Shown here: piece after piece, positions 1-64,000 of the stretch
How positions within the stretch are numbered: the first letter of the stretch is position 1
Layout of the letters: the number at the start of each line of letters is the position of its first letter
Assembly: GCA_041306075.1 (NCBI GenBank)
Contig: JBFYKH010000071.1
Location: 1,499 to 65,498 of the forward strand
Length of the DNA: 64,000 nucleotides
Reading direction: 5' to 3'
From: Candidatus Altiarchaeota archaeon
GTDB taxonomy: Archaea > Altiarchaeota > Altiarchaeia > IMC4 > SCGC-AAA252-I15
Notes under the pieces: generated by a model
The model's database searches: none
What the model was told of the DNA's origin: nothing
What the model saw: only the letters and a program-made list of their open reading frames with translations
Position numbers and translations under genes: made by a program

Positions 1-227
1 TTGTCGTATCTTGGGTGGATTTCCTGGCGTCCCGCGCCGTCCAATGCCGCGACATACCCCCTCAACTCCGCCAGAAGCTTCCCGGATGATTCCACATGAG
101 GCATGGCGTTCCCGAGCACGGCCGCGGCCTCGGCGTCCAGCCTCCCCTTCAACCAGGCTTCGAGCTCCCCCAAGCCTATCCTCTCGGGACCCCTCTTAGG
201 CTGGCGAATAAAGTCGAACAATCCCAT
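1..227 (-). CDS. Partial hypothetical protein (N-terminal 75 aa; gene runs off the window start)
   Basis: Minus-strand ATG (cat at 225-227) 13 nt downstream of the hppA stop. It opens a frame (MGLFDFIRQPKRGPERIGLGELEAWLKGRL...) with no stop before the window edge. Composition looks protein-like. No family recognised. Confidence 0.3.
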   Translation of the reverse strand, partial: MGLFDFIRQPKRGPERIGLGELEAWLKGRLDAEAAAVLGNAMPHVESSGKLLAELRGYVAALDGAGRQEIHPRYD

Positions 228-239
228 CCTAGACACCGT

Positions 240-2255
240 TCACTGAAACAGGGGGGCGAACAGCACCGCCACGATGGACACTATCTTTATGAGTATGTTC
301 AGGCTGGGGCCGCTCGTGTCCTTGAAGGGGTCGCCGACAGTGTCGCCGACGACGGCGGCCTTGTGCGCCGGGCTCCCCTTGCCCCCGAAGTTGCCCGCCT
401 CTATGTACTTCTTCGCGTTGTCCCACGCTCCCCCGGAGTTCGCCATCATGACCGCGACCACGAAGCCGGTGACCACGTTCCCGGCCAGGAGCCCGCCGAG
501 GGCGGACTTCCCGAGGAGGAAGCCGACGGCGAGCGGCGCCAGTATGGCAAGCAGGCTCGGAACGACCATCGCGTGTATGGCTGCCGTAGTGCTGATGTCG
601 ACGCAGCGCCTGTAGTCGGCCTTCGCCGTACCCTCCATGAGCCCCGCGATTTCCCTGAACTGCCTCCTCACCTCCTCGACCATCCTCTCCGCAGCCTGGC
701 CGACGGCCTTCATAGTCAGCGAGCAGAATACGAACGGGAGGAGACCGCCGATGAAGAGCCCGGCTGTGGTCTTAGAGTCTATGAGGTTTATTACATCAAG
801 CCCGGCGGCCGCCTGGTATGCTGCGAACAATGCCAGCGCCGTCAGTGCCGCGGAGCCCACGGCGAAGCCCTTCCCTATCGCCGCGGTCGTGTTCCCGACT
901 GAGTCGAGCTTCTCGGCGCGCTCCCTGACCTCCTTGCCCATCCCCCCCATCTCCGCTATGCCTGCGGCGTTGTCGGCCACTGGGCCGTAGCAGTCGGCGG
1001 CGAGAGTCATCCCCAGGGTCGAGAGCATGCCAACGGCCGCTATCGCTATCCCGTATATGCCCGCGAGCTTGAAGGAGAGAATTATCGAGGCGCAGACGAC
1101 GAGCACCGGCACGACGGTCGACATCATGCCCACGCTCAGGCCGGAGATGATGACGGTGCCGGCGCCCTCCCGGGCGGCGGCCGCTATCCCCTGCGTGGGC
1201 TTATGGTCCGCCGAGGTGTAGTATTCCGTGACGTAGCCGATGACGACTCCGGCTACGAGCCCCGACAGCATGGCCCAGTAGACCCCCATCTGTTCGGGGC
1301 CGAGCATGTAGATTGTGAGGGGGTAGGCGGCCGCCGCTATCAGTAGCGCAGTGGCGACTATGCCCCTGTTGAGCGCCCCCTCCACGTTCGAGCCGGACGT
1401 CTTCACGAAGAAGCCGCCGGCAATCGCCGCGAGTATGCCGACCGCGGAGACTGCGAGCGGCAGCATTATCCCGCCGGAGCCGGCCGCGTACAGGGCGCCG
1501 AGCGCCATGGCGGCAATGATGCTCTCGACGTAGCTCTCGTAGAGGTCCGCGCCCATCCCGGCGATGTCGCCGACGTTGTCGCCGACGTTGTCGGCTATCA
1601 CCGCAGGATTCCTCGGGTCGTCCTCCGGTATCCCGGCCTCGACCTTGCCGACCAGGTCCGCCCCTACGTCCGCGCCCTTGGTGTATATGCCCCCGCCAAC
1701 CCTCGCGAAGAGCGCCACCGAGCTCGCGCCGAAACCGAAGCCGAATATGACGTTATTAGTTGACGCCATGTTCTCCGCTGATATGCCGAAGAGCAGGTAC
1801 ACCAGGCTGACGCCGAGGACTCCGAGGCCGACGACGGACAAGCCCATCACAAGGCCGCTCGAGAACGCCACCTGGAGGCCTGCGTTCATGCTCTCCTTGA
1901 CGGCGTGGACGGCGCGGACGTTCGCCTTCGTGGAAATCCGCATGCCGATGTTGCCTGCGAGTATGGAGAGGAAACCGCCTATCAGGAATGAGACGCCTAC
2001 CGACACCTTCGGCGACAGGACCGCCGCGAGCACCACGGCCATCACTGCCATGTAGGCCGCGATGTACCTGTACTCCCTGTTGAGGAAGGCCATAGCGCCC
2101 TCGCGTATGGCGTCAGAGATTTCGAGCGTCTTTTTGTCGTCCACCCTTATCCTGCCGACCCTCATCGCCAGGAACCATGCGTAGGCCAGCGCCAACACGC
2201 TAATCCCGATGTAATAGAATACCTGGTCCATCCTGTATGTAATCTGAAGCGGCAT
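240..2255 (-). CDS. hppA: Membrane-bound proton/sodium-translocating pyrophosphatase, K+-dependent-type signature
   Basis: 671 aa, multi-TM. Carries the canonical M-PPase motifs (GGG(I/L)YTKGADVGADLVGKVE, DNVGDNVGD, EYYT). The GNTTAAIGKG motif (Ala, not Lys) marks the K+-dependent subfamily. Confidence 0.93.
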   Translation of the reverse strand: MPLQITYRMDQVFYYIGISVLALAYAWFLAMRVGRIRVDDKKTLEISDAIREGAMAFLNREYRYIAAYMAVMAVVLAAVLSPKVSVGVSFLIGGFLSILAGNIGMRISTKANVRAVHAVKESMNAGLQVAFSSGLVMGLSVVGLGVLGVSLVYLLFGISAENMASTNNVIFGFGFGASSVALFARVGGGIYTKGADVGADLVGKVEAGIPEDDPRNPAVIADNVGDNVGDIAGMGADLYESYVESIIAAMALGALYAAGSGGIMLPLAVSAVGILAAIAGGFFVKTSGSNVEGALNRGIVATALLIAAAAYPLTIYMLGPEQMGVYWAMLSGLVAGVVIGYVTEYYTSADHKPTQGIAAAAREGAGTVIISGLSVGMMSTVVPVLVVCASIILSFKLAGIYGIAIAAVGMLSTLGMTLAADCYGPVADNAAGIAEMGGMGKEVRERAEKLDSVGNTTAAIGKGFAVGSAALTALALFAAYQAAAGLDVINLIDSKTTAGLFIGGLLPFVFCSLTMKAVGQAAERMVEEVRRQFREIAGLMEGTAKADYRRCVDISTTAAIHAMVVPSLLAILAPLAVGFLLGKSALGGLLAGNVVTGFVVAVMMANSGGAWDNAKKYIEAGNFGGKGSPAHKAAVVGDTVGDPFKDTSGPSLNILIKIVSIVAVLFAPLFQ

Positions 2256-2275
2256 TTATAAAAAGGCGGCGGGCC

Positions 2276-2947
2276 TCAGATGTCATCCAGCATGGCCTCG
2301 AGTTCCTTCGCGTTCACGATGGGCCGGTCGTACTCGTCGGCGGCCATCCGCGGGCAGGCGGTGTTCACCCACACGTCCACCCTGAAGGCGAGGAGGTTGC
2401 CGGGGGAAAGCTCCTCGGCGGCGAATATGAACGCCTCCTTCCCCCTTGCCTCGAGCTTGGCCTTCAGTTCCATCGCCTTCTCCATGTCGTACTGGCCGTC
2501 CTTGGTGGAGACCATTATGCCGAACGTCTTGGAGTCGAGCGCCCTCATGAGCGCCCCCCTCCTCCGCCCCAGCCACCTCCTCTTCTCCTCGTCGGTTATC
2601 CTGTCCAGGACGCCGGAGAGCGGATTCAGCATGAAAACGGGCTTCTCAGTCCTGTACGCTATCCCGAGGGGGTGGAAGCGCCCGGAGCCGACGTAGAGTA
2701 TGCAGTCCGCGTCAAGCCCGACGGCGTTGTCCTGCCGGCAGCCGAGGACCTGGCCGCCGACCATTACCCTCTTCCCCGCCGCCTCAAGGAAGGCCTTGAC
2801 ATCATCTAGCCGGTTCAGGTGCTGGGCGGTCGCCACGAGGCCGACGGAACCGTAGGGCTCAAGCAGCTTAAGGTGCTCCCTCAGGGCGGGCAGCGGGTCC
2901 GCGAGCGAATAACATGGTATGTGGATGACCCTCATGTAATACAACAA
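2276..2947 (-). CDS. dph2: Diphthamide synthase Dph2-like protein lacking the N-terminal domain
   Basis: 223 aa. It aligns by eye with domains 2 and 3 of archaeal Dph2 (TAQH, VLGC, GSGRFHPLG, IMVSTKDGQ, ACPR motifs). The first ~100 aa, including the first Fe-S cysteine ligand, have no counterpart. Only 22 nt separate its start from the upstream FKBP gene's stop, so the missing domain cannot sit in another frame here. Confidence 0.6.
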   Translation of the reverse strand: MLYYMRVIHIPCYSLADPLPALREHLKLLEPYGSVGLVATAQHLNRLDDVKAFLEAAGKRVMVGGQVLGCRQDNAVGLDADCILYVGSGRFHPLGIAYRTEKPVFMLNPLSGVLDRITDEEKRRWLGRRRGALMRALDSKTFGIMVSTKDGQYDMEKAMELKAKLEARGKEAFIFAAEELSPGNLLAFRVDVWVNTACPRMAADEYDRPIVNAKELEAMLDDI

Positions 2948-2969
2948 GGCTTAGATAAAAATAACCCGC

Positions 2970-3674
2970 CTACTTCTTTTTCTTCTCTTCGGCGGCGTCC
3001 TTCTTAGCCTCGGATTTCGGGTTCTCCCACGTCTCCTCGTAGGTGACGGCCTCGAGCTCAAGGTTCTTGAAGGCTTCGGCGGAAAGCGACGCCTTCCTGA
3101 CCATCAGGTTCCTGTCGTGGAACGCCTTCTTTGGCAGGGTCAGCGTGAGCCTCTTGCCCTGGAGGCTGACGTCGAACCCCTCGGCGGACTCGAAGTTCCT
3201 CTCCACCAGGCATTTCACCTTCTCCTCGTCGGACTTCGCCTTCTCCACGACCTCGACGTCGAAGACGAGGGTCTTGCCTGCGAGCTCGTGGTTGAAGTCT
3301 ACGCGGACGCGGCCGCCGGACACTGTCTGGACCCTCCCGCGCATGCCGTCGATTTCTACCGGCATGCCAGGCATCGGGTTCATGCCCTCCTGCCTGAAAA
3401 CCTTAACCGGAACCAGCTTTATCCTCGCGGCGCTCTTTTCGCCGTAGCCTTTCTGGGGCTCGACGGTGACGGTCTTCTTCTCGCCGACCTTCATCCCCGC
3501 GAGGGCTTCGTCGAGGCCGGGTATGACCTGGCCTTCGCCGACGGCGACGGACAGAGGCTTGTACACCCTGTCCTTCCTGTCTATGCCCTCCTTCTTGGCG
3601 GTCTCCTCGAGGGTGGTGTCGAACACCACGCCGTCCTTAACGCGTCCCGTGTAGTTTATTTTGATGAAATCCAT
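2970..3674 (-). CDS. FKBP-type peptidyl-prolyl cis-trans isomerase (long archaeal type, with insert-in-flap and C-terminal domain)
   Basis: 234 aa. N-terminal FKBP fold motifs (GRVKDGVVFDTT, VGEGQVIPGLDEALAGMKVGEKK) and a Lys-rich C-terminus. Confidence 0.85.
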   Translation of the reverse strand: MDFIKINYTGRVKDGVVFDTTLEETAKKEGIDRKDRVYKPLSVAVGEGQVIPGLDEALAGMKVGEKKTVTVEPQKGYGEKSAARIKLVPVKVFRQEGMNPMPGMPVEIDGMRGRVQTVSGGRVRVDFNHELAGKTLVFDVEVVEKAKSDEEKVKCLVERNFESAEGFDVSLQGKRLTLTLPKKAFHDRNLMVRKASLSAEAFKNLELEAVTYEETWENPKSEAKKDAAEEKKKK

Positions 3675-3704
3675 TTTACTTGGGTTTTAAGAATAACGCA
3701 TCCT

Positions 3705-3715
3705 ATTATAAATAC
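3705..3715 (+). promoter_or_regulatory. TATA box (tattataaata) 16-26 nt upstream of the ATG at 3731
   Basis: AT-rich hexamer run in an otherwise GC-rich divergent intergenic region. The spacing fits a leaderless archaeal transcript. Confidence 0.35.
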
Positions 3716-3730
3716 CCTTTTCGCAGGCAT

Positions 3731-4558
3731 ATGGCAAAAAAGAACGGGAAGCAGGCTAGGTTCGGGATAAGGCTGCCGAAGCAGTGGATGAAGTACCTGA
3801 TAGTCATCACCGGGGTGGTCATGCTATTCTCCGGCCTCTACACAGGCATAGAGCGCGACGAGCCGCAGGCCGCCGGGGCCGACGTCCGCGCGAAATGGAA
3901 CGTCGTCCAGTATGACTCCGCCAGCCTCGGGCAGGGGAGCGCCCTGGTGAAGATAATCGGCCCCACCGGGCAGTACAAGCTGAAGCCGAGCGCGATGTCG
4001 AGGATGAGCGAACAGGACATCGCGGACGTGTTCGAGAGCAACGTCACCGGCGTCAGGAGCATAGTCCTGGAGAGCGCCCCCACCGAGGCGTTCTTCCACA
4101 TTGAGACCGACGGCAGCGACGTGTCCTCCGAGGTGGCCCGGAGGATTAGGATGCCCGGCGGATACCAGACATACGGCGTCTACCTGGGCGCGACGCCGTA
4201 CGGCAACCTAAACGTCGTGGGCGAGGGCCTCGCGGAGGGCGACTGGGTCAGGGTAATACTCCTTGAGCGCATGAGGGATGGCGCATCCGACACGCTCGGC
4301 TTCGTGGAGAGGAAGATACCCTCCGGGGAGGCATATGACGCCGTCGTGACCGGTTTCGACTCCGAGGATAATTCGACTACCGCGTACGTCCGTCTCCCGG
4401 AAGAGCTGGTCCTCGCCGGCTCGCCTGTCCAGCTGCCCGAGGGAGGCGTCGTCGCGGCCTCCCTGCCGTCGGGCGCAAAGGTCAACGACACGGTACGCGT
4501 GAAAGTGTCTTCAATAACCCTGTCTAACATGACTGCGTACTTCGCTACCGCGACTTGA
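3731..4558 (+). CDS. Hypothetical membrane-anchored protein (N-terminal TM helix, extracytoplasmic domain)
   Basis: The ORF track begins at 3680. The start was moved to the ATG at 3731 (MAKKNGKQ...), which is followed by one hydrophobic helix (YLIVITGVVMLFSGLY). No recognisable family. Confidence 0.5.
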   Translation: MAKKNGKQARFGIRLPKQWMKYLIVITGVVMLFSGLYTGIERDEPQAAGADVRAKWNVVQYDSASLGQGSALVKIIGPTGQYKLKPSAMSRMSEQDIADVFESNVTGVRSIVLESAPTEAFFHIETDGSDVSSEVARRIRMPGGYQTYGVYLGATPYGNLNVVGEGLAEGDWVRVILLERMRDGASDTLGFVERKIPSGEAYDAVVTGFDSEDNSTTAYVRLPEELVLAGSPVQLPEGGVVAASLPSGAKVNDTVRVKVSSITLSNMTAYFATAT

Positions 4559-5090
4559 GCCACTGGCAGAGGAGTTCCGTCGCCTTCCCCCTGTGGCTGA
4601 CCTCGTGCTTGCGCTTCACGTCCTCTGCGAACGTCTTCTTCCCGTCCGCCGGCTGGAATATCGGGTCGTAGCCGAAGCCGCCCCTGCCGCGCATCTCGTA
4701 CGTTATGTAGCCGTCCACCACGCCCTCGAACAGCATCTCCTCCTCGCCCTTGTACGCTATCGCGGAGACGAACTTCGCCCTCCTGTCCTGCATGCCCTCC
4801 ATAAGCCTCAGTATGCCCTCGCAGCCTATCTTCCCGTAGGCGAAGGCGCTGTAGGCGCCGGGGAAGCCGTTCAGGGCGTCGATGAAGAGGCCGGAGTCCT
4901 CCACTATTATCGGCCTCTTAATCTGTGAGTGGACGTGCCTCGCCCCCTCCTCGGCGACGGTCCTCACGGAGTCGGCGCGGACCTCCGGGTACATGACGTT
5001 AATCTGAGAGAACGATACCATGTGCAGCTGGCCTATCTTGTTGGCCTCGGCGACCTTGTGCCGGTTGCTCGTCGCGAACAATATCTCCAT
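4545..5090 (-). CDS. Non-canonical purine NTP pyrophosphatase (Ham1/RdgB/ITPase family)
   Basis: 181 aa. Carries the signatures ILFATSNRHK, EDSGL, GFPGAYSA and GFGYDPIF. Confidence 0.85.
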   Translation of the reverse strand: MEILFATSNRHKVAEANKIGQLHMVSFSQINVMYPEVRADSVRTVAEEGARHVHSQIKRPIIVEDSGLFIDALNGFPGAYSAFAYGKIGCEGILRLMEGMQDRRAKFVSAIAYKGEEEMLFEGVVDGYITYEMRGRGGFGYDPIFQPADGKKTFAEDVKRKHEVSHRGKATELLCQWLKSR

Positions 5091-5126
5091 GTATGGATTT
5101 AATTCCGTGCGCTTATAAAGTATCCC

Positions 5127-6218
5127 ATGCGCGCGAACGCCATCTTCTTCCTGAGCACGGCGTCCACCGGGATGAGCGTCCTGTTCATACCCGTCATAGC
5201 AAAGGAGCTCGGCGCGAGCAACCTGGTGGTCGGGCTCATCGTCTCGATATACGGGCTCATGTCCCTCGTCTCCATGTACCTCTTCGGATGGGTCAGCGAC
5301 AACCGGGGCCGGCTCGCGCTCATCAAGGCGGGCATGCTCCTGTCGACGTTCACGTTCATGCTGCAGGTCTTCTCCCAGAGCCAGGAGTCGCTCCTTCTTA
5401 TCCGCGCACTCTGCGGGTTCAGCATAGGCGTGTTCTACAGCTCGCTCGTCATATACGGCCTCGAGTCAGGCAAGAAGCTAGGGAAGTTCACGTCCTACGA
5501 GAGCCTCGGCTGGGGGCTCGGCAACCTCGCGGCCGGCGCGATAGCGGCGTACGCGGACGTCTTCATACTCTCCGCAATAATGTTCCTCGTCAGCTTCGCC
5601 TTGGCGTTGAAGCTCCCGAACGTGAAATCGCACCACGTCCGGGTGCCTCTGATACCTCTTGGGATAATCAGGCGGAACCTCAACGTCTACGTCCCATTCC
5701 TCCTGCGGGACATCGGCGCGTTCAGCATATGGGCCTTCTTCCCCCTCTACCTCTACGACCTCGGCGCCTCCAGCCTCTGGATAGGGATAATATACTTCTT
5801 CAACACCGGCGGGCAATTCCTATTCAAGCAGCACATCGACCGCTACGGCAGCGAGCGGCTGTTCACGTGGGGTCTGGCATTGTCCGCAGCCGCATTCTAC
5901 GCCTACGGCCTCCCGACGTACTACCTGCACGTCCTCCTGATGCAGCTCATGGTAGCGGCAGCCTGGAGCGCTCTCAGCGTCGGGGCCATGGGCCTCCTGA
6001 CCGAGCGGAACCCGGAGAAGGCAGCGGTCATCGGCCTCTTCTCGAGCGCCAGGAGCTTCGCGCAGATTATCGGCCCGCTCATAGCCGGGGCCGTAACCCA
6101 TGTGTGGGGGTTCGGCGCGCTGATGATATTCGCGGGGACGATAACTCTAGCAGGCCTCCTCATGCACATGGCGCTGCGCACGAGCGCTAAGAACGCGCGA
6201 AGCCAAGCGGCTGTCTGA
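5127..6218 (+). CDS. Major facilitator superfamily transporter
   Basis: 363 aa with about 12 predicted TM helices and an MFS-like loop (GWVSDNRGR) between TM2 and TM3. Confidence 0.8.
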   Translation: MRANAIFFLSTASTGMSVLFIPVIAKELGASNLVVGLIVSIYGLMSLVSMYLFGWVSDNRGRLALIKAGMLLSTFTFMLQVFSQSQESLLLIRALCGFSIGVFYSSLVIYGLESGKKLGKFTSYESLGWGLGNLAAGAIAAYADVFILSAIMFLVSFALALKLPNVKSHHVRVPLIPLGIIRRNLNVYVPFLLRDIGAFSIWAFFPLYLYDLGASSLWIGIIYFFNTGGQFLFKQHIDRYGSERLFTWGLALSAAAFYAYGLPTYYLHVLLMQLMVAAAWSALSVGAMGLLTERNPEKAAVIGLFSSARSFAQIIGPLIAGAVTHVWGFGALMIFAGTITLAGLLMHMALRTSAKNARSQAAV

Positions 6219-6263
6219 CCTGTCCCCTGGGGGGTAGATGTCAGTCCCGGGCTAACCGACGGC

Positions 6264-6803
6264 TCAGGTCTCCGGTAGCGTGTCCGTTGTTGTCGTTACG
6301 GTGCTGCTGGAGCTGTCCGGAAAACAAGCGCACGCGGCATGCTCAAGGTCCACCAAGACGAAGCGACAACTTGGCTTGTCCACTGGGCAGGCGCCCTCGC
6401 ACTGCGCAGTCGGCTCACCCCATTGGTTGAGTGTCGGGGAGCATGGCTTTGTGCAGTAGCAGCTTAAGCCATAACTCACGCAAACCTGGCTAGGGTCGCT
6501 GCAGTAGCCGTCGCATTGTGGGGCAAGTAGCATGCCGCACGGGTTTTTGCATGCGCATCCACCGGTGTTCTGCCACTGGTCTTGGAATGTGCAGAATTGG
6601 CCCTGTGGGCAGCTCCAAACGCACTGTTGGTCAAGAGGGTTACCGCATTGGGGTATAGTGAATGAGCTTGGCGGTATGGTGTACGTCGGGGTGGTGTATG
6701 TCGCATCGACGTTCCCGTTGGCGTAGGCTAGAGCCACCAAAATCGCAACGGCGATTGGAAAAAACAAGGCTCCCGCACAGTCCTGCCTGTTAGTCGAGTC
6801 CAT
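6264..6803 (-). CDS. Cysteine-rich secreted/membrane-anchored protein, unknown function
   Basis: 179 aa. Signal peptide with a cleavage-like AYA|NG site. About 28 Cys in about 150 aa, in CxxC/CxC-like patterns, and a Thr-rich C-terminus. Confidence 0.55.
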   Translation of the reverse strand: MDSTNRQDCAGALFFPIAVAILVALAYANGNVDATYTTPTYTIPPSSFTIPQCGNPLDQQCVWSCPQGQFCTFQDQWQNTGGCACKNPCGMLLAPQCDGYCSDPSQVCVSYGLSCYCTKPCSPTLNQWGEPTAQCEGACPVDKPSCRFVLVDLEHAACACFPDSSSSTVTTTTDTLPET

Positions 6804-6845
6804 GTTATCTAATGCTTAGCCGCCTTATATAATCCAACGGAGTCG

Positions 6846-7331
6846 CTATTTCTGTCCTGTCCTGAACTCCATCAGTTCCGGGACCGGCTCGCGGCTAGCG
6901 GAGATTATCGCGAGTATGCCCGCCCTGTCGTCCAAGGCCGGCGTCCTGTCGAAGAGGCAGCTTTCGGCGATGGCTCTGTCCCCCGCTTCCCTGTAGCGCT
7001 TTGTTGTGGAGATGACGGCCTGCGGGAGAATCTTTGGCAAATCGGCAGCCTTAATCGGCACCGCGTCCACGAGCCTCCTGCATTCCGGGGAATCGCCCGC
7101 CTTAGCGCGGGCCGTTACCAGCGACCTGACGACTCCTCTGGCGATGGCAACGTCAATGTCCTCGGGGCCAATGCTTTGGTACCCCCTCATGTCGGGGTCG
7201 GACCTCAGCGCCGCCTTCGTCGCCTCGATGTGGGCTACGTTATATGCTATACAGGCATCCAAAGGAGTCATCTGCCTGGACGTTTCAGCGCCGGATTGCG
7301 TCGGCCCCCCCCGGGCGACCCTCTCTTTCAC
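6846..7331 (-). CDS. Hypothetical protein
   Basis: 161-aa ORF with protein-like composition and no recognisable motifs. The start is uncertain. Confidence 0.4.
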   Translation of the reverse strand: MKERVARGGPTQSGAETSRQMTPLDACIAYNVAHIEATKAALRSDPDMRGYQSIGPEDIDVAIARGVVRSLVTARAKAGDSPECRRLVDAVPIKAADLPKILPQAVISTTKRYREAGDRAIAESCLFDRTPALDDRAGILAIISASREPVPELMEFRTGQK

Positions 7332-7619
7332 GATACTACTACGGGCAGGATAATCTTAAAAACCCTGAGGTGTTTTGAACAATGTCCACTATCTTTCTCC
7401 TGCGAATCTCCGAAGCGGAGGAACATCCGCCCCCACGGGCGCATCCACAAAAAGCTGCCGCCACAGGAAATGCATCAAATCCAGAAGGCAGCCGTCCCCG
7501 GCCGCCCTCGCCGAATCAACGGCCCCCACATCGCCGGGACATCCTCCGGCGGAACCGCCCCGCCCTCACCGAGAGACCGTCATGTCGTTTACTGACCGGG
7601 GTTTCAGCGGATAAAAGCG

Positions 7620-8564
7620 CTACTTGAGACTGAAGCACCGCTTGAATATCCTCTCGCAGTCCTCGGGGCGGGTGGCGTTGAAGGGCTCGTACTCCTCCGG
7701 GGTCCCGGAGCCCTTGTCGTTGGCGGCGGTCACCACCTGGAGGCCGAATCCCTCCCTTATCTCCTCCATCAGGTTCAGCTGAGGCTTCAGGTACTGCTCC
7801 GGGTCGATGATGAACAGCACGACGTCGGCCAGGTACCTGAGGGCGAGGACGGCCTGCAGTTCCACGTGGTTGCGCTCGCCCATCGGGCGGTCGAGTATCC
7901 CCGGGGAGTCGATTATCTGGTATTCCATGTACCTGTGGACCCTGTAGCCGACGAGTATCTCCGTGGTCGTGAACGGGTAGGGCGCTACCTTCACGTTGGA
8001 GCCGGTGAGCGCCTTGACGAACGTGCTCTTCCCGGCGTTCGGGATTCCCGCGACGACGAGCGTCGGCACGTCCCTCAGGAGCGGGAACGACGATATCAGC
8101 ACCTTCGCCTCCTGCAGGAAACTAAGTTCCGGCCTGATGCGCTTCACGAAGGAGCTCGCCCTCCCGAGGAATGCGCGGCTCTCCTCCGTGTCCTTCTGCG
8201 TCTTCAGCTTCCTGAGCGTCTTGTTCCTGAGGAACGAAATCCTCTCGCTGCACCATTTCACGGTGGCGAGGCTCTTCTTGTACCTGTCGCGGTTCACCCG
8301 AAGGTCAAGGAGGCTCCGGTGGAACTCGCTCATCTCCTCGTACCGGGGGAAGTACTTGACGACGGCGTTGAGGTCCCCCTCAAGGACTGCGGCCGCGGTC
8401 TCTACCCGCCGTATCTCGCCGGTCAGGAGCTTCTCCGGCTTCTTCGGGCCCATCGCCCTCGCCTTCCTCCCGTCCTTGGAGCCCGCCTTGAAGGCGTTGT
8501 CTATGAGGTCGTCGGCCGAAGGCACGTGAGGGAGCCGCCACATGCTTATATCTAGCCCGTACAT
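7620..8564 (-). CDS. Nog1/NOG-family GTP-binding protein
   Basis: 314 aa. G1 motif GIPNAGKST, G3 DSPG, and the NOG1 N-terminal helical region. Confidence 0.8.
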   Translation of the reverse strand: MYGLDISMWRLPHVPSADDLIDNAFKAGSKDGRKARAMGPKKPEKLLTGEIRRVETAAAVLEGDLNAVVKYFPRYEEMSEFHRSLLDLRVNRDRYKKSLATVKWCSERISFLRNKTLRKLKTQKDTEESRAFLGRASSFVKRIRPELSFLQEAKVLISSFPLLRDVPTLVVAGIPNAGKSTFVKALTGSNVKVAPYPFTTTEILVGYRVHRYMEYQIIDSPGILDRPMGERNHVELQAVLALRYLADVVLFIIDPEQYLKPQLNLMEEIREGFGLQVVTAANDKGSGTPEEYEPFNATRPEDCERIFKRCFSLK

Positions 8565-8585
8565 GAATTATAACGGTGATTTTTT

Positions 8586-8942
8586 ATGTCTAGGTCTACT
8601 GTGAAGGTCAAGCATCTCGGGATATGGTCTACTGCGAAGTTCGCGTCTGTCTTCTGCTTCGTCTTCAGCATCCTCTTCCTCCTCGTGTGGGGGGCCGTGT
8701 TCGCCGCGATGATGCTGTTCTCGATGATACTAGGCATCGGCTTGGGCGGCAGCGACGCCCTCCTCGGCACCATCCTCGGCGCAGGCGTGGGCCTGGCAAG
8801 CTTCGTATTCGGGGCGGTCGTGTTCGTGATAATATACACGATAGTCGGCTTCGTCATGGGCGCCATCGCGTCCATAGCGTTCAACGTCGTGGTTAAGCTG
8901 TCCGGCGGCCTCTCGTTCGACGCGGAACTCGAATCCAAGTGA
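8586..8942 (+). CDS. Small integral membrane protein (3-4 TM helices)
   Basis: 118 aa, highly hydrophobic (FASVFCFVFSILFLLVWGAVF...). Confidence 0.5.
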   Translation: MSRSTVKVKHLGIWSTAKFASVFCFVFSILFLLVWGAVFAAMMLFSMILGIGLGGSDALLGTILGAGVGLASFVFGAVVFVIIYTIVGFVMGAIASIAFNVVVKLSGGLSFDAELESK

Positions 8943-10021
8943 TGGCGAACATAGCGTTCATAGGCGACTGCCACCTCGGCTTCCGGCACAGGGGGAAGGC
9001 GCAGAGGCTCAGGGACTACGCGGCCGCTTTCGAGGACGCGGTGTCGAAGGCGCTCTCCATGGGCCCGGACGCCGTGGTATTCCTCGGGGACCTGGTGCAC
9101 CACGCCAAGCCAGACCCCGTGAGCCTCCGGACCGTCATCAGGAGGCTGATGGGGGCCGCCGACCGCTGTCCGGTAATCGTGTGCATAGGCAACCACGAGA
9201 TAGAGGGGCACTTAGGCACCACGTACGCGCCGATATACGGCGACCTCCACCCGGCGATACACGTTTTGTCCGCCGAGAACCCGGAGGCCGCCGTCGACAT
9301 AGGCGGCAGGAGCTACCGCTTCCGCGGCTTCGAGTACACCCGCCAGAGGGAGTCGGCGCAGGAGAAGCTGAAGGCCGTCGCCGAGCGGCCGGGAGGCGAC
9401 GTGAACATACTATGCCTCCACCAGGCGGTCGAGAGGTACCTGAGCCCCTACGAGCTGTCGCTCCCCTCACTGCGGCGGGCGGCGGAGAAGCACGACCTCG
9501 TCATGTCCGGGCACGTCCACAAGCACCAGGAGATAACGGAGGTCTCGGACATAGCACCCGCGTACTACTGCGGCTCCACCGAGCGCGTCAGCTTCAACGA
9601 GGCCGGGAACCCGACAGGGTTCATGTTCTTCAGGGGCGACGACTTCAGGGAGCCCGAGTACGTGCCCGTTGACTCCGCCCCCATGTCGTACAGGCGCCTT
9701 GAGTTCGAGGGGGCCCCGGAGGAGCTCAACGCCCTCATACTCAGGACCGTCGAATCCGACGGCGCGAAGCTCCTGAGGATTGACGTGTCAGCCGACATAC
9801 GCGGCGACGCCATGGACGTCAGAAGGGACTGGGACGCATGCATGGGCGACAGGACGGTGCTCGAGGTGAACGTCGCCCCCAAGACGTCCGATTCCGAAGT
9901 CAGGCTCGAGCGCGCCCAGCTTAGCGAAGACCTCATCAGGGAATACTTCCAGAAGGCGGCCACCGGCGACAGGGAGCTGGAGGAACTGTGTGTCGAACTA
10001 TTCCGAAAGTACGGCTCGTGA
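8939..10021 (+). CDS. mre11: Mre11/SbcD-like DNA repair nuclease (calcineurin-like phosphoesterase)
   Basis: Phosphoesterase motifs I-V are present (GDCHLG, GDLVHH, GNHE, LHQ, GHVHKHQ). No rad50 is adjacent. Confidence 0.72.
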   Translation: MMANIAFIGDCHLGFRHRGKAQRLRDYAAAFEDAVSKALSMGPDAVVFLGDLVHHAKPDPVSLRTVIRRLMGAADRCPVIVCIGNHEIEGHLGTTYAPIYGDLHPAIHVLSAENPEAAVDIGGRSYRFRGFEYTRQRESAQEKLKAVAERPGGDVNILCLHQAVERYLSPYELSLPSLRRAAEKHDLVMSGHVHKHQEITEVSDIAPAYYCGSTERVSFNEAGNPTGFMFFRGDDFREPEYVPVDSAPMSYRRLEFEGAPEELNALILRTVESDGAKLLRIDVSADIRGDAMDVRRDWDACMGDRTVLEVNVAPKTSDSEVRLERAQLSEDLIREYFQKAATGDRELEELCVELFRKYGS

Positions 10022-10073
10022 GGGCGCGAGCCAACCCGTCATTCGACGGCAACCACGACCGTTTCGGGGTGTT

Positions 10074-10098
10074 ATAAGGCGTCAGGCAATATATTACC
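10074..10098 (+). promoter_or_regulatory. TATA boxes (ttataa / aatatatta) upstream of radB
   Basis: AT-rich elements 19-43 nt upstream of the ATG at 10117. Confidence 0.4.
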
Positions 10099-10116
10099 CT
10101 CGTCAACGGGTGCGGC

Positions 10117-10797
10117 ATGCTGAAGTTCAACAACGGATTCGACGGGCTCCTCGGGGGCGGCCTCATGGAGGGCGTCGTGACGCAGGTGTACGGTCCGCCA
10201 GCGTCGGGGAAGACCAACCTCGCCTTGCTCGCCTCCGTGAACGCGCTCGGCCAGGGGAAGGTCGTGTACGTGGACCCGGAGGGCGGCTTCAGCGTCGAGC
10301 GGCTCAGGCAGATGGCTGCTGAGCGGTTTCCCGAGGTCCTCGGCAACATGATGCTCCTGCAGCCCACGACGTTCGAGGAGCAGAAGGCGGCGGTCGCGAA
10401 GCTGGACGAGGCGATGGCGGGCGTGAAGGTGTCTCTTGTCGTCGTAGACAGCATAGCCATGCTCTACCGGATGGAGGAGGACAAGGACGTGAGGATGCTC
10501 GGCCGGATGCTCGCGCAGCTTCTGAGGATATCGCGCAGGTACGGGATACCCGTGCTCCTGACGAACCAGGTGTACAGTGAATTCGACACCAACATCATCC
10601 GCCCCATCGGCGGCCAGATAAGCGAATACTTCACCAAGAACATCGTGGAGCTAGGCCGCGGACAGGACGGCGGCCGCATCGCCACCCTAAGGCGGCACAT
10701 GAGCCTGCCGGAGGGGAAGACCCTGCCATTCATAATCACGCAGCGCGGAGTCGAGACGGCGCCGGCCGAAAACGCGCGACCCGGAGCCTCCGAGTAG
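10117..10797 (+). CDS. radB: DNA repair and recombination protein RadB
   Basis: 226-aa short RecA-family protein with a Walker A motif (GPPASGKT) and no N-terminal HhH domain. Confidence 0.85.
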   Translation: MLKFNNGFDGLLGGGLMEGVVTQVYGPPASGKTNLALLASVNALGQGKVVYVDPEGGFSVERLRQMAAERFPEVLGNMMLLQPTTFEEQKAAVAKLDEAMAGVKVSLVVVDSIAMLYRMEEDKDVRMLGRMLAQLLRISRRYGIPVLLTNQVYSEFDTNIIRPIGGQISEYFTKNIVELGRGQDGGRIATLRRHMSLPEGKTLPFIITQRGVETAPAENARPGASE

Positions 10798-10827
10798 CTT
10801 TTTACCCTGGATTTCTCGTTATCTACC

Positions 10828-12633
10828 ATGGCAGCCGCCAGGAGAAGGACCCCGAAGGACCATCCGGAACTCGGCCTCTTCACCCAGTTGGAGAAGCCGG
10901 CGGAGCCTCCGCCCCTGCCCGACCTGAAGCCGCCGGCGGCGCCGGTGCGGCCTCTAGGCCCCGTGGAGCAGATGACGCTCTTCAACATGGACGTGCGGGA
11001 GCCGGCTGCCGGGAAGCTGGAGATAAACCGAGCGTCTGTGGAGGCCCTCGGCGCGGACGTGGCGGCGGGCGACGGCATGCTCCTCCTGAGGCATCCGCTC
11101 CTTGAGGAATTCGAGTACCGGAGATACCAGGTCGACATAGCGTCGGAGGCGGCGGCCCACAACACCCTCGTCATCGCGCCAACGGGTCTCGGTAAGACCA
11201 GGATTGCGGTGCTCGCGGCGGCGAAGACGATGCAGGACAATCCGGGGAAGAAGATACTCATACTCGCGCCGACGAAGCCGCTAGCGGAACAGCATGCCCT
11301 CGAGTTCGGCGGCCTCTTCAAGGGGAAGAAGACGGGGGTGTATACCGGGGAGTCGGCGCCAGAGGGGCGCGAGAAGACATGGTCGGAATCGGACATAGTC
11401 TCCGCGACCCCGCAGACGGTGCTCAACGACGTGAGGAGCGGGAGAATCAGTCTCCGCGACGTTTCTCTGATGGTCGTGGACGAAGTCCACCGGGCCACGA
11501 AGGACTACCCGTACGTCGACCTCGCAGGGGCGTTCGACGGGAGGCTGATAGGCCTCACCGCGTCGCCGGGCTCGGGCGCCGGGAGGATAGAGTCGGTGTG
11601 CAGGGCCCTGAAGGTGGAGGCGAAGCACATCGAAATCAGGACGAGGGACGACGATGACGTCGCACCCTACGTCCAGTACACCAAGCGGAACCTCGTCACC
11701 GTGAAGCGGGAGGAGGCGGGCGAGGTGGAAAGGCTCATAGGCGACGCGTACCGGGCGTCGCTCGTCAACCTGAGGCGGCAGCTGAAGGACCCGGAGCTTA
11801 GGGACTTCAGGAGGGGGAGCGAAGCCGCCAGGAAACTCCTCGAGACGCCGCTTCAGGACGTGAAGCAGATGGGCCTCCTCGCGGTCGGCGCGGACCTTGA
11901 CGCCGCAATAACGCGGGCCGGCGGCAGATACACGGACGAGAAGGGGGAGCTTCTGAAGGCGAAGTCCCTGGAGGCTGAGGCGATGAAGCTCGGCCACGCT
12001 GTGAAGGTGCTCCCGGGATACGGGATATACACTACCCGCGAATACATACGGGAGCTTGGCGGCGACGGCAGCAAGGCTTCGATGAGGATAATGAAGGACA
12101 AGCGGGTAAGGGACGCAATCAAACTCATGGACGGCCTCCTCTCGGAGAACAGGCCGACCCCGAAGCTCGAGAAGGCGGCGGAGCTTGCGAAGGGGCAGGA
12201 GGGGCGGGTGATAGTGTTCGCCGAGTACAGGGACACCGTCGACCAAATCGTCGACCACCTCAGGGGCAGAGGCGTGGAGGCGGAGAAGTTCATCGGGCAG
12301 GGCGAGGGCGGCATGACACAAACGGCGCAGAAGGACACGCTAGAGCGCTTCAAGCGCGGCGAGTTCAAGGCCCTCGTGTCCACCAGCATCGGCGAGGAGG
12401 GCCTCGACGTCCCGGAGGTGGCGGCGGTCATATTCTTCGAGCCGGTCGCGGACGAGCGCAGGCTCATACAGCGTGAGGGCAGGACCGGCAGGCACAAGCC
12501 CGGGAATACTTACATACTCCTGGCGGAGGGCTCCCGCGACGAGGCTACGTACTGGACCGGCTACTGGAAGTGGCGGAAGATGAGGGAGAACATAGAGCTT
12601 CTGAGGAAGGCTGAGGGATTCCATGTTCAGTAG
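10828..12633 (+). CDS. hef: Hef/FANCM-family DEAH helicase (helicase domains only, no ERCC4 nuclease domain)
   Basis: Hef-like N-terminus (YQVDIA...LVIAPTGLGKTRIA, LAPTKPLAEQH, DEVH, QREGRTGR). The ORF ends straight after helicase motif VI. The first ~50-100 aa are Pro/Ala-rich, so the true start may be the ATG at about 10972. Confidence 0.72.
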   Translation: MAAARRRTPKDHPELGLFTQLEKPAEPPPLPDLKPPAAPVRPLGPVEQMTLFNMDVREPAAGKLEINRASVEALGADVAAGDGMLLLRHPLLEEFEYRRYQVDIASEAAAHNTLVIAPTGLGKTRIAVLAAAKTMQDNPGKKILILAPTKPLAEQHALEFGGLFKGKKTGVYTGESAPEGREKTWSESDIVSATPQTVLNDVRSGRISLRDVSLMVVDEVHRATKDYPYVDLAGAFDGRLIGLTASPGSGAGRIESVCRALKVEAKHIEIRTRDDDDVAPYVQYTKRNLVTVKREEAGEVERLIGDAYRASLVNLRRQLKDPELRDFRRGSEAARKLLETPLQDVKQMGLLAVGADLDAAITRAGGRYTDEKGELLKAKSLEAEAMKLGHAVKVLPGYGIYTTREYIRELGGDGSKASMRIMKDKRVRDAIKLMDGLLSENRPTPKLEKAAELAKGQEGRVIVFAEYRDTVDQIVDHLRGRGVEAEKFIGQGEGGMTQTAQKDTLERFKRGEFKALVSTSIGEEGLDVPEVAAVIFFEPVADERRLIQREGRTGRHKPGNTYILLAEGSRDEATYWTGYWKWRKMRENIELLRKAEGFHVQ

Positions 12634-12922
12634 GATAGGCATGGGGATACCCGGGCTCGGCCTCGCCCGCCGTGCCGCGAGGATGCAGGCCAGGAGCGTG
12701 ATGACTGATGCCGCGGACTCCGATGTGCGGGCCGAGGTGGCGCGGAAGGCAGAGGAGCTCGCGAAGGCCCTCGAATCCGCGGGAGACGTCCCCCTCAGAA
12801 GCCTCAGGGAGGACGGGGGCAGGCCGGTCATACTCCACGCGGCGGTGGGGTGGCTCCTGAAGGAGGACAGGATACAGGTCGTCCGCGGAAGCGGGGGGCT
12901 AGCAGCGAGGCTGAAACGATGA
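12623..12922 (+). CDS. Small hypothetical protein (possible winged-helix)
   Basis: 99 aa. Its stop overlaps the next start (ATGA), so it is coupled with the downstream receiver-domain gene. Confidence 0.4.
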   Translation: MFSRIGMGIPGLGLARRAARMQARSVMTDAADSDVRAEVARKAEELAKALESAGDVPLRSLREDGGRPVILHAAVGWLLKEDRIQVVRGSGGLAARLKR

Positions 12923-13434
12923 GGCGCAGGAACCTGCCGCCGAAGGACATGTTCCCCGCAGTCGAGGCCATACCCGTGAGGGAGCTGGCCCCGGTAAGGT
13001 TCGACATCGACGTTCACACCACGACGACTCGCGAGAGGCCCGAGCTTGAGCGCGCCATGGGCAACAGGCAGAGCGTCCTCCTCGTCCACGCCGAAGACGA
13101 CTTCAGGCGGCATGTCAGGAAGAGCCTGATGGAGGCCGGCTACAACGTGGAAGCCGCGGATTCGAGGCCGAAGGCCCTGGAGCGGCTGTTCGCGGAGCCG
13201 CAGCCCCACATAATCCTCGTACAGGAGGAGCTGCCAGGCACGCCCGGCAGCGAGCTGATAGCGGAAGCCTACCAGTACGACCTGACGAAGGGACTGAAGG
13301 TCGCGCTCCTGGCGGAGCGTCAGGTCGGCGTCGCGGAGCGGAGGATGCTAAGGCTGGACGCGTTCATCAGGAAGCCCGTGGAACCGGTCGAGGTCGTCCG
13401 CGTAGTCCGGGGCCTGAGCAGGAACATCAACTGA
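12918..13434 (+). CDS. Stand-alone CheY-like receiver-domain protein with an atypical active site
   Basis: REC fold pattern (VLLVHAEDD ... HIILVQEELPGTPG ... FIRKP). The DD pair and the conserved Lys are present. The phospho-acceptor position reads Q/E, not Asp. The start was moved from the ORF-track 12850 to the ATG at 12918. Confidence 0.55.
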
Positions 13435-13439
13435 GCCCT

Positions 13440-16247
13440 TCACGGCTGAAACTCTTGGAGAATCCTTTCGGCGTCCTTGCCGTTCCCGCCGCCCATCGCC
13501 AGCGCAGGCTTCCCGCCGCCCCCGCCGCCGAGCGCCGCACACAACCGCTTACAAACGTCGCCTGCATCCATGCCGCCGCTTGAGGCGACGACGACGTTGA
13601 CCCTGTCGCCTCCTATGTTGAGCAGTACCAGTAACCTCCCGGGCTTAGAAACGGCCTTCAAGGCCGCATCGCTCAACGCCTTCACCGGCAGGCCATGGGT
13701 CACATGCTTTACTGTGTCTGATGATGCGAACCTTTCACCAATATCCTTAAGGAGCATGTCCTGTGAGCCTGCCTGGAGCCTCTCCAACGCCTTCCTGTTC
13801 TGCCTCCAGGCGTCGAACAGGGAGTTTGCAGACTCGACTAAGCCGCCGCCTGGTTTGTAGGCCGCTGGCGCGCCCCCGAGGGACTTTATTGTAATGGCGT
13901 CCTGGTCGCACTCCAGCATAAACCGCTCGGCGGTCTGCGGCAGCTGCTCCGGCTGGACGCGGAAAACCTGAGCCGCCTCGGCGACTGCGCCGCCCTTGAA
14001 TGGGGCCGCGACCTTCATCTTGGCCGACGTCGCAGAGTACATTTCCTCCTCCTTCCCCTCGTCCTTCTCGGATGCGGCGCCTGCCGTGAACTCGAGCCTG
14101 ACGACGCCGTCCTGTATTCTCTTCGCGGACAGCATCCTTATCCTGCCCGCCTCCCTGGTGTTCCCGAGGTGGGTTCCGCCGCAGGCTTCCGTGTCGATGC
14201 CCGGGATGCTGACTATCCTGATACTTGTGCCCGGGACCGCGCCGCCCTGGTACAATCTCATCCCGTACTTCCCCTCGGCCTCGTTCCGCTTCATCCACTT
14301 GACTTCGACGGGGCGGGCCTCCGCGACCGTCACGTTGGCCGTGTCCTCTATCCGCTTCAGCTCCTCCTGCGACACGCTCTTATAGTGGGTGATGTCGAGC
14401 CTGGACGACTCCTCGCTCTTGTGGGCGCCCGCCTGCCATACGTGGGGGCCGAGCGTCTCCCTCGCCGCCGCGTTCACGATGTGGGTGGCGGTGTGGTGCT
14501 GCATCAGCTGGAACCTTCGTTTGTCGTCGAGCATGCACTCGACCGTCTGCCCGGGCTTAAGGTGCGCGATTTTATCTACCGTGTGGACGACGACCCTCCC
14601 CGCCTTCTCCACATAGGTGACCTTGGAGCCGCCGATTCTGCCGTAGTCCGACTCCTGGCCCCCTCCCTCCGGGTAGAAATAAGTTCTGTCCAGTATGACC
14701 CTGCCGTCGGACGCGTAAAGGACTTTCGCCTCGAAGTCGAGCCTCCCCTGGTCCTCGTAGTAGGCGAGTACCGTGTCCGCAATCCCCTCCGGGGGGCTGA
14801 ACCCGGCCTTGGCCTCATCCTCTTGCGCCGCCTTCTCATGTCGCTCCTCCACGAGGCGGTAGAAGTTGTCGGGCACCGGGGCACCGGTGAGTTTCCCGAC
14901 GAGGTCAGGCGATATGCCGTGGCTGTCGTAGAGCTCCACCATCTTCTCCACCGTCATCGACTTCTCCTTCGCGAGGAGCCTCCTGCCCTTCTCCTGGCCT
15001 TCGACGTAACGCTGCCTCTCCACGGCCACGATGTCGTAGAGGCTGCCGGTCTCCTTCAAGTCCGTGTACCACCTCCCGAACTCCCCTATGTGCTCCTCGA
15101 ACACCTTCTCCAGCTCTATGTTGAGGCCGAACTCCTCGTTCAGGCTCCAGCACCTCCTCAGGAGCGTCCTCAGGTTGTATCCGCCGCCGACGTTGGAGGG
15201 GAGCGCCCCGTCGTGTATCGCGACGAGCAGGCTCCGGGCGTGGTCCGCTATCGCGTAGAGCGCCCGCATCCTGAACACCCTCTCCCTGAGCTCGGGGGGC
15301 GTGAGACCCAGCTCCTTCGCTATGGAGCCCCACACCGACCCTATGTCGTCGACGTCGTCGATGTTGAGGAGGCCCGCGTAGTGGCCGAACTTCGCCATGA
15401 ACTTCCGGTCTGGCTTGACGCCGCTCGCCCGGTACATGTATTCCATCACCTTCGGGAACGTGCTGTCGTAGCTCATCGGGCTGCCCTGGCTGAACCAGCT
15501 CCAGCGCTCCAGGCCCGCGCCCATGTCGATGACCCGGGTACGAAGCTCCCGGGAGCTCCCGTCCGGAAGCACCTGGTACTGCATGTACACCTGGTTGCCG
15601 AGCTCGAGGCCGCGGCTGAAGAACTCCATGCTCGGGCCGTAGTTGCCGCCGCCGGCCCACACGTCCTCGTGGTAGCATATGTCGCCGGCCTTGATTCCGA
15701 GGCCGGTTGTGAGGAACTCGTGCATCTGGAGTATGCCCTCGTCCTTGAAGTAGACGTGCCGTTCCGGCGTGTTGAAGGTGTGCTGGCCGACCATGACGAA
15801 CCCGCTGTAGTGGCGGCCGGTGACGCCGACGGAGTCGATGTCCTGGAACCTGAGGCAGAACTGCGGCTCAAGGACCGCGGGCGCGGGCGGCTCCACCTCC
15901 CCTGCGACGACGTAAGGCTGGAAGTCGTTGATGCCCGCGTTCACGAAGTACAGGTCCTCGTACCAGCGGCAGACGACCGGGTACCTGTTGATGGGCACGT
16001 AGCCCCATTTGCCGAAGACCTTCACGTACTCGTCCCAAGCCTCCTTGTACTCGAACCTCTTCCTCGTCAGCTTCTCCCCGATGAACCTGTAGCCTCCCGA
16101 GCACGCCGGCTCGTCGCAGAACTCCCGCTCCACGGAGCTCCAGAATCCGCGGCCGCATTTGCCGCAGACGCGCCGGCTGAACCCGACGCCCTCCAGGGAC
16201 TCGGCCGGATAGTACTTCCGGAAGTTCCTGTGGAACTCCGGCTTCAT
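13440..16247 (-). CDS. alaS: Alanine--tRNA ligase (archaeal type)
   Basis: Class-II AlaRS N-terminal catalytic core, editing-domain HxxxH/CxxxH motifs and the C-terminal DHHA1-like region. The start was trimmed from the ORF-track 16439 to the Met at 16247 (MKPEFHRNF...). Confidence 0.93.
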   Translation of the reverse strand: MKPEFHRNFRKYYPAESLEGVGFSRRVCGKCGRGFWSSVEREFCDEPACSGGYRFIGEKLTRKRFEYKEAWDEYVKVFGKWGYVPINRYPVVCRWYEDLYFVNAGINDFQPYVVAGEVEPPAPAVLEPQFCLRFQDIDSVGVTGRHYSGFVMVGQHTFNTPERHVYFKDEGILQMHEFLTTGLGIKAGDICYHEDVWAGGGNYGPSMEFFSRGLELGNQVYMQYQVLPDGSSRELRTRVIDMGAGLERWSWFSQGSPMSYDSTFPKVMEYMYRASGVKPDRKFMAKFGHYAGLLNIDDVDDIGSVWGSIAKELGLTPPELRERVFRMRALYAIADHARSLLVAIHDGALPSNVGGGYNLRTLLRRCWSLNEEFGLNIELEKVFEEHIGEFGRWYTDLKETGSLYDIVAVERQRYVEGQEKGRRLLAKEKSMTVEKMVELYDSHGISPDLVGKLTGAPVPDNFYRLVEERHEKAAQEDEAKAGFSPPEGIADTVLAYYEDQGRLDFEAKVLYASDGRVILDRTYFYPEGGGQESDYGRIGGSKVTYVEKAGRVVVHTVDKIAHLKPGQTVECMLDDKRRFQLMQHHTATHIVNAAARETLGPHVWQAGAHKSEESSRLDITHYKSVSQEELKRIEDTANVTVAEARPVEVKWMKRNEAEGKYGMRLYQGGAVPGTSIRIVSIPGIDTEACGGTHLGNTREAGRIRMLSAKRIQDGVVRLEFTAGAASEKDEGKEEEMYSATSAKMKVAAPFKGGAVAEAAQVFRVQPEQLPQTAERFMLECDQDAITIKSLGGAPAAYKPGGGLVESANSLFDAWRQNRKALERLQAGSQDMLLKDIGERFASSDTVKHVTHGLPVKALSDAALKAVSKPGRLLVLLNIGGDRVNVVVASSGGMDAGDVCKRLCAALGGGGGGKPALAMGGGNGKDAERILQEFQP

Positions 16248-16310
16248 CTGCGCCTTCAGGGCGCGGAAATCAAAGGCCACCGTAAATATACGCTCCCGCC
16301 TCTTAAAACG

Positions 16311-16320
16311 CTTATAATCC
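16311..16320 (+). promoter_or_regulatory. TATA box (cttataatcc) 23-32 nt upstream of the ATG at 16343
   Basis: Divergent promoter region shared with alaS. A second element (cgtaaatata, 16283-16292) faces alaS. Confidence 0.35.
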
Positions 16321-16342
16321 TGCGCCGCCGGATACTTTACCG

Positions 16343-17059
16343 ATGAGCCTGCGCGAATTGAAGCCCCCGCCTCTCCTTGAGCCGCCGCTTCCGGCGTCTG
16401 AATTCGGCTGGACCACGGTCCCGGAGGGTAGTATAGCATCCTTCGCGGAAATGGTGTTGCGCGGGGGGCTCGACTGCGCCAACCTGGGCGAATGCCACGT
16501 CGCCCTGGCGGGATTGGGCCGCCGCCTGGAGGTTCCGGAAAGCCAGTGGGGGACTATGGCGGAGGCGCTCGCCAAGCATCGGAAGGACGGCAACGCCCTC
16601 CTCACCGCATCCCTCCTCTTTTCCATGAATGCTTTAGGCCGGCCCCAGGAGATAACCCAAGATGATACGCGGCTCTTGTGCGCGGATTTGGACCGCTACC
16701 GCGCAAACAAGACGGGCCTGAGGGTAGCGGAGCTCCACTACCGCATGCACGGCATCGGAGTCGGCGTGGAGATTACGCCCGCCGACAGAAAGACAATGGT
16801 CGACGCGGTAGGCCAATACCGACTAAACGGCGACGGCCTCGGTGTGGCCGCCCAGCACTACTACCTCATGAAGCTCGGCTTCAAACAGGAAATCAAAATG
16901 CAGGACTGGGCCCTGATGCGCAAGCGCCTCGAAGAGGAGTCCAGGTTCGTTTCCGCGCCTGGATTGGAGCTTGCGTGCATGGTGTCGGAGCTTGCCAGGG
17001 AGGCCGGCGAAACCCGCCCAGCAAACGATATGCCGCCCCTGAAGAGGTTCACGCGATGA
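16343..17059 (+). CDS. Repeat protein of unknown function (3-4 copies of a ~40-aa G-[WL]-x-V-x-x-LHY-x-[LM]-x-x-[LI]-G-[IF]...E-I-T...DG unit; C-terminal MPPLKRFTR)
   Basis: 238 aa. Internal repeats are visible directly in the translation. Its stop overlaps the start of a paralogous gene (ATGA). Confidence 0.6.
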   Translation: MSLRELKPPPLLEPPLPASEFGWTTVPEGSIASFAEMVLRGGLDCANLGECHVALAGLGRRLEVPESQWGTMAEALAKHRKDGNALLTASLLFSMNALGRPQEITQDDTRLLCADLDRYRANKTGLRVAELHYRMHGIGVGVEITPADRKTMVDAVGQYRLNGDGLGVAAQHYYLMKLGFKQEIKMQDWALMRKRLEEESRFVSAPGLELACMVSELAREAGETRPANDMPPLKRFTR

Positions 17060-17796
17060 CGGTCAGAATCGCGCAGCTCAAGGAGCAGCCTCTCCTGTCT
17101 CCGCCCGCGGATAGGCCGGACCTGGCGGTCCCGCGGGACGTGGAGGACGCCATCCTCAAGGGGATAGCGGACTACCGGGGGGCGAAGGACGGATGGAACG
17201 TCATCAGGCTCCACTACTATGCCCTCCGTCTTGGCATACCGACCGTGGTCACCACGGCGGACGAGGAGCTGGCGCGGAAGGAGCATCACGAGGTCAGGTA
17301 CGGAGGAGGGAAGCCGTGGACCACCCACGCCGTAGGCGACTTCTACCTACAGATGAAGGCCATCGGCAGGAAAGCCCCCGTATTCACCACCGACGAGGAG
17401 AGAATGAGGAACACGTTCGACGATGACAGGAAACGCGACGGATACGGCCTCGCGCAGACGCTCTACCAGTTCCATGCGCTAGGCCTCAAGGAGGAGGCCA
17501 CTGACGCCGACCGGGAGAAGATGCTGTCCGCGCTCGAGGATGCGCGGCTTAACCTCCGCGGCTGGGGCGTCCTGAGGATGCACTACTGGCTGAGGGGGCT
17601 TGGCATCAGGGAGGAGATTACCGTGGATGACAAGGCCCTCTTCGAAGGGCGCATAAGGGAGGTCAGGGGCAAGGATAGCGTCCTCATGCTTGCCGAGGCC
17701 TACTGCCTGCGGCATGAGCTACTGTCGGACAAGGGCGCGAAGAATCCAGCCGAGACGTCGATGCCGCCCCTGAAGCGTTTCACTCGCTTTTCCTGA
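17056..17796 (+). CDS. Repeat protein of unknown function, paralog of 16343-17059 (4-5 repeat units, the same C-terminal MPPLKRFTR motif)
   Basis: The ORF-track entry 16678-17796 carries an Arg-rich artefactual N-terminus. The real start is the ATG at 17056 (MTVRIAQLKEQPLLSPP), which parallels the N-terminus of the upstream gene (LKPPPLLEPP). Confidence 0.6.
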   Translation: MTVRIAQLKEQPLLSPPADRPDLAVPRDVEDAILKGIADYRGAKDGWNVIRLHYYALRLGIPTVVTTADEELARKEHHEVRYGGGKPWTTHAVGDFYLQMKAIGRKAPVFTTDEERMRNTFDDDRKRDGYGLAQTLYQFHALGLKEEATDADREKMLSALEDARLNLRGWGVLRMHYWLRGLGIREEITVDDKALFEGRIREVRGKDSVLMLAEAYCLRHELLSDKGAKNPAETSMPPLKRFTRFS

Positions 17797-18775
17797 CGAC
17801 TATCTCCCAGTCGTGCTCGGAGAGCTGCCTCCTGTGTATTATCTTGTGGCCGTCGGTCTCCAGGCCGCGGGGTATGTCCTTGAGCGCCTCCCTGGTGTTG
17901 ACGACCACCCTCAGGACCTGCTCTATGCGGAGGCCGTCGATGGCCTCCTTCACCTTCAGGAAGTCGACGGGGGTGCCGTATTCCCTGAGGTCCAGTTCCC
18001 GGTCGACGGTGTAGTCCTCGTAGTATTCGCCCTTGATGTACGCCTTCGTCCTCTCGTGCTTAGGGTTGTGGAAGAGCTCCTTGGCGGGGCCGTGCTCGAT
18101 GAGGCTGCCAAGGTACAGGTATATGACGTGGTCTGCGAGCCTCTTGGCCTGGTGTATGTTGTGGGTGCTCATGATTATCGTGTAGTCGCGGCCGAGCCTC
18201 ATAATCTGGTCCTCTATCTTCCTCGACGACACGGGGTCGAGCGCGCTCGTCGCCTCGTCGCACAAGAGCACCTTCGGCTTGACGGCGAGGAGCCTCGCCA
18301 GGCTGAGCCGCTGCTGCTGGCCTATCGACAGCCTCGCCGCCGGCTCCCCGAGCCTGTTCTTGAGCTCGTCCCACAGCGCCGCGTTTACCAGGCTCTCTTT
18401 GACTAACCCGTCCAGGACGGCCTTGTCGCCCTCGCCGTGTATCCTCGGGCCGTATGCGACGTTGTCGTATATGGACATCGGCAGCGGGGAGGGCTTCTGC
18501 GTTATCATCCCCACCTTCGTCCTCAGCTCGGTCACGTCCACGGAGTCCTCGAGTATGTTCTCCCCCTCAAACATTATCCGCCCCCTCGCCTTCAGGCCCT
18601 CGTTGAAGTCTATGAACCTGTTGAAGCAGCGAAGGAAAATCGTCTTGCCCGAGCCGGAGGGCCCTATTACGCACACAATCTTCCGCTCAGGTATCTCGAG
18701 GCTGATGTCCTTCAGGAGCACCCCCTCCCTCGCGCTGACGGAGAGGCCTTCGACCCGTATTATCTCGCCGGTCAT
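17780..18775 (-). CDS. pstB: Phosphate ABC transporter ATP-binding protein PstB with a C-terminal TusA-like (Cys-less) domain
   Basis: Residues 1-255 are a typical PstB (Walker A GPSGSGKT, signature LSIGQQQRL, Walker B LLCDEATSALD). Residues 256-331 follow the TusA fold pattern (LDLREYGTPVDF...LRVVVNTREALKDIPRGLETDGHKII...WEIVVRK), with Thr in place of the catalytic Cys. Confidence 0.85.
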   Translation of the reverse strand: MTGEIIRVEGLSVSAREGVLLKDISLEIPERKIVCVIGPSGSGKTIFLRCFNRFIDFNEGLKARGRIMFEGENILEDSVDVTELRTKVGMITQKPSPLPMSIYDNVAYGPRIHGEGDKAVLDGLVKESLVNAALWDELKNRLGEPAARLSIGQQQRLSLARLLAVKPKVLLCDEATSALDPVSSRKIEDQIMRLGRDYTIIMSTHNIHQAKRLADHVIYLYLGSLIEHGPAKELFHNPKHERTKAYIKGEYYEDYTVDRELDLREYGTPVDFLKVKEAIDGLRIEQVLRVVVNTREALKDIPRGLETDGHKIIHRRQLSEHDWEIVVRKSE

Positions 18776-19623
18776 ACTACCCTGTTCCTCCTCGACGCCC
18801 TACCGAGCATCCTCGCGGCTGACGTTAGTACTAGTATGACGGCCAATAAAATCACGGCGGAGGCGTAGGCCCTCTCCTGCACCCCCTGGAAGGGGGTTCC
18901 GAACTGGAAGAATATGGCGAGGGGCAGGGACGCGGCCGGCTCCATGAGGGACGTCGGAATCTTGTCGGTGTATCCGGCGGTGAAGAGGATGGATGCGGCG
19001 TCGCCTATCCCCCGGCCGAACGCGATGATGACGCCCGTCAATATCCCGGGCGCCGCCTGCCTGAGCGTCACCGACCAGGTGGTCTCGAACCTCGTGGCGC
19101 CCACGGCATACGACACCTCCTTCAGCTCCTGCGGCACGGTCTGCAGTATCTCGTCTATGGAGCGCGTCATGATGGGGAAGACGACGAAGGCGAGCGATAT
19201 TATGCCCCCGAGGAGCGAAGCCCTCAGGCCGACGGAAAGCATGATGATGAAGCCGAAGGCGCCGTAGACTATGGACGGCACCCCCCATAGTATGTCCAGG
19301 ACGAGCCTCACAGCCTCCGCCCACCTGCCGCCCCCGCTGTATTCCCTCTGGAGGAAAAGCGCGGTCGGCAGGCTCATCACGAAGGCGAGGGCCGTCCCCC
19401 CGGCCGCCAGGTATATCGAGCCGACTATCGCGTTCAGGACCCCTCCCCCGCCGCCCAGGTAGAACCCGCTCCTCGGGGTCTCAGTCACCATCTCGACGCT
19501 GAGCGCGGGCAGGCCCTTCAGGAGGACGGCGGCAATCATCGCCAGGAGGCATAGGAGGACCAGGCTCACGGACAGGAGCCCCGCGGCCTTGAACGCCTCC
19601 TCATTGAGCCTCCTCCACTCCAT
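18772..19623 (-). CDS. pstA: Phosphate ABC transporter permease PstA
   Basis: 283-aa permease carrying the ABC transmembrane EAA-like motif. The start was set at MEWRRLNEE, with an ATGA overlap with the pstC stop. The ORF-track N-terminal extension is artefactual. Confidence 0.85.
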   Translation of the reverse strand: MEWRRLNEEAFKAAGLLSVSLVLLCLLAMIAAVLLKGLPALSVEMVTETPRSGFYLGGGGGVLNAIVGSIYLAAGGTALAFVMSLPTALFLQREYSGGGRWAEAVRLVLDILWGVPSIVYGAFGFIIMLSVGLRASLLGGIISLAFVVFPIMTRSIDEILQTVPQELKEVSYAVGATRFETTWSVTLRQAAPGILTGVIIAFGRGIGDAASILFTAGYTDKIPTSLMEPAASLPLAIFFQFGTPFQGVQERAYASAVILLAVILVLTSAARMLGRASRRNRVV

Positions 19624-20516
19624 CAGTACGCCTCCGCCTTCATCCTCATGAGCAATGCCCTTCCTACCGCGTCGAACGCGACGACTATGACGAGGAGCAG
19701 GAGCGCCGCGAACATCATCGCGGACTCGAAGTCGGGAATCGACATCATCTCCCCGTAGTTGTTGGCTATCAGCGCGGTTAGCGGGTAGACCGGGTCGAAA
19801 GGGCTCGTCGCGTGCATCGCGACGTTGCCCACCACCATGAGGACCGCCATCGTCTCCCCGAAGGCGCGGCTGAAGCCGAGTATGACTGCGGACATGATTC
19901 CCGGCGATGCCTTCCGGAGCACAACCCTCCCGACGGTCTGCAATCTCGTGGCCCCCAGGGCGAAGGACGCCTCCCTGAGGTCCTGCGGGACGGACGCTAT
20001 TATCTCCTCCATTATGGAGAGCATTATCGGCACGACCATCACCGACAAGACCAGCGCCCCGCTCAGTATGCAGTAGCCAGACGTTTCGTACCCGAACGCG
20101 GGCGCGAGGTAGTCCCTCACGAACGGCACGATGAACAGCACTCCCCAGAGGCCGAAGATGACCGACGGTATGCCGGCTAGCGTGTCGATGCCGGACTTCA
20201 CCAGGGAGCGGAACCTGCCGCCGGCATACTCCGCGAGGTATATCGCGCTCATCAGGCAGAGGGGCACGGAGAACAACATTGTGACGAGGGTCACGAGGAG
20301 CGTGCCTGTGATGAAAGGGTAGAACCCGAAGACCCCCCTGGACGGCTTCCACTCGGACGAGAAGAGGAGCTGGGACGGCGTCTCCAGGGAGAGTATGAGC
20401 CCGGACTTCAGGAGGAGGCCGAGCGTTATCAAAGCCAGTATGCTCACGGCGGCCAGCGCGAATATCCGGGTGGCCGCCCCGGCGGCCCTGTCGACCAGTA
20501 TGCTCCTCTTCCTCAT
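19623..20516 (-). CDS. pstC: Phosphate ABC transporter permease PstC
   Basis: Six-TM permease. The start was set at MRKRSILV, overlapping the pstS stop (ATGA). Confidence 0.85.
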   Translation of the reverse strand: MRKRSILVDRAAGAATRIFALAAVSILALITLGLLLKSGLILSLETPSQLLFSSEWKPSRGVFGFYPFITGTLLVTLVTMLFSVPLCLMSAIYLAEYAGGRFRSLVKSGIDTLAGIPSVIFGLWGVLFIVPFVRDYLAPAFGYETSGYCILSGALVLSVMVVPIMLSIMEEIIASVPQDLREASFALGATRLQTVGRVVLRKASPGIMSAVILGFSRAFGETMAVLMVVGNVAMHATSPFDPVYPLTALIANNYGEMMSIPDFESAMMFAALLLLVIVVAFDAVGRALLMRMKAEAY

Positions 20517-21460
20517 CTGAGCTTCTCCGCCTCGGCGGCTATGGCGTCGCCCTTCAGCGGTATGTATCCGGCCGGCAGGACATGGCTTTGCCCCCCCGTC
20601 AGAATCCACGCGATGAAGTCCCGGGTCGCCCCCTCAGGTTTCCCGAGGGTGACGATGTACAGGTCCCGGGCCGGCGGGGACGGAAACACCCCGTCGGCTA
20701 TGGCCTTGACGACGTCCGCCTTGTCCGAGTAGAAGTCCTCGTCAGCCGAGACGACTCCGTCGGAATCCAGGTCCAGGGGCACTATCATCAGATTGCCCAC
20801 CGGCTTCCCGGTCCTGTCGTCGTAGGCGAAGTTGAGGTTGTTGAATCCCATCCCCCTGACGTCCCTTGACACCGCCTCGGCGATGCCCGGGTCGGCGTTG
20901 ACCCCGACGCCCACCAGGTCCTCCTGCTTGACGCCGAGGTATTTACCCCAGACCTCCGCGGCGCCGCATGAATCCGAGCGCACATAGACTGAAATCCTGT
21001 CCTTCACGTCCGGCCTGCCGGAGAGCATACCCCATTCGGCGACGCCGCCGGTGACGAACACGCCCTTGAACTCCTCAGCCTTTACGCCGCGCCTGGCGAT
21101 GTCCGCCGCCACGGGGTTGCCCCGGTTCATGGTCGGGAGGACTGCGTCCTTGGCGACCGCGATGGGGTAGGCGCCCTTGCCGGTCTCGGACTCGTCGATG
21201 TCCCTCGACACCATCCCGATGTCCACGAGGCCGCCGAGCGCGTCCGCCATCCCCTTGCCCGCGCCGCCGGCGTTGACTTCGATGCTCACGCCGGGGTTCG
21301 CCTTCTGGTACTCGTCAGCCCACTTCACCATCAGGGGATACAGGGCCCACGCGCCAGAGACCCTCACGGTCTCCTTCGGCTCGGCCCCGCCGCCTGAAAG
21401 GAAGAGGGCGGCCCCGAAAGTCAAGACAACGCACACTGCCAGGATAATCTTCCAGTCCAT
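20513..21460 (-). CDS. pstS: Phosphate-binding protein PstS (periplasmic-binding-protein fold, N-terminal signal anchor)
   Basis: 315 aa with an N-terminal TM/signal segment and PBP-type motifs (GAGKGM, SRDI). First gene of the pstSCAB operon. Confidence 0.85.
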   Translation of the reverse strand: MDWKIILAVCVVLTFGAALFLSGGGAEPKETVRVSGAWALYPLMVKWADEYQKANPGVSIEVNAGGAGKGMADALGGLVDIGMVSRDIDESETGKGAYPIAVAKDAVLPTMNRGNPVAADIARRGVKAEEFKGVFVTGGVAEWGMLSGRPDVKDRISVYVRSDSCGAAEVWGKYLGVKQEDLVGVGVNADPGIAEAVSRDVRGMGFNNLNFAYDDRTGKPVGNLMIVPLDLDSDGVVSADEDFYSDKADVVKAIADGVFPSPPARDLYIVTLGKPEGATRDFIAWILTGGQSHVLPAGYIPLKGDAIAAEAEKLR

Positions 21461-21525
21461 ACACTATACAATCGTCCGCCTAACTTAAAACAGCATATTA
21501 TTTACCCGAATTCCCCATTTATCTC

Positions 21526-22164
21526 ATGGTGTTCGGGAGGCGCGGCCAAGGCGGCATGGAGTACATGGGCTCATACGGCTGGGCCGTACTCGTCGTAATC
21601 GTGGTGGGGATAGCCATGTACTCCTTCGGGATACTGAACTGGAATCCCGTGGCTTCGCCGACATCCTCCGGCTTCATGGAGCTTATGCCTTTCCTGCCGA
21701 CCGCGCAGATACGGGACCATGTTTGGAACGACGGAGCGGCGGACTACAACGGCTTCATGGTGCAGTTCGTGAACGCGGGCGGCGCAGCAGTCAGGATAAC
21801 CGACATCATCGCCGAGGTCAACAGCGGGACCTGCGACTTCCAGGAGGTCCTTATCGAGCCCAACGTCGTGGTGATGCCCCAGTCGATTTTCGGCCCTAAC
21901 AACTGTTTCACGGTGACGGGCGGCGTATGGGCGCTGTGCACATCCGTCCAGGACAGCATGGTCTCCAAGGACGAGTCTTTCAGGGTGCTCACAATGACCC
22001 AGGACGGGGCTGGGGGCGTGACGCCGTGCGAGCATATATCTGTCAGCGGAAAATACGAGGTCGAACTCCAGATAGGATACGGGTTGTCCGTCGGCGATAT
22101 GGGCGTGAACACCGCGGACAAATACAGTTCGGGCAAGATAATACTCTCCGGCACATCGAAGTAA
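21526..22164 (+). CDS. Secreted protein with a class-III (type IV pilin-like) signal peptide
   Basis: N-terminus MVFGRRG|QGGMEYMGSYGWAVLVVIVVGIAMY. A basic stretch is followed by G|Q, Glu sits at +5, and a 20-residue hydrophobic helix follows. This pattern is typical of archaeal prepilin-peptidase substrates. Confidence 0.45.
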   Translation: MVFGRRGQGGMEYMGSYGWAVLVVIVVGIAMYSFGILNWNPVASPTSSGFMELMPFLPTAQIRDHVWNDGAADYNGFMVQFVNAGGAAVRITDIIAEVNSGTCDFQEVLIEPNVVVMPQSIFGPNNCFTVTGGVWALCTSVQDSMVSKDESFRVLTMTQDGAGGVTPCEHISVSGKYEVELQIGYGLSVGDMGVNTADKYSSGKIILSGTSK

Positions 22165-22177
22165 ACACGGTGAAACA

Positions 22178-22333
22178 ATGGGCATGAGCAAGAAGGACCT
22201 TTCGAAGGCGAGGGCGAAGCTGAAGGCGAGGATAGAGGAGCTCGAGGAGAAGGTCCGGGTGGACCCCCTGAAGAGGAACCCGAGGAACCACGAGGAGCTG
22301 GCGAAATTAAAGCGGGAGCTCGAGGCCACCTAG
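22178..22333 (+). CDS. Possible small coiled-coil protein (51 aa)
   Basis: Unlisted short ORF (MGMSKKDLSKARAKLKARIEELEEKVRVDPLKRNPRNHEELAKLKRELEAT) with a heptad-like charged pattern. It is antisense to no real gene. Weak. Confidence 0.22.
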   Translation: MGMSKKDLSKARAKLKARIEELEEKVRVDPLKRNPRNHEELAKLKRELEAT

Positions 22334-22424
22334 GATTCTGATGGACGGGCACAGCCCCCTGTGGCTGCCTGTTGGCCGGCTGATTCAACAGCCTGTCCGC
22401 GTTTCATCCTGCGCAGGCGGCGTT

Positions 22425-23519
22425 TTACTTCAGCCTTCTTGCTATGTGCCCCGCCAGCAGCATGTGGTCTGCAAGGACGAGGCTCATCATCGCCTCAACC
22501 ACCGGCACCGCCCTCGGGATGATGCAGGGGTCGTGCCTGCCCTCGATTTCTATGTACGCATTCCTGCCGGCGTTCAGGTCCACCGTCCTCTGCCTCCTCC
22601 TTATGGACGCCGTCGGCTTGAAGGCCACCCTCACAAAGACCGGCATGCCGTTGGAGATTCCGCCCTGGATTCCGCCGCTGTTGTTGCTCCTCGTCCTGAC
22701 GGCCCCCCCCTCATAGCAGAACTCGTCGTTGACGGCGCTGCCCCTCATCGAGGCGGCTTCGAACCCGATGCCGAACTCCACCCCCCTGGCGGCCGGGATG
22801 GACATCAGTGCGCCGGCGATGTCAGCGGTCAGCTTCCCGAACACCGGCTCCCCGAGCCCGGCGGGCAGGTTGTATGCCGCGCACTCGACGACGCCACCGA
22901 GCGAGTCGCCGCCCCTCACAGCCTCCCTGACCTCGGCCTCCATCCTGGCCGAGTCCTCCATGCTGAGAGCCCTAGCCTTGTTCGCGTCGATGAGGTCCCT
23001 TATGCCCTTGACCGGGGCGTCCAGCGACTCCTTCGACTTCGCGGCGCCTATCTGCTTGGCGTATGCCACGACATCTATCCCGTGGCTCATGAGGAGCTTC
23101 GCCGCGACGGCTCCCGCCGCGACCCGGCCTACGGTCTCCCTCGCGGAGCTTCTGCCGCCGCCGCGCCAGTCCACGTGGCCGTACTTCATCCTCCACGCGT
23201 AGTCGGCGTGGCCCGGCCTCGGCTTACTCATGATGTCGCGGTACCTGCTAGAGTCCGCATCGGTGTTCCTGACGACGACAGCTATCGGCGTCCCGAGCGT
23301 CCTGCCCTCGAAGACGCCCGACAAAACCTCGGCTTTGTCGGCCTCCGACCTCCGGGTGGTGAGCTCGCTCTGGCCGGGACGCCTCCTGTCCAACGCCCTC
23401 TGCACGTCCTCGACCGCGAGCTCAAGGCCGCTAGGGCACCCGTCCACGACGCAGCCTACGGCGGCGCCGTGGCTCTCCCCGAACGTCGTCGCCCTGAAGA
23501 GCCTGCCGAACGTGTTCAC
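22425..23519 (-). CDS. aroC: Chorismate synthase
   Basis: 364 aa. N-terminal motif FGESHG and the conserved GRHDPC-like region (IEGRHDPCI). Confidence 0.9.
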   Translation of the reverse strand: MNTFGRLFRATTFGESHGAAVGCVVDGCPSGLELAVEDVQRALDRRRPGQSELTTRRSEADKAEVLSGVFEGRTLGTPIAVVVRNTDADSSRYRDIMSKPRPGHADYAWRMKYGHVDWRGGGRSSARETVGRVAAGAVAAKLLMSHGIDVVAYAKQIGAAKSKESLDAPVKGIRDLIDANKARALSMEDSARMEAEVREAVRGGDSLGGVVECAAYNLPAGLGEPVFGKLTADIAGALMSIPAARGVEFGIGFEAASMRGSAVNDEFCYEGGAVRTRSNNSGGIQGGISNGMPVFVRVAFKPTASIRRRQRTVDLNAGRNAYIEIEGRHDPCIIPRAVPVVEAMMSLVLADHMLLAGHIARRLK

Positions 23520-23572
23520 CGCTTAGAGAATACGGTTCTGCATATTTATCCCTGCGCTACCCATTTTTTTCC

Positions 23573-24937
23573 ATGTCCGACAACGAAATGATACCTGAGG
23601 ACGACCCGGCGCTCGTCTACCACCGCCGGCGGGGCCTGCAGGGCCCCGGGAAGCTTGCGACCGTGATGACGCGGCCTTTCCGCGGCAGGGAGGACCTCTC
23701 TCTGGCTTACACGCCCGGGGTAGCGAAGCCGTGCCTTGCGATACAGCGGGACCCGGACCGGGTCTACGAGTTCACCGGGAAGGGCAACACGGTCGCGGTC
23801 GTGACGGACGGCACAGCCGTCCTCGGGCTCGGCGATATCGGGCCGGCGGCGGGCCTGCCCGTGATGGAAGGCAAATCCATACTCTTCCGCATGCTGTCCG
23901 GCGTCGACTCTTTCCCCCTCTGCCTGAACACCAAGGACCCGGACAGGATAGTCGAGGCCGTGAAGGCGATAGAGCCCGGGATAGGCGGCGTCAACCTCGA
24001 GGACATCAGCGCACCACGCTGCTTCGAAGTGGAGCGGCGGCTGAAGGAGGCGATGGGCGTGCCGGTGTTCCACGACGACCAGCACGGGACTGCCGTCGTG
24101 ACTCTCGCCGGCCTCATAAATTCGCTCTCCGTCGTCGGCAAGAGGATATCGGACGTCAGGATAGTCTTCAACGGCGCCGGGGCGGCCGGGATGGCCTGCG
24201 CCAAATTCTACATGGCGGCCGGCGTCAGGGACGTGATACTCTGCGACACCAAGGGGACCATCTACGAGGGCCGCACTGAGGGGATGAACCCCTACAAGGA
24301 CGAGATAGCCAAGGTCACGAACAGGGAGGACATACGTGGGACGCTCGCGGACGCGATGAAGGGGGCGGACATATTCGCGGGCATGTCCGCCGGCAACGTC
24401 GTTTCCGAAGACATGGTGCGGTCCATGGCGGACCGCGCCATCGTATTCGCCTGCGCGAATCCCGTGCCGGAGATAATGCCCGAGAAGGCGAAGGCCGCGG
24501 GGGCGATGGTCGTTGCGACCGGCCGCTCAGACTACCCGAACCAGGTTAACAACGTCCTCGGCTTCCCTGGCATATTCCGGGGGGCGCTCGACACCAGGGC
24601 GAGGGACATCAACCACGAGATGAAGCTCGCCGCGGCGTACGCCCTGGCAGGGCTCGTCTCCGAGGAGGAGCTTGCGGAAGGAAAGGTGATTCCCGCGCCG
24701 CTCGACCCGAGGGTGGCGCCGGCCGTCGCGTCGGCAGTCGCAATCGCCGCCATGAAGAGCGGCGTCGCAAGGCTGACGGTGGATCCGAAGGACGTCGAAC
24801 GCCACACCCGCGAGATGGTGGACGAGGCCCGAAGGCTCGCGGCGGTTCTGAACCCGGAAGCGCTCAGGATGCTCGAGCCGGACGCGCCCCGGACTGGCGC
24901 CAGGAGGGGGGCCGGATGGAAGAACAGGCTGAAGTGA
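23573..24937 (+). CDS. NAD(P)-dependent malic enzyme (oxaloacetate-decarboxylating malate dehydrogenase)
   Basis: 454 aa. Malic enzyme signatures (LSLAYTPGVA, VFHDDQHGTA) and a Rossmann motif (GAGAAG). Confidence 0.9.
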   Translation: MSDNEMIPEDDPALVYHRRRGLQGPGKLATVMTRPFRGREDLSLAYTPGVAKPCLAIQRDPDRVYEFTGKGNTVAVVTDGTAVLGLGDIGPAAGLPVMEGKSILFRMLSGVDSFPLCLNTKDPDRIVEAVKAIEPGIGGVNLEDISAPRCFEVERRLKEAMGVPVFHDDQHGTAVVTLAGLINSLSVVGKRISDVRIVFNGAGAAGMACAKFYMAAGVRDVILCDTKGTIYEGRTEGMNPYKDEIAKVTNREDIRGTLADAMKGADIFAGMSAGNVVSEDMVRSMADRAIVFACANPVPEIMPEKAKAAGAMVVATGRSDYPNQVNNVLGFPGIFRGALDTRARDINHEMKLAAAYALAGLVSEEELAEGKVIPAPLDPRVAPAVASAVAIAAMKSGVARLTVDPKDVERHTREMVDEARRLAAVLNPEALRMLEPDAPRTGARRGAGWKNRLK

Positions 24938-25767
24938 AGGCGCTCGCGAACCTCATACGCTCGTGCGCCACCGGCCTGCCGAAGGACGTCGAGGCCGCAC
25001 TGCGGAAGGCGAGGGACAGGGAGTCCGGCGCGGCGACGAAGACGCTGTCGGCGATTCTCTGGAACGTCCGGCTGGCGAGGGGGAGGTCGGTCCCCCTGTG
25101 CCAGGACACAGGCACGCCCGTGTTCTACGTCACATGTCCCCCGACCGCGGACCGGAAACGCATACGCGAAGCCGTCGCCGAGGCGGTCCGGGCGGCGACG
25201 GCATCGGTGCCCCTCAGGCCCAACGCGGCCGACCCGTTGTCGGGCGTCAACTCGGGAGACAACACCGGCGTCAACACGCCGCCCATCCATTTCGCAGAAT
25301 GGGACGGGGGCTCCGTGCGGTACGAACTCCTCCTGAAGGGCGGGGGCTCGGAGAACGTCACCCGCCTCTACACGCTCCCAGACGACTCACTGTCGGCGGG
25401 GCGGGACATCGGAGGCGTCGAACGGTGCGTCCTGGCCGCCGTCCAAAAGGCGCAGGGCAACGGCTGCCCGCCGTACGTCATAGGTGTCGGCATAGGCGGT
25501 ATGGCGGACTCGTCCATCGCGCTCGCCAAGAGACAGCTCATGCGGGCGGTCGGGGACGTGAACCCGGACGGGGAGTTGAGGGCGTTCGAGAAGAGAGTCC
25601 TCGCCAAAATCAACCGCCTCGGCATAGGCCCCATGGGCCTCGGCGGCAAAACCACGGCGCTGGCCGTTAAGGCGGCAGGGCAGCACCGGCACCCGGCATC
25701 TTACTTCGTTGCGGTCTCGTTCGGCTGCTGGGCCCTCAGGCGGGGGGCAGTGGAGGCGAAGCCGTGA
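24916..25767 (+). CDS. Fumarate hydratase class I, alpha (N-terminal) subunit
   Basis: 283 aa. Fe-S hydro-lyase alpha signatures (CQDTGTPVF, GGGSEN). Confidence 0.85.
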   Translation: MEEQAEVKALANLIRSCATGLPKDVEAALRKARDRESGAATKTLSAILWNVRLARGRSVPLCQDTGTPVFYVTCPPTADRKRIREAVAEAVRAATASVPLRPNAADPLSGVNSGDNTGVNTPPIHFAEWDGGSVRYELLLKGGGSENVTRLYTLPDDSLSAGRDIGGVERCVLAAVQKAQGNGCPPYVIGVGIGGMADSSIALAKRQLMRAVGDVNPDGELRAFEKRVLAKINRLGIGPMGLGGKTTALAVKAAGQHRHPASYFVAVSFGCWALRRGAVEAKP

Positions 25768-26324
25768 AGCTGAAGACGCCGCTCGACGAGCGCACGGTGA
25801 GGGCTCTTAAGGCGGGCGGCCAGGTGCAGCTCACCGGGACCATAGTCACCGCCCGCGACGCGGCCCACAAACGCCTCGTCCAGGGCGGCAGGCCACCGTT
25901 CAGCCTGAACGTCATCTACCATTGTGGCCCCATCGTCAAGGGCGGCCGCGTAATCTCAGCCGGCCCCACGACGTCGATGCGGGAGGAGCCTTACGAGGCG
26001 GACGTCATACGGGAATACGGCGTCAGGGCTGTGATAGGGAAAGGCGGCATGGGCGAGCGGACGAGGACAGCCCTTATGAGGCACGGCTGCGTCTACCTCG
26101 CAGCCGTCGGCGGCGCCGGCGTCCTCATGGCCGACAGGATACGGCGGGTGAAGGCGGTCCACATGCTCGAGGAACTTGGGCCGACGGAGGCGTTCTGGGC
26201 GCTTGAGGTGGAGGACCTGCCGCTCACGGTAGCGATGGACGCGGCAGGCGGCAGCCTGTACGAACGGGTCGAGGAGGAGTCGCTTCGGCGCATGAAGGCG
26301 TTATTCAACGAGGGCGCGGGTTAG
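25764..26324 (+). CDS. Fumarate hydratase class I, beta (C-terminal) subunit
   Basis: 186 aa. The GTG start overlaps the alpha-subunit stop. Fe-S hydro-lyase beta-type fold (GKGGMG, YLAAVGGAG). Confidence 0.85.
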   Translation: MKLKTPLDERTVRALKAGGQVQLTGTIVTARDAAHKRLVQGGRPPFSLNVIYHCGPIVKGGRVISAGPTTSMREEPYEADVIREYGVRAVIGKGGMGERTRTALMRHGCVYLAAVGGAGVLMADRIRRVKAVHMLEELGPTEAFWALEVEDLPLTVAMDAAGGSLYERVEEESLRRMKALFNEGAG

Positions 26325-26434
26325 CAGCTCCTACTTCCCCCTCAGGGAGTCCCATATCATCCCGAAGCCCAGTTTCATCTCGCTTAGGCCGTAGTCCGTC
26401 ATCGTCTTCCAGAGGCGGAACGTCCCCCTTATGT

Positions 26435-27703
26435 TCATGCTATCTTCGCCCCCAACCCGTTCATGACATCCTTGAATCCCGGGAACGTGACGTCGACGTG
26501 CTCGGCGCCTGAGACGACAGTCTCCCCCGAGGCCTTCAGCCCAGCCACCGAGAGCGCCATTATGACCCGGTGGTCCAGCCAGCCGTCCACCGCCGCGCCC
26601 CTCAGGGCGCCGCCCCGTATCGAAAGGCCGTCCGGCCTCTCAGCCACCTTGGCGCCCATCTTCGCAAGCTCGGTGGCCATCGCATTCAGCCTGTCGCACT
26701 CCTTCAGCCTCGCGTGGGCCGCGTTCACTATCTCGGTGCGTCCCCTGGCGTGCGCCCCGAGGACGGAGACTATGGGCACCAGGTCCGGCGAATCCGACAG
26801 GTCGACGGTGACTCCGGCGAGCCTCCCGTCCGAACGGACCGTGACCGAGTCCCGGCCGGTGTCCACGTCCGCCCCCATCTCGGAAAGGACGGACAGAATC
26901 CTCCTGTCCGCCTGCAGCGAGTCCGGTGCGAGGTTCCCCACCGTCACCTCCGAGTCGGTGATGGCCGCGGCCGCCAGTATGAACGCCGCCGAGCTGTAGT
27001 CCCCCTCGACGGTGTAGTCGACCGCCCGGTAGACCTGGCCGGATGCGACCGCGAACCTCCTGTACCCGCTGTTCTCGGCCTTGACGCCGTACAGCCCCAT
27101 CATCCTGACGGTCAGGTCGACGTAGGGCCTGCTCTTCAGGGGCGAAGTCAGCTCCAAGGCCACGTCAGCCTTCGCGTACGGCGACGCCATCAGGAGGGCG
27201 CTCACGAACTGGCTCGAGACGTCCCCCGGCATCCTGCATACCCCGCCCCTGAGCGGGCCCTCCACGACAGCGGGCGGCAGGCCGCCGTCCGAAGAAACCG
27301 TAACCCCAAGCTGTGAGAGCGCGCCAAGGAGCGGCCCAAGCGGCCTCCTCCTGACGGAATCGTCCCCCGTCAGGGTGACTCTTCCCATGGCGAGCGCGGC
27401 AAGCGCGGCGCATATCCTGATTGTCGTCCCGGAGTTCAGCGTGTCCACGACGGCGTCCGGCGCCCTGAGCCTCCCGGCCGTGCCGGCGATGGACGCGCTC
27501 CCGCCGCGCAACTCGACCTTTCCCCCGAACATCCTGCACGCGTTGAATGCGGCTTCGGTGTCCCTTGACACAAGCGGCGAACGCACCGTCGAAACCCCGT
27601 CGGCGAGCAGGCTCGACAGGACGGCCCTGATGGTGTAGGACTTGCTTGCGGGCGCCTCGGCCGTTCCGCCGAGCTTCCCGGCGGGCTGAATCCTGAATTC
27701 CAT
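26435..27703 (-). CDS. aroA: 3-phosphoshikimate 1-carboxyvinyltransferase (EPSP synthase)
   Basis: 422 aa. EPSPS motifs (KSYTIRA, LGNSGTT-like LNSGTT, RPxxP). Confidence 0.9.
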   Translation of the reverse strand: MEFRIQPAGKLGGTAEAPASKSYTIRAVLSSLLADGVSTVRSPLVSRDTEAAFNACRMFGGKVELRGGSASIAGTAGRLRAPDAVVDTLNSGTTIRICAALAALAMGRVTLTGDDSVRRRPLGPLLGALSQLGVTVSSDGGLPPAVVEGPLRGGVCRMPGDVSSQFVSALLMASPYAKADVALELTSPLKSRPYVDLTVRMMGLYGVKAENSGYRRFAVASGQVYRAVDYTVEGDYSSAAFILAAAAITDSEVTVGNLAPDSLQADRRILSVLSEMGADVDTGRDSVTVRSDGRLAGVTVDLSDSPDLVPIVSVLGAHARGRTEIVNAAHARLKECDRLNAMATELAKMGAKVAERPDGLSIRGGALRGAAVDGWLDHRVIMALSVAGLKASGETVVSGAEHVDVTFPGFKDVMNGLGAKIA

Positions 27704-27771
27704 ATCCCTAGTATTACGTTTAAGTCCTGCCTGATAATAAGCCCCCTAATACTCTCTTTTATATAGCCTTT

Positions 27772-28896
27772 GTGAGCATATTCATAGACGCCCTGGGGTG
27801 GGATTCCATGAACGCGGGACAAGGCAACGGCAACGGCGGGGCCCAAAGGAGCGGCACCAGCACCCCGGCATTCTGCGTCGCCCTCGCCGCATCCGGCGAG
27901 TGCAAGAGGATGCCATGCGACTCGCCATCGGATGTCAACGCAGTCGTCGAGAAATCCAGGGTGGCATGGGTCAACCACTCCGTCGACGACCTCAGGGTCA
28001 GGGGCGAGGAGATAGCGACCTCGATGGGCTTCAGCGCGGGCCTGGTCTCGAAGCTGCTGGAGTCGCACTTCTCCGACTACGAGGACCGCGACAGCGAACT
28101 CGGGCTCATGGTGCCGGCGGTCACCGTGAAGAGCCTTGAGGTGACGGTCAACCCCCTCCTCATCCTCATGCGCAAGGGCATCATACTCACGATCACTAGC
28201 GGCGAGGTCTTCCGCCTAGTCCGGTTCTCCAGGTACGCGGACGCGTTCTTCAGGAAGATTCCCAAGAACGTCTCCTGGCAGGACGTCCTCACGCTGACCC
28301 TCGTCAGGATAATCGACGAGAACAACGACCGCAACTTCGACCACCTCCGGGAGATAGAGTCCCAGGCCGACGAACTCAACAAGGACCTAATGGACTCGAA
28401 GACGTCCCGACACAAGCTCGGCCCCGCGATATACAACATGAAGCACGCCCTCATCACGTACATGAACGTCCTGTGGGCGACCCTGGACGTGATAAACAAC
28501 CTCCGCTACGGCGACGCCGAGGTGATAACGGACAACAGGAAGATACTGGAGCGGATAACCGTCCTTGCGACCGACGTCACGACCCACCTTGAGCTGTCGG
28601 AGCACATGAGCGAGGTCCTCGCCTCCGGCCTCGAGGTGCTGCAGAGCATCTACAACAACCAGCTGCAGATACTCAACAACCGCCTCGCGCTGCTCGTCGC
28701 GTACCTGACCATAATAGGGACCGCAATCCTAGTCCCGAACACGATAGCGACGGTCGCCGGCAACGGCATGTTCGAGTTCACGAAGGCCGACATCGACTGG
28801 TACCTGGCCCTCATCGTCGGCTCCACGCTCGCGGCGACGGCGCTGTCCTGGTGGGTGGTCAAGACGATGGGCCTCCTGCCTAAGAGCCCGGAGTGA
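27772..28896 (+). CDS. CorA-family divalent cation transporter with a divergent selectivity motif
   Basis: Long soluble N-terminal domain followed by two C-terminal TM helices. The loop reads AGNGMFEF where CorA normally carries YGMNFE. Confidence 0.65.
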   Translation: MSIFIDALGWDSMNAGQGNGNGGAQRSGTSTPAFCVALAASGECKRMPCDSPSDVNAVVEKSRVAWVNHSVDDLRVRGEEIATSMGFSAGLVSKLLESHFSDYEDRDSELGLMVPAVTVKSLEVTVNPLLILMRKGIILTITSGEVFRLVRFSRYADAFFRKIPKNVSWQDVLTLTLVRIIDENNDRNFDHLREIESQADELNKDLMDSKTSRHKLGPAIYNMKHALITYMNVLWATLDVINNLRYGDAEVITDNRKILERITVLATDVTTHLELSEHMSEVLASGLEVLQSIYNNQLQILNNRLALLVAYLTIIGTAILVPNTIATVAGNGMFEFTKADIDWYLALIVGSTLAATALSWWVVKTMGLLPKSPE

Positions 28897-28950
28897 CCCC
28901 ATCGTTTTTTAAACCGTCGGATGCTATTAAATACCCGGAAGGTACTTAAG

Positions 28951-29364
28951 ATGGTCAAGACCGCGAAGGAGATAATGCACCAGCACACGTTCGTCAAGGG
29001 CGAAACCTCCATACGCGATGTCGCGGAGCTAATGAGCCGCAAGAAGATAGGTTCCGTCCTGGTCGAGGTCTCCGAGGGCTTCGGCATGCTCAGCGAAAGG
29101 GACATCGTGGTCAAGGTCATAGTCGAGGGCAAGGACCCCAAGACGGTGAAGGCGAAGGACGTCATGTCCTACCCCGTGGTGACGATAGACGCGGGCGCGG
29201 ACCTGTATAAGGTATCCAGCCTCTTCACCAGCTACGACTTCAGGCGGCTCCCGGTCATGGAGAAGGGCAAGGTCATAGGCGTGCTGACGACGCGGGACGT
29301 GGCGAAACAGTTCATACCGCAGTTTTTCAAGGAATCCTACCATTTCCGGGATTTCAGGTTCTGA
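28951..29364 (+). CDS. CBS-pair domain protein
   Basis: Two CBS motifs (IGSVLVEV...GMLSERDIV, VIGVLTTRDV). The start was set at the ATG at 28951. Confidence 0.75.
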   Translation: MVKTAKEIMHQHTFVKGETSIRDVAELMSRKKIGSVLVEVSEGFGMLSERDIVVKVIVEGKDPKTVKAKDVMSYPVVTIDAGADLYKVSSLFTSYDFRRLPVMEKGKVIGVLTTRDVAKQFIPQFFKESYHFRDFRF

Positions 29365-29374
29365 CCTGTGGACG

Positions 29375-29404
29375 TATTTATACTACGTCTCCGTGATTTA
29401 TAGG
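29375..29404 (+). promoter_or_regulatory. AT-rich TATA elements (tatttatac / gatttatagg) upstream of the second PPase gene
   Basis: Two TATA-like boxes 10-38 nt upstream of the TTG start at 29413. Confidence 0.35.
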
Positions 29405-29412
29405 CTAGGTGA

Positions 29413-31467
29413 TTGTGTTTGATTTGGTTCGTTTTCGGGGCGAGCATCATAGCCCTCCTGTACGCGGCCTACCTCGCCAGGTACGTCTTCAGCTTCGGAC
29501 GCGGCGATAAGCGCATGCGCGAGATCGCAGACGCCATAAGCGAGGGCGCCAGCGCCTTCGTGAAACGCCAGTACGCGACGATAACCGTGCTCACCCTGAT
29601 AATAGGCGCCCTGATATTCGCGGCATACTTCCTCATTGGCGAGTCCGTAAGCGGCCTTAAGACGGCCGGCGCATTCGTCTTCGGGGCGTTCTGCTCGGGC
29701 CTAGCAGGCGTCGTCGGCATGTGGGTGTCGGTGCGCGCCAACGTCAGGGTCGCGCAGGCGTCCAAGCACGGCCTGGACGAGGCCATGAAGGTCGCATTCC
29801 GGAGCGGCGCCGTCTCCGGGATAATCATAGTCGCGCTCTCGCTCCTTGGCGTCAGCATACTCTACGCTCTGTACTCGATGGGCTCCGAGGCCACGGAAGT
29901 CCCGTTCATGATAGTCGGCTTCGGATTCGGCGCCTCCTTCGTCGCCCTGTTCGCCCAGCTCGGCGGAGGCATATACACGAAGGGAGCGGACGTCGGAGCG
30001 GACCTCGTCGGAAAGGTCGAAGTCGACATACCCGAGGACGACCCCAGGAACCCCGCCGTCATCGCAGACCTCGTGGGAGACAACGTCGGCGACTGCGCGG
30101 GCCGCGGAGCCGACCTCTTCGAGTCCACCGCGGCCGAGAACATCGGCGCCATGATACTCGGCGTCGCCCTGTATCCGGTGTTCGGCGTCGCGGGCATACT
30201 GTTCCCGCTCGTCGCAAGGGCCGGAGGCCTCCTGGCGAGCCTGGTCGGAATCATGTCCGTGAGAGACGCGGGGGACGGCGACCCCATGTCCGCCCTCAAC
30301 AGGGGATACTACATCTCCGCCATACTCTCGGCGGCGTTCCTCGCCGCGGCCACATACTACATGCTCGGCCCCCACTGGCTCCTGTTCTTCATGTGCGGCA
30401 TAGTCGGGATAATCACGTCCGTCCTGATAATCTGGATAACCATCTACTACACAGAATCCCGGTACAATCCCGTGAAGTCGATAGCCGAGGCCTCGCTCAC
30501 GGGCAGCGCGACCAACATCATGGTGGGGTTCGCGATAGCCCTCGAGACGACGGGGATGCCGATAGTCGTGCTGTGCGGTGCCCTCATGGCGTCATACACG
30601 CTCGGGGACTGGTCCGGGATAGCCCACGGGGGCCTCTACGGCACCGCAATCGCCACCATGGGCATGCTGAGCACATGCGCCTACGTCCTGGCCATGGACA
30701 CGTTCGGCCCCATAACCGACAACGCGGGCGGCATCAACCAGATGAGCGGCCAGGCCGAGAAGTACAGGAAAATCACGGACAAGCTCGACGCGGTCGGGAA
30801 CACTACGAAGGCCCTGACTAAAGGCTACGCAATCGGCTCAGCGGCGCTCGCAGCATTCCTCCTCTTCAGCGCATACCTCGACGAGGTCACCAAGTACTCC
30901 GGCTCAGTCCCGGTCATAGACATGGCGAAGGTGCCCGTATTCGTGGGTGCCATGCTCGGGGGGATGATAGTCTTCGTCTTCTCCTCGTTCGCCATCCGGG
31001 CGGTCGGGCAGACGGCGTTCGAGGTCGTGAACGAGGTCAGGAGGCAGTTCAGGGAGATTAAGGGGCTGATGTCCGGGGACGCTAAGCCCGACTATGCTAC
31101 TTGCGTCGACATCTGCACGCGCACCGCCCTGAAGGAGATGGTGCTCCCCGGCGTCTTCGTCGTCGCCGTCACAATCGCAGTCGGTATCCTACTTAAGGCT
31201 GAGGCCACGGGGGCGTTCCTCATGTCTAGCACGATAAGCGGCATACTCATGGCGCTAGTCCTCAACACCGGCGGCGGCGCGTGGGACAACGCCAAGAAGT
31301 ACATAGAGGACGGGGCCCACGGCGGCAAGGGCAGCGAAGCCCACAAGGCCGCGGTCATCGGCGACACCATCGGCGACCCCTTCAAGGACACGGCGGGCCC
31401 GAGCCTCCACGTCCTGATAAAGCTCCTGTCCACCCTCACCCTGATACTGGTGCCCCTGTTCGTCTGA
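29413..31467 (+). CDS. hppA: Membrane-bound proton-translocating pyrophosphatase, K+-independent-type signature
   Basis: 684 aa, with M-PPase motifs as in the first copy. It carries GNTTKALTKG, the Lys/Thr pair diagnostic of K+-independent H+-PPases. TTG start. Confidence 0.93.
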   Translation: MCLIWFVFGASIIALLYAAYLARYVFSFGRGDKRMREIADAISEGASAFVKRQYATITVLTLIIGALIFAAYFLIGESVSGLKTAGAFVFGAFCSGLAGVVGMWVSVRANVRVAQASKHGLDEAMKVAFRSGAVSGIIIVALSLLGVSILYALYSMGSEATEVPFMIVGFGFGASFVALFAQLGGGIYTKGADVGADLVGKVEVDIPEDDPRNPAVIADLVGDNVGDCAGRGADLFESTAAENIGAMILGVALYPVFGVAGILFPLVARAGGLLASLVGIMSVRDAGDGDPMSALNRGYYISAILSAAFLAAATYYMLGPHWLLFFMCGIVGIITSVLIIWITIYYTESRYNPVKSIAEASLTGSATNIMVGFAIALETTGMPIVVLCGALMASYTLGDWSGIAHGGLYGTAIATMGMLSTCAYVLAMDTFGPITDNAGGINQMSGQAEKYRKITDKLDAVGNTTKALTKGYAIGSAALAAFLLFSAYLDEVTKYSGSVPVIDMAKVPVFVGAMLGGMIVFVFSSFAIRAVGQTAFEVVNEVRRQFREIKGLMSGDAKPDYATCVDICTRTALKEMVLPGVFVVAVTIAVGILLKAEATGAFLMSSTISGILMALVLNTGGGAWDNAKKYIEDGAHGGKGSEAHKAAVIGDTIGDPFKDTAGPSLHVLIKLLSTLTLILVPLFV

Positions 31468-31495
31468 GGCTGGGGCTTTTTTTATCGGCCCCGCC
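31468..31495 (+). terminator. Hairpin plus T7 run downstream of the second hppA
   Basis: A GGGGC / GCCCC stem encloses a TTTTTTT run immediately after the stop codon. Confidence 0.4.
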
Positions 31496-31507
31496 AAAGT
31501 ATTCCTC

Positions 31508-32494
31508 ATGGAACGGTACAACCCCCAGATTGACGGGGAATTGGGCAACAAGATAGTGAAGTATGTCGTATACGGCGTCGTCGGCTTCTTCGTCGCCGTC
31601 CTCTTACTGAACTCCGTGTTCGACGTGCTGGTCGTCGTGCAGCCCGGCTACGTCGGCGTCGACTACACGGCATGGGGCGGGATAACGATGGACAAGGTCC
31701 GGGAGCCGGGCTGGAGCCTGAAGCTGCCTATAATACAGAAGGTCTACATGGTGAAGACCGCCAGGGACACGGTCAACCTCTATCCGGGCGGGGACGACGT
31801 TGCCATAACGGCCCCTACTAAGGAGGGCCTCCTGGTGACGACGGACGTCTCGGTCCTTTACCGGATTAAGCCGGGCGTGGCGCCGAAGCTGGTCCAGGAG
31901 CTGACTCCGGACTACAGGCGCGGGACGATTATGCCGAGGATACGCTCCGCCGTCCGGGAGGTGAGCGGCGGCATGTCGGTGACAGAGCTGTATGGTCCGG
32001 GCAGGGAGAGGATGCAGCAGGAGATATTCAACAAGCTCCTGGTCGAGCTGGAGAAGGACGGCTTCATCCTCGAGGAGGTACTGGTCAGGGAGATAGACAT
32101 GCCCCCCGACATAACCCGTGCGATAGAGGACAAGCAGTCCATGGAGCAGTCGGCGATGAAGAAGCAGTACGAGGTCGACCTCACCCAGAAGGAGGCCGAG
32201 CGGCTGAAGCTCCAGGGCGAGGGCCAGGCTAACATGCAGGTGGCGATAGCGGACGGCGAGGCGAAGGCGCAGATTGCGAGGGCCAAGGGCCAGGCCGAGG
32301 CGAAGCTCATCGTCGCCAAGGCGGAGGCCGAGGCGCTGAAGACGGTCGCGGACGCGATGAGCGCTAATCCGAGGGCCTACGACTTCAAGCAGCTGCAGAT
32401 AATGGAGCAGCTCTACACGAACCCGAACACGAAGTTCGTGGCGCTGCCGAGCGACCAGATGATATACCAGCTGCCCGCGAGCATGACTCAGTGA
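31508..32494 (+). CDS. SPFH/band-7 (stomatin/prohibitin-like) membrane protein
   Basis: N-terminal TM helix, an SPFH domain and a C-terminal Ala/Glu/Lys-rich coiled-coil. Confidence 0.85.
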   Translation: MERYNPQIDGELGNKIVKYVVYGVVGFFVAVLLLNSVFDVLVVVQPGYVGVDYTAWGGITMDKVREPGWSLKLPIIQKVYMVKTARDTVNLYPGGDDVAITAPTKEGLLVTTDVSVLYRIKPGVAPKLVQELTPDYRRGTIMPRIRSAVREVSGGMSVTELYGPGRERMQQEIFNKLLVELEKDGFILEEVLVREIDMPPDITRAIEDKQSMEQSAMKKQYEVDLTQKEAERLKLQGEGQANMQVAIADGEAKAQIARAKGQAEAKLIVAKAEAEALKTVADAMSANPRAYDFKQLQIMEQLYTNPNTKFVALPSDQMIYQLPASMTQ

Positions 32495-32985
32495 TTGCGG
32501 ACATACTCCCGGAGTATCGGCAGAAGCTCAGCCGTCTCCGGGATGAACTTTTCTTTTCTGACCAGCTCTTCGGCCTCAGCCACGGTCATGAACCATCCGG
32601 CCTCGATTTCCTCCGCAAGGAGCTTCGGCTCCCCGTCGGCGACGAACCCGTAAACAGTGACGTTCTCGCACTCCTGCGGCAGCCTCTTCCTGAAGTAACC
32701 CATCCTGAAGGGCTTCGATTTTAATCCCGCCTCCTCCTCGGCCTCCCGGACGACGGCATCGTCGGGCGTCTCACCGGAGCCGACGTGGCCGCCGAGTACG
32801 ATGCTTTGGAGGCCGCCGAAGAACTCCTTGTCTTTCGACCTTCGATTGACCAGCACCCTCCCCGCCTTGTCGAATATGAAGAACTGGACGCTCCTGTGGG
32901 TCAGCCGCCCACCATGGCACTCGCCCCTTGAGGCCTGTCCGACGACCCGGTCATCGTCGTCGACGACGTCGAAGACCTCGCTCAT
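32488..32985 (-). CDS. NUDIX hydrolase
   Basis: Nudix box GGHVGSGETPDDAVVREAEEEAGL. Confidence 0.8.
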   Translation of the reverse strand: MSEVFDVVDDDDRVVGQASRGECHGGRLTHRSVQFFIFDKAGRVLVNRRSKDKEFFGGLQSIVLGGHVGSGETPDDAVVREAEEEAGLKSKPFRMGYFRKRLPQECENVTVYGFVADGEPKLLAEEIEAGWFMTVAEAEELVRKEKFIPETAELLPILREYVRNH

Positions 32986-34988
32986 CTTTCCTCTACGAAC
33001 ATGTACCTGCCGTGCCTGGGCTCGTATATTATCCCCTTGTTCCTGAGCTCGTTCACGACGCGCTCGACGTCGAAGCGGTCTATGTTCTTCGCCTTTGCGG
33101 ACTCCACCAGGTCGTCCAGGGTCGCCATGTTGTCCGGCGAGGCGCCGGCAAGCTGCCTCATGATGTCCTCCACAGCCTTTATCCTGTCCCTCACGCTCTT
33201 GGGGTGGTCCGTGACTATCCTGTCTATGTCGAGCTCGCCCGTGGCCGCGTCCGTCGCTATCTCCCTGAGGACGAACTCCGTCAGCCTGATGGCGCGGTCA
33301 ACGTCAGACAGCGACACCTCGTTGGAGAGGCGCATCTTCGCCGACGCCTCCGAAAGCCTGATGAGCGCCTCAAGCTGCCTCGGGGTCGCTGCGGCCGTGC
33401 CCTTGCTCCTGCCCCTCAAGGCGACGTAGAACCCCTTCAGCTTCTCGGCCGTGGTCGCGTCAAGCCGGGGGTTCACGTTCCTGCGCGCATAGGCGACGTA
33501 CTTCCTGAAAAGTCCCTGGTCTATCGCCGGCGCTATCTTCTTCATCTCCTCCTCGGACTGGTGCATGAGGAGCATCTGGTCTGCTATCGCCCTGTCCCTC
33601 TCGCTGTCGAGTATGTCCCTTATCGCGAAGATGAGGTCGAACCTGGATATCAGGGTCGGCGGTATGTCGAACTGGTCCGCCAGCGGCTTGTACGTGTCGA
33701 ACCTGGAGAACTTCGGGTTCGAGGCCGCGAGTATGCTCGTGTTCGCCTTGAACTTGGCGACTATCCCGGCCTTGGCGACGCTGATGGTCTGCTGCTCCAT
33801 GGCCTCGTGCATGGCGCTCCGGTCCTCCTTATCCATCTTGTCGAACTCGTCTATCGCGGCTATCCCGCCTCCCGCAAGGACGAGAGCCCCCGCCTTCAGG
33901 GTCCACGCGCCCTCCGCGAACTCGTCCTTCTCGGCGGTGGCCGTGAGCCCGGCGCCCGTGGTCCCCTTACCCGTGACGAATATGCATTTGGGGGCTATTT
34001 TCGTGACGTACTGGAGTATCCTGGATTTCGCGACTCCCGGGTCACCTATGAGGAGGAGGTGTATGTCGCCACGGGCGACGGTGCCCTCGGGCGTCACCTT
34101 GCCCTGCCTTCCGCCGAAGAGCTGGAGGGCTATGGCCTCCTTCATTTCGTTGTATCCGTAGATTGAGGGCGCTATCGACTTGATTATCTTGTCGTGGAGC
34201 TCCGGTTCCTTCGCCAAAAGGAGTATCTGCCTCTCCTCCTCGTCGCTGATGTCCAGCTCCTCGAACTCCTTCTGTATCGCCTCTATGTGGTTGACTTCGA
34301 TGCGCTTGTGGTATACGGCGCCCTTCATCTTCGGGGGCGTCAGCCGGACTATCCCCGTGATCATGACCTGGTCGCCCGCGGTCACGAGGTCGGTCATGTC
34401 GTCCTCGGCCCAGAGCTCGATTCTGCGGGCCTGCTCGCCGCCCCTCAGCATCTCGAGGGGCTCCTGTATCTCCAGGGACTGGACGTCCGTCCACATGCTC
34501 TCCTCCGCGATGAACCTGAGGTCGCTCTTGCCGCAGGACTTGCAGCGGTGCGGCTCGATGAGCATCATCTTGTCCTGCACCACCCAGTTCTTCTCGTCGC
34601 AGCGGTTGCACACGAAGAGGGCGTTCTGGACCTTCGGATTCACCTCCGTTATCTTGGTCACCGTCCCCTCGACGGCTATCATGCGGCCTATGTACTCCGC
34701 GGTGATGTTCCTGACATCGACGTTGTACCCCTTCACCTTCGGGAGGTTGGTGAACCTCGTGTGGAACTTCGGCTTCTCGACGATGGTGAGTATGCCCATG
34801 TTGTTGAGGATTTCGTCGAATAAGCTAAGGACCTCGTCGGGGCTCTCCCTAAGCCTGTCGGCGAGCTCGTGGTCGAAGCGCTCGAGCTCCGCGAAGTCCA
34901 GGACTAGGCTCTTCACGTCCGGGTACTTCTCCCCGAGCGTCCTCAGCTGCTCCTTCTGCCTTCCGATGAACTCCTCAACCTTTTCCAA
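32982..34988 (-). CDS. mcm: Minichromosome maintenance (MCM) replicative helicase
   Basis: 668 aa. Zn-finger (C4), Walker A GDPGVAKS, Walker B/arginine finger (IDEFDKM, SRFDL). The length shows there is no intein. Confidence 0.95.
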   Translation of the reverse strand: MEKVEEFIGRQKEQLRTLGEKYPDVKSLVLDFAELERFDHELADRLRESPDEVLSLFDEILNNMGILTIVEKPKFHTRFTNLPKVKGYNVDVRNITAEYIGRMIAVEGTVTKITEVNPKVQNALFVCNRCDEKNWVVQDKMMLIEPHRCKSCGKSDLRFIAEESMWTDVQSLEIQEPLEMLRGGEQARRIELWAEDDMTDLVTAGDQVMITGIVRLTPPKMKGAVYHKRIEVNHIEAIQKEFEELDISDEEERQILLLAKEPELHDKIIKSIAPSIYGYNEMKEAIALQLFGGRQGKVTPEGTVARGDIHLLLIGDPGVAKSRILQYVTKIAPKCIFVTGKGTTGAGLTATAEKDEFAEGAWTLKAGALVLAGGGIAAIDEFDKMDKEDRSAMHEAMEQQTISVAKAGIVAKFKANTSILAASNPKFSRFDTYKPLADQFDIPPTLISRFDLIFAIRDILDSERDRAIADQMLLMHQSEEEMKKIAPAIDQGLFRKYVAYARRNVNPRLDATTAEKLKGFYVALRGRSKGTAAATPRQLEALIRLSEASAKMRLSNEVSLSDVDRAIRLTEFVLREIATDAATGELDIDRIVTDHPKSVRDRIKAVEDIMRQLAGASPDNMATLDDLVESAKAKNIDRFDVERVVNELRNKGIIYEPRHGRYMFVEER

Positions 34989-35080
34989 GCCGACGCACCA
35001 GCCAAAAACCGGAGTAACGTATAGGTAGCGGGGGATTTATAAAACTATGCTTGGCGAACCCGCAATCAACTTCGTCATTT

Positions 35081-35098
35081 GTCGAACATACGTTCGAC
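35081..35098 (+). promoter_or_regulatory. Perfect palindrome GTCGAAC-ATAC-GTTCGAC, immediately upstream of the TATA elements (35101-35126) of the HTH regulator gene
   Basis: 7-bp inverted arms with a 4-nt spacer. It sits 33-50 nt upstream of the ATG at 35131 and just 5' of a TTTAAA/TATAAT pair. Confidence 0.4.
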
Positions 35099-35130
35099 AT
35101 TATTTAAACCTCACAGCCTATAATACGGCT

Positions 35131-35838
35131 ATGTCCAAGGAGACCGAAGGCGCGGCCAAGGTCATGGCGGGGGAGATAACGCTCTCCAAGGACCATGCGG
35201 AGTCCATGCGCAGATGGCGGTGCGCCTTCGGCGTGAGGCAGGCGGAACTCGCAAAAAGGCTGAAGGTGTCCCCATCCGTCGTCTCCGACTACGAGAGCGG
35301 CCGCAGGCGCTCACCCGGCGTGGGATACGTCAGCCGCCTCGTCGAGACACTCGTCGGCATCGACCTCGAACGCGGCGGCCAGGTCATATCCAAGTTCATC
35401 ACCCCCCACGAGCCGGGGGCCATACTGGACATCAGGGAGTTCGACGCCCCCGTGAAGGCGTCGCGCATCGTGAAGCTCCTGGACGGGGAGGTCCTCACCC
35501 AGAAGGCGAATGTCGCCCACAAGGAGATGATGGGCTACACCGTGATAGACAGCATCCAGGCGATACTCAGGCTCAACGACCGGGACTTCAGGACCATATA
35601 CGGCTCCACGACGGAGCGCGCCCTCGTGTTCACGAAGGTTAGGCTCGGCCGCTCCCCGCTCATCGCCATCAAAGTCACCCAGCAGAAGCCCGGGATGATA
35701 GTCCTTCACGGGCTCGCGGCTAACAAGGTGGACAAGCTCGCACTCCACATAGCGGAGAGCGAGAATATACCCCTCGCGGTGTCAGGGCTTAAAAACGAGG
35801 AAGACGTTATAGAAAGGCTCAGGAGGAACCTAACATGA
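35131..35838 (+). CDS. XRE-family helix-turn-helix transcriptional regulator with a C-terminal domain of unknown function
   Basis: [29 protein letters not shown]. The start was set at MSKETEG. Its stop overlaps the HMG-CoA synthase start. Confidence 0.7.
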
Positions 35839-36887
35839 CAGGGATAGTCGGCTACGGCGCATACGTGCCCAAGTACAGGATAAAGACGGTGGAGATAAGC
35901 AAGGTGTGGGGCGGAGAGGGCGACCGGGTCGCCAAAGGCCTGAACGTCCACGAGAAGAGCGTCCCCGGCCTCGACGAGGACGTCGTCACCATATCCGTAG
36001 CAGCTGCAAGGCTCTCAATCCGGCACGCGAGAATCGACCCGAAGGACATCGAGGCGATATACGTGGGCTCGGAGTCGCACCCGTACGCCGTGAAGCCGAC
36101 GGCGACGATAGTCGCGGAGGCGTTGGAGGCCACGCCCGACATGACGGCCGCCGACTTCCAGTTCGCATGCAAGGCCGGGACGGCCGCGATACAGACGTGC
36201 ATGGGCCTCACGAAGTCGAAGATGATAAAGTACGGCCTCGCCATAGGCGCTGACACGAGCCAGGGCAGGCCCGGGGACGCCCTCGAGTACACCGCGTCCG
36301 CGGGCGGAGCGGCCTACATCATCGGCGAGGAGAGGACCGTGGCGGACATAACGGACACATACTCGTTCTCCACGGACACCCCGGACTTCTGGAGGAGGGA
36401 GGGGCAGGATTTCCCGCGGCACGGCTCCAGGTTCACGGGCGAGCCCGCATACTTCAAGCACGTCATAGCCGCGTCGAAGAGGATAATGGAGCGCAACAGC
36501 CTCAAGCCGGAGGACTTCAAGTACGCGGTCTTCCACCAGCCCAACGGGAAGTTCCCGCTGCAGGCCGCCCACATGCTCGGATTCAAGCGGGAGCAGGTCG
36601 AAGCCGGCCTCCTCACGCCCGTCATCGGCAACACCTACTCGGGCGCGACGCCCATCGGCCTCTCCGCCGTCCTGGACGTCGCAGAGCCCGGAGACATGAT
36701 ACTGGCGACATCCTACGGCTCGGGGGCGGGAAGCGACGCCTTCGTCATAGAGGCGACCGACCTGATATCCGAAAACCGGAACCCGGAGCCGGTGAGGGAG
36801 CAGATAAAGCACAAAGAGTACCTGGACTACAGCATATACGCCAAATTCAAGGGCAAGATAAAGGGGGTATACCTCCAGAAAGGGTGA
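35835..36887 (+). CDS. Hydroxymethylglutaryl-CoA synthase (archaeal)
   Basis: 350 aa. Catalytic Cys region ([11 protein letters not shown]) and a thiolase-fold HMGS pattern. Confidence 0.9.
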
Positions 36888-36892
36888 ATGGG

Positions 36893-38062
36893 ATGACTGA
36901 CGTCGCAATAATAGGGGCCGGGGTGACCCAGTTCGGGGAATTCTGGGAGCGAAGCTACAGGGACCTGATAACCGAGGCGGGAGTGAAGGCGATAAAGGAC
37001 GCGGGCATAGACGGCATAGAAGTCCAGGCATTGTACGTGGGCTCCATGACGCCCGGCATCTTCATACAGCAGGAGCACATCGGCCCACTGGTGGCGGACA
37101 ACGCGGGCCTCACCGGCATACCGGCGACCCGCGTGGAGTCGGCCTGCGCATCGGGCGGAATAGCGCTCAGGGAGGCGTATCTCGCAATCAAGGCAGGCGT
37201 CGCGGACGTGGTCGTCGCGGGCGGCGTCGAGAAGATGACGGACGCCAGCATCGAGCACGCGACCGACGCGCTCGCAGGGGCCGCGGACCAGGAGTGGGAG
37301 GCCTTCCACGGGGTCACCTTCCCGGCATTGTACGCGATGATGGCGCGCCGCCACATGCTAGAGTACGGCACGACTGAGGAGCAGATGGGCATGGTCGCGG
37401 TCAAGAACCACCATAACGGGGCCTTCAACCCTAACGCGCAGTTCAGGAAGCCGGTGACGCTCGAGGAGGTCATGAAGTCCTCCCCGGTCGCGGACCCACT
37501 TAAGCTCCTGGACTGTTCCCCCATAACCGACGGGGCGGCGGCGGTCATACTGGCGAGCCGTGAGCGCGCCCGGGAACTCTGCGACAACCCGGTCTGGATA
37601 ACAGGCTCCGGTCAGGCGTCCGACACCCTGGCATTGCACGACCGCAAGAGCCTGTGCAGGACGGAGGCCGCGGTGAAGGCCTCGAAGATGGCCTACAAGA
37701 TGGCCAACGTCTCGCCCGCGGACCTGGACTTCGCGGAAGTCCATGACTGCTTCACGATAGCGGAGATAATGGCGATAGAGAGCCTCGGCTTCTGCAAGCT
37801 CGGGGAAGGCGGCAAGTTCACCGAGCGGGGGGAGACGTCCCTGAAGGGCTCGATGCCCGTCAACACGTCGGGCGGCCTCAAGGCGAAGGGCCACCCTGTG
37901 GGGGCGACGGGGATAGCCCAGGCGGTGGAGGCGGTGCTTCAGCTTCGGGGCAAGGCCGAGAAAAGGCAGGTTGACGGGGCGAAGGTCGGCCTCGCCCACA
38001 ACGTCGGGGGCAGCGGCGCCTCATGCGTGGTCCACATATTCGAGAACGAGGTGCGGAAATGA
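36893..38062 (+). CDS. Acetyl-CoA C-acetyltransferase (thiolase)
   Basis: N-terminus MTDVAIIGAG and the thiolase Cys (VESACASGG). The ORF track starts at a GTG at 36884. The ATG at 36893 is preferred. Confidence 0.88.
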   Translation: MTDVAIIGAGVTQFGEFWERSYRDLITEAGVKAIKDAGIDGIEVQALYVGSMTPGIFIQQEHIGPLVADNAGLTGIPATRVESACASGGIALREAYLAIKAGVADVVVAGGVEKMTDASIEHATDALAGAADQEWEAFHGVTFPALYAMMARRHMLEYGTTEEQMGMVAVKNHHNGAFNPNAQFRKPVTLEEVMKSSPVADPLKLLDCSPITDGAAAVILASRERARELCDNPVWITGSGQASDTLALHDRKSLCRTEAAVKASKMAYKMANVSPADLDFAEVHDCFTIAEIMAIESLGFCKLGEGGKFTERGETSLKGSMPVNTSGGLKAKGHPVGATGIAQAVEAVLQLRGKAEKRQVDGAKVGLAHNVGGSGASCVVHIFENEVRK

Positions 38063-38460
38063 CGGAAGGCCTTGCGTTGCACTGGAGGCTCATCCAGCCC
38101 AGGTACAATCTCGTCGGCAGCGTCTGCAAGACGTGCGGTCAGCATTATTTCCCGCCGAGGAACATCTGTCCGGACTGCAGGCGAAGGGGCGTGATAGAGA
38201 AGTTCAAGTTCTCGGGCGAAGGCGAAGTCTACACCTACACGGTGGTGCGCGCGGCGCCGACCGGGTTCGAGTACCAGAAGCCCTACGTCGTCGCGATAGT
38301 CAAGCTGAGTGAGGGCGCCCTTTGCACCGCGCAGCTCGTCGACTGCAGGCCGGAGGAGGTCGAGGTCGGCAAGCCGGTGGAGATGGTGTTCCGGAAGATT
38401 ATGGCGGACGATGAGGCCGGGATAATCCGTTACGGGTATAAGTTTAGGTTAAAGAGATAG
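38059..38460 (+). CDS. DUF35 OB-fold/Zn-ribbon protein (scaffold of the archaeal thiolase-HMGS complex)
   Basis: The C4 zinc ribbon (CKTCGQHYFPPRNICPDC) is followed by an OB fold. The start overlaps the thiolase stop (ATGA). Confidence 0.8.
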   Translation: MTEGLALHWRLIQPRYNLVGSVCKTCGQHYFPPRNICPDCRRRGVIEKFKFSGEGEVYTYTVVRAAPTGFEYQKPYVVAIVKLSEGALCTAQLVDCRPEEVEVGKPVEMVFRKIMADDEAGIIRYGYKFRLKR

Positions 38461-38630
38461 TTTAATCTAAATTTATAAATACGTGGTACCTTGGTTAACA
38501 AGAACACATTTAGAAAAGTAAATGTGCAAATGTAACCTATCTACCTCCCCCAACCACCCCCCCAAAACACCCCCTAAACCCCACACTCAGTTTTTTACCA
38601 CAACCACCACTAATCATAACCAAAACACAA

Positions 38631-38733
38631 GCCTAAAGCCAAGCCTGGATATTCGAGAACCCGGTGGGTTCTCTCACCCGGACAGCCTTCGGCTGTCCAA
38701 GGTGGCGTCAGCGAATCCAGGACGGCTTAGGCG
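38631..38733 (+). pseudogene. tRNA-like fragment: a duplicate of the tRNA-Arg D-arm and the 5' anticodon-stem strand, interrupted by a 51-nt hairpin-rich insert
   Basis: GCCAAGCCTGGATA and TGGCGTCAGC are identical to the downstream tRNA-Arg. They are separated by TTCGAGAACCCGGTGGGTTCTC...ACAGCCTTCGGCTGT. I could not fold a complete cloverleaf on either strand. Confidence 0.3.
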
Positions 38734-38745
38734 GAAAAAGACATT

Positions 38746-38820
38746 GGGCCTGTAGCCAAGCCTGGATATGGCGTCAGCCTTCTAAGCTGAAGATCCCGGG
38801 TTCAAATCCCGGCGGGCCCG
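38746..38820 (+). tRNA. tRNA-Arg (anticodon TCT)
   Basis: A manual cloverleaf gives acceptor GGGCCTG/CGGGCCC (one G-U pair), D-stem GCCA/TGGC, anticodon stem TCAGC/GCTGA with loop CTTCTAA, and T-arm CCGGG-TTCAAAT-CCCGG. No CCA is encoded. A T6 run follows at 38842-38848. Confidence 0.8.
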
Positions 38821-38855
38821 AATCCGATAAATTCACTTAGATTTTTTGTCGCCTA

Positions 38856-38870
38856 CCCGCCGGGCCCGAA
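38856..38870 (+). repeat. Imperfect direct repeat (14/15) of the tRNA-Arg 3' end, 48 nt downstream of it
   Basis: cccgccgggcccgaa here, against cccggcgggcccgaa at 38808-38822. Confidence 0.35.
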
Positions 38871-38961
38871 CAAGTATATCCGACCAGCCCCCACAACCTT
38901 TTAACGTTGAAAACTCATTAGAAGTGAACCCCCGCCATTCGCTTAATGCTTAGCCCCTACA

Positions 38962-39666
38962 ATGGTTTCAAGGAATCTTTGGCCGGTTTACCTGGGCATT
39001 TCCTTATGCGTTTGGCTGGCATACTGCGGCATCGAATATCTTTTTATTCTCGATGATGAAAGCAACCCCCTAGCGAACAGGCCCTTACTGGTTTTTTTGT
39101 ACGGTTTCAAGTACTTGCTTCTCTTTTTTGCGATATTCCTATTCTTTATGTCAGTGTATGTGTCGGCATTAGCTTACCCTGGCCAGACAACAAGGGTATC
39201 CCTCCTCCTTAGCATGGTGGTGGTGCCCTCGTTCCTCATACTCCCGCTTATCCCCCTAAGATTTTTGCCTCCACGAAGCGATATGGACGGCCTCGGCGCG
39301 GCAATGTACGTCCTGTTTTTCATTCCGATTTCAGCCTTGTTCTTCTTTGTGTCCTCCCTGATAATCTCCCAGGTCGCCAATAAGGTGGACTGCGTGAGAC
39401 GTAAGGAAAATAAGGCCTCTATATTCCTCTGGCCGATAGTCATATCCTGTTTACTCTTCTACCTTCTCTCTGCTGCAATATACCTTGAAAAAGATTATGG
39501 TTACAAAGACCCTTTGCCGATAATCATCATAACCGCCCTTACAGGATTCTCTCAGGGACTGCCATTTGTCCTTGTGTACGTCCCCATATACGCGCTCACC
39601 ATCTTGAATCTAGGCATATACTCAATTCGGCGGCGACTGCATAGCAAAAGTCGTAATTTACCCTAG
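38962..39666 (+). CDS. Low-GC (about 46%) polytopic membrane protein, unknown function
   Basis: 234 aa, about 7 TM helices, Phe/Leu/Ile-rich. Its composition is sharply different from the ~63% GC of the flanking genes. Confidence 0.5.
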   Translation: MVSRNLWPVYLGISLCVWLAYCGIEYLFILDDESNPLANRPLLVFLYGFKYLLLFFAIFLFFMSVYVSALAYPGQTTRVSLLLSMVVVPSFLILPLIPLRFLPPRSDMDGLGAAMYVLFFIPISALFFFVSSLIISQVANKVDCVRRKENKASIFLWPIVISCLLFYLLSAAIYLEKDYGYKDPLPIIIITALTGFSQGLPFVLVYVPIYALTILNLGIYSIRRRLHSKSRNLP

Positions 39667-39745
39667 TCCTCACTTCCAGAGGGTGTCGACGAAGTTGGTG
39701 GATTCGACTATCATCCGGCATTTCAGTAGCTTCTGAAAACAGGCT

Positions 39746-40186
39746 TCAGCGGTGATATCTATCCCCTGCGTTTATCGTGCACCCCCTGTAGACTTGTTCG
39801 AGGAGCATCACCCTCGCTAGCTGGTGGGGGAAGGTCATGTCCGACAGGCTCAAGGCGAGGCCGGCCCTTTGTTTCACGGCGTCGGAGAGGCCTTCGGGGC
39901 CGCCTATTATGAATGTGACGTCGGTTTTTTTGAGGAGTCTGGCCATCCCCTCCGATGTGAGCCGCATGCCGCGTCTGTCCAGGACGACGGCGTATGTGTC
40001 GTTGCGCAATAGGGCGAGGATTGCGTCGGCCTCCCTCATCATCGCGACCTCCGAGTTCTTGTCAGTGCACTCCTTGAGTTCGCGGACTTCGACCTTCGCG
40101 TACCTGCCCAGCCTCTTCAGGTATTCGCCTGCCGCCTCGGCGTAATGCCTTTCTTTGAGCCTGCCGACGCAGACTATCCGTATCAC
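39746..40186 (-). CDS. rlmH: 23S rRNA methyltransferase RlmH (SPOUT family)
   Basis: 146 aa. The C-terminal pattern IIGGPEGLS...LSLS.MTFPHQLARVMLLEQVYR...YHR matches RlmH. Confidence 0.8.
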   Translation of the reverse strand: MIRIVCVGRLKERHYAEAAGEYLKRLGRYAKVEVRELKECTDKNSEVAMMREADAILALLRNDTYAVVLDRRGMRLTSEGMARLLKKTDVTFIIGGPEGLSDAVKQRAGLALSLSDMTFPHQLARVMLLEQVYRGCTINAGDRYHR

Positions 40187-40875
40187 GGTAACCTATGCTC
40201 TGGGAGGCGATAAATACGGTATGTGTGTATGCGGTTTTCGCCGTCCGGCATGCTCCCTTCCAGGGGCATCTGCTCACCCGTCACCGCCTTCTCCCACACG
40301 GCGCCCTGGCCTGCGAGCACGTCCTCCAGGACTGTGGGCGTCCTCCTGCCGGCTTGCGTTCCGCCGGCTGCAGCTGACACTATATCGTCGGTGACCTGCA
40401 GGGTCTTGTTCACTCCAAAGCCGAGCGCCGTCAGACACAGCTTCAAGAGCTCTTCTACTCCCCCCCTGTGTGTGTAGCCTCCGGTCCCGTCGTCGTAGTT
40501 GAACAGGTTGAAGACGGCGACGTGGTCGACGGAGCCTGCCGGCAGCTCGCTCAGGTAGTCTTCTGCCCGGCCGTTATAGTCCCGGACGCGGGCGGGGAGC
40601 CTCCGGTACTCCATGGCGTACGCCATAAGCTGCGTGCCGTCCGGGTCCGCCCTCGCGGTATCGCATCCCATGAGCGCGTCAAGGTAGGGCAGTATGGACG
40701 AGCCGGATGCTATGTGGAGGCTGGTGTTCGGGCGGAGGCGGGCATCATCCGGGAAGACGGATTCCAGGTACAGGCGAAGCTTCCGGTAAACGGGGTCGGC
40801 CGCATTAGACGGCGCCTCAGGGACGTCGAGTCCGACGACTGCCCGGAGGGCGTCCTCCCTCCCCGGGTGGGCCAT
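40183..40875 (-). CDS. Hypothetical protein
   Basis: 230 aa. Translationally coupled to rlmH through an overlapping stop and start. No family recognised. Confidence 0.45.
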   Translation of the reverse strand: MAHPGREDALRAVVGLDVPEAPSNAADPVYRKLRLYLESVFPDDARLRPNTSLHIASGSSILPYLDALMGCDTARADPDGTQLMAYAMEYRRLPARVRDYNGRAEDYLSELPAGSVDHVAVFNLFNYDDGTGGYTHRGGVEELLKLCLTALGFGVNKTLQVTDDIVSAAAGGTQAGRRTPTVLEDVLAGQGAVWEKAVTGEQMPLEGSMPDGENRIHTYRIYRLPEHRLP

Positions 40876-41180
40876 CAGACCAGCGTCTCGGGCGGCTTCG
40901 CGGATATGATGTCGCTTTCAGCCCTGATGAGCTCATCGAGGTGCCTTTCCTCGTGGCGCCAGACGTACAGGCTCATGAGCGCCGCCAGTAGGATGATCGT
41001 CAGGGCCAGGAGGACTATAACGCCAGCCGCGACCGTCAAGGAGACCTCCTTGCCGGTGTAAATCAGGGCGGTGGCTATTATGCCGCTGCAGAGCAGGGAC
41101 GCCATGACCGTGAAGATTGTCCTATAATAGTCCCAGTATATCCGGCCTCTCTCCAAGTCGACCCTGAAAATCTTGTCCAT
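40875..41180 (-). CDS. Small membrane protein (2 TM helices)
   Basis: 101 aa with two hydrophobic helices and a charged C-terminus. Confidence 0.45.
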   Translation of the reverse strand: MDKIFRVDLERGRIYWDYYRTIFTVMASLLCSGIIATALIYTGKEVSLTVAAGVIVLLALTIILLAALMSLYVWRHEERHLDELIRAESDIISAKPPETLV

Positions 41181-41185
41181 GATAA

Positions 41186-42181
41186 CTATTTCCCGGCCTT
41201 TTTAATAACCGCCGGTTTCGTCCTCGCCTTCATCCTGTAGTACTGCAGCGGGTGCTTGACCTGGCAGTCCGCCTTGCAGAGGCCGTGCCCCCTGATGGTC
41301 TCGCAGGTGGGGCAGGTGTACTCTGTCCCCCCGCGCTCCCCGGTTATGAATCCGAGTTGGTAGACCGTCTTCTCCTCGTCGTACTTCGGGCTCTTGGAGA
41401 AGACCTTGAGCATCTCGGCCTGGGGGAGACCGAGGTTGGCCAGGAATGTGGCGAGTATGAACATCGCGTTGTGGGACGCGGCACCCGCCTCCATCGCCGC
41501 CACGATGCCCTTCATGCAGGGCGGCACGGCCTCGTCCTCGAGGGCATCCACCTTCGACTGGGGCCTGAGCCCTATGAGCGTCGCCTTCACGGCGGCCGCC
41601 TCCTTCTTGACTTCCTCCGGAATCCTCTTCAGGTCGATGGGCTCCAGGACACGCTCCCTCACCGCCTCCCTCACGAGGAGCCTGACCTCCTCCCCGTCCA
41701 CGTCGACTTTCCCCTTGTCGACGACGCGGTTCACGAGCTTCCACCTCGGATTCTTCCTGGCGGCCTGGGCTGCGAGCCTCACGTACCTTAGAACCGGCAT
41801 CCTCCCCTCGTCGACTTCCAGGCCGAGGTCGTCGGTCACGGCCTTCACTACCGGGGGGCTTTCGGCCTCGAGCATCGCGTAGGCCGCGTCCGCCTCGCCG
41901 TCCGCGTGCCTCTGTGCAGCCTGCGGCCCAGCAGCCTGCGCGAGCATCCTCGCGAGCGGGTAGCTCAGGACTGTGAGCTTCGCCGACAGTTCGCTGTCGT
42001 AGGCCGGCCTGTACTTCTGGGCGATGCAGTCCAGCACCCTCTCCCGCCCGTACCTGAGGGCGGCGGAGTAGACCGGGTGCGCTAGAAGCTCGCTGAACGA
42101 CAGGCCCATGGAGGCGACGTAGTCCCGGCTGCCCCTCAGGAACGGGTAGCGCGCCAGAAACGTGATATCCCCGGAATCCAT
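41186..42181 (-). CDS. priL: DNA primase large subunit PriL
   Basis: 331 aa. C-terminal Fe-S domain pattern (PPCMKG, NAMFILATFLANLG, CPTC...C...C, HPLQYY), as in archaeal PriL. Confidence 0.75.
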   Translation of the reverse strand: MDSGDITFLARYPFLRGSRDYVASMGLSFSELLAHPVYSAALRYGRERVLDCIAQKYRPAYDSELSAKLTVLSYPLARMLAQAAGPQAAQRHADGEADAAYAMLEAESPPVVKAVTDDLGLEVDEGRMPVLRYVRLAAQAARKNPRWKLVNRVVDKGKVDVDGEEVRLLVREAVRERVLEPIDLKRIPEEVKKEAAAVKATLIGLRPQSKVDALEDEAVPPCMKGIVAAMEAGAASHNAMFILATFLANLGLPQAEMLKVFSKSPKYDEEKTVYQLGFITGERGGTEYTCPTCETIRGHGLCKADCQVKHPLQYYRMKARTKPAVIKKAGK

Positions 42182-42205
42182 CCGTAATAGAATACGCCGC
42201 CCCCA

Positions 42206-43084
42206 TTAAAGGCTTTCCTTCGCCTTCAGCACCTGGTAGCTGACGTAGTCCCAGACCCTCCCCGAGAGCATGTAGGCTCCGTTCATGAACTTCTTGGACG
42301 CCTTCAGGGCGTCATAGTCGTCCGGCTTCACGGCCGCGGGCACGTAGCCGTCGTTCTCCTTCACAGGGTCGTCGACGAGGATGTATGTCCTGTACGCCCT
42401 CTTCTGCTCGTCTGTGGTTATCACGTGGGCGGTGAAGCCGACCTCCCATACGTCGCTCCACACGTAGCCGTCGAACACCTGGATGTCGGCCTTGTAGTTG
42501 CCTGGCTGCTCCATCATGTACCTCGTGGCTGGCCCGCTGAACTCCCTGCTCAGTATCGGCTTCGCGTGCATGTCGTGGGTTATGTCCGTTATGTTCAGCC
42601 TGGAGGTGACTATCTCCCTCCTGTCCGCGTCCTCCGTCGATATGAAGTAGCGGACGTCGTGGCCGACCATGAGGTTGCCTATCTCCAAGTACCTGACGAC
42701 CGGCCTCCAGTGGCTCAGGTAGTCCACCTTGACGCTGAACATGGTGTCCGTGTCGGCGCCGTATTCGACGACGTTGCAGCCGAGCTTGAGGGCGTCGGTG
42801 GGCTGCCTGTAGGCGTCGTTTTCGACGGTGAGGTTGAATATGTGCCTGACGCCGTTGACTGCGACGTACGGGTTCACGGTCGGTTCCTCCCCTTCGCCGG
42901 AGACTGTAATCGTCTGGTTGGTGGGGTCCACCTCGCCTTCCACGCACACAACGTACCTTCCGTCGACGCCGGGGTACTTCACCATCGTGTACCCCTCTGT
43001 GGAGTAGCTGAGCCAGGAGCCGGTCGCGAAGACCAGAACCAAGGTCGCGAAGACCAACAGCTTGACCGCCCCGGAAACGCCCAT
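42206..43084 (-). CDS. Secreted/exported hypothetical protein (N-terminal signal anchor, several N-x-T sequons)
   Basis: 292 aa with an N-terminal hydrophobic segment and an extracytoplasmic-looking composition. Confidence 0.5.
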   Translation of the reverse strand: MGVSGAVKLLVFATLVLVFATGSWLSYSTEGYTMVKYPGVDGRYVVCVEGEVDPTNQTITVSGEGEEPTVNPYVAVNGVRHIFNLTVENDAYRQPTDALKLGCNVVEYGADTDTMFSVKVDYLSHWRPVVRYLEIGNLMVGHDVRYFISTEDADRREIVTSRLNITDITHDMHAKPILSREFSGPATRYMMEQPGNYKADIQVFDGYVWSDVWEVGFTAHVITTDEQKRAYRTYILVDDPVKENDGYVPAAVKPDDYDALKASKKFMNGAYMLSGRVWDYVSYQVLKAKESL

Positions 43085-43207
43085 GGAATAAATTATGCGC
43101 CCGCCTATTTAATCGGCCGAAGGCATATCTTCTACGTGGCTTCGGCAGGCACGCGTCCGGGCAGGCTGCTCGCCCTGATAGAGACCCTACGGAGGGACAG
43201 GAGCGCC

Positions 43208-43567
43208 ATGGAGCTCGAGCTCCTCCACGGGGGCGCGGAAGTCGAGGAGGACCTGAAGCTCCTAGTCCGGCTCGGCCTCGCCGGGAAGGCGAAGGGCGTC
43301 GTCTACGCCACGGAGGCCGTCGACCAGCCGCTCACCGAGAAGCAGCTTGCGGAGGTCGAGGACCACGTCCTCGGCCAGGAGGAGGCGAGGGACTTCCGGC
43401 GGCTCATGGGGCTCTCAGGCGGCCTCAGGAAGGAGGCCGTCGCGGGGGAGGAGCCGCCCAAGCTGAATGGCCCCGACGAGGCCACCGTGAAAAAGTACGC
43501 GAAGAGCTTCCTCGACGTGTCCGAGATTGCCATGCGGCAGCGGGGGAGCAAGGCGGGTGGGGGATGA
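43208..43567 (+). CDS. Small hypothetical protein, possibly winged-helix. It may start at the upstream GTG at 43136
   Basis: It is the real C-terminal part of the artefactual ORF 42425-43567. Its stop overlaps the start of the downstream lipoprotein gene (ATGA). Confidence 0.4.
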   Translation: MELELLHGGAEVEEDLKLLVRLGLAGKAKGVVYATEAVDQPLTEKQLAEVEDHVLGQEEARDFRRLMGLSGGLRKEAVAGEEPPKLNGPDEATVKKYAKSFLDVSEIAMRQRGSKAGGG

Positions 43568-45198
43568 GGCGGCAGGTCGCTTGTCTCATGCTGCTTTCGG
43601 TCTTCGTCCCCGGCTGCATCATGGGCGGCCAGGTCAGCTGCGACGACGACAACCCCTGCACCTATGATTACCTAACGGACGGCTCATGCTCGCACAGGCC
43701 GCTCTCCGGCCCTGTTGACGGCTGCTTCGGCGCCGGCGGCTGCATGGAGTACTCGTGCTTCGACGGCTCATGCATCCTCCAGAGGCTGATGCAATGCTGC
43801 GGCAACGGCGCCTGCGACGGCGGGGAATCACCGGAGCGATGCCCCTCGGACTGCCAGGCCACATGCCGTGACGGCGAACGAAACCAGGGCGAGCAGGGCG
43901 TCGACTGCGGGGGGCCGTGCGGCCCCTGCGAATCCGAGCGGGCCAACTACCTGCGGAAGCTGGGGGAACTCAGGACCCAGTGGCAGGCGTCGGCATCCAA
44001 CTACACAGCGGCCCTAAGGGAGTACGAGGTGGGACGGAACGCCACTCTGCTCATGTCCGCGGCGCTCACCTCCTACGGCGAGTCCGAGAGGATAAGGGGC
44101 GTCCTCGACCGCGCAATCATACCCCGCGAGAACGCGCGGCTCCGCTTGATGTTCAACGACACGCTCAGCACGTACCTCTCCGCCCTCGAGGCGATGTCGA
44201 AGTACGCGGCCTCTGGCAGGGACGTCAACCGCCGGGAGGCGAACCGCCTCTCCGCCCTGGCGTTCGGGCTCGACCGCGACTTCGTCCGCGAATTCAACAG
44301 CGCGGTCGACGAAGTCAACAGGATGGAGCTAGGGTGCGTCAACTTCGTCCAGGACCCTGGTGAGGAGGGAGTCGACTGCGGCGGCCAGTGCAGGACACCT
44401 TGCGAGACTACGTTCAACGTCACCAAGCGAGTCACCGTGAGGATAGCGGACGGCCCAGCCAAGCTGACGGTCAACGTCAGCTCCCCGGCCATCAACTATC
44501 CCCCCCAGCAGAGGCTCATCGCAAGCTCGCTTGAACCTGAGCCGGACCGGGTGTCGAAGGACCAGGAAGGCAACGTCAACTACGAGTACTACCTCGACAT
44601 GCCGGCTTACGGAATCACCGACCTATACATCACGCAGACCCTCAGGTTCAAGAGGGCCGGATGGCCTGCGAAGTCGGCTTCCGCATACGAGAGCCCCCTC
44701 TACCTCCAAGGCAACAACTACAGCGCCCTGTCGGCGGACATATGCCGCGAAGCCGGGATAATCCGCTCGGGCGTCAACTCCACCCCCGAGTACCTGATGG
44801 CAGCCGAGGAGTGGATGAACCGGAACATCGCATACGAGCTCAACCACGAGGAACTCGGCGCCCAGTACTGCTACGCCAGCCGCCGGGGGGCGTGCGACGA
44901 GCAGGCCGACCTCTACGTGTCGCTGATGCGCTGCAATGGCGTGCCTTCCAGGCGGGTGACGGGCTCCCTCGTCAACGGAAGCCATCTCGGCGGCCACGCG
45001 TGGGCGGAATACTACGACGGCGGATGGGTGTACGTGGACCCCTCGGCAAGGCGGAGGGAGCAGGCCTTCACATTCGACAACAAGCACGTCGCCGCGTGCG
45101 TCGGCGAAGGCGCATACAACTGCGGAGTAGGCTACTACTACACGTACGCGAAGAAGCGGCCGAAGATAGAGATAACCGAGCGGACGTACATGCAGTGA
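43564..45198 (+). CDS. Lipoprotein with two Cys-rich modules and a C-terminal transglutaminase-like cysteine-protease domain
   Basis: Lipobox-like LSVFVPGC. Duplicated G-(E/Q)-GVDCGG-x-C-x-x-C-E modules. Transglutaminase core pattern (YCYASRRGACDEQADLYVSLMRCNGVPSRRVTG ... HAWAEYYDGGWVYVDPS). Confidence 0.7.
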   Translation: MRRQVACLMLLSVFVPGCIMGGQVSCDDDNPCTYDYLTDGSCSHRPLSGPVDGCFGAGGCMEYSCFDGSCILQRLMQCCGNGACDGGESPERCPSDCQATCRDGERNQGEQGVDCGGPCGPCESERANYLRKLGELRTQWQASASNYTAALREYEVGRNATLLMSAALTSYGESERIRGVLDRAIIPRENARLRLMFNDTLSTYLSALEAMSKYAASGRDVNRREANRLSALAFGLDRDFVREFNSAVDEVNRMELGCVNFVQDPGEEGVDCGGQCRTPCETTFNVTKRVTVRIADGPAKLTVNVSSPAINYPPQQRLIASSLEPEPDRVSKDQEGNVNYEYYLDMPAYGITDLYITQTLRFKRAGWPAKSASAYESPLYLQGNNYSALSADICREAGIIRSGVNSTPEYLMAAEEWMNRNIAYELNHEELGAQYCYASRRGACDEQADLYVSLMRCNGVPSRRVTGSLVNGSHLGGHAWAEYYDGGWVYVDPSARRREQAFTFDNKHVAACVGEGAYNCGVGYYYTYAKKRPKIEITERTYMQ

Positions 45199-45229
45199 GT
45201 TAAATAAGCGTCTCCCCAGGTTCTATTAC

Positions 45230-45748
45230 ATGGCACTCTACGGCTTCCGATGGTTCGACAAGAGCCTCGCAGGCTGCGCGGTATTCATGCTTAAGGAGGA
45301 CGTTAACGAGCTCAAAGGCCACGGCATAACCGCGGTCGTGTCGCTGCAGGATTTGGCCGAGACCAGGGATGCATGCCTGGAAGGCGGCCTGAAGCGCATA
45401 GTACTGCCGCTTGCGGGCGGCGAGTTGCCGGGCGAGGAGATGCGCACATCCTTCCTCGACTTCGTCAGGGGGGAGGCAGCAGCCGGCGGGAAGACTGTGG
45501 TGCACTGCGCCGGGGGGACGTGGAGGACGGCCCTGATGGGCGCGTACTGGCTGATAGAGAACGGCTCCACGGCGGAGGAGGCGGTGGAACGCGTCAGGTA
45601 CGTAATGCAACGCTACCAGCTAGACGGCCTAAGGGGATTCGCCCTAAAGAAGGCAGGGGAGCGGGCGTGCATCGAGGATGGCTTGAGGAAAGTGGCGCCA
45701 GCAGGCGACCAGGCCGGCAACCAAGAGCCTAAAACGGAAAAACACTGA
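45230..45748 (+). CDS. Dual-specificity/tyrosine protein phosphatase-like protein
   Basis: CX5R P-loop (VHCAGGTWRT). Confidence 0.7.
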   Translation: MALYGFRWFDKSLAGCAVFMLKEDVNELKGHGITAVVSLQDLAETRDACLEGGLKRIVLPLAGGELPGEEMRTSFLDFVRGEAAAGGKTVVHCAGGTWRTALMGAYWLIENGSTAEEAVERVRYVMQRYQLDGLRGFALKKAGERACIEDGLRKVAPAGDQAGNQEPKTEKH

Positions 45749-45808
45749 TTCTGCGGTCTATCAGCCGGCCGGAGAGGATTTTTATCCTGCGGGTTCCCGT
45801 AACCTAAC

Positions 45809-46477
45809 ATGAAATGGAGGCTTTTCAGGCGGCAAGGCGGCTCCGAGGATGAGAAGGCCGTCCCGCCCGAGATGCTGCCGGCACCCCTTGAAGACCTGGA
45901 AGGAAGGGTCGATGCAGCCATCACCGACTACAAGGAGCGAGCGACGAAGACGGGCTCACGCATGATAAACATCGTCCCCGAAGCGTACCAGGACCACGTC
46001 CGGCTCCTGGCCCGGATAGCGTACCCTGCCAAGAACAAGGGGAGGAACGCCGGCGATTTCGAGGACGCGGTGGCGTTGAACTGGCTCGTCAAAGTCAGCC
46101 TCTTCAAATCCATCGGGCAGCAGTGGGGCCTCCATGAAGCCAGGGCTGTTGGGTCGGATGAGGCGAAGTCCGGCCTCGCGCTCACGAAGTCGGCATCCCT
46201 CTTCGCGTTCTCCGCCCCGGACGCGGCGAAGAAGAGGAGGATGATGTACGACCGCATCTCGGAGCGGGAGGCGTCGACCATGCCCAAGGACTTCACGGCG
46301 TCGCTGCCAGGCGGCGTGGAGGTAGGCTCCAAAATAATCGTGCCATCCTACCAGTTCCACTCATCCACGGTCATCGAGATGATGGCATCCGGGAAGGCCG
46401 GCGACGTCTCACAGGAAAAGAGCGTCCAGGACATGCGGCGCACGTTCCTCGCGGTCGACAGGAAGACGATGCTATAG
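45809..46477 (+). CDS. Hypothetical protein
   Basis: 222-aa ORF with protein-like composition. No family recognised. Confidence 0.45.
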   Translation: MKWRLFRRQGGSEDEKAVPPEMLPAPLEDLEGRVDAAITDYKERATKTGSRMINIVPEAYQDHVRLLARIAYPAKNKGRNAGDFEDAVALNWLVKVSLFKSIGQQWGLHEARAVGSDEAKSGLALTKSASLFAFSAPDAAKKRRMMYDRISEREASTMPKDFTASLPGGVEVGSKIIVPSYQFHSSTVIEMMASGKAGDVSQEKSVQDMRRTFLAVDRKTML

Positions 46478-46984
46478 GCGCATCCTGTCCACGAGGTAGT
46501 AAGTGATGTCGCACTCCTCGTCGACTATCGCGTATATCATGTCCTTGTTCACGTTCTTGGCGAGGCGGAGGGCGCGGGCCATCTCCGGGAAGCTGCACGT
46601 GTACTCCTCCGGGACGACGTGGACGAGGTACCTGCTGTGCCCCTTCCCCACGGCCTCCCCGCGCTCGTACAGCCTGAAGTCGGTGCCGAACTTGAGGCCG
46701 CTCCTAACCATCATGCCCCGCTCGCGCAGGTCCTTGTAGACCAGGTACTTGTTGTAGAACTCCTCCTCCTTCGCGGAGCCGAGCTTCACGACCTCCTCGA
46801 ACGACAGGGCGTCCTTGCCTTTGACAATTTCCATCTTCCCGGTCTCCAGGAGGTAGGCGGCCTCTATGATGGACAGGACGAGGGCCTTTTCCTCCATCTC
46901 CCCGTATCCCTTCTCCTTCAGCTGGCTCTTCAGGTCCCCGTCGCCGACCAAGACCTTCGTCCCAGACAATATCCCGGCAGCCAT
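46472..46984 (-). CDS. endA: tRNA-splicing endonuclease EndA (short, homotetramer-type)
   Basis: 170 aa. C-terminal catalytic pattern (GxKFGxDFxLY ... HSRYLVHVV ... K). Confidence 0.8.
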   Translation of the reverse strand: MAAGILSGTKVLVGDGDLKSQLKEKGYGEMEEKALVLSIIEAAYLLETGKMEIVKGKDALSFEEVVKLGSAKEEEFYNKYLVYKDLRERGMMVRSGLKFGTDFRLYERGEAVGKGHSRYLVHVVPEEYTCSFPEMARALRLAKNVNKDMIYAIVDEECDITYYLVDRMRL

Positions 46985-47080
46985 CCTACGGAGGTATTAT
47001 TCCGCCTACGCGATTATATAACGGAATGGCAGAGAAGACGTCCGAAGCCGTGAAGCCGAGGGGCGGCGTCAGGTGATAAT

Positions 47081-47857
47081 GTGCCGTCAGTGCCCACGCT
47101 CGAGGAGATGGGGGTCGCGGGCCTCGTTCCGGAAGAGAAGCCTGATGTGAAGGCGTCTGCGCCCGAGGACGCGCAAGCTGGCGAGGATTACGCCTTCCTG
47201 AACGGCATGCTATTCCTCTCGTTCGTCGCGCCAGCCCTGTTCGCGAAGCTCATGGGCTGGCCGCTCGCCACGTTCCACCAGTTCGTCTTCGTATGGGTAC
47301 ATGAGGCGGGCCACGGATTCTTCGGCCTCCTCGGGAACCGTGTCGTAGCGTCGGCGGCGGGGACGTTCAACGAGCTCCTGTTCACCCTCGTCCCAGCCGC
47401 CATCTGCCTCAGGGACCGGCGGGCCGTCCTCGGAGGCCTCGTCCTCCTGATGTGCGCGGGCCTAAGCGTACAGCATGCCGGATGGTACATGATGAGCGCG
47501 GAGCTCCCGTACGGATACGGCTTCGGCGGCATCAAGATGACGCCAGAGAGCCACGACTGGTCGGTGATATTCAGGGAACTCGGCTTCCTCAGGCAGTCGT
47601 ACGCGATAGGCCAGGCGACCGCAGAGGCAGGCCATGCGCTGGCGGTGATATTCCTCATCGCATCCTTGCTCGGTGCGGTACCGACGCTGTACGGCTGGCG
47701 GCCCGGAAGGTTATTCGACATAGTCTCGCCGTCATCGCTGGCCGCCCTCCTATACCTCCTCCTGTCCGGCTCAAGCCTGCTGGAAATCTCCATAGCCTTG
47801 CTGTTCACGCTCCCCCTCGCCTACCGCATACTCCTTAAATCCCGCCCTTCCGATTAG
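47081..47857 (+). CDS. Polytopic membrane protein with an HExxH (HEAGH) motif in a TM helix: putative intramembrane metalloprotease-like protein
   Basis: 258 aa. HEAGHGFFG in the TM region, a later SHDW motif and about 6 TM helices. Confidence 0.55.
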   Translation: MPSVPTLEEMGVAGLVPEEKPDVKASAPEDAQAGEDYAFLNGMLFLSFVAPALFAKLMGWPLATFHQFVFVWVHEAGHGFFGLLGNRVVASAAGTFNELLFTLVPAAICLRDRRAVLGGLVLLMCAGLSVQHAGWYMMSAELPYGYGFGGIKMTPESHDWSVIFRELGFLRQSYAIGQATAEAGHALAVIFLIASLLGAVPTLYGWRPGRLFDIVSPSSLAALLYLLLSGSSLLEISIALLFTLPLAYRILLKSRPSD

Positions 47858-47862
47858 TCAAT

Positions 47863-48411
47863 ATGGAACCGGCGCTGTTGGCGGCATCGGTGGCGGTCGC
47901 CACCTTAGCGGGCGGGGCGTTCTCCGCGCTCGTAATGCGGCGCCTCGGCTTCTCGCGCGTCCTCCGTCTGATACGGCTCCCCCTCATCTTGTGGCTTATC
48001 GCCGCCGCGGCCGACTTCACAGCGACTGCCGAGGCGGCGGTCGCGAACCCGCTACTGGAGGCTAACCCGTACATACGTTACGCCGTCGCCGCCTACGGTG
48101 GCTTGGGGCTGGCGGCGTTCGCCTTCCTGTGGGTAGTCTCCTGGCTGGCGCTCGCCATGCTCCTTGAGACCTGCAGGGGGAAGATGCCTGGCAGCGCAGT
48201 CGAATACCTCCAGCTGGCCTTGACCTACACGCTCGCAGCCGGACACCTCCTTGCCTGGGCGGCATGGGCTGGCTACGGCTCCATAGCGGACGGGAGCCCG
48301 CCCCTGTACTACTTCCCCTACGTCCTCTTAGGCGGCGGTTTAGGTGTAATCCACCAGGCTGCCAGGAAAAGGCCACACGAACCCCCGGGGCCGAATCATC
48401 GCCCAGCATGA
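47863..48411 (+). CDS. Hypothetical polytopic membrane protein
   Basis: 182 aa, about 5 TM helices. Its stop overlaps the next gene's start. Confidence 0.45.
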   Translation: MEPALLAASVAVATLAGGAFSALVMRRLGFSRVLRLIRLPLILWLIAAAADFTATAEAAVANPLLEANPYIRYAVAAYGGLGLAAFAFLWVVSWLALAMLLETCRGKMPGSAVEYLQLALTYTLAAGHLLAWAAWAGYGSIADGSPPLYYFPYVLLGGGLGVIHQAARKRPHEPPGPNHRPA

Positions 48412-49184
48412 TATTTACCCTTGTGATTCGTATATCCCGGGTGGACGAGTACTGGTCAGACTACTACTACGACCGCCACGCCGATATCAATCAGCTGGCC
48501 ATGGTCGTCCTGGTGCTGCCGACCGTAATCCTAACCCTCATGGGCCAGAGAATAGACCTCTACTTCGCGCTCGTGTCGACCTTGTTCCACGAGGCGGGCC
48601 ACATACTCGTCCAAATCTTCACATCGGACCGCACCGTCATAGCCGCGGCGGGAACAGCCACCCAGGCGGCGGTCACGGTCTTGCCTTCGCTATACCTCAT
48701 CCGAGACCGAAGGACGCATGCCGCAGCCGCCGCATTCCTCATGTGCGCCTCGGCACTCGTCATGGCGTCCGGCCACTACATGAGCACCGCGCTCACGATG
48801 GACGGCGTCAACTACCTGGGGCAGAAGCTCACGGCATCAAGGCATGACTGGACCCAAATATACCACTCCTTCGGGATACCCCTCGCAGACGCCCAGCCAA
48901 ACGGCAGAATCATCGAGACAGCCGGCGAGGCCGCGGCCTGGGTATTCCTCGCCTCCTCGCTCCTCTTGTACGCCTCCAGCCTCCTGTTGCCCGGGCGCCT
49001 GAACATGGCGCACGCCGTCACAGCCTCATCAATCCCGTTCCTGGCATACTCCCTCGAATACGGCGACCCGTCAGCCAGGTACTCGTGCATCCTTCTTTTG
49101 GCCGCTGGCGCGCTCGCCTCGATCCTGCCGGCGGCGGCCGGGCGGCTGAAGAGGGCTGATGTTTTATACCCGCCGTCTCTTTGA
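48408..49184 (+). CDS. Paralog of 47081-47857: membrane protein with HEAGH and RHDW motifs
   Basis: The start was set at MIFTLVI (ATGA overlap with the upstream stop). It carries HEAGHILVQ and ASRHDW in positions equivalent to the first copy. Confidence 0.55.
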   Translation: MIFTLVIRISRVDEYWSDYYYDRHADINQLAMVVLVLPTVILTLMGQRIDLYFALVSTLFHEAGHILVQIFTSDRTVIAAAGTATQAAVTVLPSLYLIRDRRTHAAAAAFLMCASALVMASGHYMSTALTMDGVNYLGQKLTASRHDWTQIYHSFGIPLADAQPNGRIIETAGEAAAWVFLASSLLLYASSLLLPGRLNMAHAVTASSIPFLAYSLEYGDPSARYSCILLLAAGALASILPAAAGRLKRADVLYPPSL

Positions 49185-49233
49185 TTACCCAGGGCATACT
49201 CTTCAGCGGCCCATTAGGCGCACGGCCACAGAC

Positions 49234-50208
49234 ATGAACATTCTAGGACTCGAAGGGACCGCCCATACCCTGGGCGTGGGTATAGTCGACGGGGGATTCA
49301 AGCCTCTCGCCGACGTGAGGAACCAGTACGTCCCAGAGTCCGGGGGGATACACCCCAGGGACGCGAGCCAACACATGAGCGCCGTGATGGGGGAGACGCT
49401 CGAACAGGCCCTCCATGAGGCGGGCCTCGGGATGCCGGACATAGACCTCGTCTCATTCAGCCGCGGCCCAGGCCTCGGCCCATGCCTGAGGACGGTGGCG
49501 ACCGCGGCCAGGACGCTAGCCCTCTACCACCGGAAACCCATCGTCGCAGTCAACCACTGCATAGCCCACATAGAGGTCGGCAAGGTGCTCAGCGGATTCA
49601 CCGACCCCCTCGTCCTATACGCGAGCGGCGCCAACAGCCAGGTCATCAAGCGGAGGGACGGCCGCTACAGGGTCTTCGGCGAGACGCTCGACATCGGAGT
49701 CGGCAACATGCTCGACAAGTTCGGAAGGGAGGTCGGCCTCGCCCACCCCGCCGGCCCGAAGATAGAGGCCCTCGCGGCGTCCGGCCGCGAACTCATCGAA
49801 TTGCCCTACGTGGTGAAGGGCACGGACATGAGCTTCAGCGGCATACTCACGTCGGCCATCCGCCTACACCGGCAGGGGAGGCGGCTCGAGGACCTGTGCT
49901 ACAGCCTCCAGGAGACCTGCTTCGCAATGCTCTGCGAGGTCTCGGAGCGCGCGCTCGCGCACATCAAGGCCGGGGAGGTCCTGCTCGCAGGAGGCGTCGG
50001 ATACAACAGGCGCCTCCAGGACATGCTCCGCCAGGTCGCCGAAGAACACGGCGCCAGGTTCGACTACCCCGGGAAATACATGGGCGACAACGGCGTGATG
50101 ATAGCGATGACCGGCCTCAAGATGCACAACGCCGGAGTCATGATGAGGCCGGAGGAGGCGATGGTCGTCGCGGACGAGCGCACAGACGACGTCGAAGTCA
50201 ACTGGTGA
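49234..50208 (+). CDS. kae1: tRNA N6-adenosine threonylcarbamoyltransferase Kae1 (KEOPS catalytic subunit)
   Basis: The start was trimmed to MNILGLEGTAHTLGVG. Kae1/TsaD motifs are present (HCIAHIE, GGVGYN, metal-binding His pair). Confidence 0.9.
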   Translation: MNILGLEGTAHTLGVGIVDGGFKPLADVRNQYVPESGGIHPRDASQHMSAVMGETLEQALHEAGLGMPDIDLVSFSRGPGLGPCLRTVATAARTLALYHRKPIVAVNHCIAHIEVGKVLSGFTDPLVLYASGANSQVIKRRDGRYRVFGETLDIGVGNMLDKFGREVGLAHPAGPKIEALAASGRELIELPYVVKGTDMSFSGILTSAIRLHRQGRRLEDLCYSLQETCFAMLCEVSERALAHIKAGEVLLAGGVGYNRRLQDMLRQVAEEHGARFDYPGKYMGDNGVMIAMTGLKMHNAGVMMRPEEAMVVADERTDDVEVNW

Positions 50209-50245
50209 CCGGCGTATTTATCCCCCGGGAGCGGTATCTTCTATT

Positions 50246-50686
50246 ATGAGCGTGGAGAAGACGCTGCAACCCTCCAACCATCCGCAGCTGCCGGAGCCGG
50301 CCGAGGTCGAGTTCGCCGAACTCATGGAGCGCAGGCTAGAGGTGAGGCGAGGCCTCGGGCCCATGAAGGACATAACTGTCATCGGGGAAAATCCACTGGC
50401 ACACGGCCGCAAATCAAAGGGCATCATAGCATCGACCCGGTGGGGCAGCTTCGTCGTGGGCATGGACAGCCACCTCGACGCTGCGGGAGCCCTTGACGAG
50501 TACCTGGAGAAGCACGGCCACGAACCCCAGTCAGACCGGAGCCTGCAGGCAATCAACTATTCTCTGCACTTCCCGAAAGGACGCAGGACGGTGGACCTGG
50601 ACGGCCGCGCGGACCTGAAGTGCATCAGGATGGGGGAGGAGGTCCTCCGGGACATGGGTTTCCGGGGGGTCGTGAAAGGTATTTAG
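50246..50686 (+). CDS. Hypothetical protein
   Basis: 146 aa immediately downstream of kae1. It shows no convincing similarity to Cgi121, Pcc1 or Bud32 by eye. Confidence 0.4.
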   Translation: MSVEKTLQPSNHPQLPEPAEVEFAELMERRLEVRRGLGPMKDITVIGENPLAHGRKSKGIIASTRWGSFVVGMDSHLDAAGALDEYLEKHGHEPQSDRSLQAINYSLHFPKGRRTVDLDGRADLKCIRMGEEVLRDMGFRGVVKGI

Positions 50687-50710
50687 CCTGCGACCACGTA
50701 TCTAAATACG

Positions 50711-52630
50711 ATGAGCGACGAGAAGCCCCCGGCCCAGGACAAGGCCAAGGAGCCGCGGCTCGAAGCCTCCGCGATGAAGTCCTGGCGGGACTTCAAGACC
50801 ACGGACGAGATAAAGGTTCCGACAAGGCTGGTCGACCAGGTCGTCGGCCAGGAGAAGGCAGTCAACATAATCAAGAAGGCCGCCAAGCAGAGGCGGCACA
50901 TACTCCTCATAGGCGACCCCGGGACCGGCAAGAGCATGCTAGCCAACGCGATGGCCGAGCTCCTCCCGTGCGAGGCGCTGGTCGACATACTGGCGATACC
51001 CAACGTCGACGACGAGAACAACCCGAAGGTGACTGTCGTCCCGGCGATGGACGGCCGGAAGATTGTGAAGGCGGAGCGGGAGAAGGAGAGCGCTGGCGCG
51101 AAGGACGGCAGCGGCCGCGTCCCGCTCATGCTGTTCGTCTTCTTCTTCCTTCCGCTCGCGCTCTACGTGTTCGGGATAGTCACCGACGGCATAGTCATAG
51201 CCGCCATGATGGCGTTCGGGATAGTCCTGTTCCTCCTCTTCGGAGTCAACTTCAGGTTCATGATGGGGCCCCCGAAGAGCATGGCGCCGAGGATAATCGT
51301 CGACAACACCGACCGGAAGGTGGCGCCGTTCTTCGACGGCACCGGAGCCCACGCGGGCGCCCTCCTCGGGGACATCAAGCACGACCCCCTCCAGTCCGGC
51401 GGCCTCGGCACGCCCGCCCACCTCAGGGTCGTCGCAGGGCTCATACACAAGGCGCACAAGGGCGTCCTGTTCATAGACGAGGTCGGCACCCTCGGCAACT
51501 CGCAGCTGGACCTACTCACCGCACTGCAGGAGAAGCAGCTGTCCATAACCGGCAGGAGCGAGATGAGCTCCGGGGCGATGGTGATGACCGAGCCCGTCCC
51601 CTGCGACTTCATACTCGTCGCGTCCGGGAACATACAGGCGATTGAGGCGATGCATCCCGCCCTACGCTCCAGGATACGCGGGTACGGGTACGAGATATTC
51701 ATGCGGGAGACCATCGAGGACAACGACGAGAACCGGCGTAGGATGGTGCAGTTCGTCGCCCAGGAGGTCAGGAAGGACGCGAAGATACCGCACTTCACCG
51801 TCGACGCGGTCGACGAAATACTCAGGGAGGCAAAGCGGCGCTCCGGCACCAAGGACAAGCTCACGCTCCGTTTCAGGGACCTCGGCGGCATCATCAGGGC
51901 GGCAGGCGACGTCGCCAACGAGAAGAAGCACAAGTACGTCACCGCCGAGGACGTCCTGGAGGGCAAGAAGAGCGCGAGGACCCTCGAGCAGCAGGTCGGG
52001 GACTTCTACCTCGACAAGAAGAAGGAGTACAACATACTGATAACGTCCGGCAGCAGGGTCGGCCGCGTCAACGGCCTCGCGGTGATGGGCGAGGGCGGGA
52101 CCGTCCTGCCGATAGTCGCGGAGGTGGCGCCAGCGCACACCCAGAAGAGCGGGCAAATCATCGCTACCGGCAAGCTCGGGGAGATAGCGAAGGAGGCGGT
52201 GACCAACGTCTCCGCGCTCTTCAAGAAGGTGCTCGGCAAGGACATCAGCAACCACGACATACACGTCCAGTTCCTCCAGACCTACGAGGGGGTGGAGGGC
52301 GACAGCGCGTCAGTGAGCGTGGCCGTGGCCGTGCTCTCGGCCCTCGAGAAGGTGGGCGTCCGCCAGGACGTAGCGATGACGGGCTCGCTCACGGTCCGCG
52401 GCGAAGTCCTGCCTGTCGGCGGGGTGACGCAGAAGATAGAGGCCGCGGTGGAGGCCGGGATAAAGAAGGTGGTGATACCGGAGAGCAACATGAAGGACGT
52501 CCTCATCGAGAAGCGCTACGAGGGGATGATAGAGATAGTCCCTGCGAAGACCCTCATCGACGTCCTCAGGCACGCCCTGGTGAAGGGCGATCATCTGATA
52601 AAGATGATGGAAGCCGTAGTGGACGCATAA
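50711..52630 (+). CDS. lonB: Archaeal membrane-bound ATP-dependent Lon protease (LonB)
   Basis: Walker A GDPGTGKS, two TM helices inserted in the AAA+ module, and the C-terminal Ser-Lys protease domain ([17 protein letters not shown] ... K). Confidence 0.93.
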
Positions 52631-52699
52631 GGAACTTTTCCCATCCACTCTAGCCGGGCATTTAATAAACACAATCCTCTATAACGTATATCCCAAAAA

Positions 52700-53650
52700 A
52701 TGGAACTTGAGGAGCTTTCAGGCGTCGGAGCCACAATCGCGGAGAAGCTGCGCGAGTCAGGCTACGGCAGCATAGAGGCGGTGGCATGCGCGACCACCGG
52801 GGAGCTCAAGGACGTCGGCATCGGTGAGGCCAGCGCGGTAAAGATAATCCAGGCGGCCCGCGAATCGCTCCACATGGGATTCGAGACCGGCCTCGACGTC
52901 CTCGCGAAGCGCGAGAACGTCGGCAAGATCACGACCGGCAGCAAGGAGCTGGACAAGCTGTTCGGCGGCGGCGTCGAGACCTCTGCGATAACCGAGTTCT
53001 TCGGCAAGTTCGGCTCCGGGAAGACCCAGATAGCCCACCAGCTCTCGGTGAACGTCCAGCTCCCAAAGAGCAAGGGCGGCCTCGAGGGGACCGCCATATA
53101 CATCGACACAGAGAACACGTTCAGGCCGGACCGCATACAGCAGATGGCGAAGGCCGTTAAAATCAAGCCCGAGGAGGCGCTGGCCAACATCCTGGTGGCG
53201 CGGGCCTACAACTCGGACCATCAGATGCTGCTTGCGGAGAAGGCGTCCGAGCTCGTGAAGGAGAAGAACGTGAAGCTAGTCATCGTGGACTCGCTGACCG
53301 CCCACTTCAGGGCGGAGTACACGGGACGCGGAACGCTCGCGAACAGGCAGCAGAAGCTCAACCGCCACATGCACACCCTCCAGCGGAAGGTAGGGGACAT
53401 GCACAACGCAGCCGTGGTGGTCACCAACCAGGTGATGGCGCGCCCGGACATACTGTTCGGCGACCCGACGGCGCCGATAGGCGGCCACATAGTGGGCCAC
53501 CACAGCACCTTCAGGGTCTACCTGAAGAAGGGGAAGGGCAACAAGCGGATAGCGGACCTCATAGACTCGCCGAACATGCCAGACGGCGAGTGCGTGTTCG
53601 ACGTCACCACGGACGGCATAGAGGACTCCAAGGAGTCGAAGACGAAGTAG
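52700..53650 (+). CDS. radA: DNA repair and recombination protein RadA
   Basis: N-terminal HhH ([13 protein letters not shown]), Walker [10 protein letters not shown] and Walker B (VIVDSL). Confidence 0.95.
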
Positions 53651-53676
53651 ATTTAACGCTAATCCAAGTGGTAACC

Positions 53677-54849
53677 ATGAGGAACATCTTTATTGAGTTC
53701 CCCCAGGAAAAGCCGCTCCGAGAGCAGAACATGGAGCTGGTTGAGAGGAAGGGGATTGGGCATCCGGACAGCATATGTGACGGCCTTGCTGAAGCGGTCA
53801 GCCGGGCGCTTTCGAACGAGTACATGAAGCGGTACGGGCATGTACTGCACCACAATACCGACCAGGTGGAGCTCGTCGGGGGCAGAAGCAGCCCGAAATG
53901 GGGCGCGGGGGAGATTGACTCGCCGATTTACATACTCCTGTCCGGGAGGGCCACCACCGAGGTCAACTGCGAGCCGGTGCCTGTCGGAGAGATAGCCATC
54001 GAAGCCGCGAAGAAGTACATGCGGGAGAACCTTAGGAACGTCGACATCGACAAGGGCGTCATAATGGACCAGAAGATAGGCCTCGGGTCCACGGACCTAA
54101 GGTCCGTCTTCGGCCGCACCGGCATGCCGAAGGCCAACGACACTTCGTTCGGCGTAAGCTTCGCCCCGTTCACCCTGACGGAGACCCTCACCTACGAGGT
54201 GGAGCGGTACATGAACGGGAAGATGAAGAAGAAGGTGAAGGCGTCCGGCGAGGACATCAAGGTTATGGGGGAGCGCCACAAGGACGAGATTGTGCTGACG
54301 ATATGCAATGCGATGGTGTCCAAGCACATCAAGGACATCAACGACTACTCATGCATAATGGAGGAGGAGAAGCGCCTCATCGAGGATTTCGTGGCCGGCA
54401 TAACCGACAAGAAGGTGAAGATAGAGCTTAATACTGGCGACGACCTTCAGAACGAGAGCGTCTTCCTGACCGTGACCGGAACGAGCGCGGAGCAGGGCGA
54501 CGACGGCTCGGTCGGCCGCGGCAACAGGGCCAACGGCCTTATCACTCCGTACCGGCCCATGAGCATGGAGGCGACGAGCGGCAAGAACCCGGTGAACCAC
54601 GTGGGCAAGATGTACAACCTCCTCTCGAAGGAGATAGCCTGCGAGATAGCTGAGGAGGGCGCGAAGCAGGTTTATGTGAGGATACTCAGCCAGATAGGCC
54701 ACCCCATAGACCAGCCCCTGTGCTGCGACATACAGCTCATCGGGCCCCAGAAGCTCAAGCGGAAGGCGTATGACATAGCCGACTCCCGGCTCGAGAACAT
54801 AGAGGATGTCACGAAGGCATGCCTGAAGGGTACGGCCGAGACCTTCTAG
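53677..54849 (+). CDS. S-adenosylmethionine synthetase, archaeal type
   Basis: Archaeal MAT signature [14 protein letters not shown]. The start was trimmed to MRNIFIE (the ORF track starts at 53590, inside radA). Confidence 0.9.
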
Positions 54850-54934
54850 GCGCCTAGGACGGCCCGGCCGCAAGGCCGGGCGGCCTTTATTATCCCCCCT
54901 ACGTCATATGGTTACCTCAAGCAAGTGATACACC

Positions 54935-56182
54935 TTGGAGGACTCATTTTACCTGCCTTTGTCGGAGGCCGACCCTGAGGTTGCGGCCGCGGTAGCGTCT
55001 GAGATGAGCCGGCAGGAGGGGATAAACCTTATTGCGTCGGAGAGCCTGTCGTCGGCCGCCGTCCGCGAGGCTTGCGCATCCGTCATGACGAACAAGTACG
55101 CGGAAGGCTATCCGCACAAGCGGTATTACGGCGGGTGCGAGAACGTCGACCTGGTCGAGGACCTCGCCATCGAGCGCGCGAAGAGGCTGTTCGGGGCGGA
55201 TCATGTGAACGTGCAGCCGCACTCGGGGACTCAGGCGAACCTCGCCGTCTACCTTGCCGTCCTGAAGCCGGGGGACACCCTACTCTCGATGGAGCTCAGC
55301 CACGGAGGCCACCTGAGCCACGGATACAAGATTAACGAGTCCGGGAAGGTGTATAAGGGGGAGTTCTATACGGTGAGCCGGAAGACCGGCGCCCTGGACA
55401 TGTCGGAGGTCGCCGCGAGGGCGAGGGAGGTGAAGCCAAAGCTCATAGTCTGCGGGTACAGTGCGTACCCGAGGACGGTCCCGTTCAAGGAGTTCCGTGA
55501 GGTGGCTGACGATGTCGGCGCCTACCTGATGGCGGACATAGCGCACATAGCGGGCCTCGTGGGTGCGGAAGTCCACCCGTCGCCGGTGAAATACGCGGAC
55601 TTCGTCACCACCACGACCCACAAGACGCTTATGGGCCCGCGGGGCGCGATGATAATGTGCCGCCAGGAGCATGCGCAGGCCGTCGACCGGGCGGTGTTTC
55701 CGGGCTGCCAGGGCGGGCCGTTCATGCACATCATAGCCGCGAAGGCGGTGTGCTTCAGGGAGAACATGACGAAAGCCCGCCGGGGGATGATGTCGCAGGT
55801 CGTCGCCAACTCTAAGGCGCTGGCCCGAGGCCTCCTGGAGGACGGGTTCGACCTCGTGTCCGGCGGCACGGACAACCACCTCATGCTCGCGGACCTGACA
55901 GGGAAGGGCTTGACCGGGAAGGCCGCGGAGTCCGCATTGGGCGAGGCGGGCATAACGTTGAACAAGAACACGGTGCCCTACGACAAGCAGAGCCCCTTCG
56001 TGACGTCGGGCGTCAGGCTGGGGACGCCGTGCGTCACCGCCCGGGGCATGAAGGAGGCCGAGATGAGGCAGATTGCCTCGTGGATAGGCGAGGTCGTCGG
56101 CAGGCCGCAGGATGCGGCGGTCCGCGAAAGAATCAGAACTGAAGCCGGAGCGCTCTGCCTGAAGCATCCGATATACCGGTGA
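54935..56182 (+). CDS. glyA: Serine hydroxymethyltransferase
   Basis: PLP-Lys region ([14 protein letters not shown]) and typical SHMT N-terminal motifs. Confidence 0.95.
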
Positions 56183-56188
56183 CCCCGG

Positions 56189-57145
56189 CTATTTAATGTC
56201 CGGGAGCCCCGCGTCAAGCTGTATGGCCTCCAGCCTCCTCTTTATCTCAAGGGACCTTGCGACCGCCCATCCGTCGCCCGTCCTCTCGGCTTCCCTGAGG
56301 GTTGCCGCGACGGCTTCAAAGTCCCTCTTCTCGGGGGCCTCCCCTATGCCGATTTCGTTCATCCATACGATGAGGCCTCCAGCCTCGATGCCCATCGTGT
56401 TCTTACCCCTGACTTTCCTGAGGGCTTTGCGGATGAGGCCCTCGTCCCGTTTGGGGTCGGTCTCCTCTCCTACACTTCTCATCATGCCGTGGAGCATGGC
56501 CACCCTGGCACCGTTCTTCTCCACACTCCGCTCGTGCTCCAGGAGGTCTGCGAACATCATCCTCTCAAGAGCGGTCGGCTCGGTTGGGACGCCCAGGTCC
56601 CTCGCGTAAGCGTGCATGGCCAGGGTGTTCACGACGCTCACCGAGCGCATGACGTTCAGCCCATCAGCCGTTTCCTCGACTGCCAATGCATCCACCCTGA
56701 AGGTTCCGTCCTGCTCCGGCCATGTCGCGGTGAGCCGGTGGCCGTCTCTTCTGAGCGTCGCCTCCCTCCCTCTCTTCACTGTCCTGACGGTCCACTCCCC
56801 CGGTCTTGTCTCCTCGACGCTGCCGACCTTGTCCTGCAAATCCGCTTCCCTCGGGGTCCTCCTAAGTATGAATCCCAGCTTCTTCAAGCCTTCATCGACT
56901 TCGTCCAGCCGCATGCCCTCCCCGAGCGTGAACATGCGCTTGGGCCTGTAGTATTCGAGGTCTTTGAGGATTATGGCGGAGTCCTCTGCGGGGTCGACTT
57001 TCCCCCCCATCCCCCTCCTCATGGAGTGCATCTGGAGGGCTTCGAAGCCCGCGCCGTCCCCCCGGTACGCCTGGAGGGCCCTTGCCATGAGTTCCACCCT
57101 CCTGTCTGCCTCTTCCCCCCCCGTCCGGCTTCTCTGGGCTGGCAT
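56189..57145 (-). CDS. Hypothetical protein
   Basis: 318-aa minus-strand ORF between glyA and folD. Its composition is more protein-like than the overlapping plus-strand ORFs. No family recognised. Confidence 0.4.
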   Translation of the reverse strand: MPAQRSRTGGEEADRRVELMARALQAYRGDGAGFEALQMHSMRRGMGGKVDPAEDSAIILKDLEYYRPKRMFTLGEGMRLDEVDEGLKKLGFILRRTPREADLQDKVGSVEETRPGEWTVRTVKRGREATLRRDGHRLTATWPEQDGTFRVDALAVEETADGLNVMRSVSVVNTLAMHAYARDLGVPTEPTALERMMFADLLEHERSVEKNGARVAMLHGMMRSVGEETDPKRDEGLIRKALRKVRGKNTMGIEAGGLIVWMNEIGIGEAPEKRDFEAVAATLREAERTGDGWAVARSLEIKRRLEAIQLDAGLPDIK

Positions 57146-57198
57146 AATATTACCCGCGTAGGCTGCGATTAAATACCCCTCCGGGGAATATATTCTGG

Positions 57199-58035
57199 AT
57201 GGCGGTAATCCTCGACGGGAAGGCTGTCGCGGCCAAGATACGGGGGGACGTCCGGAAGAAGGCGTCCGCCCTCAATGTAAAGCCCGGCCTCGCCGCGGTG
57301 CTCGTCGGCGAGAACCCCTCATCGAAGCTGTACGTCGACCTGAAGGAGAAGGCCTGCGCCGAGGCCGGCTTCTATTCCGAGCGGCATGTGCTGCCGAAGG
57401 ATGCCAAGGAGAGGCAGCTGCTCGAACTCATAGGGCGCCTGAACGACGACCCGAGGATACACGGTATAATCGTGCAACTGCCTCTCCCCAAGCACATCCG
57501 GGTCAGGGCGGTCGTGAAGGCATTGTCTCCCGCCAAGGACGTGGACGGCTTCCACCCCTACAACAACGGCGCCGTCATGGACGGTGAGGAGCGGCTGGTG
57601 TCCGCCACCCCGAAGGGCGTAGTACGCCTCCTTGAGGCATACGGCATAGGATTCGACGGCCGCGAGGTCGTCGTCGTCAACCACACCATCGTCTTGGGCC
57701 GTCCCCTGTCCATGCTCCTCATGAACCGCGACGCGACGGTGACCGTCTGCAACCACAGGACGAGGGACCTTGGCCGGCACACGCTCGGCGCGGACATACT
57801 AGTCTCGGGCGCCGGCGTCCCGGGGCTCATAAAGGCCGACATGGTTCGCGAAGGCGCGGTCGTCGTGGACGCGGGCATAAGCTTCCTGGAAGGCAGGGTC
57901 CGGGGGGACGTCGACTACGGGAGCGTGGAGAAGAAGGCGTCCTACATCACCCCAGTCCCGGGCGGCGTCGGGCCGATGACCGTCGCAATGCTCCTTGAGA
58001 ACACCCTCTTGGCGGCGCAAGGCGATACGGCTTAA
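57199..58035 (+). CDS. folD: Bifunctional methylenetetrahydrofolate dehydrogenase/cyclohydrolase
   Basis: 278 aa with FolD motifs (GIIVQLPLP, VVNHTIVLGRP). Confidence 0.9.
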   Translation: MAVILDGKAVAAKIRGDVRKKASALNVKPGLAAVLVGENPSSKLYVDLKEKACAEAGFYSERHVLPKDAKERQLLELIGRLNDDPRIHGIIVQLPLPKHIRVRAVVKALSPAKDVDGFHPYNNGAVMDGEERLVSATPKGVVRLLEAYGIGFDGREVVVVNHTIVLGRPLSMLLMNRDATVTVCNHRTRDLGRHTLGADILVSGAGVPGLIKADMVREGAVVVDAGISFLEGRVRGDVDYGSVEKKASYITPVPGGVGPMTVAMLLENTLLAAQGDTA

Positions 58036-58072
58036 ATATCCCGCACTCCAAGTCTTAACCTGGTGTTTTCCC

Positions 58073-59617
58073 TTGAAGGCCTCCTATGCGCTGATTAGTG
58101 TCTGGGACAAGGCTGGGGCCGTCGACTTCGCAAGGGGGCTCCATAAGCTGGGCTTCAGGATACTGTCTTCGGGGGGCACTTCTAAGGCCCTCTCGGTGGC
58201 CGGAGTGCCCACCATGCAGATTTCAGACTACACCGGCTTCCCCGAAATGCTTGACGGGCGGGTGAAGACGCTGCACCCGAGGGTGCACGCCGGCATCCTG
58301 GCGCTCCGCGGCGACGAGAAGCACACAGGAAAACTCAAGGAGCACGACATCCCGCACATAGACGTCGTCGCGGTGAACCTGTACCCGTTCGCGGAGACGG
58401 TCGCCAGGAAGGATTCGACGCTCGAGGACGCGATAGAGAACATAGACGTCGGCGGCCCCGCCCTCATACGGGCGGCTGCGAAGAACCACTCGCACGTCGC
58501 GGTGATAGTCGACCCTGCAGACTATGGGCGCGTCCTCGATGAGCTTCGGTCGGGCGGGGCGGTCACGGAGGCGACGAGGAGGAACCTCGCCGTCAAGGCG
58601 TTCGCCCGCACGACGGAATACGACTCGGCGATACACAAGTACCTCTCTCGGACATACCAGCCCGGGAAATTCCCGGACCACTTAGACATAAACCTCCGGA
58701 AGGCCTACGACCTCCGCTACGGAGAGAACCCCCACCAGTCGGCTGCATACTACTTCGATGCCGACGCGGCCCCATGCATCACCGAGACCGCGGTGCTCTC
58801 TGATGGAAAACAGCTCAGCTTCAACAACCTCCTCGACGTGAACTCCGCCCTCGAGTTCGTGAAGGAGTTCGACAAGCCGGCGGCCGTGATAATAAAGCAC
58901 ATCAACCCGTCGGGGGTAGGGGTCGCGGACACCATCGGCCAGGCGTACTCCCGCGCCCACGGCGCGGACCCCATGAGCGCATACGGCTGCGTCGTCGCCC
59001 TCAACAGGGCCCCGGACGCCGATACCGCGAGGGAGATTGCCTCAACGTTCGTGGAGGTCGTCGCCGCACCATCCTACGGGAAGGAAGCTCTCGACATCCT
59101 CCTGGCCAAGAAGAAGATGCGCGTACTCGCGGTCGGGGGTATAAAGAAGACCACGAAGGACGCGCTCGACTATCGGCGGGTCATCGGAGGCATGCTCCTG
59201 CAGACGCCGGACCTCGCGGACGTCTCCGAGTCCGGCCTGAAGGTCGTCTCGAAAAGGAAGCCCACGCCATCGGAGACCGAGGACATGCTGTTCGCATGGA
59301 AGGTGTGCAAGCACACGAAGTCGAACTCGATAATACTCGCGAAGGACGACAGGACGGTGGGCGTCGGGGCGGGCCAGATGAGCCGCGTCGACGCTGTGAA
59401 GATAGCGGCAATGAAGGCCAAAGACCTTGCAAAAGGGGCTGCGATGGCGTCCGACGCGTTCTTCCCCTTCCGCGACGGCATAGACGAGGCCGCGAAGGCC
59501 GGCGTCACGGCGGTCATACACCCCGGCGGCAGCATCAGGGACGCGGAGGTCGTCGCCGCGGCGGACGAGCACGGGATGGCGATGGCGTACACCGGCATCA
59601 GGTGCTTCCTACACTAG
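58073..59617 (+). CDS. purH: Bifunctional AICAR transformylase / IMP cyclohydrolase
   Basis: MGS-like N-domain (ALISVWDKAG, LSSGGT) followed by the AICARFT domain. The ORF track starts at 57995 and would overlap folD by 41 nt. The in-frame TTG at 58073, giving MKASYALISV, is more likely. Confidence 0.85.
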   Translation: MKASYALISVWDKAGAVDFARGLHKLGFRILSSGGTSKALSVAGVPTMQISDYTGFPEMLDGRVKTLHPRVHAGILALRGDEKHTGKLKEHDIPHIDVVAVNLYPFAETVARKDSTLEDAIENIDVGGPALIRAAAKNHSHVAVIVDPADYGRVLDELRSGGAVTEATRRNLAVKAFARTTEYDSAIHKYLSRTYQPGKFPDHLDINLRKAYDLRYGENPHQSAAYYFDADAAPCITETAVLSDGKQLSFNNLLDVNSALEFVKEFDKPAAVIIKHINPSGVGVADTIGQAYSRAHGADPMSAYGCVVALNRAPDADTAREIASTFVEVVAAPSYGKEALDILLAKKKMRVLAVGGIKKTTKDALDYRRVIGGMLLQTPDLADVSESGLKVVSKRKPTPSETEDMLFAWKVCKHTKSNSIILAKDDRTVGVGAGQMSRVDAVKIAAMKAKDLAKGAAMASDAFFPFRDGIDEAAKAGVTAVIHPGGSIRDAEVVAAADEHGMAMAYTGIRCFLH

Positions 59618-59930
59618 GATACAATCCTGCATCGGGCTGGAGTCCATCGCAGACTACCGGATAGCCATTGGCGGCCTCGGGCAGGCTGAAGGAACGGTTC
59701 AGAAGGGAATACCTGGGCGGGCACTAGCAACCCTCAGCTTTAAACCGGCGCTGCGAAATACTATACAGGGGTCCTCTAAAGTGTGATGGATAAGGGCTCA
59801 CGCCCTGAGGGCAAGATCGGTTGGTTGGCTAGGGTGTAATAAAAGGATGCCGGGGCTAGGGGCCTCAGCATCCTTGTAAACCGCAGGCGTCAACTGCCTT
59901 GAGGACCCCAACAAACAGGCGCTCTTATTC

Positions 59931-61388
59931 TTGCGGCTCCCAGTTTCAGGTATGTGCGCCCATAAAGTCGTCTCCCCTCCTGGTGGCCATGACATGCAGG
60001 TCGCTGACAGCCTCTCCGGGGTGGAGGCCGGGAGGCTCTCGGGCGCAAGCCGGCAGGACATCCGGCTGGCTGGCGAGATAATCGGGTTGGTCTACAAGCC
60101 CGATGAGCTGAGGTACGGCAATATCGTCGTGCAGGAGCCCTCAGAAGGCAAACTCGTGGAGGTGGCGAGGATACCCTGGGACGGCGACGAATACGACTTC
60201 ATGGTGGCGGAGAAGGCAGGCTACGGGGGCCACTCGATAAGAAGCACGGAGCCGGCCTTAAGGGACAAGCACCTACCGGCACACCTGCTGCCTCACTTCC
60301 GGCAGGCCGCCATGATGCGCGGCCTCGGCCTACCGGAGTACGTCTGTTTCCTGAGGGACGGGGGTCTCCGTACGGACTTGGACTGGCTGAGGCTCCCGTA
60401 CACGGTTAACTATGAACCGGAAGGGCACATAATATCAGGCAACGTCCTGTCATTCAGCCACAGAATATGCGAGCGCAAGGCGGAGAGGGCCGCTATACGG
60501 GACCTTGTGGAACGGAGGATGGCTGGAGGGGATTTCACCCTCCACATAAAAAGCTGCGGCTGCGGCATCACAGGCAACGAACCGTACGGATATGCGATGG
60601 TGGCCTATGACGTCCTCCGTGAAGTCGGCAGGGGCCTGTCCCCCGGGGCCGGCGAGGCTGAGGCTGCAAGATGGGCGGACAAGTGGGAGCTCACGGTCAC
60701 CGGCTACGCCATAAGCCCCCTCCACCTAGAAACCGCTGAGAAGGGCGAGGTCTGGACATACGAGCGCCTCTACCGGGAGGCGGACCCGTCCAACATATTC
60801 TTCAAGTACGTCGGGGAGGCGAGAGTCGACGAACGCGAAAAAAACGCGTACTTCAAGGTCAACCCGGAGATTCGCAGGCTTGTCGGCTTCGAGTGGATGG
60901 ACCTCCTGGACACGAGGCAGCTTGAGCGGCTCAGTGACAGGCCGGCGGACCTGCTAGTCTTGGATAGGGTGTTCTACCTCTACTCCCAGAAACCCGGCTC
61001 CCATAAGCCACAGTGGCTCGAAGAGCCGATGAGCGGGGCGCTCCACAAGATAATAGGCTCAATCAGGGAAGGCGGCGTGTTCATCACAGACAATGACGTG
61101 TACGACGTCCGGAACCTAAGCTTCTACGCCGGCCAGGCGGACAACCCCGGCCCTAAGCCGCCATTGTACTTCAGCTGGCGAGGCCTCAGGGAGGTCCCGT
61201 GGGACGGCGGCATGATGGTGTTCGAAGACCATAAGAGGACGGCATTCCCAATATCGGCCGAAGAGGCCGCTGCATGGGATGCCAGGAACAGATGGGACGT
61301 CTACTCTAGGCTCTTCAGGGCTTACCAGGACGAGATAATCCCGCACGGGGGGCGCATGCCGTCCGGGATATACGTGAAGGAAGGGTGA
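59931..61388 (+). CDS. Large hypothetical protein (485 aa in the ORF track; a more likely start is the Met at 59994)
   Basis: Long ORF with balanced composition and no recognised family. A CGCG-containing segment and a C-terminal region vaguely Rossmann-like. Confidence 0.5.
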   Translation: MRLPVSGMCAHKVVSPPGGHDMQVADSLSGVEAGRLSGASRQDIRLAGEIIGLVYKPDELRYGNIVVQEPSEGKLVEVARIPWDGDEYDFMVAEKAGYGGHSIRSTEPALRDKHLPAHLLPHFRQAAMMRGLGLPEYVCFLRDGGLRTDLDWLRLPYTVNYEPEGHIISGNVLSFSHRICERKAERAAIRDLVERRMAGGDFTLHIKSCGCGITGNEPYGYAMVAYDVLREVGRGLSPGAGEAEAARWADKWELTVTGYAISPLHLETAEKGEVWTYERLYREADPSNIFFKYVGEARVDEREKNAYFKVNPEIRRLVGFEWMDLLDTRQLERLSDRPADLLVLDRVFYLYSQKPGSHKPQWLEEPMSGALHKIIGSIREGGVFITDNDVYDVRNLSFYAGQADNPGPKPPLYFSWRGLREVPWDGGMMVFEDHKRTAFPISAEEAAAWDARNRWDVYSRLFRAYQDEIIPHGGRMPSGIYVKEG

Positions 61389-61415
61389 TTTATACTCTGC
61401 CAACAATTATGGTCT

Positions 61416-62441
61416 ATGGCCTCGACAGTCTACTTTTGGCATGAAGCCTCGAATCTCCGCCAGGGCGCTGCGGAGTGTTTCAGGCGGGTGGCGTCCGACT
61501 TCGGCCGGGGACGGGTCGGCCTGAAGGTGCACTTCGGCGAGCGGGGAAACAAGACGCATGTGCGGCCGGACTGGCTCCTGGACGCGAAGGAGCTCCTGGG
61601 CGACCCCGTGTTCATCGAGTGCAACGTCATGTACCGGGGCATGAGGACGAGGCGGCAGGACCACTTGGAGACTGCGAGGAGTCACGGTTTCGGTTTCCTC
61701 CCCCTCGACATACTCGACGGCGAGACGGGGGAGGCGTATGTGGAGGTGCCTGTAAACGTCGGCAGGACGAAGACCGCGAAGCTCGGGGCCGGGATACAGG
61801 GGTACCAAAAACTGGTCGCGGTCTCCCATTTCAAGGGCCACATCGCCGCCGGATTCGGCGGCGCCCTCAAGAACGTCGGCATGGGCCTCGGCTCCCGCGC
61901 AGGCAAGATGGGCATGCACTCCATCATCTCCCCGGTGGTTTTGCCGAAGAAGTGCGTCGCCTGCGGCACTTGCGTCAGGGACTGCCCGGTCGACGCGATA
62001 ACGCTCTCGGACGTCGCGTACATCGACTCGAAGAAGTGCATAGGATGCGCCCACTGCATAGCGGTATGCCCAGAGTCGGCGATAGACATACCCTGGAACA
62101 TGTCGGGCGAAGTCAACAGGGCCCTGATGGAGAAGGTGGCGGAGTACTCCCTAGCGGCGATGGCGGGCAGGAGCTGGCGGTTCATCAACTTCATAACAGA
62201 CCTCACATACGACTGCGACTGCATGCCCACCCGCCAGAAGCCGTTCATGCCGGACATCGGCATAATACTATCGAGCGACCCGGTCGCAGCGGACCAGGCG
62301 AGCCTAGACCTCGTGAAGGACAGAAACGGCGGGAAGGACCCTTTCCTGAAGAAGCACGGAATCGACGGCTCATACATCCTCGAGTATGCGGAGACGATTG
62401 GCCTCGGCTCGAGGGAATACGGGCTTAAGCGGCTTTCTTAA
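61416..62441 (+). CDS. DUF362-domain protein with an inserted 2x[4Fe-4S] ferredoxin domain
   Basis: Two CxxCxxCxxxCP motifs (CVACGTCVRDCP, CIGCAHCIAVCP) embedded in a DUF362-type sequence (VKLHFGERGN ... HFKGH). Confidence 0.75.
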   Translation: MASTVYFWHEASNLRQGAAECFRRVASDFGRGRVGLKVHFGERGNKTHVRPDWLLDAKELLGDPVFIECNVMYRGMRTRRQDHLETARSHGFGFLPLDILDGETGEAYVEVPVNVGRTKTAKLGAGIQGYQKLVAVSHFKGHIAAGFGGALKNVGMGLGSRAGKMGMHSIISPVVLPKKCVACGTCVRDCPVDAITLSDVAYIDSKKCIGCAHCIAVCPESAIDIPWNMSGEVNRALMEKVAEYSLAAMAGRSWRFINFITDLTYDCDCMPTRQKPFMPDIGIILSSDPVAADQASLDLVKDRNGGKDPFLKKHGIDGSYILEYAETIGLGSREYGLKRLS

Positions 62442-63852
62442 GGTAGCGGCCGAGGTCCTCCGGCTTCCAGAAGACGCCGTTCTCCTGAAGCATCTCCGTC
62501 GGGTAGAGTTCCGCGTTGTTGAGGTTATTCCTGTCAGAGACCCCGACGAGGTCGACGACCGCCGGCTCCTCCCTCATGGCGTCCATCCCCTCGAAGTAGA
62601 CGACAGCCTTGCCGCCCTTTACGCCCCGGTTCACGAGCTCGGCCATCTTCCGGCCGACCTTCATCCCCATCACCCTGTCGTATTCAGTGGGGGTGGCTCC
62701 GCGGGCCTCGTAGTTCTCCAGGAGCTGGTTGACCTTCTTCGCCCCAGCGAGCTTCTCGAGGGCCTGCATTATGAACTTGCTTATCCCAGCTAGCTTCTCA
62801 ACGTTTCCAAAGGAGTCGAGTTTGCTTTCCCAAACGGTCTTCCCAAACTGCGCAGCCAGCTCGCGGTCCGCGAGTATCCTCCTGAGGTCGCCCCTGGGGT
62901 CGTTCTCGTCTTCGGCCACGATAAGCCCCGGCACGTCCTCGACCTTGAGCTCACGGCTGAGCCACTTGGCCTTCAGCCCCTCGTCCTTCGCGAGCCTGTC
63001 CATCTCATGCTTCAGCTCCGGCGGCATGAACCCCTCGGCGACGACGACAACGACGTTCCCCTCCCTCTCCTTAACGCCCTTCGCCTCATGCGCTATGCTC
63101 CTGAGCGTCGTCGGCTTCTCGGGAACGAGTATCATGACAGCCCGGCGGTATTCGGTCACCTTTCGCTTCTCCTCGGGGGGCAGCTCATCTAAATTCCCCG
63201 GATGCCTCCTCGCGGCCTCGTAGGCCAGTTTCCCGGCCCCCCTCCCGAACGTCTCCACGACATGCCATTGGTTGTGCGTATACGCGTTCGTCGCCGCAGC
63301 CCAGACAGCCTTCTGGTAGTCCCTCACGGCGGTGTGGAAGCCCAGCATTTGCGCCGGTCTGCCTGTAATCCAGCCATCGCCGTCTATGCTCTTGAAAGTG
63401 CCGACAACAACCTTCTCAGGGAAGCGCCCGGCTATCTTTTCGAGGAGGAACATATTGTCGTTTCCCCCGGAACCGTATACGTAGCCGTACGGACTGATAT
63501 TATCAATCGCGTTCCTCTGGTTCTCCTCCTGTTTCGCCCTCTTCGCCGGGTCCTTGTCGAATTTCTTCGGGAACGGGTCCTCCCTCGCCGACCCGTAGGG
63601 GGTGCTCGCCTGCCCCTCGAAGTCGGAGGCTGCAAGCCCCTCGACCATAATAAGCCTCTCCTGGAACTTTCCGGGGGCGCTCATCAGCCCGCTGCCGGCG
63701 TTTTTCACGCCGAGCATGGTGAGATCCGGCTTCAGATTCTTCTGGAACGAGGCGAGGAAGTCCGCGATTCCTGCGCAGTCTCCGCCGCCGGTTATGCCTA
63801 TACCCGCCGAGGACTTGTCGAGCGACGAGAGGATTTCCTCCTGGGTCCTCAC
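62425..63852 (-). CDS. 6-phosphofructokinase-like protein (PFK-A family; ATP- or PPi-dependence unresolved); the ORF stays open to the window edge
   Basis: GITGGGDCAGI, GGNDNM, SIDGDG and ETFGRGAGKLA resemble PFK-A motifs. The listed start is a GTG. The same frame has no stop between 63853 and 64000, so the gene may extend beyond the window. Confidence 0.6.
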   Translation of the reverse strand: MRTQEEILSSLDKSSAGIGITGGGDCAGIADFLASFQKNLKPDLTMLGVKNAGSGLMSAPGKFQERLIMVEGLAASDFEGQASTPYGSAREDPFPKKFDKDPAKRAKQEENQRNAIDNISPYGYVYGSGGNDNMFLLEKIAGRFPEKVVVGTFKSIDGDGWITGRPAQMLGFHTAVRDYQKAVWAAATNAYTHNQWHVVETFGRGAGKLAYEAARRHPGNLDELPPEEKRKVTEYRRAVMILVPEKPTTLRSIAHEAKGVKEREGNVVVVVAEGFMPPELKHEMDRLAKDEGLKAKWLSRELKVEDVPGLIVAEDENDPRGDLRRILADRELAAQFGKTVWESKLDSFGNVEKLAGISKFIMQALEKLAGAKKVNQLLENYEARGATPTEYDRVMGMKVGRKMAELVNRGVKGGKAVVYFEGMDAMREEPAVVDLVGVSDRNNLNNAELYPTEMLQENGVFWKPEDLGRYLKKAA

Positions 63853-64000
63853 TATGAAGCGGCCAGACTTGACGCCTTGGACGAGGTCCCTGTCCGTGAG
63901 CGTCCCTTTGCCGGAGACTATGGTCTTCCCCCCGGCCGAGGCTTCGACGTCTACGCTGACTCCGTCCCTCAGGACCCTTTTGCCGCTGGTCGAGAGCCTC

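Follow-up and report, generated by a model that had tools for sequence, protein, structure and literature searches.

An archaeal family of 40-residue helical-hairpin repeat proteins with conserved peptides at both ends

What kind of protein is encoded by two adjacent genes lying between alaS and the pst operon of an Altiarchaeota contig, and why do both proteins carry nearly the same short basic peptide at their ends? We considered this question across a window of 64,000 nucleotides, the whole stretch of DNA that was analysed (Table 1). Both genes belong to a repeat family that is itself new, although its fold class is known, and the short peptides at the two ends of its members are almost invariant.

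Table 1. Positions of the gene pair, its motifs and the other family sequences in the window.
Feature	Position	Strand	Description and basis
Gene 1	16343..17059	+	238 aa; five alpha-hairpin repeats of 40 aa between the N-terminal motif and a flexible linker; C-terminus MPPLKRFTR, then stop
Gene 2	17056..17796	+	246 aa; architecture as gene 1; C-terminus MPPLKRFTRFS then stop; identical to P0001
ATGA stop/start overlap of genes 1 and 2	17056..17059	+	read from sequence
Divergent intergenic region, alaS/gene 1	16248..16342	.	A/T-rich TATA-like boxes, read by eye
TATA-like box TAAATATA	16283-16290		conserved in L001/L002; read by eye
TATA-like box CTTATAAT	16311-16318		25-32 nt before gene 1 ATG; read by eye
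N-terminal motif of gene 1, P-P-L-L-E-P-P	16367..16387	+	residues 9-15; motif scan, family logo
N-terminal motif of gene 2, Q-P-L-L-S-P-P	17086..17106	+	residues 11-17; motif scan, family logo
Five-repeat body of gene 1	16415..17011	+	residues about 25-223; AF2 helices H28-39 through H205-223; repeat-HMM matches
Five-repeat body of gene 2	17125..17733	+	residues 24-226; AF2 helices H27-42 through H209-223; profile-profile matches
C-terminal motif of gene 1, M-P-P-L-K-R-F	17030..17050	+	motif scan, synonymous codon variation in family
C-terminal motif of gene 2, M-P-P-L-K-R-F	17761..17781	+	motif scan, synonymous codon variation in family
Third, divergent family copy	56189..57145	-	318 aa, identical to P0131; family HMM E 4.5e-27, two domains
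C-terminal relic or mini-ORF	7389..7565	-	last repeat and tail only (AVDSARAAGDGCLLDLMHFLWRQLF...VPPLRRFAGER then stop)

The gene pair and its coding status

The arrangement of the pair agreed with the preliminary description, which had proposed two coupled genes of about 240 amino acids, divergent from alaS and next to pst. The divergent alaS is of the archaeal type (TIGR03683, E 5e-250), and pstB is convergent with the pair, the tails overlapping by 17 nt. Translational coupling is implied by the ATGA overlap, and a GAGG is found about 10 nt upstream of the gene 2 start, within the K-R codons of gene 1; we take the genes to be a co-transcribed, translationally coupled pair. Upstream of gene 1, two TATA-like boxes lie in the intergenic region, and the transcript leader of this gene is probably short or absent.

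Gene 1 and gene 2 are real coding genes and real members of a family. The pair is syntenic in the locus of a relative (L001), where the gene 2 ortholog is 76% identical with a dN/dS of 0.17, and the motif codons show synonymous variation within the family. The slot occupied by gene 1 turns over between close relatives, with 30% identity compared with 76-94% for its neighbours. The two proteins match each other over their full length (33% identity, BLASTP E 3e-24) and, judged from this level of divergence, are old paralogs in a multi-copy family. They had been described as a duplicated protein. The paralogy stands, but "duplicated" is misleading because the genes are old members of a family with many copies, of which a third copy and a relic are also present in the window.

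Repeat body and predicted fold

The several copies of an approximately 40-residue repeat reported earlier proved to be five units in each protein, as detected with a repeat HMM from whose building the window sequences were left out. The unit has the family logo E-[VIL]-T-x-x-D-x3-[MIL]-x3-L-x3-R-x2-G-D-G-x2-[LVI]-A-x-[ML]-[HL]-[YF]-x-[ML]-x2-L-G. Three repeats of gene 1 were strong (i-E 4e-9 to 9e-16) and four of gene 2 were clear (i-E 2e-5 to 2e-18); among 400 shuffled controls, 12 gave a single match and no control gave two or more. When profiles of the five repeat positions were built across the family and compared in hhalign, every pair matched with a probability of at least 98.7%.

The suggestion that this repeat is not a catalogued one was borne out. 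Pfam returned zero families for gene 1 and gene 2 at E<=10, neither Pfam nor NCBIfam matched the two proteins or 77 relatives, and no TPR, Sel1, HEAT, ARM, ankyrin or pentapeptide model was among the 25 Pfam families listed for the relatives (E<=1). Searches of the PDB with the family profile and with a single-repeat profile gave matches at noise level only, and a literature search with the family motif strings returned nothing relevant.

AF2 models were obtained with high confidence for both gene 1 (pLDDT 90.2, pTM 0.83, 10-11 helices) and gene 2 (pLDDT 89.4, pTM 0.82, 10 helices). In these models the five alpha-hairpin repeats are predicted to curve like an alpha/alpha toroid. One alternative is that the proteins bind small molecules or act as enzymes, like other members of the alpha/alpha-toroid class (transcobalamin alpha-domain, terpenoid cyclases, prenyltransferase beta subunits), with a ligand in its central cavity and the termini incidental. 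We consider this quite improbable. Known alpha/alpha-toroids (transcobalamin/haptocorrin alpha-domain, C3d, terpenoid cyclases, prenyltransferase beta) have six units of about 45-50 residues, whereas the new family has five of 40 and lacks detectable sequence similarity to them as well as a catalytic Asp, zinc, DxDD or QW motif; proline-rich terminal peptides and tandem multi-copy arrays also set the new family apart from them. Foldseek gave no significant match in the PDB (best E 0.02, best TM 0.48) or in BFVD, and no prenyltransferase or squalene-cyclase repeat was among the Pfam families listed for the 77 members. Column conservation across the family revealed no catalytic or metal-ligand motif outside the repeat consensus, including Asp-rich and Cys/His metal sites, and arrays of eleven copies 25% identical are rare among enzymes.

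The repeats could also be read as degenerate EF-hands of a calmodulin-like calcium sensor, as the family profile matches calmodulins (E 0.002-0.05 over about 130 residues) through the shared pattern ...DG...EL....LG..pT..E.... However, Arg fills the site corresponding to the first calcium ligand in 87% of repeats, and the loops between helix A and helix B are mostly 2-4 residues in both models, compared with 12 in an EF loop. Since a designed helical repeat protein scores about equally, we interpret the calmodulin match as reflecting helix caps and amphipathicity. An EF-hand identity is effectively refuted by the loop length, the ligand residues and the predicted fold, and we give it almost no credence.

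In having tandem two-helix repeats, the family resembles TPR, Sel1, PPR/OPR and HEAT proteins and designed binders, and by E-value Foldseek ranked highest a designed repeat protein in complex with a (PLP)6 peptide, together with helical-repeat proteins of the mitoribosome. Compared with such open helical-hairpin repeats, however, global TM-scores were only 0.2-0.34, and the 40-residue period and the consensus are distinct. The hairpin repeat is new, its five-hairpin toroid-like fold is confidently predicted, and the family is named in no library.

Conserved peptides at both ends

The N-termini of the two proteins, LKPPPLLEPP in gene 1 and LKEQPLLSPP in gene 2, are similar, as had been pointed out. 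Their family logo is [RK]-x-[QP]-P-L-L-x-P-P, in which the three residues of the P-L-L core are each found in 104-106 of 106 sequences (4.2-4.3 bits), within a longer basic and proline-rich pattern, K-[LI]-K-x-L-[RK]-x-[QP]-P-L-L-x-P-P. At the other end, both proteins had been said to finish in an identical MPPLKRFTR; this 9-mer is present in both and is the exact end of gene 1, but FS follows it in gene 2. The tag extends beyond the pair. Within the window, a motif scan found it in the relic tail VPPLRRFAGER, and the form P-P-[LI]-[KR]-[KR]-[FLIY] occurs 0-4 residues from the C-terminus in 119 of 152 family representatives, the peptide as a whole following the pattern [MLI]-P-P-L-[KR]-[KR]-F.

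Both motifs occur together in 104 of the 152 representatives. The only invariant columns in a 77-sequence alignment are P12, L13 and P237, and the columns of highest information across the family are P-L-L, P17 and P-P-L-K. By column conservation, the N-terminal motif is as invariant as the C-terminal tag, and the preliminary description under-weighted it. Because the motif codons vary synonymously across the family, conservation is at the protein level. An origin of this conservation in the ribosome-binding site of the downstream gene was rejected, given these synonymous codons and the retention of the motif in last-in-array and stand-alone copies, for which there is no coupled gene downstream. 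Since the tag is common across the family and among its best-conserved columns, its sequence argues for a functional signal. The earlier suggestion of a dedicated C-terminal signal is thereby supported in part. The tag may serve in targeting, in binding a partner or as a structural latch; no partner was identified, and the gene context is not conserved. A related subfamily has a different but analogous motif at its extreme C-terminus, [LIM]-P-[DE]-Q-[KR]-x-F-COOH.

The tether before the C-terminal tag is rich in P, E, Q, K and T and variable in sequence, although its length is 10-13 residues in 84 of 93 sequences. This tight constraint on length suggests that the tag must reach a fixed site. 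In the AF2 models, the terminal blocks have a pLDDT of about 56-74, compared with values below 50 in residues 231-235 of the gene 2 tether, and such intermediate values in the termini would be consistent with docked peptides.

These features could be explained by purely structural caps or a latch. PLLxPP with its following Trp and the tethered PPLKRF would cover the hydrophobic ends that repeats 1 and 5 leave exposed, closing or sealing a five-hairpin partial toroid, with no role in binding other molecules. Capping motifs are common in repeat proteins, and here the predicted curvature is that of six-hairpin toroids, yet there are only five hairpins, so that a seam or gap must be covered. The N-terminal motif lies 11-14 residues from the first helix cap, with a Trp between them that 77% of sequences share; a tether of fixed length would suit a contact within the same molecule, and intermediate pLDDT of the termini in monomer models also favours caps. 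However, caps are normally conserved no better than the repeat core, while here the peptides are the best-conserved columns and identity falls to 20-30% in the surfaces beneath them. A hydrophobic cap does not need the conserved [KR] at three N-terminal and two C-terminal positions, and members without both motifs still score as repeat proteins. We regard caps as a serious explanation but, on balance, an unlikely one.

Family extent, arrays and candidate roles

An exhaustive profile search of 1.84 billion representatives gave 165 matches at E<=1e-3, of which 111 also passed E<=1e-10. Most are full-length, with 235-255 residues, and none of the 165 clusters is named. A word-indexed search using the family alignment recovered 5 proteins only. 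Against the HMM of alignment A3, gene 1 scored E 5e-62 and gene 2 E 3.5e-70, values that are inflated because both proteins are rows of A3; independent support for membership comes from BLASTP, in which each gene matches other members over its full length, and from the repeat HMM built without window sequences. The family is unannotated and mostly archaeal, and its main form is so far found in archaeal gene contexts, in uncultured archaea.

Members occur as translationally coupled tandem arrays of divergent paralogs, with 2, 3-5, 9-10 or 10-11 copies. Overlaps of 4 nt like that of gene 1 and gene 2 recur in the arrays of L001, L005, L008 and L054, and together with the arrays they imply co-expression. 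Family bodies are only 20-30% identical. In one array, nine full-length paralogs that we compared share 20-51% identity (median 28%), compared with 56% in their first 18 residues. Gene neighbourhoods differ, with alaS and pst in the window, SMC in L005 and a class I aminoacyl-tRNA synthetase (tRNA-synt_1b) in L007; in L008 the array stands alone.

The repeat module can exist without the terminal motifs, because both are missing from the third copy in the window and from long HEAT fusions. The third copy, located between glyA and folD and without a Pfam match, has an insertion of about 100 residues between repeats and ends in GLPDIK. The only domain fusions seen were with HEAT repeats, in two long proteins, and with an unassigned Cys-rich N-terminal region. 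The relic matches family HMM positions 197-239 (17.6 bits) and sits in a 288-bp spacer downstream of a Nog1-type GTPase gene. Synteny with a Cys-rich secreted protein was considered, as one is found beside the relic and another beside a copy in L005, and was rejected because the two are not homologous.

A single C-terminal tag on many paralogs per genome recalls the substrates of dedicated sorting systems, and the termini may be sorting or processing signals for such a machine: unconventional export, delivery to a protein compartment (like encapsulin cargo peptides), protease recognition, or ubiquitin-like C-terminal processing at the ...RF-GG of some lineages. The position of the tag near the C-terminus fits this explanation, as do the residues after it. 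Family-wide, positions +6 and +7 are most often G, and each full-length copy of the L054 array ends in Phe or Tyr followed by GG and 2-3 residues (RFGGGG, KFGGSR, RYGGEQ). However, most members lack GG, as do genes 1 and 2 (tails FTR and FTRFS), and the gene neighbourhoods do not consistently include a gene resembling a sortase, encapsulin or protease. No signal peptide, membrane anchor or hydrophobic helix was found; no 19-residue window is hydrophobic (family median maximum Kyte-Doolittle score 0.87), and the proteins are predicted to be soluble, with neither signal peptide nor membrane segment.

The viral, plasmid and phage collections that we searched also contain no member of the family. 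Of the 37 loci returned by two motif-pattern scans of IMG/VR, none encodes a family member, tblastn against plasmid and phage collections gave no match, and among 77 members PADLOC gave no match and PHROGs noise-level matches only. A metagenome scan with K-L-x-E-Q-P-L-L-x-P-P found 6 chance loci and no family members. Sorting or processing signals appear improbable to us.

An invariant short terminal element on a diversified body, present in many copies in arrays, is shared with F-box/LRR and F-box/kelch adaptors and with C-terminal-sorting substrates (PGF-CTERM, PEP-CTERM, encapsulin cargo). Compared with these, we found no homology, F-box-like domain, membrane helix, encapsulin-type GSL motif or associated machinery gene; unlike PGF-CTERM and PEP-CTERM proteins, the family has no signal peptide or C-terminal transmembrane helix, and its termini are basic and proline-rich. 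ARM-repeat proteins of the importin-alpha type are scaffolds with an auto-inhibitory terminal basic peptide that resembles the ligands they bind. The sequence PPLKRF is similar to a monopartite basic motif, and we take importin-alpha to be a precedent, as a functional analogy only, for docking in cis or trans in a repeat groove. There is no sequence or fold match to importin-alpha, whose ARM units have three helices and 42 residues, and archaea are not known to have a nuclear-transport context.

Our tentative preference, held at a little under an even chance, is that these proteins are soluble scaffolds with diversified repeat surfaces and invariant end peptides that dock on a common site. The repeat body would serve as the scaffold, its surface free to diversify around fixed buried and turn positions (the T-x-x-D helix cap, L, R, the G-D-G turn, A, H/Y and L-G), and the two end peptides may act as common docking handles. 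Docking could occur on the repeat body of a co-expressed paralog, which would produce head-to-tail hetero-oligomers, or on one shared cellular partner. In this picture, the divergent copies in the array of a genome would offer different binding surfaces, all connected through one shared interface. Several points were counted against docking: no partner was identified, gene neighbourhoods differ, the third window copy and the HEAT fusions lack both motifs, and the role of the end peptides may be no more than to cap a five-hairpin solenoid at its open ends.

A more far-reaching version, to which we assign only a small chance, is that the end peptides serve as address labels in an archaeal system of assembly or targeting that has not been described. 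An array, with up to 11 divergent toroid-like modules, would then be a repertoire of diversified binding surfaces, chained head-to-tail via peptide-in-groove contacts or plugged into one hub in the manner of F-box-type adaptors, possibly to recognise targets that are foreign or variable. Diversifying pressure on such a repertoire would fit the turnover seen in the gene 1 slot.

When terminal peptides stay constant on a scaffold that otherwise diverges freely, they usually point to a common interaction, and the binding site or partner of these peptides could bring to light an archaeal system of assembly or recognition not yet described. Should they prove to be only caps, the family would still offer a compact natural case of a partial toroid built from repeats, of use in classifying folds and in designing repeat proteins.

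Gene pair between alaS and the pst operon

Gene 1 and gene 2 aligned end to end with 33% identity (E 3e-24), and the stop codon of gene 1 overlaps the start codon of gene 2 as ATGA at 17056-17059. The preliminary description had proposed coupled tandem paralogs lying divergent from alaS and next to the pst operon, and both the coupling and the position were borne out. Each protein opens with a basic segment that leads into P-L-L-x-P-P, and each carries M-P-P-L-K-R-F-T-R at the C-terminus. This tail had been described as the common ending, which is true of gene 1, where the stop follows directly; gene 2 has two extra residues (FS) before its stop. A/T-rich TATA-like boxes are found in the intergenic region by gene 1, and we infer a short or absent leader for this gene.

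The two frames are genes and not antisense artefacts, as had been argued. The order alaS, gene 1, gene 2, pstBAC, with the same 4-nt overlap, is found at L001, a related locus on another contig (the order also at L002 and L003), and gene 2 shares 76% amino-acid identity with its L001 counterpart (dN/dS 0.17). The neighboring AlaRS (88% identity, dN/dS 0.152) and PstB (94%, 0.092) were compared between the same two loci. The gene 1 slot is occupied by a family member at L001 too, with 30% amino-acid identity and saturated dS (2.0). Since neither occupant is the other's best family match, the comparison points either to replacement by another paralog at this slot or to divergence far faster than that of its surroundings.

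Long antisense open reading frames (ORFs) around the pair are the usual by-product of 63% G+C. One of them, opposite alaS, was rejected as a gene and is a typical high-G+C shadow ORF. Separately, the PstB model covers only residues 6-250 of the window PstB, and the record of the L001 ortholog lists a TusA-like domain (PF01206) at the C-terminus; PstB is thus fused to TusA, an unusual combination that the L001 relative shares.

Coordinates of family members and neighboring features in the window and on related contigs
Feature	Location	Strand	Description
H+-pyrophosphatase	240-2255	-	Full-length, membrane; H_PPase (Pfam) E 1e-265
H+-pyrophosphatase	29413-31467	+	Full-length, membrane; H_PPase (Pfam) E 3e-255
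Cys-rich protein	6264-6803	-	Small, N-terminal hydrophobic segment; by the fragment
Fragment	7389-7565	-	Short ORF in spacer after Nog1-type GTPase gene
Shadow ORF	14169-16346	+	725 aa, antisense to alaS; reaches 3 nt beyond gene 1 start codon
alaS			5' of gene 1, divergent; archaeal-type alanyl-tRNA synthetase, TIGR03683, E 5e-250
Gene 1	16343-17059	+	238 aa
Gene 2	17056-17796	+	246 aa, ATG at 17056
pstB	17780-18775	-	331 aa, ATPase; 3' of gene 2, convergent, 17-nt tail overlap
Third family member	56189-57145	-	318 aa, between glyA and folD (opposite strand)
L001, gene 1 slot	7291-8004		Family member; two copies in alaS/pst context, as in the window
L005, Cys-rich protein	1059-1823	+	Small, N-terminal hydrophobic segment; by a family copy
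L008 array	1-7963		10-11 copies; 8-kb contig otherwise empty
L053 pair	38-3803		268 and 266 aa, coupled, directly after 717-aa VWA-domain gene
L054 array	1-9332		9-10 copies

An unnamed family of five-hairpin repeat proteins

An internal repeat of about 40 residues had been noticed in both proteins, and it proved real. A 40-column repeat HMM, built from relatives only with the window sequences excluded, recovered five units in each protein, three of them individually significant in gene 1 and four in gene 2; shuffled controls gave a single match in 12 of 400 and more than one match in 0 of 400. Compared as profiles, all five repeat positions are homologous to one another (hhalign probability 98.7-99.3%). 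Their consensus is E-[VIL]-T-x-x-D-x3-[MIL]-x3-L-x3-R-x2-G-D-G-x2-[LVI]-A-x-[ML]-[HL]-[YF]-x-[ML]-x2-L-G, with the Arg as its best-kept residue (87%).

Word-indexed searches found almost no relatives. When a four-sequence profile was searched exhaustively with HMMER, 165 cluster representatives matched at E≤1e-3, of which 111 also passed E≤1e-10; almost all are 230-260 aa long and align over their full length. Members are unnamed in their sources or labelled 'hypothetical protein', and none of the 77 aligned members had a match above noise in Pfam, NCBIfam, PADLOC or PHROGs, in line with the earlier remark that the repeat was not recognizable as TPR, HEAT, ankyrin, Sel1 or pentapeptide. By sequence and by motif, the PLLxPP/PPLKRF family fits none of the named families tried, and no member was found among IMG/VR motif-match loci, plasmids or phages.

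For the main family, the neighborhoods retrieved are archaeal: the window has MCM, LonB and a Nog1-type GTPase, and a MAG labelled 'uncultured archaeon' has SMC, ScpA/B and TruD. The window also holds two H+-pyrophosphatase genes less than 30 kb apart. In two long proteins the repeat module stands behind HEAT repeats; the neighborhood retrieved for one of them (L006) encodes a BipA-type GTPase, a sulfatase and a hybrid histidine kinase, and these genes look bacterial. The C-terminal motif differs in a subfamily that adjoins a VWA-domain gene (L053). Its repeats are W/F-rich, and across the subfamily the extreme C-terminus is a conserved [LIM]-P-[DE]-Q-[KR]-x-F, although the second L053 copy has Lys in place of the acidic residue.

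Structure models of gene 2 (77-sequence alignment, pLDDT 89.4, pTM 0.82, 10 helices) and gene 1 (93-sequence alignment, pLDDT 90.2, pTM 0.83, 10-11 helices) each contain five hairpins, built from a helix of ~16 residues, a turn of mostly 2-4, a helix of ~13 and a linker of ~8. The predicted fold class is a curved ring of hairpin repeats, open or closed, that has one hairpin fewer than the classical six and to which no solved structure is closely related. Foldseek returned nothing significant (best E 0.02, a designed helical-repeat protein in complex with a (PLP)6 peptide, TM 0.25; best TM 0.48, transcobalamin), and viral structure models gave no match. The predicted fold resembles alpha/alpha toroids. 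A ligand-binding or enzymatic toroid is unlikely. An EF-hand sensor is also unlikely: the weak calmodulin profile match (E 0.002) is explained by a helix-cap and amphipathic pattern, and calcium-loop features are absent.

Tandem arrays and further copies

Family members sit in translationally coupled tandem arrays. L005 has at least five copies, three or four of them consecutive, and L007 and L009, from the same MAG, have further copies. At L008 one copy is split into 130-aa and 87-aa pieces; the nine full-length copies compared share 20-51% mutual identity (median 28%), and 56% over the first 18 residues. These paralogs are old and have been maintained; they did not arise by recent amplification. 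The L054 contig, too, is made up almost wholly of coupled family paralogs. An AAA_14/DUF4143 ATPase gene breaks up its array, an IS630-like HTH gene follows the array, and every full-length copy has a C-terminal Phe/Tyr followed by GG plus 2-3 residues.

The third family member in the window is identical to P0131; it has a ~100-aa insertion between repeats and lacks both terminal motifs, an architecture shared by P0148. The fragment matches only the last repeat and ...VPPLRRF. Either it is what is left of a lost copy, now a pseudogene, or it is a mini-ORF, possibly for a stand-alone tail peptide. The Cys-rich proteins of the window and L005 have no detectable homology (BLASTP E 0.13).

Terminal peptides and their candidate roles

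The N-terminal motif was present in 112 of 152 representatives. Aligned on the motif, the logo reads M-(T)-(V)-K-[LI]-K-x-[LFV]-[RK]-[EGP]-[QP]-P-L-L-x-P-P; the motif starts at residue 8-11, and its P, L and L occur in 104-106 of 106 sequences. The C-terminal P-x-[MLI]-P-P-[LI]-[KR]-[KR]-[FLIY], followed by only 0-4 residues, was present in 119 of 152. In the 77-sequence alignment, only P12, L13 and P237 are invariant, and the columns highest in information content are P-L-L, P17, P-P-L-K, the Gly of each L-G turn and one Arg. Motif positions use all four Pro codons, five Leu, both Lys and four Arg codons, so selection acts at the protein level. We rejected the motif as a ribosome-binding site for the downstream gene because it is kept in stand-alone and last-in-array genes.

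A spacer of 11-14 residues, in which 77% of sequences keep a Trp, separates the N-terminal motif from the first repeat. The tether leading from the last repeat to the C-terminal motif is P/E/Q/K/T-rich and variable in sequence, with a length of 10-13 residues in 84 of 93 sequences. In the models, the terminal blocks have intermediate pLDDT (~56-74), and tether residues 231-235 of gene 2 fall below 50. Family proteins have no hydrophobic segment, and their median pI is ~6.8.

A family protein is a soluble scaffold with fixed structural positions and a drifting surface, bearing two near-invariant Pro-rich basic peptides at its extreme ends, one on a length-constrained tether, and presumably expressed in coupling with several divergent paralogs. 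In the simplest reading, which we hold tentatively, both peptides would serve as handles that dock on a single conserved site. This site may lie on the repeat body of neighboring subunits, supplied by co-expressed paralogs, where a conserved ladder of Arg, Asp, His and Tyr could form the groove that takes up a basic, Pro-rich peptide; hetero-oligomers would result. Alternatively, the site may lie on a shared partner encoded elsewhere in the genome. The main rival, in which the peptides do no more than cap or latch the ring of five hairpins at its open ends, is somewhat less likely: fixed tether length and intermediate pLDDT fit it as well as they fit handles, but extreme conservation and the conserved basic residues suit handles better. 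Sorting or processing signals would account for one tag common to many paralogs and for the Phe/Tyr-GG endings at L054, but neither a signal peptide nor a membrane anchor nor a machinery gene supports them, and we consider them improbable. Of the earlier suggestion that the tail is a dedicated targeting or partner-binding signal, partner binding survives as the tentative handle reading, with caps as its rival, and targeting is held to be improbable.

In its proposed logic, the family resembles repeat scaffolds with terminal auto-ligand peptides, or adaptor repertoires that combine a handle with variable repeats. What is new is the helical-repeat family, unusual in its invariant termini and in the way its genes are arrayed.

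What the first reader, a model, noticed from the sequence alone, without database searches (positions are those of the whole stretch)
17783..18010. PstB ATPase fused to a cysteine-less TusA-like domain
The last ~75 residues of PstB follow the TusA/SirA two-layer fold pattern almost position by position (LDLREYG-TPVDF...LRVVVNTREALKDIPRGLETDGHKII...EIVVRK). The catalytic CPxP cysteine is replaced by Thr. A TusA-like regulatory or RNA-binding module on the phosphate-import ATPase is not standard pstB architecture. It could couple phosphate transport to another signal.
Basis: inference. Interest (0 to 1): 0.55.

Follow-up and report, generated by a model that had tools for sequence, protein, structure and literature searches.

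The report
TusA domain on Pst-like ATPase
The ATPase subunit of a phosphate-transporter-like ABC importer carries a real but cysteine-less TusA (sulfur-carrier fold) domain, and related loci suggest the whole transporter family imports a sulfur oxyanion such as sulfate, not phosphate.

Summary
The gene at 17780-18775 (minus strand, 331 aa) is one unbroken reading frame: a PstB-like ATP-binding domain followed by a TusA-fold domain (residues 256-331). The domain scores 47.8 bits against Pfam TusA (cutoff 28.6). Its model superposes on YeeD/TsuB and E. coli TusA. It has Thr-Pro where TusA has Cys-Pro, and no cysteine at all.

The fusion is not unique. At least 118 homologues from anaerobic archaea and bacteria share it, and 94 keep the Cys-Pro. 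Only this window's clade and two isolated cases lost it. The cysteine-less domain is still under purifying selection.

The "phosphate" label is doubtful. The binding protein falls far below the PstS cutoffs and lacks four phosphate-binding hydroxyl residues. PhoU is absent. Relatives sit beside sulfur-assimilation genes: ATP sulfurylase, APS kinase, PAPS reductase, sulfite-reductase-like genes, CysK, MetXYW, an OscA-like gene, ChrA and DsrE.

My reading is a Pst-derived sulfur-oxyanion importer whose TusA domain here is a non-catalytic accessory or regulatory module. The mechanism is inferred. I found no paper describing the fusion.

The parts
17780..18775 (-). Gene for the PstB-like ABC ATPase fused to a TusA-fold domain (331 aa plus stop codon)
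   Evidence: Single ORF. Pfam ABC_tran plus TusA. 118 full-length homologues of 326-350 aa have the same architecture. The exact protein is on record in NCBI on a 78,982-bp contig.
18026..18775 (-). Nucleotide-binding domain, residues 1-250. Walker A is GPSGSGKT (38-45), Q-loop Q93, signature LSIGQQQR (149-156), Walker B/E174, H-loop H205.
   Evidence: TIGR00972 PstB scores 304.7 bits over residues 6-250. Foldseek finds E. coli PstB 9k3x_C at TMt 0.95 and 45% identity. The motif residues are invariant in alignment A3.
17783..18010 (-). Cysteine-less TusA-fold domain, residues 256-331
   Evidence: PF01206 at 47.8 bits. AF2 gives beta-alpha-beta-alpha-beta-beta. Foldseek finds YeeD and TusA. dN/dS is 0.23 and 0.12 against relatives.
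17963..17974 (-). Codons for T268-P269-V270-D271, the remnant of the TusA Cys-Pro-x-Pro/Asn active-site motif
   Evidence: The aligned column holds Cys in 94 of 118 homologues. In the query clade it is T, P, A, S or E.
18772..19623 (-). PstA-like permease (283 aa); overlaps the ATPase gene by 4 nt
   Evidence: TIGR00974 scores 199.5 bits against a 193.45 cutoff. The equivalent of PstA Arg220 is conserved.
19623..20516 (-). PstC-like permease (297 aa)
   Evidence: TIGR02138 scores 260 bits against a 196.45 cutoff. The equivalents of PstC Arg237 and Glu241 are conserved.
20513..21460 (-). Divergent PstS-like substrate-binding protein (315 aa) with motifs VSGAWALYP, AGGAGKG, DIGMVSRD and RSDSCGA
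   Evidence: Pfam PBP_like_2 at 97 bits. The PstS-family model TIGR02136 gives only 86.7 bits against a 206.6 cutoff. The motifs are conserved in all SBPs of these operons that cover those stretches, and they differ from E. coli and C. perfringens PstS.

Best explanation
The feature is the C-terminal domain of the ATPase subunit of a four-gene, translationally coupled ABC importer (binding protein, two permeases, ATPase).

Shown: the domain has the TusA fold. It is appended exactly where TusA-less ATPases of the same subfamily end (...AYL.GE[I/V]S). It lacks the sulfur-carrying cysteine. It is nevertheless conserved under purifying selection.

Inferred from relatives: the transporter belongs to a Pst-derived subfamily marked by a distinctive binding protein (SGAWALYP, AGGAGKG, RSD.CGA). 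That subfamily is repeatedly encoded inside sulfur-assimilation clusters. It therefore most likely imports sulfate, thiosulfate or a similar sulfur oxyanion rather than phosphate.

Inferred mechanism: in most relatives the fused TusA domain keeps its Cys-Pro. There it probably links transport to cytoplasmic sulfur trafficking or sulfur status. In this window's lineage the cysteine was lost and the active-site loop was remodelled to a new conserved 'LREYG' motif. Here the domain most likely acts without covalent sulfur chemistry. It would be an accessory or regulatory module beneath the ATPase dimer, placed like the C-terminal regulatory domains of MetN, ModC or MalK, and it would modulate ATPase closure or dock a partner.
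For: Architecture and fold.

Family and cysteine status. Cys is present in 94 of 118 homologues. The Cys-less clade is monophyletic in the NJ tree.

Selection: within the Cys-less clade the C-domain is 70% identical on average and the NBD 75%, the same as in the Cys clade (70.5% and 76.6%). Between clades the NBD is 59% identical and the C-domain only 38%. dN/dS of the C-domain is 0.23 (vs L004) and 0.12 (vs L012).

Placement: Foldseek aligns the full model with MetN over about 350 columns, including its C2 domain. TusA-less subfamily ATPases stop at the junction.

Sulfur link in TusA-fused loci: 15 of 46 informative non-redundant loci carry sulfur-related neighbours. These include CysK (487 bits vs a 351 cutoff), O-acetylhomoserine sulfhydrylase, MetX, MetW, PAPS reductase, NIR_SIR/Fer4, DsrE_2, Rrf2, SerA and ChrA inside the operon. 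An OscA-like 'sulfur starvation response' gene lies directly upstream in five loci.

Sulfur link in TusA-less relatives with the same binding-protein motifs: L084 reads PAPS reductase, ATP sulfurylase, transporter, sulfite-reductase-like gene, and further on a stand-alone TusA. L087 reads ATP sulfurylase, APS kinase, transporter.

Against phosphate: the SBP scores 86.7 bits against a 206.6 cutoff. The equivalents of T10, S38, S139 and T141 are W/F, A, A/C/S and A in every one of these operons' SBPs that spans those positions. PhoU is absent from the window and found only once, as a distant fragment, in all loci.
Against: PstC and PstA pass NCBIfam equivalog cutoffs. The membrane phosphate-site residues named for E. 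coli PstSCAB (PstC R237 and E241, PstA R220; PMC12976172) are conserved. Six bacterial loci carry a Porin_O_P gene and one carries PsiE, which are phosphate-flavoured names. All sulfur-context evidence comes from relatives. The seven loci of the Cys-less clade, including this window, have only housekeeping neighbours. No ligand, activity or oligomeric state was measured. The orientation of the two domains in the model is uncertain (pTM 0.75). A regulatory role is an analogy, not a result.
Confidence: 0.45

Rival explanations
1. This is a genuine high-affinity phosphate importer. The TusA-like domain is a phosphate-homeostasis regulator on PstB, for example replacing PhoU. This is essentially the first reader's reading.
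For: PstC and PstA are above equivalog cutoffs and PstB is close to its cutoff. The transmembrane Arg/Glu residues are conserved. PhoU is absent next to these operons, so something else could regulate them. Porin_O_P and PsiE occur in some bacterial loci.
Against: The binding protein is far below the PstS cutoffs and lacks four phosphate-contacting hydroxyls. Recurrent neighbours are sulfate-activation, sulfate-reduction and Cys/Met-biosynthesis genes, not Pho genes. A sulfur-carrier fold with a conserved Cys-Pro in 94 of 118 members has no obvious role in phosphate sensing.
Confidence: 0.2
2. In the family, the TusA domain works like YeeD/TsuB with YeeE/TsuA. Its cysteine captures the imported thiosulfate or sulfane sulfur at the cytoplasmic exit. 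In this window's lineage that function is dead, and the domain survives only as a structural part of the ATPase.
For: The closest structural match is YeeD in the YeeE-YeeD complex. Natural single-chain YeeE-YeeD fusions exist, and the YeeD cysteine is essential (PMC11073785). DsrE_2, CysK and stand-alone TusA genes occur in related loci. The cysteine position is unconstrained in the query clade (T, P, A, S or E).
Against: The Cys-less domain is as conserved as the Cys-bearing one, and it has acquired a new conserved loop motif (LREYG, NTREAL[R/K]DIP). That points to a retained or new function rather than mere scaffolding. TusA-less ATPases of the same subfamily work without the domain, so it is not structurally required.
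Confidence: 0.2
3. The domain binds RNA or nucleic acid, following the old SirA/IF3-C-like idea.
For: Only weak fold resemblance to IF3 C-terminal domains, far down the Foldseek list (E about 0.04-0.06).
Against: The best matches are all TusA/YeeD proteins. No nucleic-acid-related neighbours or motifs were seen.
Confidence: 0.03
4. The fusion is an annotation or assembly artefact: a separate tusA gene read through from pstB.
For: None found.
Against: The frame is unbroken. The same length and junction occur in more than 100 independent homologues from many samples and phyla. The identical protein is on record in NCBI.
Confidence: 0.01

Closest known systems
E. coli PstB within PstSCAB (PDB 9k3s, 9k3x; PMC12976172)
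   Same: The ATP-binding domain fold matches, at 44-45% identity. The operon order is binding protein, two permeases, ATPase. The permease Arg/Glu residues are conserved.
   Different: E. coli PstB has no C-terminal domain (257 aa). It has a phoU gene downstream. It has a canonical PstS pocket. Here PhoU is absent and the binding protein is divergent.
MetN of the MetNI methionine importer (PDB 3tui, 3dhw), and more generally ModC, MalK and CysA-type ATPases with C-terminal regulatory domains
   Same: An extra alpha/beta domain directly follows the ATP-binding domain. Foldseek aligns the two-domain model with MetN over about 350 columns. From established knowledge, these domains mediate trans-inhibition by the cytoplasmic product.
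   Different: The appended fold is TusA (beta-alpha-beta-alpha-beta-beta), not NIL/ACT-like or TOBE. The domain orientation differs (rmsd about 10 A). No ligand is known.
YeeE/YeeD (TsuA/TsuB) thiosulfate uptake system, including natural YeeE-YeeD fusions (PDB 8j4c, 8k1r; PMC11073785)
   Same: A TusA-family module is physically attached to a sulfur-oxyanion transporter. It is the best structural match for the domain (TMq 0.87).
   Different: The transporter type is different (YeeE channel-like protein versus ABC importer). The YeeD cysteine is essential, whereas this domain has none.
E. coli TusA (PDB 1dcj, 3lvj), Pfam PF01206
   Same: The fold and the family profile match, including the conserved D-x-P...G-H and W-E-I regions.
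   Different: TusA is a stand-alone protein with a catalytic Cys-Pro-x-Pro motif. Here the module is fused and reads Thr-Pro-Val-Asp.
Bacillus subtilis CysP, a PiT-family (phosphate transporter family) protein that carries sulfate (reviewed in PMC5840216)
   Same: It is a precedent for a phosphate-transporter family member recruited to sulfate uptake. It is recognised by its operon with sulfate-assimilation genes and by loss of phosphate-critical residues.
   Different: It belongs to an unrelated transporter class (secondary carrier) and has no TusA domain.

Membership tests
TusA family (Pfam PF01206) | Profile match above the gathering cutoff over the whole domain | tested here: met
   47.8 bits against 28.6, profile positions 1-70 of 70.
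TusA family (Pfam PF01206) | Two-layer beta-alpha-beta-alpha-beta-beta fold | tested here: met
   AF2 pLDDT is 91. Foldseek finds YeeD (TMq 0.87) and TusA (TMq 0.81).
TusA family (Pfam PF01206) | Conserved active-site cysteine in the Cys-Pro-x-Pro motif | tested here: not met
   The motif here is Thr268-Pro-Val-Asp, and the domain has no cysteine. 94 of 118 homologues do have Cys-Pro.
TusA family (Pfam PF01206) | Persulfide or thiosulfonate carrier activity | not testable with these tools
   This needs biochemistry. It is chemically impossible at this site without a cysteine.
PstB, phosphate ABC transporter ATPase (TIGR00972) | Equivalog model score at or above the curated cutoff | tested here: not met
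   304.7 bits against 343.2, a near miss.
PstB, phosphate ABC transporter ATPase (TIGR00972) | Encoded with PstC, PstA and a PstS binding protein | tested here: inconclusive
   PstC (260 vs 196) and PstA (199.5 vs 193) pass. The binding protein fails (86.7 vs 206.6) and has an altered pocket.
PstB, phosphate ABC transporter ATPase (TIGR00972) | Association with PhoU or the Pho regulon | tested here: not met
   The window has no PhoU. One distant fragment was found among all loci.
PstB, phosphate ABC transporter ATPase (TIGR00972) | Transports orthophosphate | not testable with these tools
   This needs binding and transport assays.
ABC importer ATPases with a C-terminal regulatory domain (MetN, ModC, MalK class) | An extra domain immediately after the ATP-binding domain | tested here: met
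ABC importer ATPases with a C-terminal regulatory domain (MetN, ModC, MalK class) | Regulatory domain of NIL/ACT or TOBE fold that binds the transported product (trans-inhibition) | tested here: not met
   The fold is TusA. Ligand binding was not testable.
YeeE/YeeD (TsuA/TsuB) thiosulfate system | YeeE-type membrane protein plus a TusA-like partner with an essential cysteine | tested here: not met
   The permeases are PstC/PstA-type, and the domain has no cysteine.
CysPTWA / Sbp sulfate-thiosulfate ABC transporter (SulT) | Sbp/CysP-type binding protein and CysT/CysW permeases | tested here: not met
   The SBP hits SBP_bac_11 only at E 0.13. CysT/CysW models score 28-53 bits against cutoffs of 240 or more.

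The most novel reading that the evidence does not exclude
Pst-type ABC transporters with the SGAWALYP / AGGAGKG / RSD.CGA binding protein are an unrecognised class of sulfate or thiosulfate importers, currently annotated as phosphate transporters. In one large branch the ATPase has captured a TusA domain that gates import according to cytoplasmic sulfur status, through modification of its cysteine. This window's archaeal lineage has evolved a cysteine-independent version of that gate.
Probability: 0.25. Interest if true: 0.75.

Novelty: new variant of a known kind. Interest (0 to 1): 0.6.

Why it matters
If the reading is right, genes routinely annotated as 'phosphate transport system' in Methanoperedens, anammox bacteria, Omnitrophota, Chloroflexi and several uncultured archaeal lineages are really the missing sulfur-oxyanion uptake step of their assimilatory sulfate pathways. 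That would change phosphorus and sulfur budgets inferred from metagenomes.

It would also add a new kind of accessory domain, a sulfur-carrier fold, to the C-terminal domains known to control ABC importers. It offers a natural pair, Cys-bearing and Cys-less, for testing how such a domain works.

If the reading is wrong and the system carries phosphate, it would be a PhoU-independent way of regulating Pst. That would also be new.

Tried and rejected
- **Representative-library search.** Searching 1.84 billion representatives with the C-domain returned mostly stand-alone 75-130 aa TusA proteins at 30-40% identity. Only one fused protein appeared, so the search gave no census of the fusion.
- **First genome scan.** It failed because the 20-sequence alignment had no conserved stretch. 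It was repeated with 9 sequences. That pattern is narrow, so the 18 genome loci and 53 metagenome loci are lower bounds.
- **Exact-protein look-ups.** The look-ups for the window's ATPase and binding protein found no gene record. A 94%-identical relative (L004) was used for context instead.
- **Rfam scans.** Scans of 11 bacterial loci and of the window found no SAM or other sulfur- or phosphate-related riboswitch.
- **Window ORF 61416-62438.** It looked like a sulfite reductase by phmmer. It is in fact DUF362 plus ferredoxin.
- **Sulfur-gene seeds against the window.** Seeds for CysK, CysH, MetY, MetX, DsrE, ChrA, SerA and Rrf2 found nothing else in the 64 kb.
- **Small proteins.** The small conserved proteins upstream in Methanoperedens loci and the two repeat proteins downstream in the window have no Pfam match.
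- **Literature.** Searches for PstB+TusA, TusA-like ABC transporters and DUF2292, plus reading of papers on ANME and methanogen sulfur assimilation, found no description of the fusion or of a Pst-type sulfate transporter.
- **AFDB fold search.** The library was not available.
- **Taxonomy.** The source organism could not be named. The nearest named relatives are MAGs labelled Altiarchaeota.
Full report
**1. The observation**

The minus-strand ORF 17780-18775 encodes a 331-aa protein. Pfam finds ABC_tran at residues 21-177 and TusA (PF01206) at residues 259-329 over the full profile. TusA scores 43.7 bits in context and 47.8 bits (E 1.3e-12) on the C-terminal 84 residues alone, against a 28.6 cutoff. 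NCBIfam matches PstB (TIGR00972) over residues 6-250 at 304.7 bits, just below the 343.2 cutoff.

An AlphaFold model built on 118 homologues has mean pLDDT 90.7. It shows beta(257-262), alpha(270-280), beta(287-292), alpha(295-307), beta(311-317), beta(323-328). A separate model of the isolated domain has pLDDT 91.3. It superposes best on YeeD/TsuB in the YeeE-YeeD complex (8j4c, 8k1r; TMq 0.87, rmsd 1.2 A), then on E. coli TusA (1dcj, 3lvj; TMq 0.81).

The position of the TusA cysteine is Thr268, and the domain has no cysteine.

**2. The gene's setting**

Upstream on the same strand lie three genes:
- a PBP_like_2 binding protein (20513-21460);
- a PstC-like permease (19623-20516);
- a PstA-like permease (18772-19623).

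Successive genes overlap by 4, 1 and 4 nt. PstC (260 bits vs 196) and PstA (199.5 vs 193) pass NCBIfam equivalog cutoffs. The binding protein reaches only 86.7 bits against a 206.6 cutoff for the PstS-family model. The window has no PhoU homologue and no second PstB-like ATPase.

**3. The fusion is a family**

All 120 best homologues, down to 49% identity, carry PF00005 plus PF01206. The full-length ones are 326-350 aa. Source names include Altiarchaeota, Methanoperedenaceae, Chloroflexi, Jettenia, Omnitrophica and Poribacteria.

A narrow peptide pattern recovered 18 loci in 185,579 species genomes. These are mostly Ca. Methanoperedens, with Brocadiaceae/Planctomycetia, Omnitrophota, Thermodesulfobacteriota and Chloroflexi. 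The same approach recovered 53 loci in metagenomes.

In 94 of 118 full-length homologues the TusA Cys-Pro is intact. The family consensus reads NLKG..CP.NF ... VDDP.AV.EVPRGME.DGH ... DWEI. The cysteine is missing only in three places:
- the query's own clade of 23 sequences, where the position is T, P, A, S or E;
- one bacterial outlier (P0116);
- one metagenomic locus (L077).

**4. The cysteine-less domain is not decaying**

Within the Cys-less clade the C-domain averages 70% identity and the ATP-binding domain 75%. This is the same as in the Cys-bearing clade (70.5% and 76.6%). Between clades the ATP-binding domain is 59% identical but the C-domain only 38%. A new conserved loop (LREYG, NTREAL[R/K]DIP) replaces LKG..C and DDPTAVTEVP.

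dN/dS for the C-domain is 0.23 against a 94%-identical relative and 0.12 against a 71%-identical one. The ATP-binding domain gives 0.06 and 0.10. The pattern is a functional shift followed by purifying selection.

**5. What the transporter carries: evidence for phosphate**

The permeases are PstC/PstA by profile. The residues reported to bind phosphate in the E. coli membrane domain are conserved: PstC R237 and E241, and PstA R220 (PMC12976172). Six bacterial loci have a Porin_O_P gene and one has PsiE.

**6. What the transporter carries: evidence against phosphate**

*The binding protein.* Its motifs replace the classical phosphate-contacting hydroxyls of E. coli PstS. From established knowledge of the PstS structure, these are T10, S38, S139 and T141. 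Here they are W/F, A, A/C/S and A. The same holds in every one of these operons' binding proteins that covers these motifs, about 20 in all. The short PstS of Clostridium perfringens (4gd5) keeps GSTS, GSS and GSGT at those positions. The Asp after Ser-Arg is variable in the family (D, A, E or T).

*PhoU.* It appears only once, as a fragment 3 kb away on the other strand, among about 80 loci.

*Neighbours of TusA-fused operons.* Of 46 non-redundant loci with any flanking gene, 15 carry sulfur-related neighbours. They include:
- CysK inside the operon (TIGR01139, 487 bits vs 351);
- O-acetylhomoserine sulfhydrylase, MetX and MetW;
- PAPS reductase;
- NIR_SIR/ferredoxin proteins;
- a DsrE_2-like gene inside the operon;
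- Rrf2 regulators and SerA;
- a ChrA chromate-efflux gene inside the operon in three loci;
- a small DUF2292 gene matching NCBIfam 'sulfur starvation response protein OscA' (E 2.9e-7, below the family cutoff), directly upstream in five bacterial loci.

*The wider binding-protein family.* It has 7,388 hits and extends to operons whose ATPase has no TusA domain (250-254 aa). Four such loci were sampled:
- L084 reads PAPS reductase, ATP sulfurylase, binding protein, permease, permease, ATPase, then a sulfite-reductase-like gene and, 3 kb on, a stand-alone TusA gene.
- L087 reads ATP sulfurylase, phosphodiesterase-family gene, APS kinase, then the transporter, all on one strand.
- L083 has an FGE-sulfatase gene next to the binding protein.
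- L086 has nothing telling.

All four have the same binding-protein motifs. Their ATPases are 60-67% identical to Cys-bearing fused ATPases and 52-56% identical to the window's. All are only 44-48% identical to E. coli PstB. They end exactly where the TusA domain begins. In an unbootstrapped NJ tree the whole subfamily is separated from E. coli PstB by a long branch.

*ChrA.* From established knowledge, chromate enters cells through sulfate transporters. A ChrA efflux gene inside the operon fits a sulfate importer.

I conclude that the subfamily most probably imports sulfate, thiosulfate or a close analogue. This is context inference, not measurement. The window's own clade has only housekeeping neighbours: chorismate synthase, malic enzyme, fumarase and AlaRS.

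**7. What the TusA domain does**

A sulfur-carrier fold on a sulfur-oxyanion importer makes biological sense. Two models fit the Cys-bearing majority.

- *Capture.* The cysteine captures or processes the imported species. YeeD does this for the YeeE thiosulfate channel. There the cysteine is essential and natural YeeE-YeeD fusions exist (PMC11073785).
- *Regulation.* The domain reports sulfur status, through persulfide or thiosulfonate on the cysteine, and restrains the ATPase. This would work like the C-terminal domains of MetN, ModC and MalK. Foldseek aligns the two-domain model with MetN across its C2 domain.

For the window's protein, covalent sulfur chemistry is excluded. The domain is nevertheless conserved with a remodelled loop. 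I therefore favour a non-catalytic accessory or regulatory role. The 'inert remnant' alternative is weakened by the conservation and by the existence of functional-looking TusA-less ATPases in the same subfamily. None of this was testable here.

**8. Comparison with known systems and novelty**

The protein is a structural member of Pfam TusA, but it fails the defining cysteine. It is PstB-like, but it misses the equivalog cutoff and lacks PhoU and PstS partners. It resembles regulated ABC ATPases in layout but not in the fold of the extra domain. It is not a CysPTWA-type sulfate transporter.

Sources annotate these genes as 'phosphate transport system ATP-binding protein' or with generic names. 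A review of sulfate transporters lists SulT, SulP, CysP (PiT), DASS and CysZ but no Pst-type system. It does describe B. subtilis CysP as a phosphate-transporter-family protein that carries sulfate (PMC5840216). Literature searches found no description of the fusion.

I rate it a new variant of known kinds. It has moderate to good interest because the hypothesis is directly testable.

Noticed in passing
window 16343-17059 (+) and 17056-17796 (+): Two tandem paralogous genes (33% identical). Each is built of repeats of about 40 residues (..DG[WY]xV..[LM]HY[YW]L..LGI..E[IV]T..D..) and ends in MPPLKRFTR. Neither has a Pfam match. Both are conserved beside the transporter in the 94%-identical relative L004. 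The second gene's 3' end overlaps the 3' end of the ATPase gene by 17 nt (convergent).
   Followed up: partly
window 20513-21460 (-), and the binding proteins of loci L001-L087: This is a large family of PstS-like binding proteins (7,388 hits). Its invariant motifs are VSGAWALYP, AGGAGKG, DIGMVSR. and RSD.CGA. It lacks the classical phosphate-contacting Ser/Thr residues and is annotated as phosphate-binding in public sources.
   Followed up: partly
L084 7722-17000 and L087 659-7704: These are TusA-less versions of the same transporter embedded in sulfate-activation and sulfate-reduction operons. L084 has PAPS reductase, ATP sulfurylase, a sulfite-reductase-like gene and a stand-alone TusA. L087 has ATP sulfurylase and APS kinase.
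   Followed up: partly
L021 4543-5851 and 9054-11535 (also L020): In Thermodesulfobacteriota loci the operon contains an HPr plus receiver-domain fusion protein and a DsrE_2-like protein between the binding protein and pstC. An OmpR-type regulator and a sCache/HAMP/PAS histidine kinase follow it.
   Followed up: no
L013 8374-9312: An HNH/RRXRR endonuclease gene is inserted between pstA and the fused ATPase gene in a Methanoperedenaceae genome.
   Followed up: no
L029 16841-16955 (+) and 20158-20272 (-): Two c-di-GMP-I-GGC riboswitch matches above the gathering score lie a few kb downstream of the transporter in an anammox Planctomycetia genome.
   Followed up: no
L015 762-1430, L001 5502-6288, L028 5936-6259, L070 615-1205: Methanoperedens-type loci share two small conserved genes upstream of the binding protein: a helical protein of about 93-160 aa and a protein of about 97-107 aa. 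Neither has a Pfam match. They may be regulators.
   Followed up: no
L077 (ATPase 9311-10303) and protein P0116: These are independent losses of the TusA cysteine outside the query clade. L077 reads TKGNRSPYNF. P0116 has the loop KDVKNIDH.
   Followed up: no
window 38746-38820 (+); window 61416-62438 (+): The first is a tRNA gene, the only Rfam match in the window. The second is a DUF362 plus 4Fe-4S ferredoxin protein that at first looked like a sulfite reductase by sequence search.
   Followed up: yes
L012 3999-5827 (-): A relative in the Cys-less clade has mevalonate-3-kinase-like and MVD-like genes nearby (Thermoplasma-type mevalonate pathway). This hints at the lineage's affiliation despite 'Altiarchaeota' labels on related MAGs.
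   Followed up: no

Follow-up and report, generated by a model that had tools for sequence, protein, structure and literature searches.

Directly upstream of an intact tRNA-Arg(TCT) gene in the window (the whole 64-kb stretch of DNA analysed, from an Altiarchaeota-like archaeon), we found a structured element that copies the 5' half of a tRNA-Arg and carries a two-hairpin insert. Comparison with related loci suggested that this upstream fragment is a selectively maintained, transcribed tRNA-derived RNA and that the insertion downstream of the tRNA is a separate, later event, a reading to which we give about an even chance of being right. The element is probably an undescribed small RNA. The features of the locus are collected in Table 1.

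Table 1. Features at the tRNA-Arg(TCT) locus (positions are those of the window)
Feature	Position	Strand	Basis or remark
A/C-rich, almost G-free tract	38533..38630	+	one G in the whole tract
Structured RNA element from tRNA-Arg 5' half (predicted)	38629..38734	+	covariance model R1, fold
5' arm, copy of tRNA positions 3-24	38631..38652	+	20/22 match to 38748-38769
51-nt insert	38653..38703	+	splits the tRNA copy; two perfect hairpins
Hairpin 1	38655-38673	+	perfect pairing, within 51-nt insert
4-bp helix CACC/GGTG	38675-38678 with 38701-38704	+	at 51-nt insert
Hairpin 2	38680-38698	+	perfect pairing, within 51-nt insert
GGCGTCAGC, copy of tRNA positions 23-31	38704..38712	+	identical to tRNA
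Tail GAATCCAGGACGGCTTAGGCGG	38713..38734	+	imperfect reverse complement of the element's 5' arm
Spacer AAAAAGACATT, 11 nt	38735..38745	+	without upstream motif of its own
Intact tRNA-Arg(TCT)	38746..38821 (approximate)	+	ARAGORN and Rfam (67.9 bits); 100% identical in L014
T6 run, likely archaeal tRNA terminator	38843..38848	+	terminator role inferred
GC-rich near-palindromic repeat ACCCGCCGGGCCCGAA	38853..38870	+	tRNA 3'-end copy
About 0.8 kb missing from L014	38871..39669	+	contains ORF 38962-39666
ORF, 234-aa membrane protein	38962-39666	+	6-7 hydrophobic segments

An earlier note on this DNA had described a low-GC island at the tRNA, and both window sizes used here bore this out. GC content fell from 0.62-0.69 to 0.44-0.49 across 38300-39700 in 300-nt windows, and in 700-nt windows (mean 0.623, sd 0.031, minimum 0.467) the same stretch was the sole one below 0.52 in the 64 kb. 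The intact tRNA-Arg(TCT) and the A/C-rich tract upstream of it were likewise recovered as described, the former by ARAGORN and Rfam as the single tRNA of the window, and the tRNA-splicing endonuclease gene placed about 8 kb away was found at 46472-46984 on the minus strand, 7.7 kb off. The genes neighbouring the island are housekeeping genes; a DUF35 (OB-fold/zinc-ribbon) gene lies directly upstream of it. Comparison with relatives revealed that the locus is a synteny breakpoint. At the orthologous loci found via the DUF35 gene (L001-L005 and L011), the upstream operon was kept and the tRNA was missing, which is a rearrangement at the locus, and no further element copies were present.

The fragment upstream of the tRNA had been described as sharing 24 nt with it, split by a 51-nt insert of two strong hairpins. 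The repeat and both hairpins were confirmed, but the shared length is 31 nt and partly includes the acceptor stem. The 5' arm spans the acceptor 5' strand, the D-stem 5' strand and the D-loop, and the exact 16-mer AGCCAAGCCTGGATAT occurs at two sites only in the window, this arm and the tRNA. Beyond the insert, GGCGTCAGC spans the D-stem 3' strand, position 26 and the anticodon-stem 5' strand; the window copy has no anticodon loop, anticodon-stem 3' strand or T-arm. In predicted folds the tail GAATCCAGGACGGCTTAGGCGG pairs with the 5' arm and closes the structure, which consists of a closing stem, a D-loop/tail helix, the two hairpins and a small GC hairpin (-58.4 kcal/mol for the whole element, z = -6.4 to -6.8). 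Over 38629-38734, Rfam 15 gave no credible match, with the intact tRNA alone matching nearby; the overlapping matches mir-9460 and BSR1073 had E = 4-10, far under the gathering thresholds. Rfam likewise gave no match to the homologous elements of L029, L030 and L020, and ARAGORN found nothing over the window's upstream element.

The element was then compared with its counterparts in relatives. Between the window and its closest relative, L014, which is collinear with it, 6 of 103 nt of the element differ (94% identity), and identity in the flanking intergenic DNA is 40-41%, so the element is not decaying; this comparison of sequences shows that it is under purifying selection. Gene conversion, rather than selection, could keep the tRNA-like parts identical. 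Homologues were found upstream of tRNA-Arg(TCT) in L014, L029/L036, L030 (two tandem copies, a and b, one of them decayed) and L020, that is, in at least three lineages besides those of the window and L014. Their covariance model R1 scores were 107 bits for the window, 105 for L014, 83 for L030b, 78 for L029/L036, 50 for L030a and 45 for L020. The family comprises five or six sequences from four or five lineages, several of them from related sediment metagenomes. L029 and the window fall into one broad group: the TMEM260-like protein of L029 is 52-59% identical to the counterparts that adjoin RlmH in L035 and L043. The earlier note had held that the same arrangement in relatives would speak against an insertion; the upstream element was indeed shared, whereas the membrane gene was absent from L014.

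No other copy of the element was detected across the 217 kb searched, comprising the 64-kb window and 21 loci, and a viral collection contained no copy of the 5' element and none of the tRNA D-arm. Among the RlmH neighbours with available DNA, a tRNA was present in L035 only, a normal tRNA-Arg(CCT). The neighbours of the L029 hydrolase yielded no further element, and that family's own contigs all end at the repeated leader; the hydrolase family itself is widespread in bacteria and archaea.

The stems remained paired in the window, L014, L029, L030b and L020 despite double substitutions, and hairpin 1, the CRCC/GGUG helix and hairpin 2 were fully paired in every intact copy. At least 7 base pairs were altered on both sides in a manual table of the six real copies; computed covariation statistics were set aside because the alignment included weak chance matches fitted to the model. 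The CCTGG/CCAGG helix of the tail region was predicted in L030b as well. The hairpin cores AACC/GGTT and AACAG/CTGTT are conserved, and loop lengths differ, the halves of hairpin 1 lying 4 to 7 nt apart among lineages. Such variable spacing favours RNA hairpins over a DNA site, since it would suit a protein dimer poorly. We weighed the possibility that the element acts as DNA, being a palindrome for protein binding or recombination or a MITE-like sequence with terminal inverted repeats, and consider it highly improbable. The window and L014 copies are edged by inverted arms of about 22 nt and both hairpins are perfect palindromes with conserved cores, as such a site would have; however, the inverted arms are missing in L029, a target-site duplication was not seen, and there is one copy per locus with none elsewhere in the 217 kb searched.

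The tRNA-like parts follow the adjoining tRNA, with GGGCCTG and TCAGC in L014, GGGCCCG and TCAGC in L029, and CCAGC in L020 and L030, where the counterpart of GGCGTCAGC reads GGCGCCAGC and the adjoining tRNA also has CCAGC. In L014 and L029 the 5' arm is identical to the adjoining tRNA from position 1. The region after the anticodon-stem strand varies. In the window and L014 the tRNA copy runs to position 31 and gives way to the self-complementary tail; in L029, L030b and L020 it lies behind a tRNA-type upstream motif (a putative promoter) and reaches positions 39-40. The loop is anticodon-like in L029 and has 8 nt in L030 and L020. Given this variability among lineages, a single common function is uncertain, and the family may not have one.

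Among the element copies, L029 alone has a 7-nt anticodon loop, CUCCUAA. Its sequence, which contains a CCU anticodon, is perfect and identical to that in the genuine tRNA-Arg(CCT) of L035, and the copy also retains the acceptor, D-arm and anticodon stem. Freed of its insert and joined to the 3' half of the adjoining tRNA, the L029 copy gave a tRNA-Arg(CCT) that ARAGORN accepted, and it has an upstream motif of its own. These features would fit a disrupted tRNA-Arg(CCU) whose 5' half is the element, with cis- or trans-splicing to the neighbouring or another 3' half and with the insert as an unconventional D-arm intron; so would the element stems, which follow those of the tRNA whose 3' half would be shared, and the splicing endonuclease gene in the window. 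We nevertheless regard this as decidedly unlikely. A strict scan for bulge-helix-bulge (BHB) motifs at five loci (window, L014, L029, L030 and L020), with relaxed motifs checked by eye, revealed none at the insert borders or at the junctions between element and 3' part, and no motif common to different loci; at the loci examined there was also no BHB or extended complementarity to downstream segments. The 3' border of the insert falls within the conserved 4-bp CRCC/GGUG helix. The anticodon loop is missing in the window and L014 and has 8 nt in L030b, L020 and L030a, the 64-kb window holds no orphan T-arm, and a related lineage carries tRNA-Arg(CCT) as a normal gene. With introns of 0-400 nt allowed, ARAGORN returned the intact tRNA only, as did the Rfam tRNA model. 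One BHB-like motif, in L014, would allow the entire element to be excised; it was judged to be chance, because it needs the palindrome GGCC of the repeated acceptor and is absent in the window and L029. The alternative offered by the earlier note, an intron-containing or split tRNA precursor, thus found no support in the window, which has no BHB, anticodon loop or T-arm in the fragment. It is also unlikely, in our judgement, that a tRNA-Arg 5' half with a non-BHB D-arm insertion is joined by a novel route to the 3' half of the adjoining tRNA, or serves Altiarchaeota-like archaea as a dedicated tRNA-half mimic regulating translation or the processing of tRNA-Arg. If it were so joined, one locus would yield both Arg isoacceptors, UCU and CCU.

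The motif CTAATCATAACCAAAAC lies at 38610-38626, just before the element, and a TATA-like TTTTTTACC at 38591-38599, inside the A/C-rich tract. The CTAATCATAACCAAAAC motif also precedes true tRNA-Arg genes and element copies in relatives: this same motif, of the TAATCATATACC type, was found just 5' of tRNA-Arg(CCT) in L035, before both the tRNA and element b in L030, and before the tRNA in L020; we infer that the upstream motif is a promoter. The element and the tRNA are separated by 11 nt in the window versus 13 nt in L014, and the final 35 nt 5' of the window tRNA contain no AT-rich box; in L029 and L030 a promoter-sized spacer of about 60-140 nt lies between fragment and tRNA. From the motif 5' of the element and the 11-nt gap, the element and tRNA-Arg(TCT) are probably co-transcribed, and since no separate upstream motif lies in the spacer, transcription of the tRNA probably runs through the element.

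We propose that the maintained RNA may go back to a tRNA-Arg gene of which a part, the promoter and 5' half (positions 1-39), was duplicated or displaced, with the two hairpins placed in the former D-arm. The element and tRNA-Arg(TCT) would be made as a single precursor, from which the RNase P cut at the tRNA 5' end would free an RNA of about 115 nt. The released RNA would form a compact junction, predicted to be three-way, with a tRNA-like 5' arm shut by the inverted-repeat tail. As the anticodon-loop part varies or has been lost, selection would act on the fold rather than on decoding. With transcription and processing deduced from the sequence, the role is most likely that of a stable tRNA-half-like small RNA or of a cis-acting leader of the tRNA-Arg precursor. 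We also considered whether the fold insulates the tRNA against mispairing of the pseudo-5' half with the tRNA 3' half, and rejected this idea, as it had in silico support in the window only: the true acceptor stem formed there with P 0.99 (0.18 without the tail), and the corresponding values in L014 and L029 were 0.02 and 0.00.

Downstream of the tRNA, its last 15 nt had been reported to recur 48 nt further on. This was verified: with a spacing of 48 nt, 38856-38870 repeats the tRNA end at 38808-38822 directly, 14 of the 15 positions agreeing, and 0.03 matches were expected by chance. ACCCGCCGGGCCCGAA matches CCCGGCGGG as an inverted repeat (9/9) and aligns to ACCTGCTGGG of the L014 trailer, a segment homologous to an inverted tRNA 3'-end copy in the L035 trailer. 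At the place corresponding to the T6 run, L014 and L029 have an A5-hairpin-T5; this conserved trailer hairpin was considered as part of a 3' tRNA piece and is better read as an A5-stem-T5 terminator.

The approximately 0.8 kb that follows is foreign DNA with a rare membrane-protein gene, inserted recently in a separate, later event beside the tRNA-end repeat. The 234-aa low-GC membrane protein of the earlier note was upheld, as was its foreign composition (GC 0.465; GC3 0.57 versus 0.78-0.89 in neighbouring genes), and an open frame of this length appeared in 7 of 20000 shuffles. The protein had no Pfam or PHROG match and no homologue by word index; an exhaustive search with HMMER returned three relatives, of which one could be traced to an archaeal contig of 36% GC, and this ruled out an ORFan. 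Situated between the tRNA and the insertion, the 15-nt repeat does not bracket the latter, and no copy of the repeat was found at the far end near 39670. We regard the locus as a recombination hot spot that rearranges often and still takes up foreign DNA.

These findings bear on whether both tRNA fragments are neutral attL/attR scars of mobile-element integration and excision at tRNA-Arg, with the low-GC gene as a remnant of the last element. The anticodon loop and the T-loop are classical crossover sublocations in tRNA integration sites, and the partial copies here end at the anticodon loop and start in the T-loop. The synteny breakpoint, the window-specific 0.8-kb foreign insertion adjoining the 3' repeat and the inverted tRNA 3'-end copy in L035 agree with such scars, as do two tailed-virus contigs from related samples (L045 and L046) that carry 25-33 nt of the tRNA 3' part without a whole tRNA. 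A precedent exists in Caldiarchaeum, where a tRNA 5' fragment lies upstream of the gene (PMC3293823). Against this, the upstream element is conserved like a functional RNA, with compensatory changes, and its 51-nt insert would be left unexplained; no integrase or recombinase was found in the island or any related locus examined; the far end of the insertion has no repeat; and the gap in L029 and L030 is only promoter-sized, with no element body left. We consider neutral scars unlikely. The footprint of integration and decay proposed by the earlier note fits the downstream part, with 0.8 kb missing from L014, foreign composition and a tRNA-end repeat, but not the upstream part, which is conserved and covarying.

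Fragments of tRNA genes beside intact genes are usually taken as dead integration scars, and they have also been discussed as raw material for split tRNA genes. The fragment described here has long been kept, with an upstream motif, an added two-hairpin module and compensatory evolution, and may have gained an RNA function or represent a living intermediate to or from a disrupted tRNA gene. It is a candidate RNA family missing from Rfam, in a phylum without cultured members. The locus offers a testable case of tRNA halves turning into independent genes, and the adjoining insertion indicates that it still acquires foreign DNA.

Split and tri-split tRNA genes occur in Nanoarchaeum equitans and Caldivirga maquilingensis, and their halves carry complementary flanks that form a BHB with the partner. 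The present locus resembles them in having a possible tRNA 5' half with a separate putative promoter and a 3' half that could serve two isoacceptors, here Arg CCU and UCU; it differs in that no BHB-forming flanks are present, the window copy has no anticodon loop and a complete tRNA adjoins. The rtT RNA of E. coli tyrT derives from tandem 178-bp units downstream of the tRNA that hold partial copies of its 3' end, and is released by tRNA processing. Both cases would involve a partial tRNA copy in the tRNA's transcription unit and a small RNA freed by tRNA processing, whereas rtT is bacterial, consists of downstream 3'-end copies, has no D-arm insertion and shares no homology. SSV-type and pNOB8-type integration into archaeal tRNA genes duplicates att sites, with SSV1 in tRNA-Arg (PMC3293823). 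The short direct tRNA-end copies, the low-GC foreign DNA and the tRNA-Arg target are common to these systems and our locus; unlike them, it has no whole or partitioned integrase, its repeat does not bracket the insert and its upstream copy is under selection. In Caldiarchaeum subterraneum, a 5' fragment of tRNA-Thr(GGU), tRNA-Thr-F, lies upstream of the intact gene, separated from it by a 1.8-kb recombinase-bearing element; the fragment reflects heterogeneity at the population level, and the gene holds the additional sequence, a BHB intron (Sugahara et al. 2012, PMC3293823). Both loci show the tRNA's 5' part as a direct repeat upstream of an intact gene, a fragment and gene that differ by an insert, and a tie to rearrangement and foreign DNA. 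In our locus, in contrast, a spacer or promoter alone lies between the two, without a recombinase, and the insert is in the fragment, has no BHB, and is conserved and covarying across lineages.

We confirmed the low-GC island around tRNA-Arg(TCT), the single tRNA in the 64 kb (ARAGORN and Rfam): its GC content is 0.44-0.49, five standard deviations below the mean, and it is the sole place in the window below 0.52. The repeats and hairpins described in an earlier note were all present, far beyond chance, and the tRNA-splicing endonuclease gene that it placed near the locus was found. The best relatives of the flanking proteins were MAGs labelled Candidatus Altiarchaeota or Altiarchaeales (60-77% identity). 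Sequence comparison indicates that the island has two parts: a new candidate RNA, old, conserved and structured, whose sequence derives from the 5' half of a tRNA-Arg gene, and foreign DNA recently inserted at the 3' flank of tRNA-Arg(TCT).

Features of the tRNA-Arg(TCT) region, in window coordinates
Feature	Position	Strand	Remark
Mevalonate-pathway operon (HMG-CoA synthase, thiolase, DUF35 OB-fold protein)	ends 38460		upstream border of region
AT-rich block	38461-38530		holds TTTATAAATA
TATA-like box	38591-38599		TTTTTTACC
tRNA-type upstream motif	38610-38621		CTAATCATAACC
Upstream element	38629-38734	+	partial tRNA-Arg copy
51-nt insert of element	38653-38703		
Tail of element	38713-38734		
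tRNA-Arg(TCT)	38746-38821		
15-nt repeat	38856-38870		
234-aa membrane ORF	38962-39666		in 0.8-kb insertion
42-nt block	39670-39711		
RlmH methyltransferase gene	39746-40186	-	convergent, downstream border of region
Splicing endonuclease gene	46472-46984		

The closest relative is metagenome contig L014; it is collinear over 33198-42496 of the window (protein identity 80-95%) and carries both the upstream element and the tRNA. About 90 nt after the tRNA it reaches the end of the RlmH region, and the 0.8 kb that holds the 234-aa ORF is absent, indicating that the membrane gene was inserted later. The two tRNAs are 100% identical, and the element differs at 6 of 103 nt (2 in the acceptor-like arm, 3 in the hairpin 1 loop, 1 in the tail), while the intergenic DNA on both sides of it is just 40-41% identical. 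Because a neutral remnant would have diverged as its flanks did, the comparison shows that the element is under purifying selection. Two short blocks at the borders of the region were also noted. The AT-rich block that adjoins the DUF35 stop codon shares 77% identity with L014, the following 100 nt being unalignable; it contains a strong TATA-like box. Just past the RlmH stop codon, on its 3' side, 41 positions of the 42-nt block agree with L014 despite diverged adjacent coding sequence; the block could encode a 14-codon ORF on the minus strand (MIVESTNFVDTLWK) or be a conserved 3' UTR hairpin (GTCGA...TCGAC).

Metagenome contigs were scanned for the D-arm and anticodon region of the window tRNA, which yielded 20 loci. 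The AT-rich loci among them carry an ordinary tRNA gene; in four GC-richer loci (L014, L020, L029 and L030) tRNA-Arg(TCT) is preceded by a homologous element. L029 and the window belong to one broad group: the TMEM260-like protein of L029 is 52-59% identical to those flanking RlmH homologues in two compared contigs, L035 and L043. In L035, from a related lineage, RlmH is followed directly by a normal tRNA-Arg(CCT) (3471-3600); an RlmH gene adjoining a tRNA-Arg gene is common to L035 and the window, with differing anticodon and orientation. The elements share a common plan: the tRNA acceptor 5' strand, D-stem 5' strand and D-loop; YUC; hairpin 1 (7-9 bp, core AACC); U; a 4-bp helix CRCC/GGUG around hairpin 2 (7-9 bp, core AACAG); and GGCG followed by the anticodon-stem 5' strand. 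Every stem is fully paired in the five intact copies, with at least 7 pairs altered on both sides; in L030 the older tandem copy is decaying. The halves of hairpin 1 lie 4-7 nt apart, since loop lengths vary, which argues for RNA hairpins and against a DNA site recognised by a protein dimer. The tRNA-like parts track the neighbouring tRNA lineage by lineage (GGGCCTG in L014, GGGCCCG in L029; TCAGC in the window, L014 and L029, CCAGC in L020 and L030). A covariance model made from the element copies themselves scored them at 107, 105, 83, 78, 50 and 45 bits and found no further copy in 217 kb (the window and 21 loci).

The stretch after the anticodon-stem strand varies by lineage. In L029 it is CUCCUAAG, which forms a perfect CCU anticodon loop and exactly matches that of the genuine tRNA-Arg(CCT) by RlmH in L035; L020 and the two tandem copies L030a and L030b have 8-nt loop variants. 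The loop is missing from the window and L014, where a 22-nt tail takes its place; this tail is, imperfectly, the reverse complement of the 5' arm of the element itself, so that the whole element is predicted to fold as a closed junction (-58 to -61 kcal/mol, z about -6.5). The CCUGG/CCAGG part of this closure is predicted in L030b too. We also tested the idea that folding stops the pseudo-5' half competing for the tRNA 3' strand. By equilibrium folding, a weak guide, the true acceptor stem was predicted in the native window precursor (P = 0.99) and fell to 0.18 when the tail was deleted; mispairing was predicted in the native L014 and L029 precursors, and the idea therefore does not hold in general.

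An intron-containing or split tRNA precursor, the alternative raised in the earlier note, is not an absurd idea for L029, since its copy minus the insert, joined to the neighbouring tRNA 3' half, makes an acceptable tRNA-Arg(CCT) (ARAGORN). A strict scan of five loci found no bulge-helix-bulge (BHB) splice motif at the insert borders, none pairing the element with any downstream piece and none common between loci; the insert's 3' border falls within the conserved 4-bp helix. Over the element, neither Rfam (E up to 10) nor ARAGORN with introns permitted gave a credible hit. With no BHB motif, no orphan T-arm in the window and a copy that cannot decode, this reading is unsupported there; for the family as a whole it keeps a slight residual likelihood.

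A TATA-like box precedes the genuine tRNA-Arg genes of L035, L030 and L020, as does a TAATCATATACC-type motif 5-20 nt before position 1, and the elements carry the same type of motif upstream. The element-to-tRNA gap in the window is just 11 nt and has no AT-rich box, suggesting that the tRNA is probably transcribed through the element, which RNase P would release as a ~115-nt RNA. L029, L030 and L020 have a second motif copy ahead of the tRNA, and in L029 the two units share ~120 identical nt spanning the leader and the 5' tRNA sequence. The ~95-nt leader ahead of element and tRNA (L029 170-265 and 390-488), identical in both units, consists of GACTGTAGAC/GGTCTTSA-type repeats forming long hairpins, and all contigs of the L029 organism break at this repeat.

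Downstream of the tRNA, L014 and L029 have an A5-hairpin-T5, a likely terminator, followed by a 15-18-nt copy of the tRNA 3' end matched to each lineage's own tRNA; the L035 trailer holds an inverted 15-nt copy of its own (14/15). The window repeat aligns with the L014 segment homologous to the L035 inverted arm, and its direct and inverted readings are inseparable because the sequence is nearly palindromic. Immediately after it begins the 0.8-kb insertion. The 234-aa ORF is a real gene, a chance open frame being improbable, with 6-7 hydrophobic segments. It had no match in Pfam, PHROGs or a word-indexed protein search; exhaustive HMMER against 1.84 billion representatives found three relatives (47-55% identity). 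The nearest (47%; L047 1482-2138, in a 36%-GC archaeal contig) is a 30%-GC gene after a VWA-domain protein, amid chromosomal genes near a Tyw1-like radical SAM gene, with no tRNA nearby. This context fits transfer from a low-GC lineage into a 62%-GC genome. The island has no integrase, and no repeat closes the far end of the insertion. The integration footprint proposed earlier thus holds in spirit for the downstream insertion, absent from L014, and fails for the conserved, covarying upstream element.

Compared with Altiarchaeota genomes L001-L004, the stretch that follows DUF35 in the window (38461-54935) is inverted: in L001-L004 an MgtC-like gene comes next after DUF35, and after it the genes that the window has in inverted order at 54846-49222. 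L014 has the window order. The tRNA locus is thus one breakpoint of a ~16-kb rearrangement also present in L014, the other being the 85-nt gap in front of the SHMT gene. Stretches of 25-33 nt identical to the tRNA 3' part (T-arm and acceptor 3' strand) occur in two head-tail virus contigs (L045 8230-8275, L046 1300-1345), whose sample numbers suggest that they come from related sediment samples; these stretches could be attachment sites. The two contigs encode terminase, portal, capsid and tail tube and hold no complete tRNA; no integrase was seen in the parts examined. The closest published case is a tRNA-Thr 5' fragment in Caldiarchaeum subterraneum, explained by integration of a pNOB8-like element (PMC3293823).
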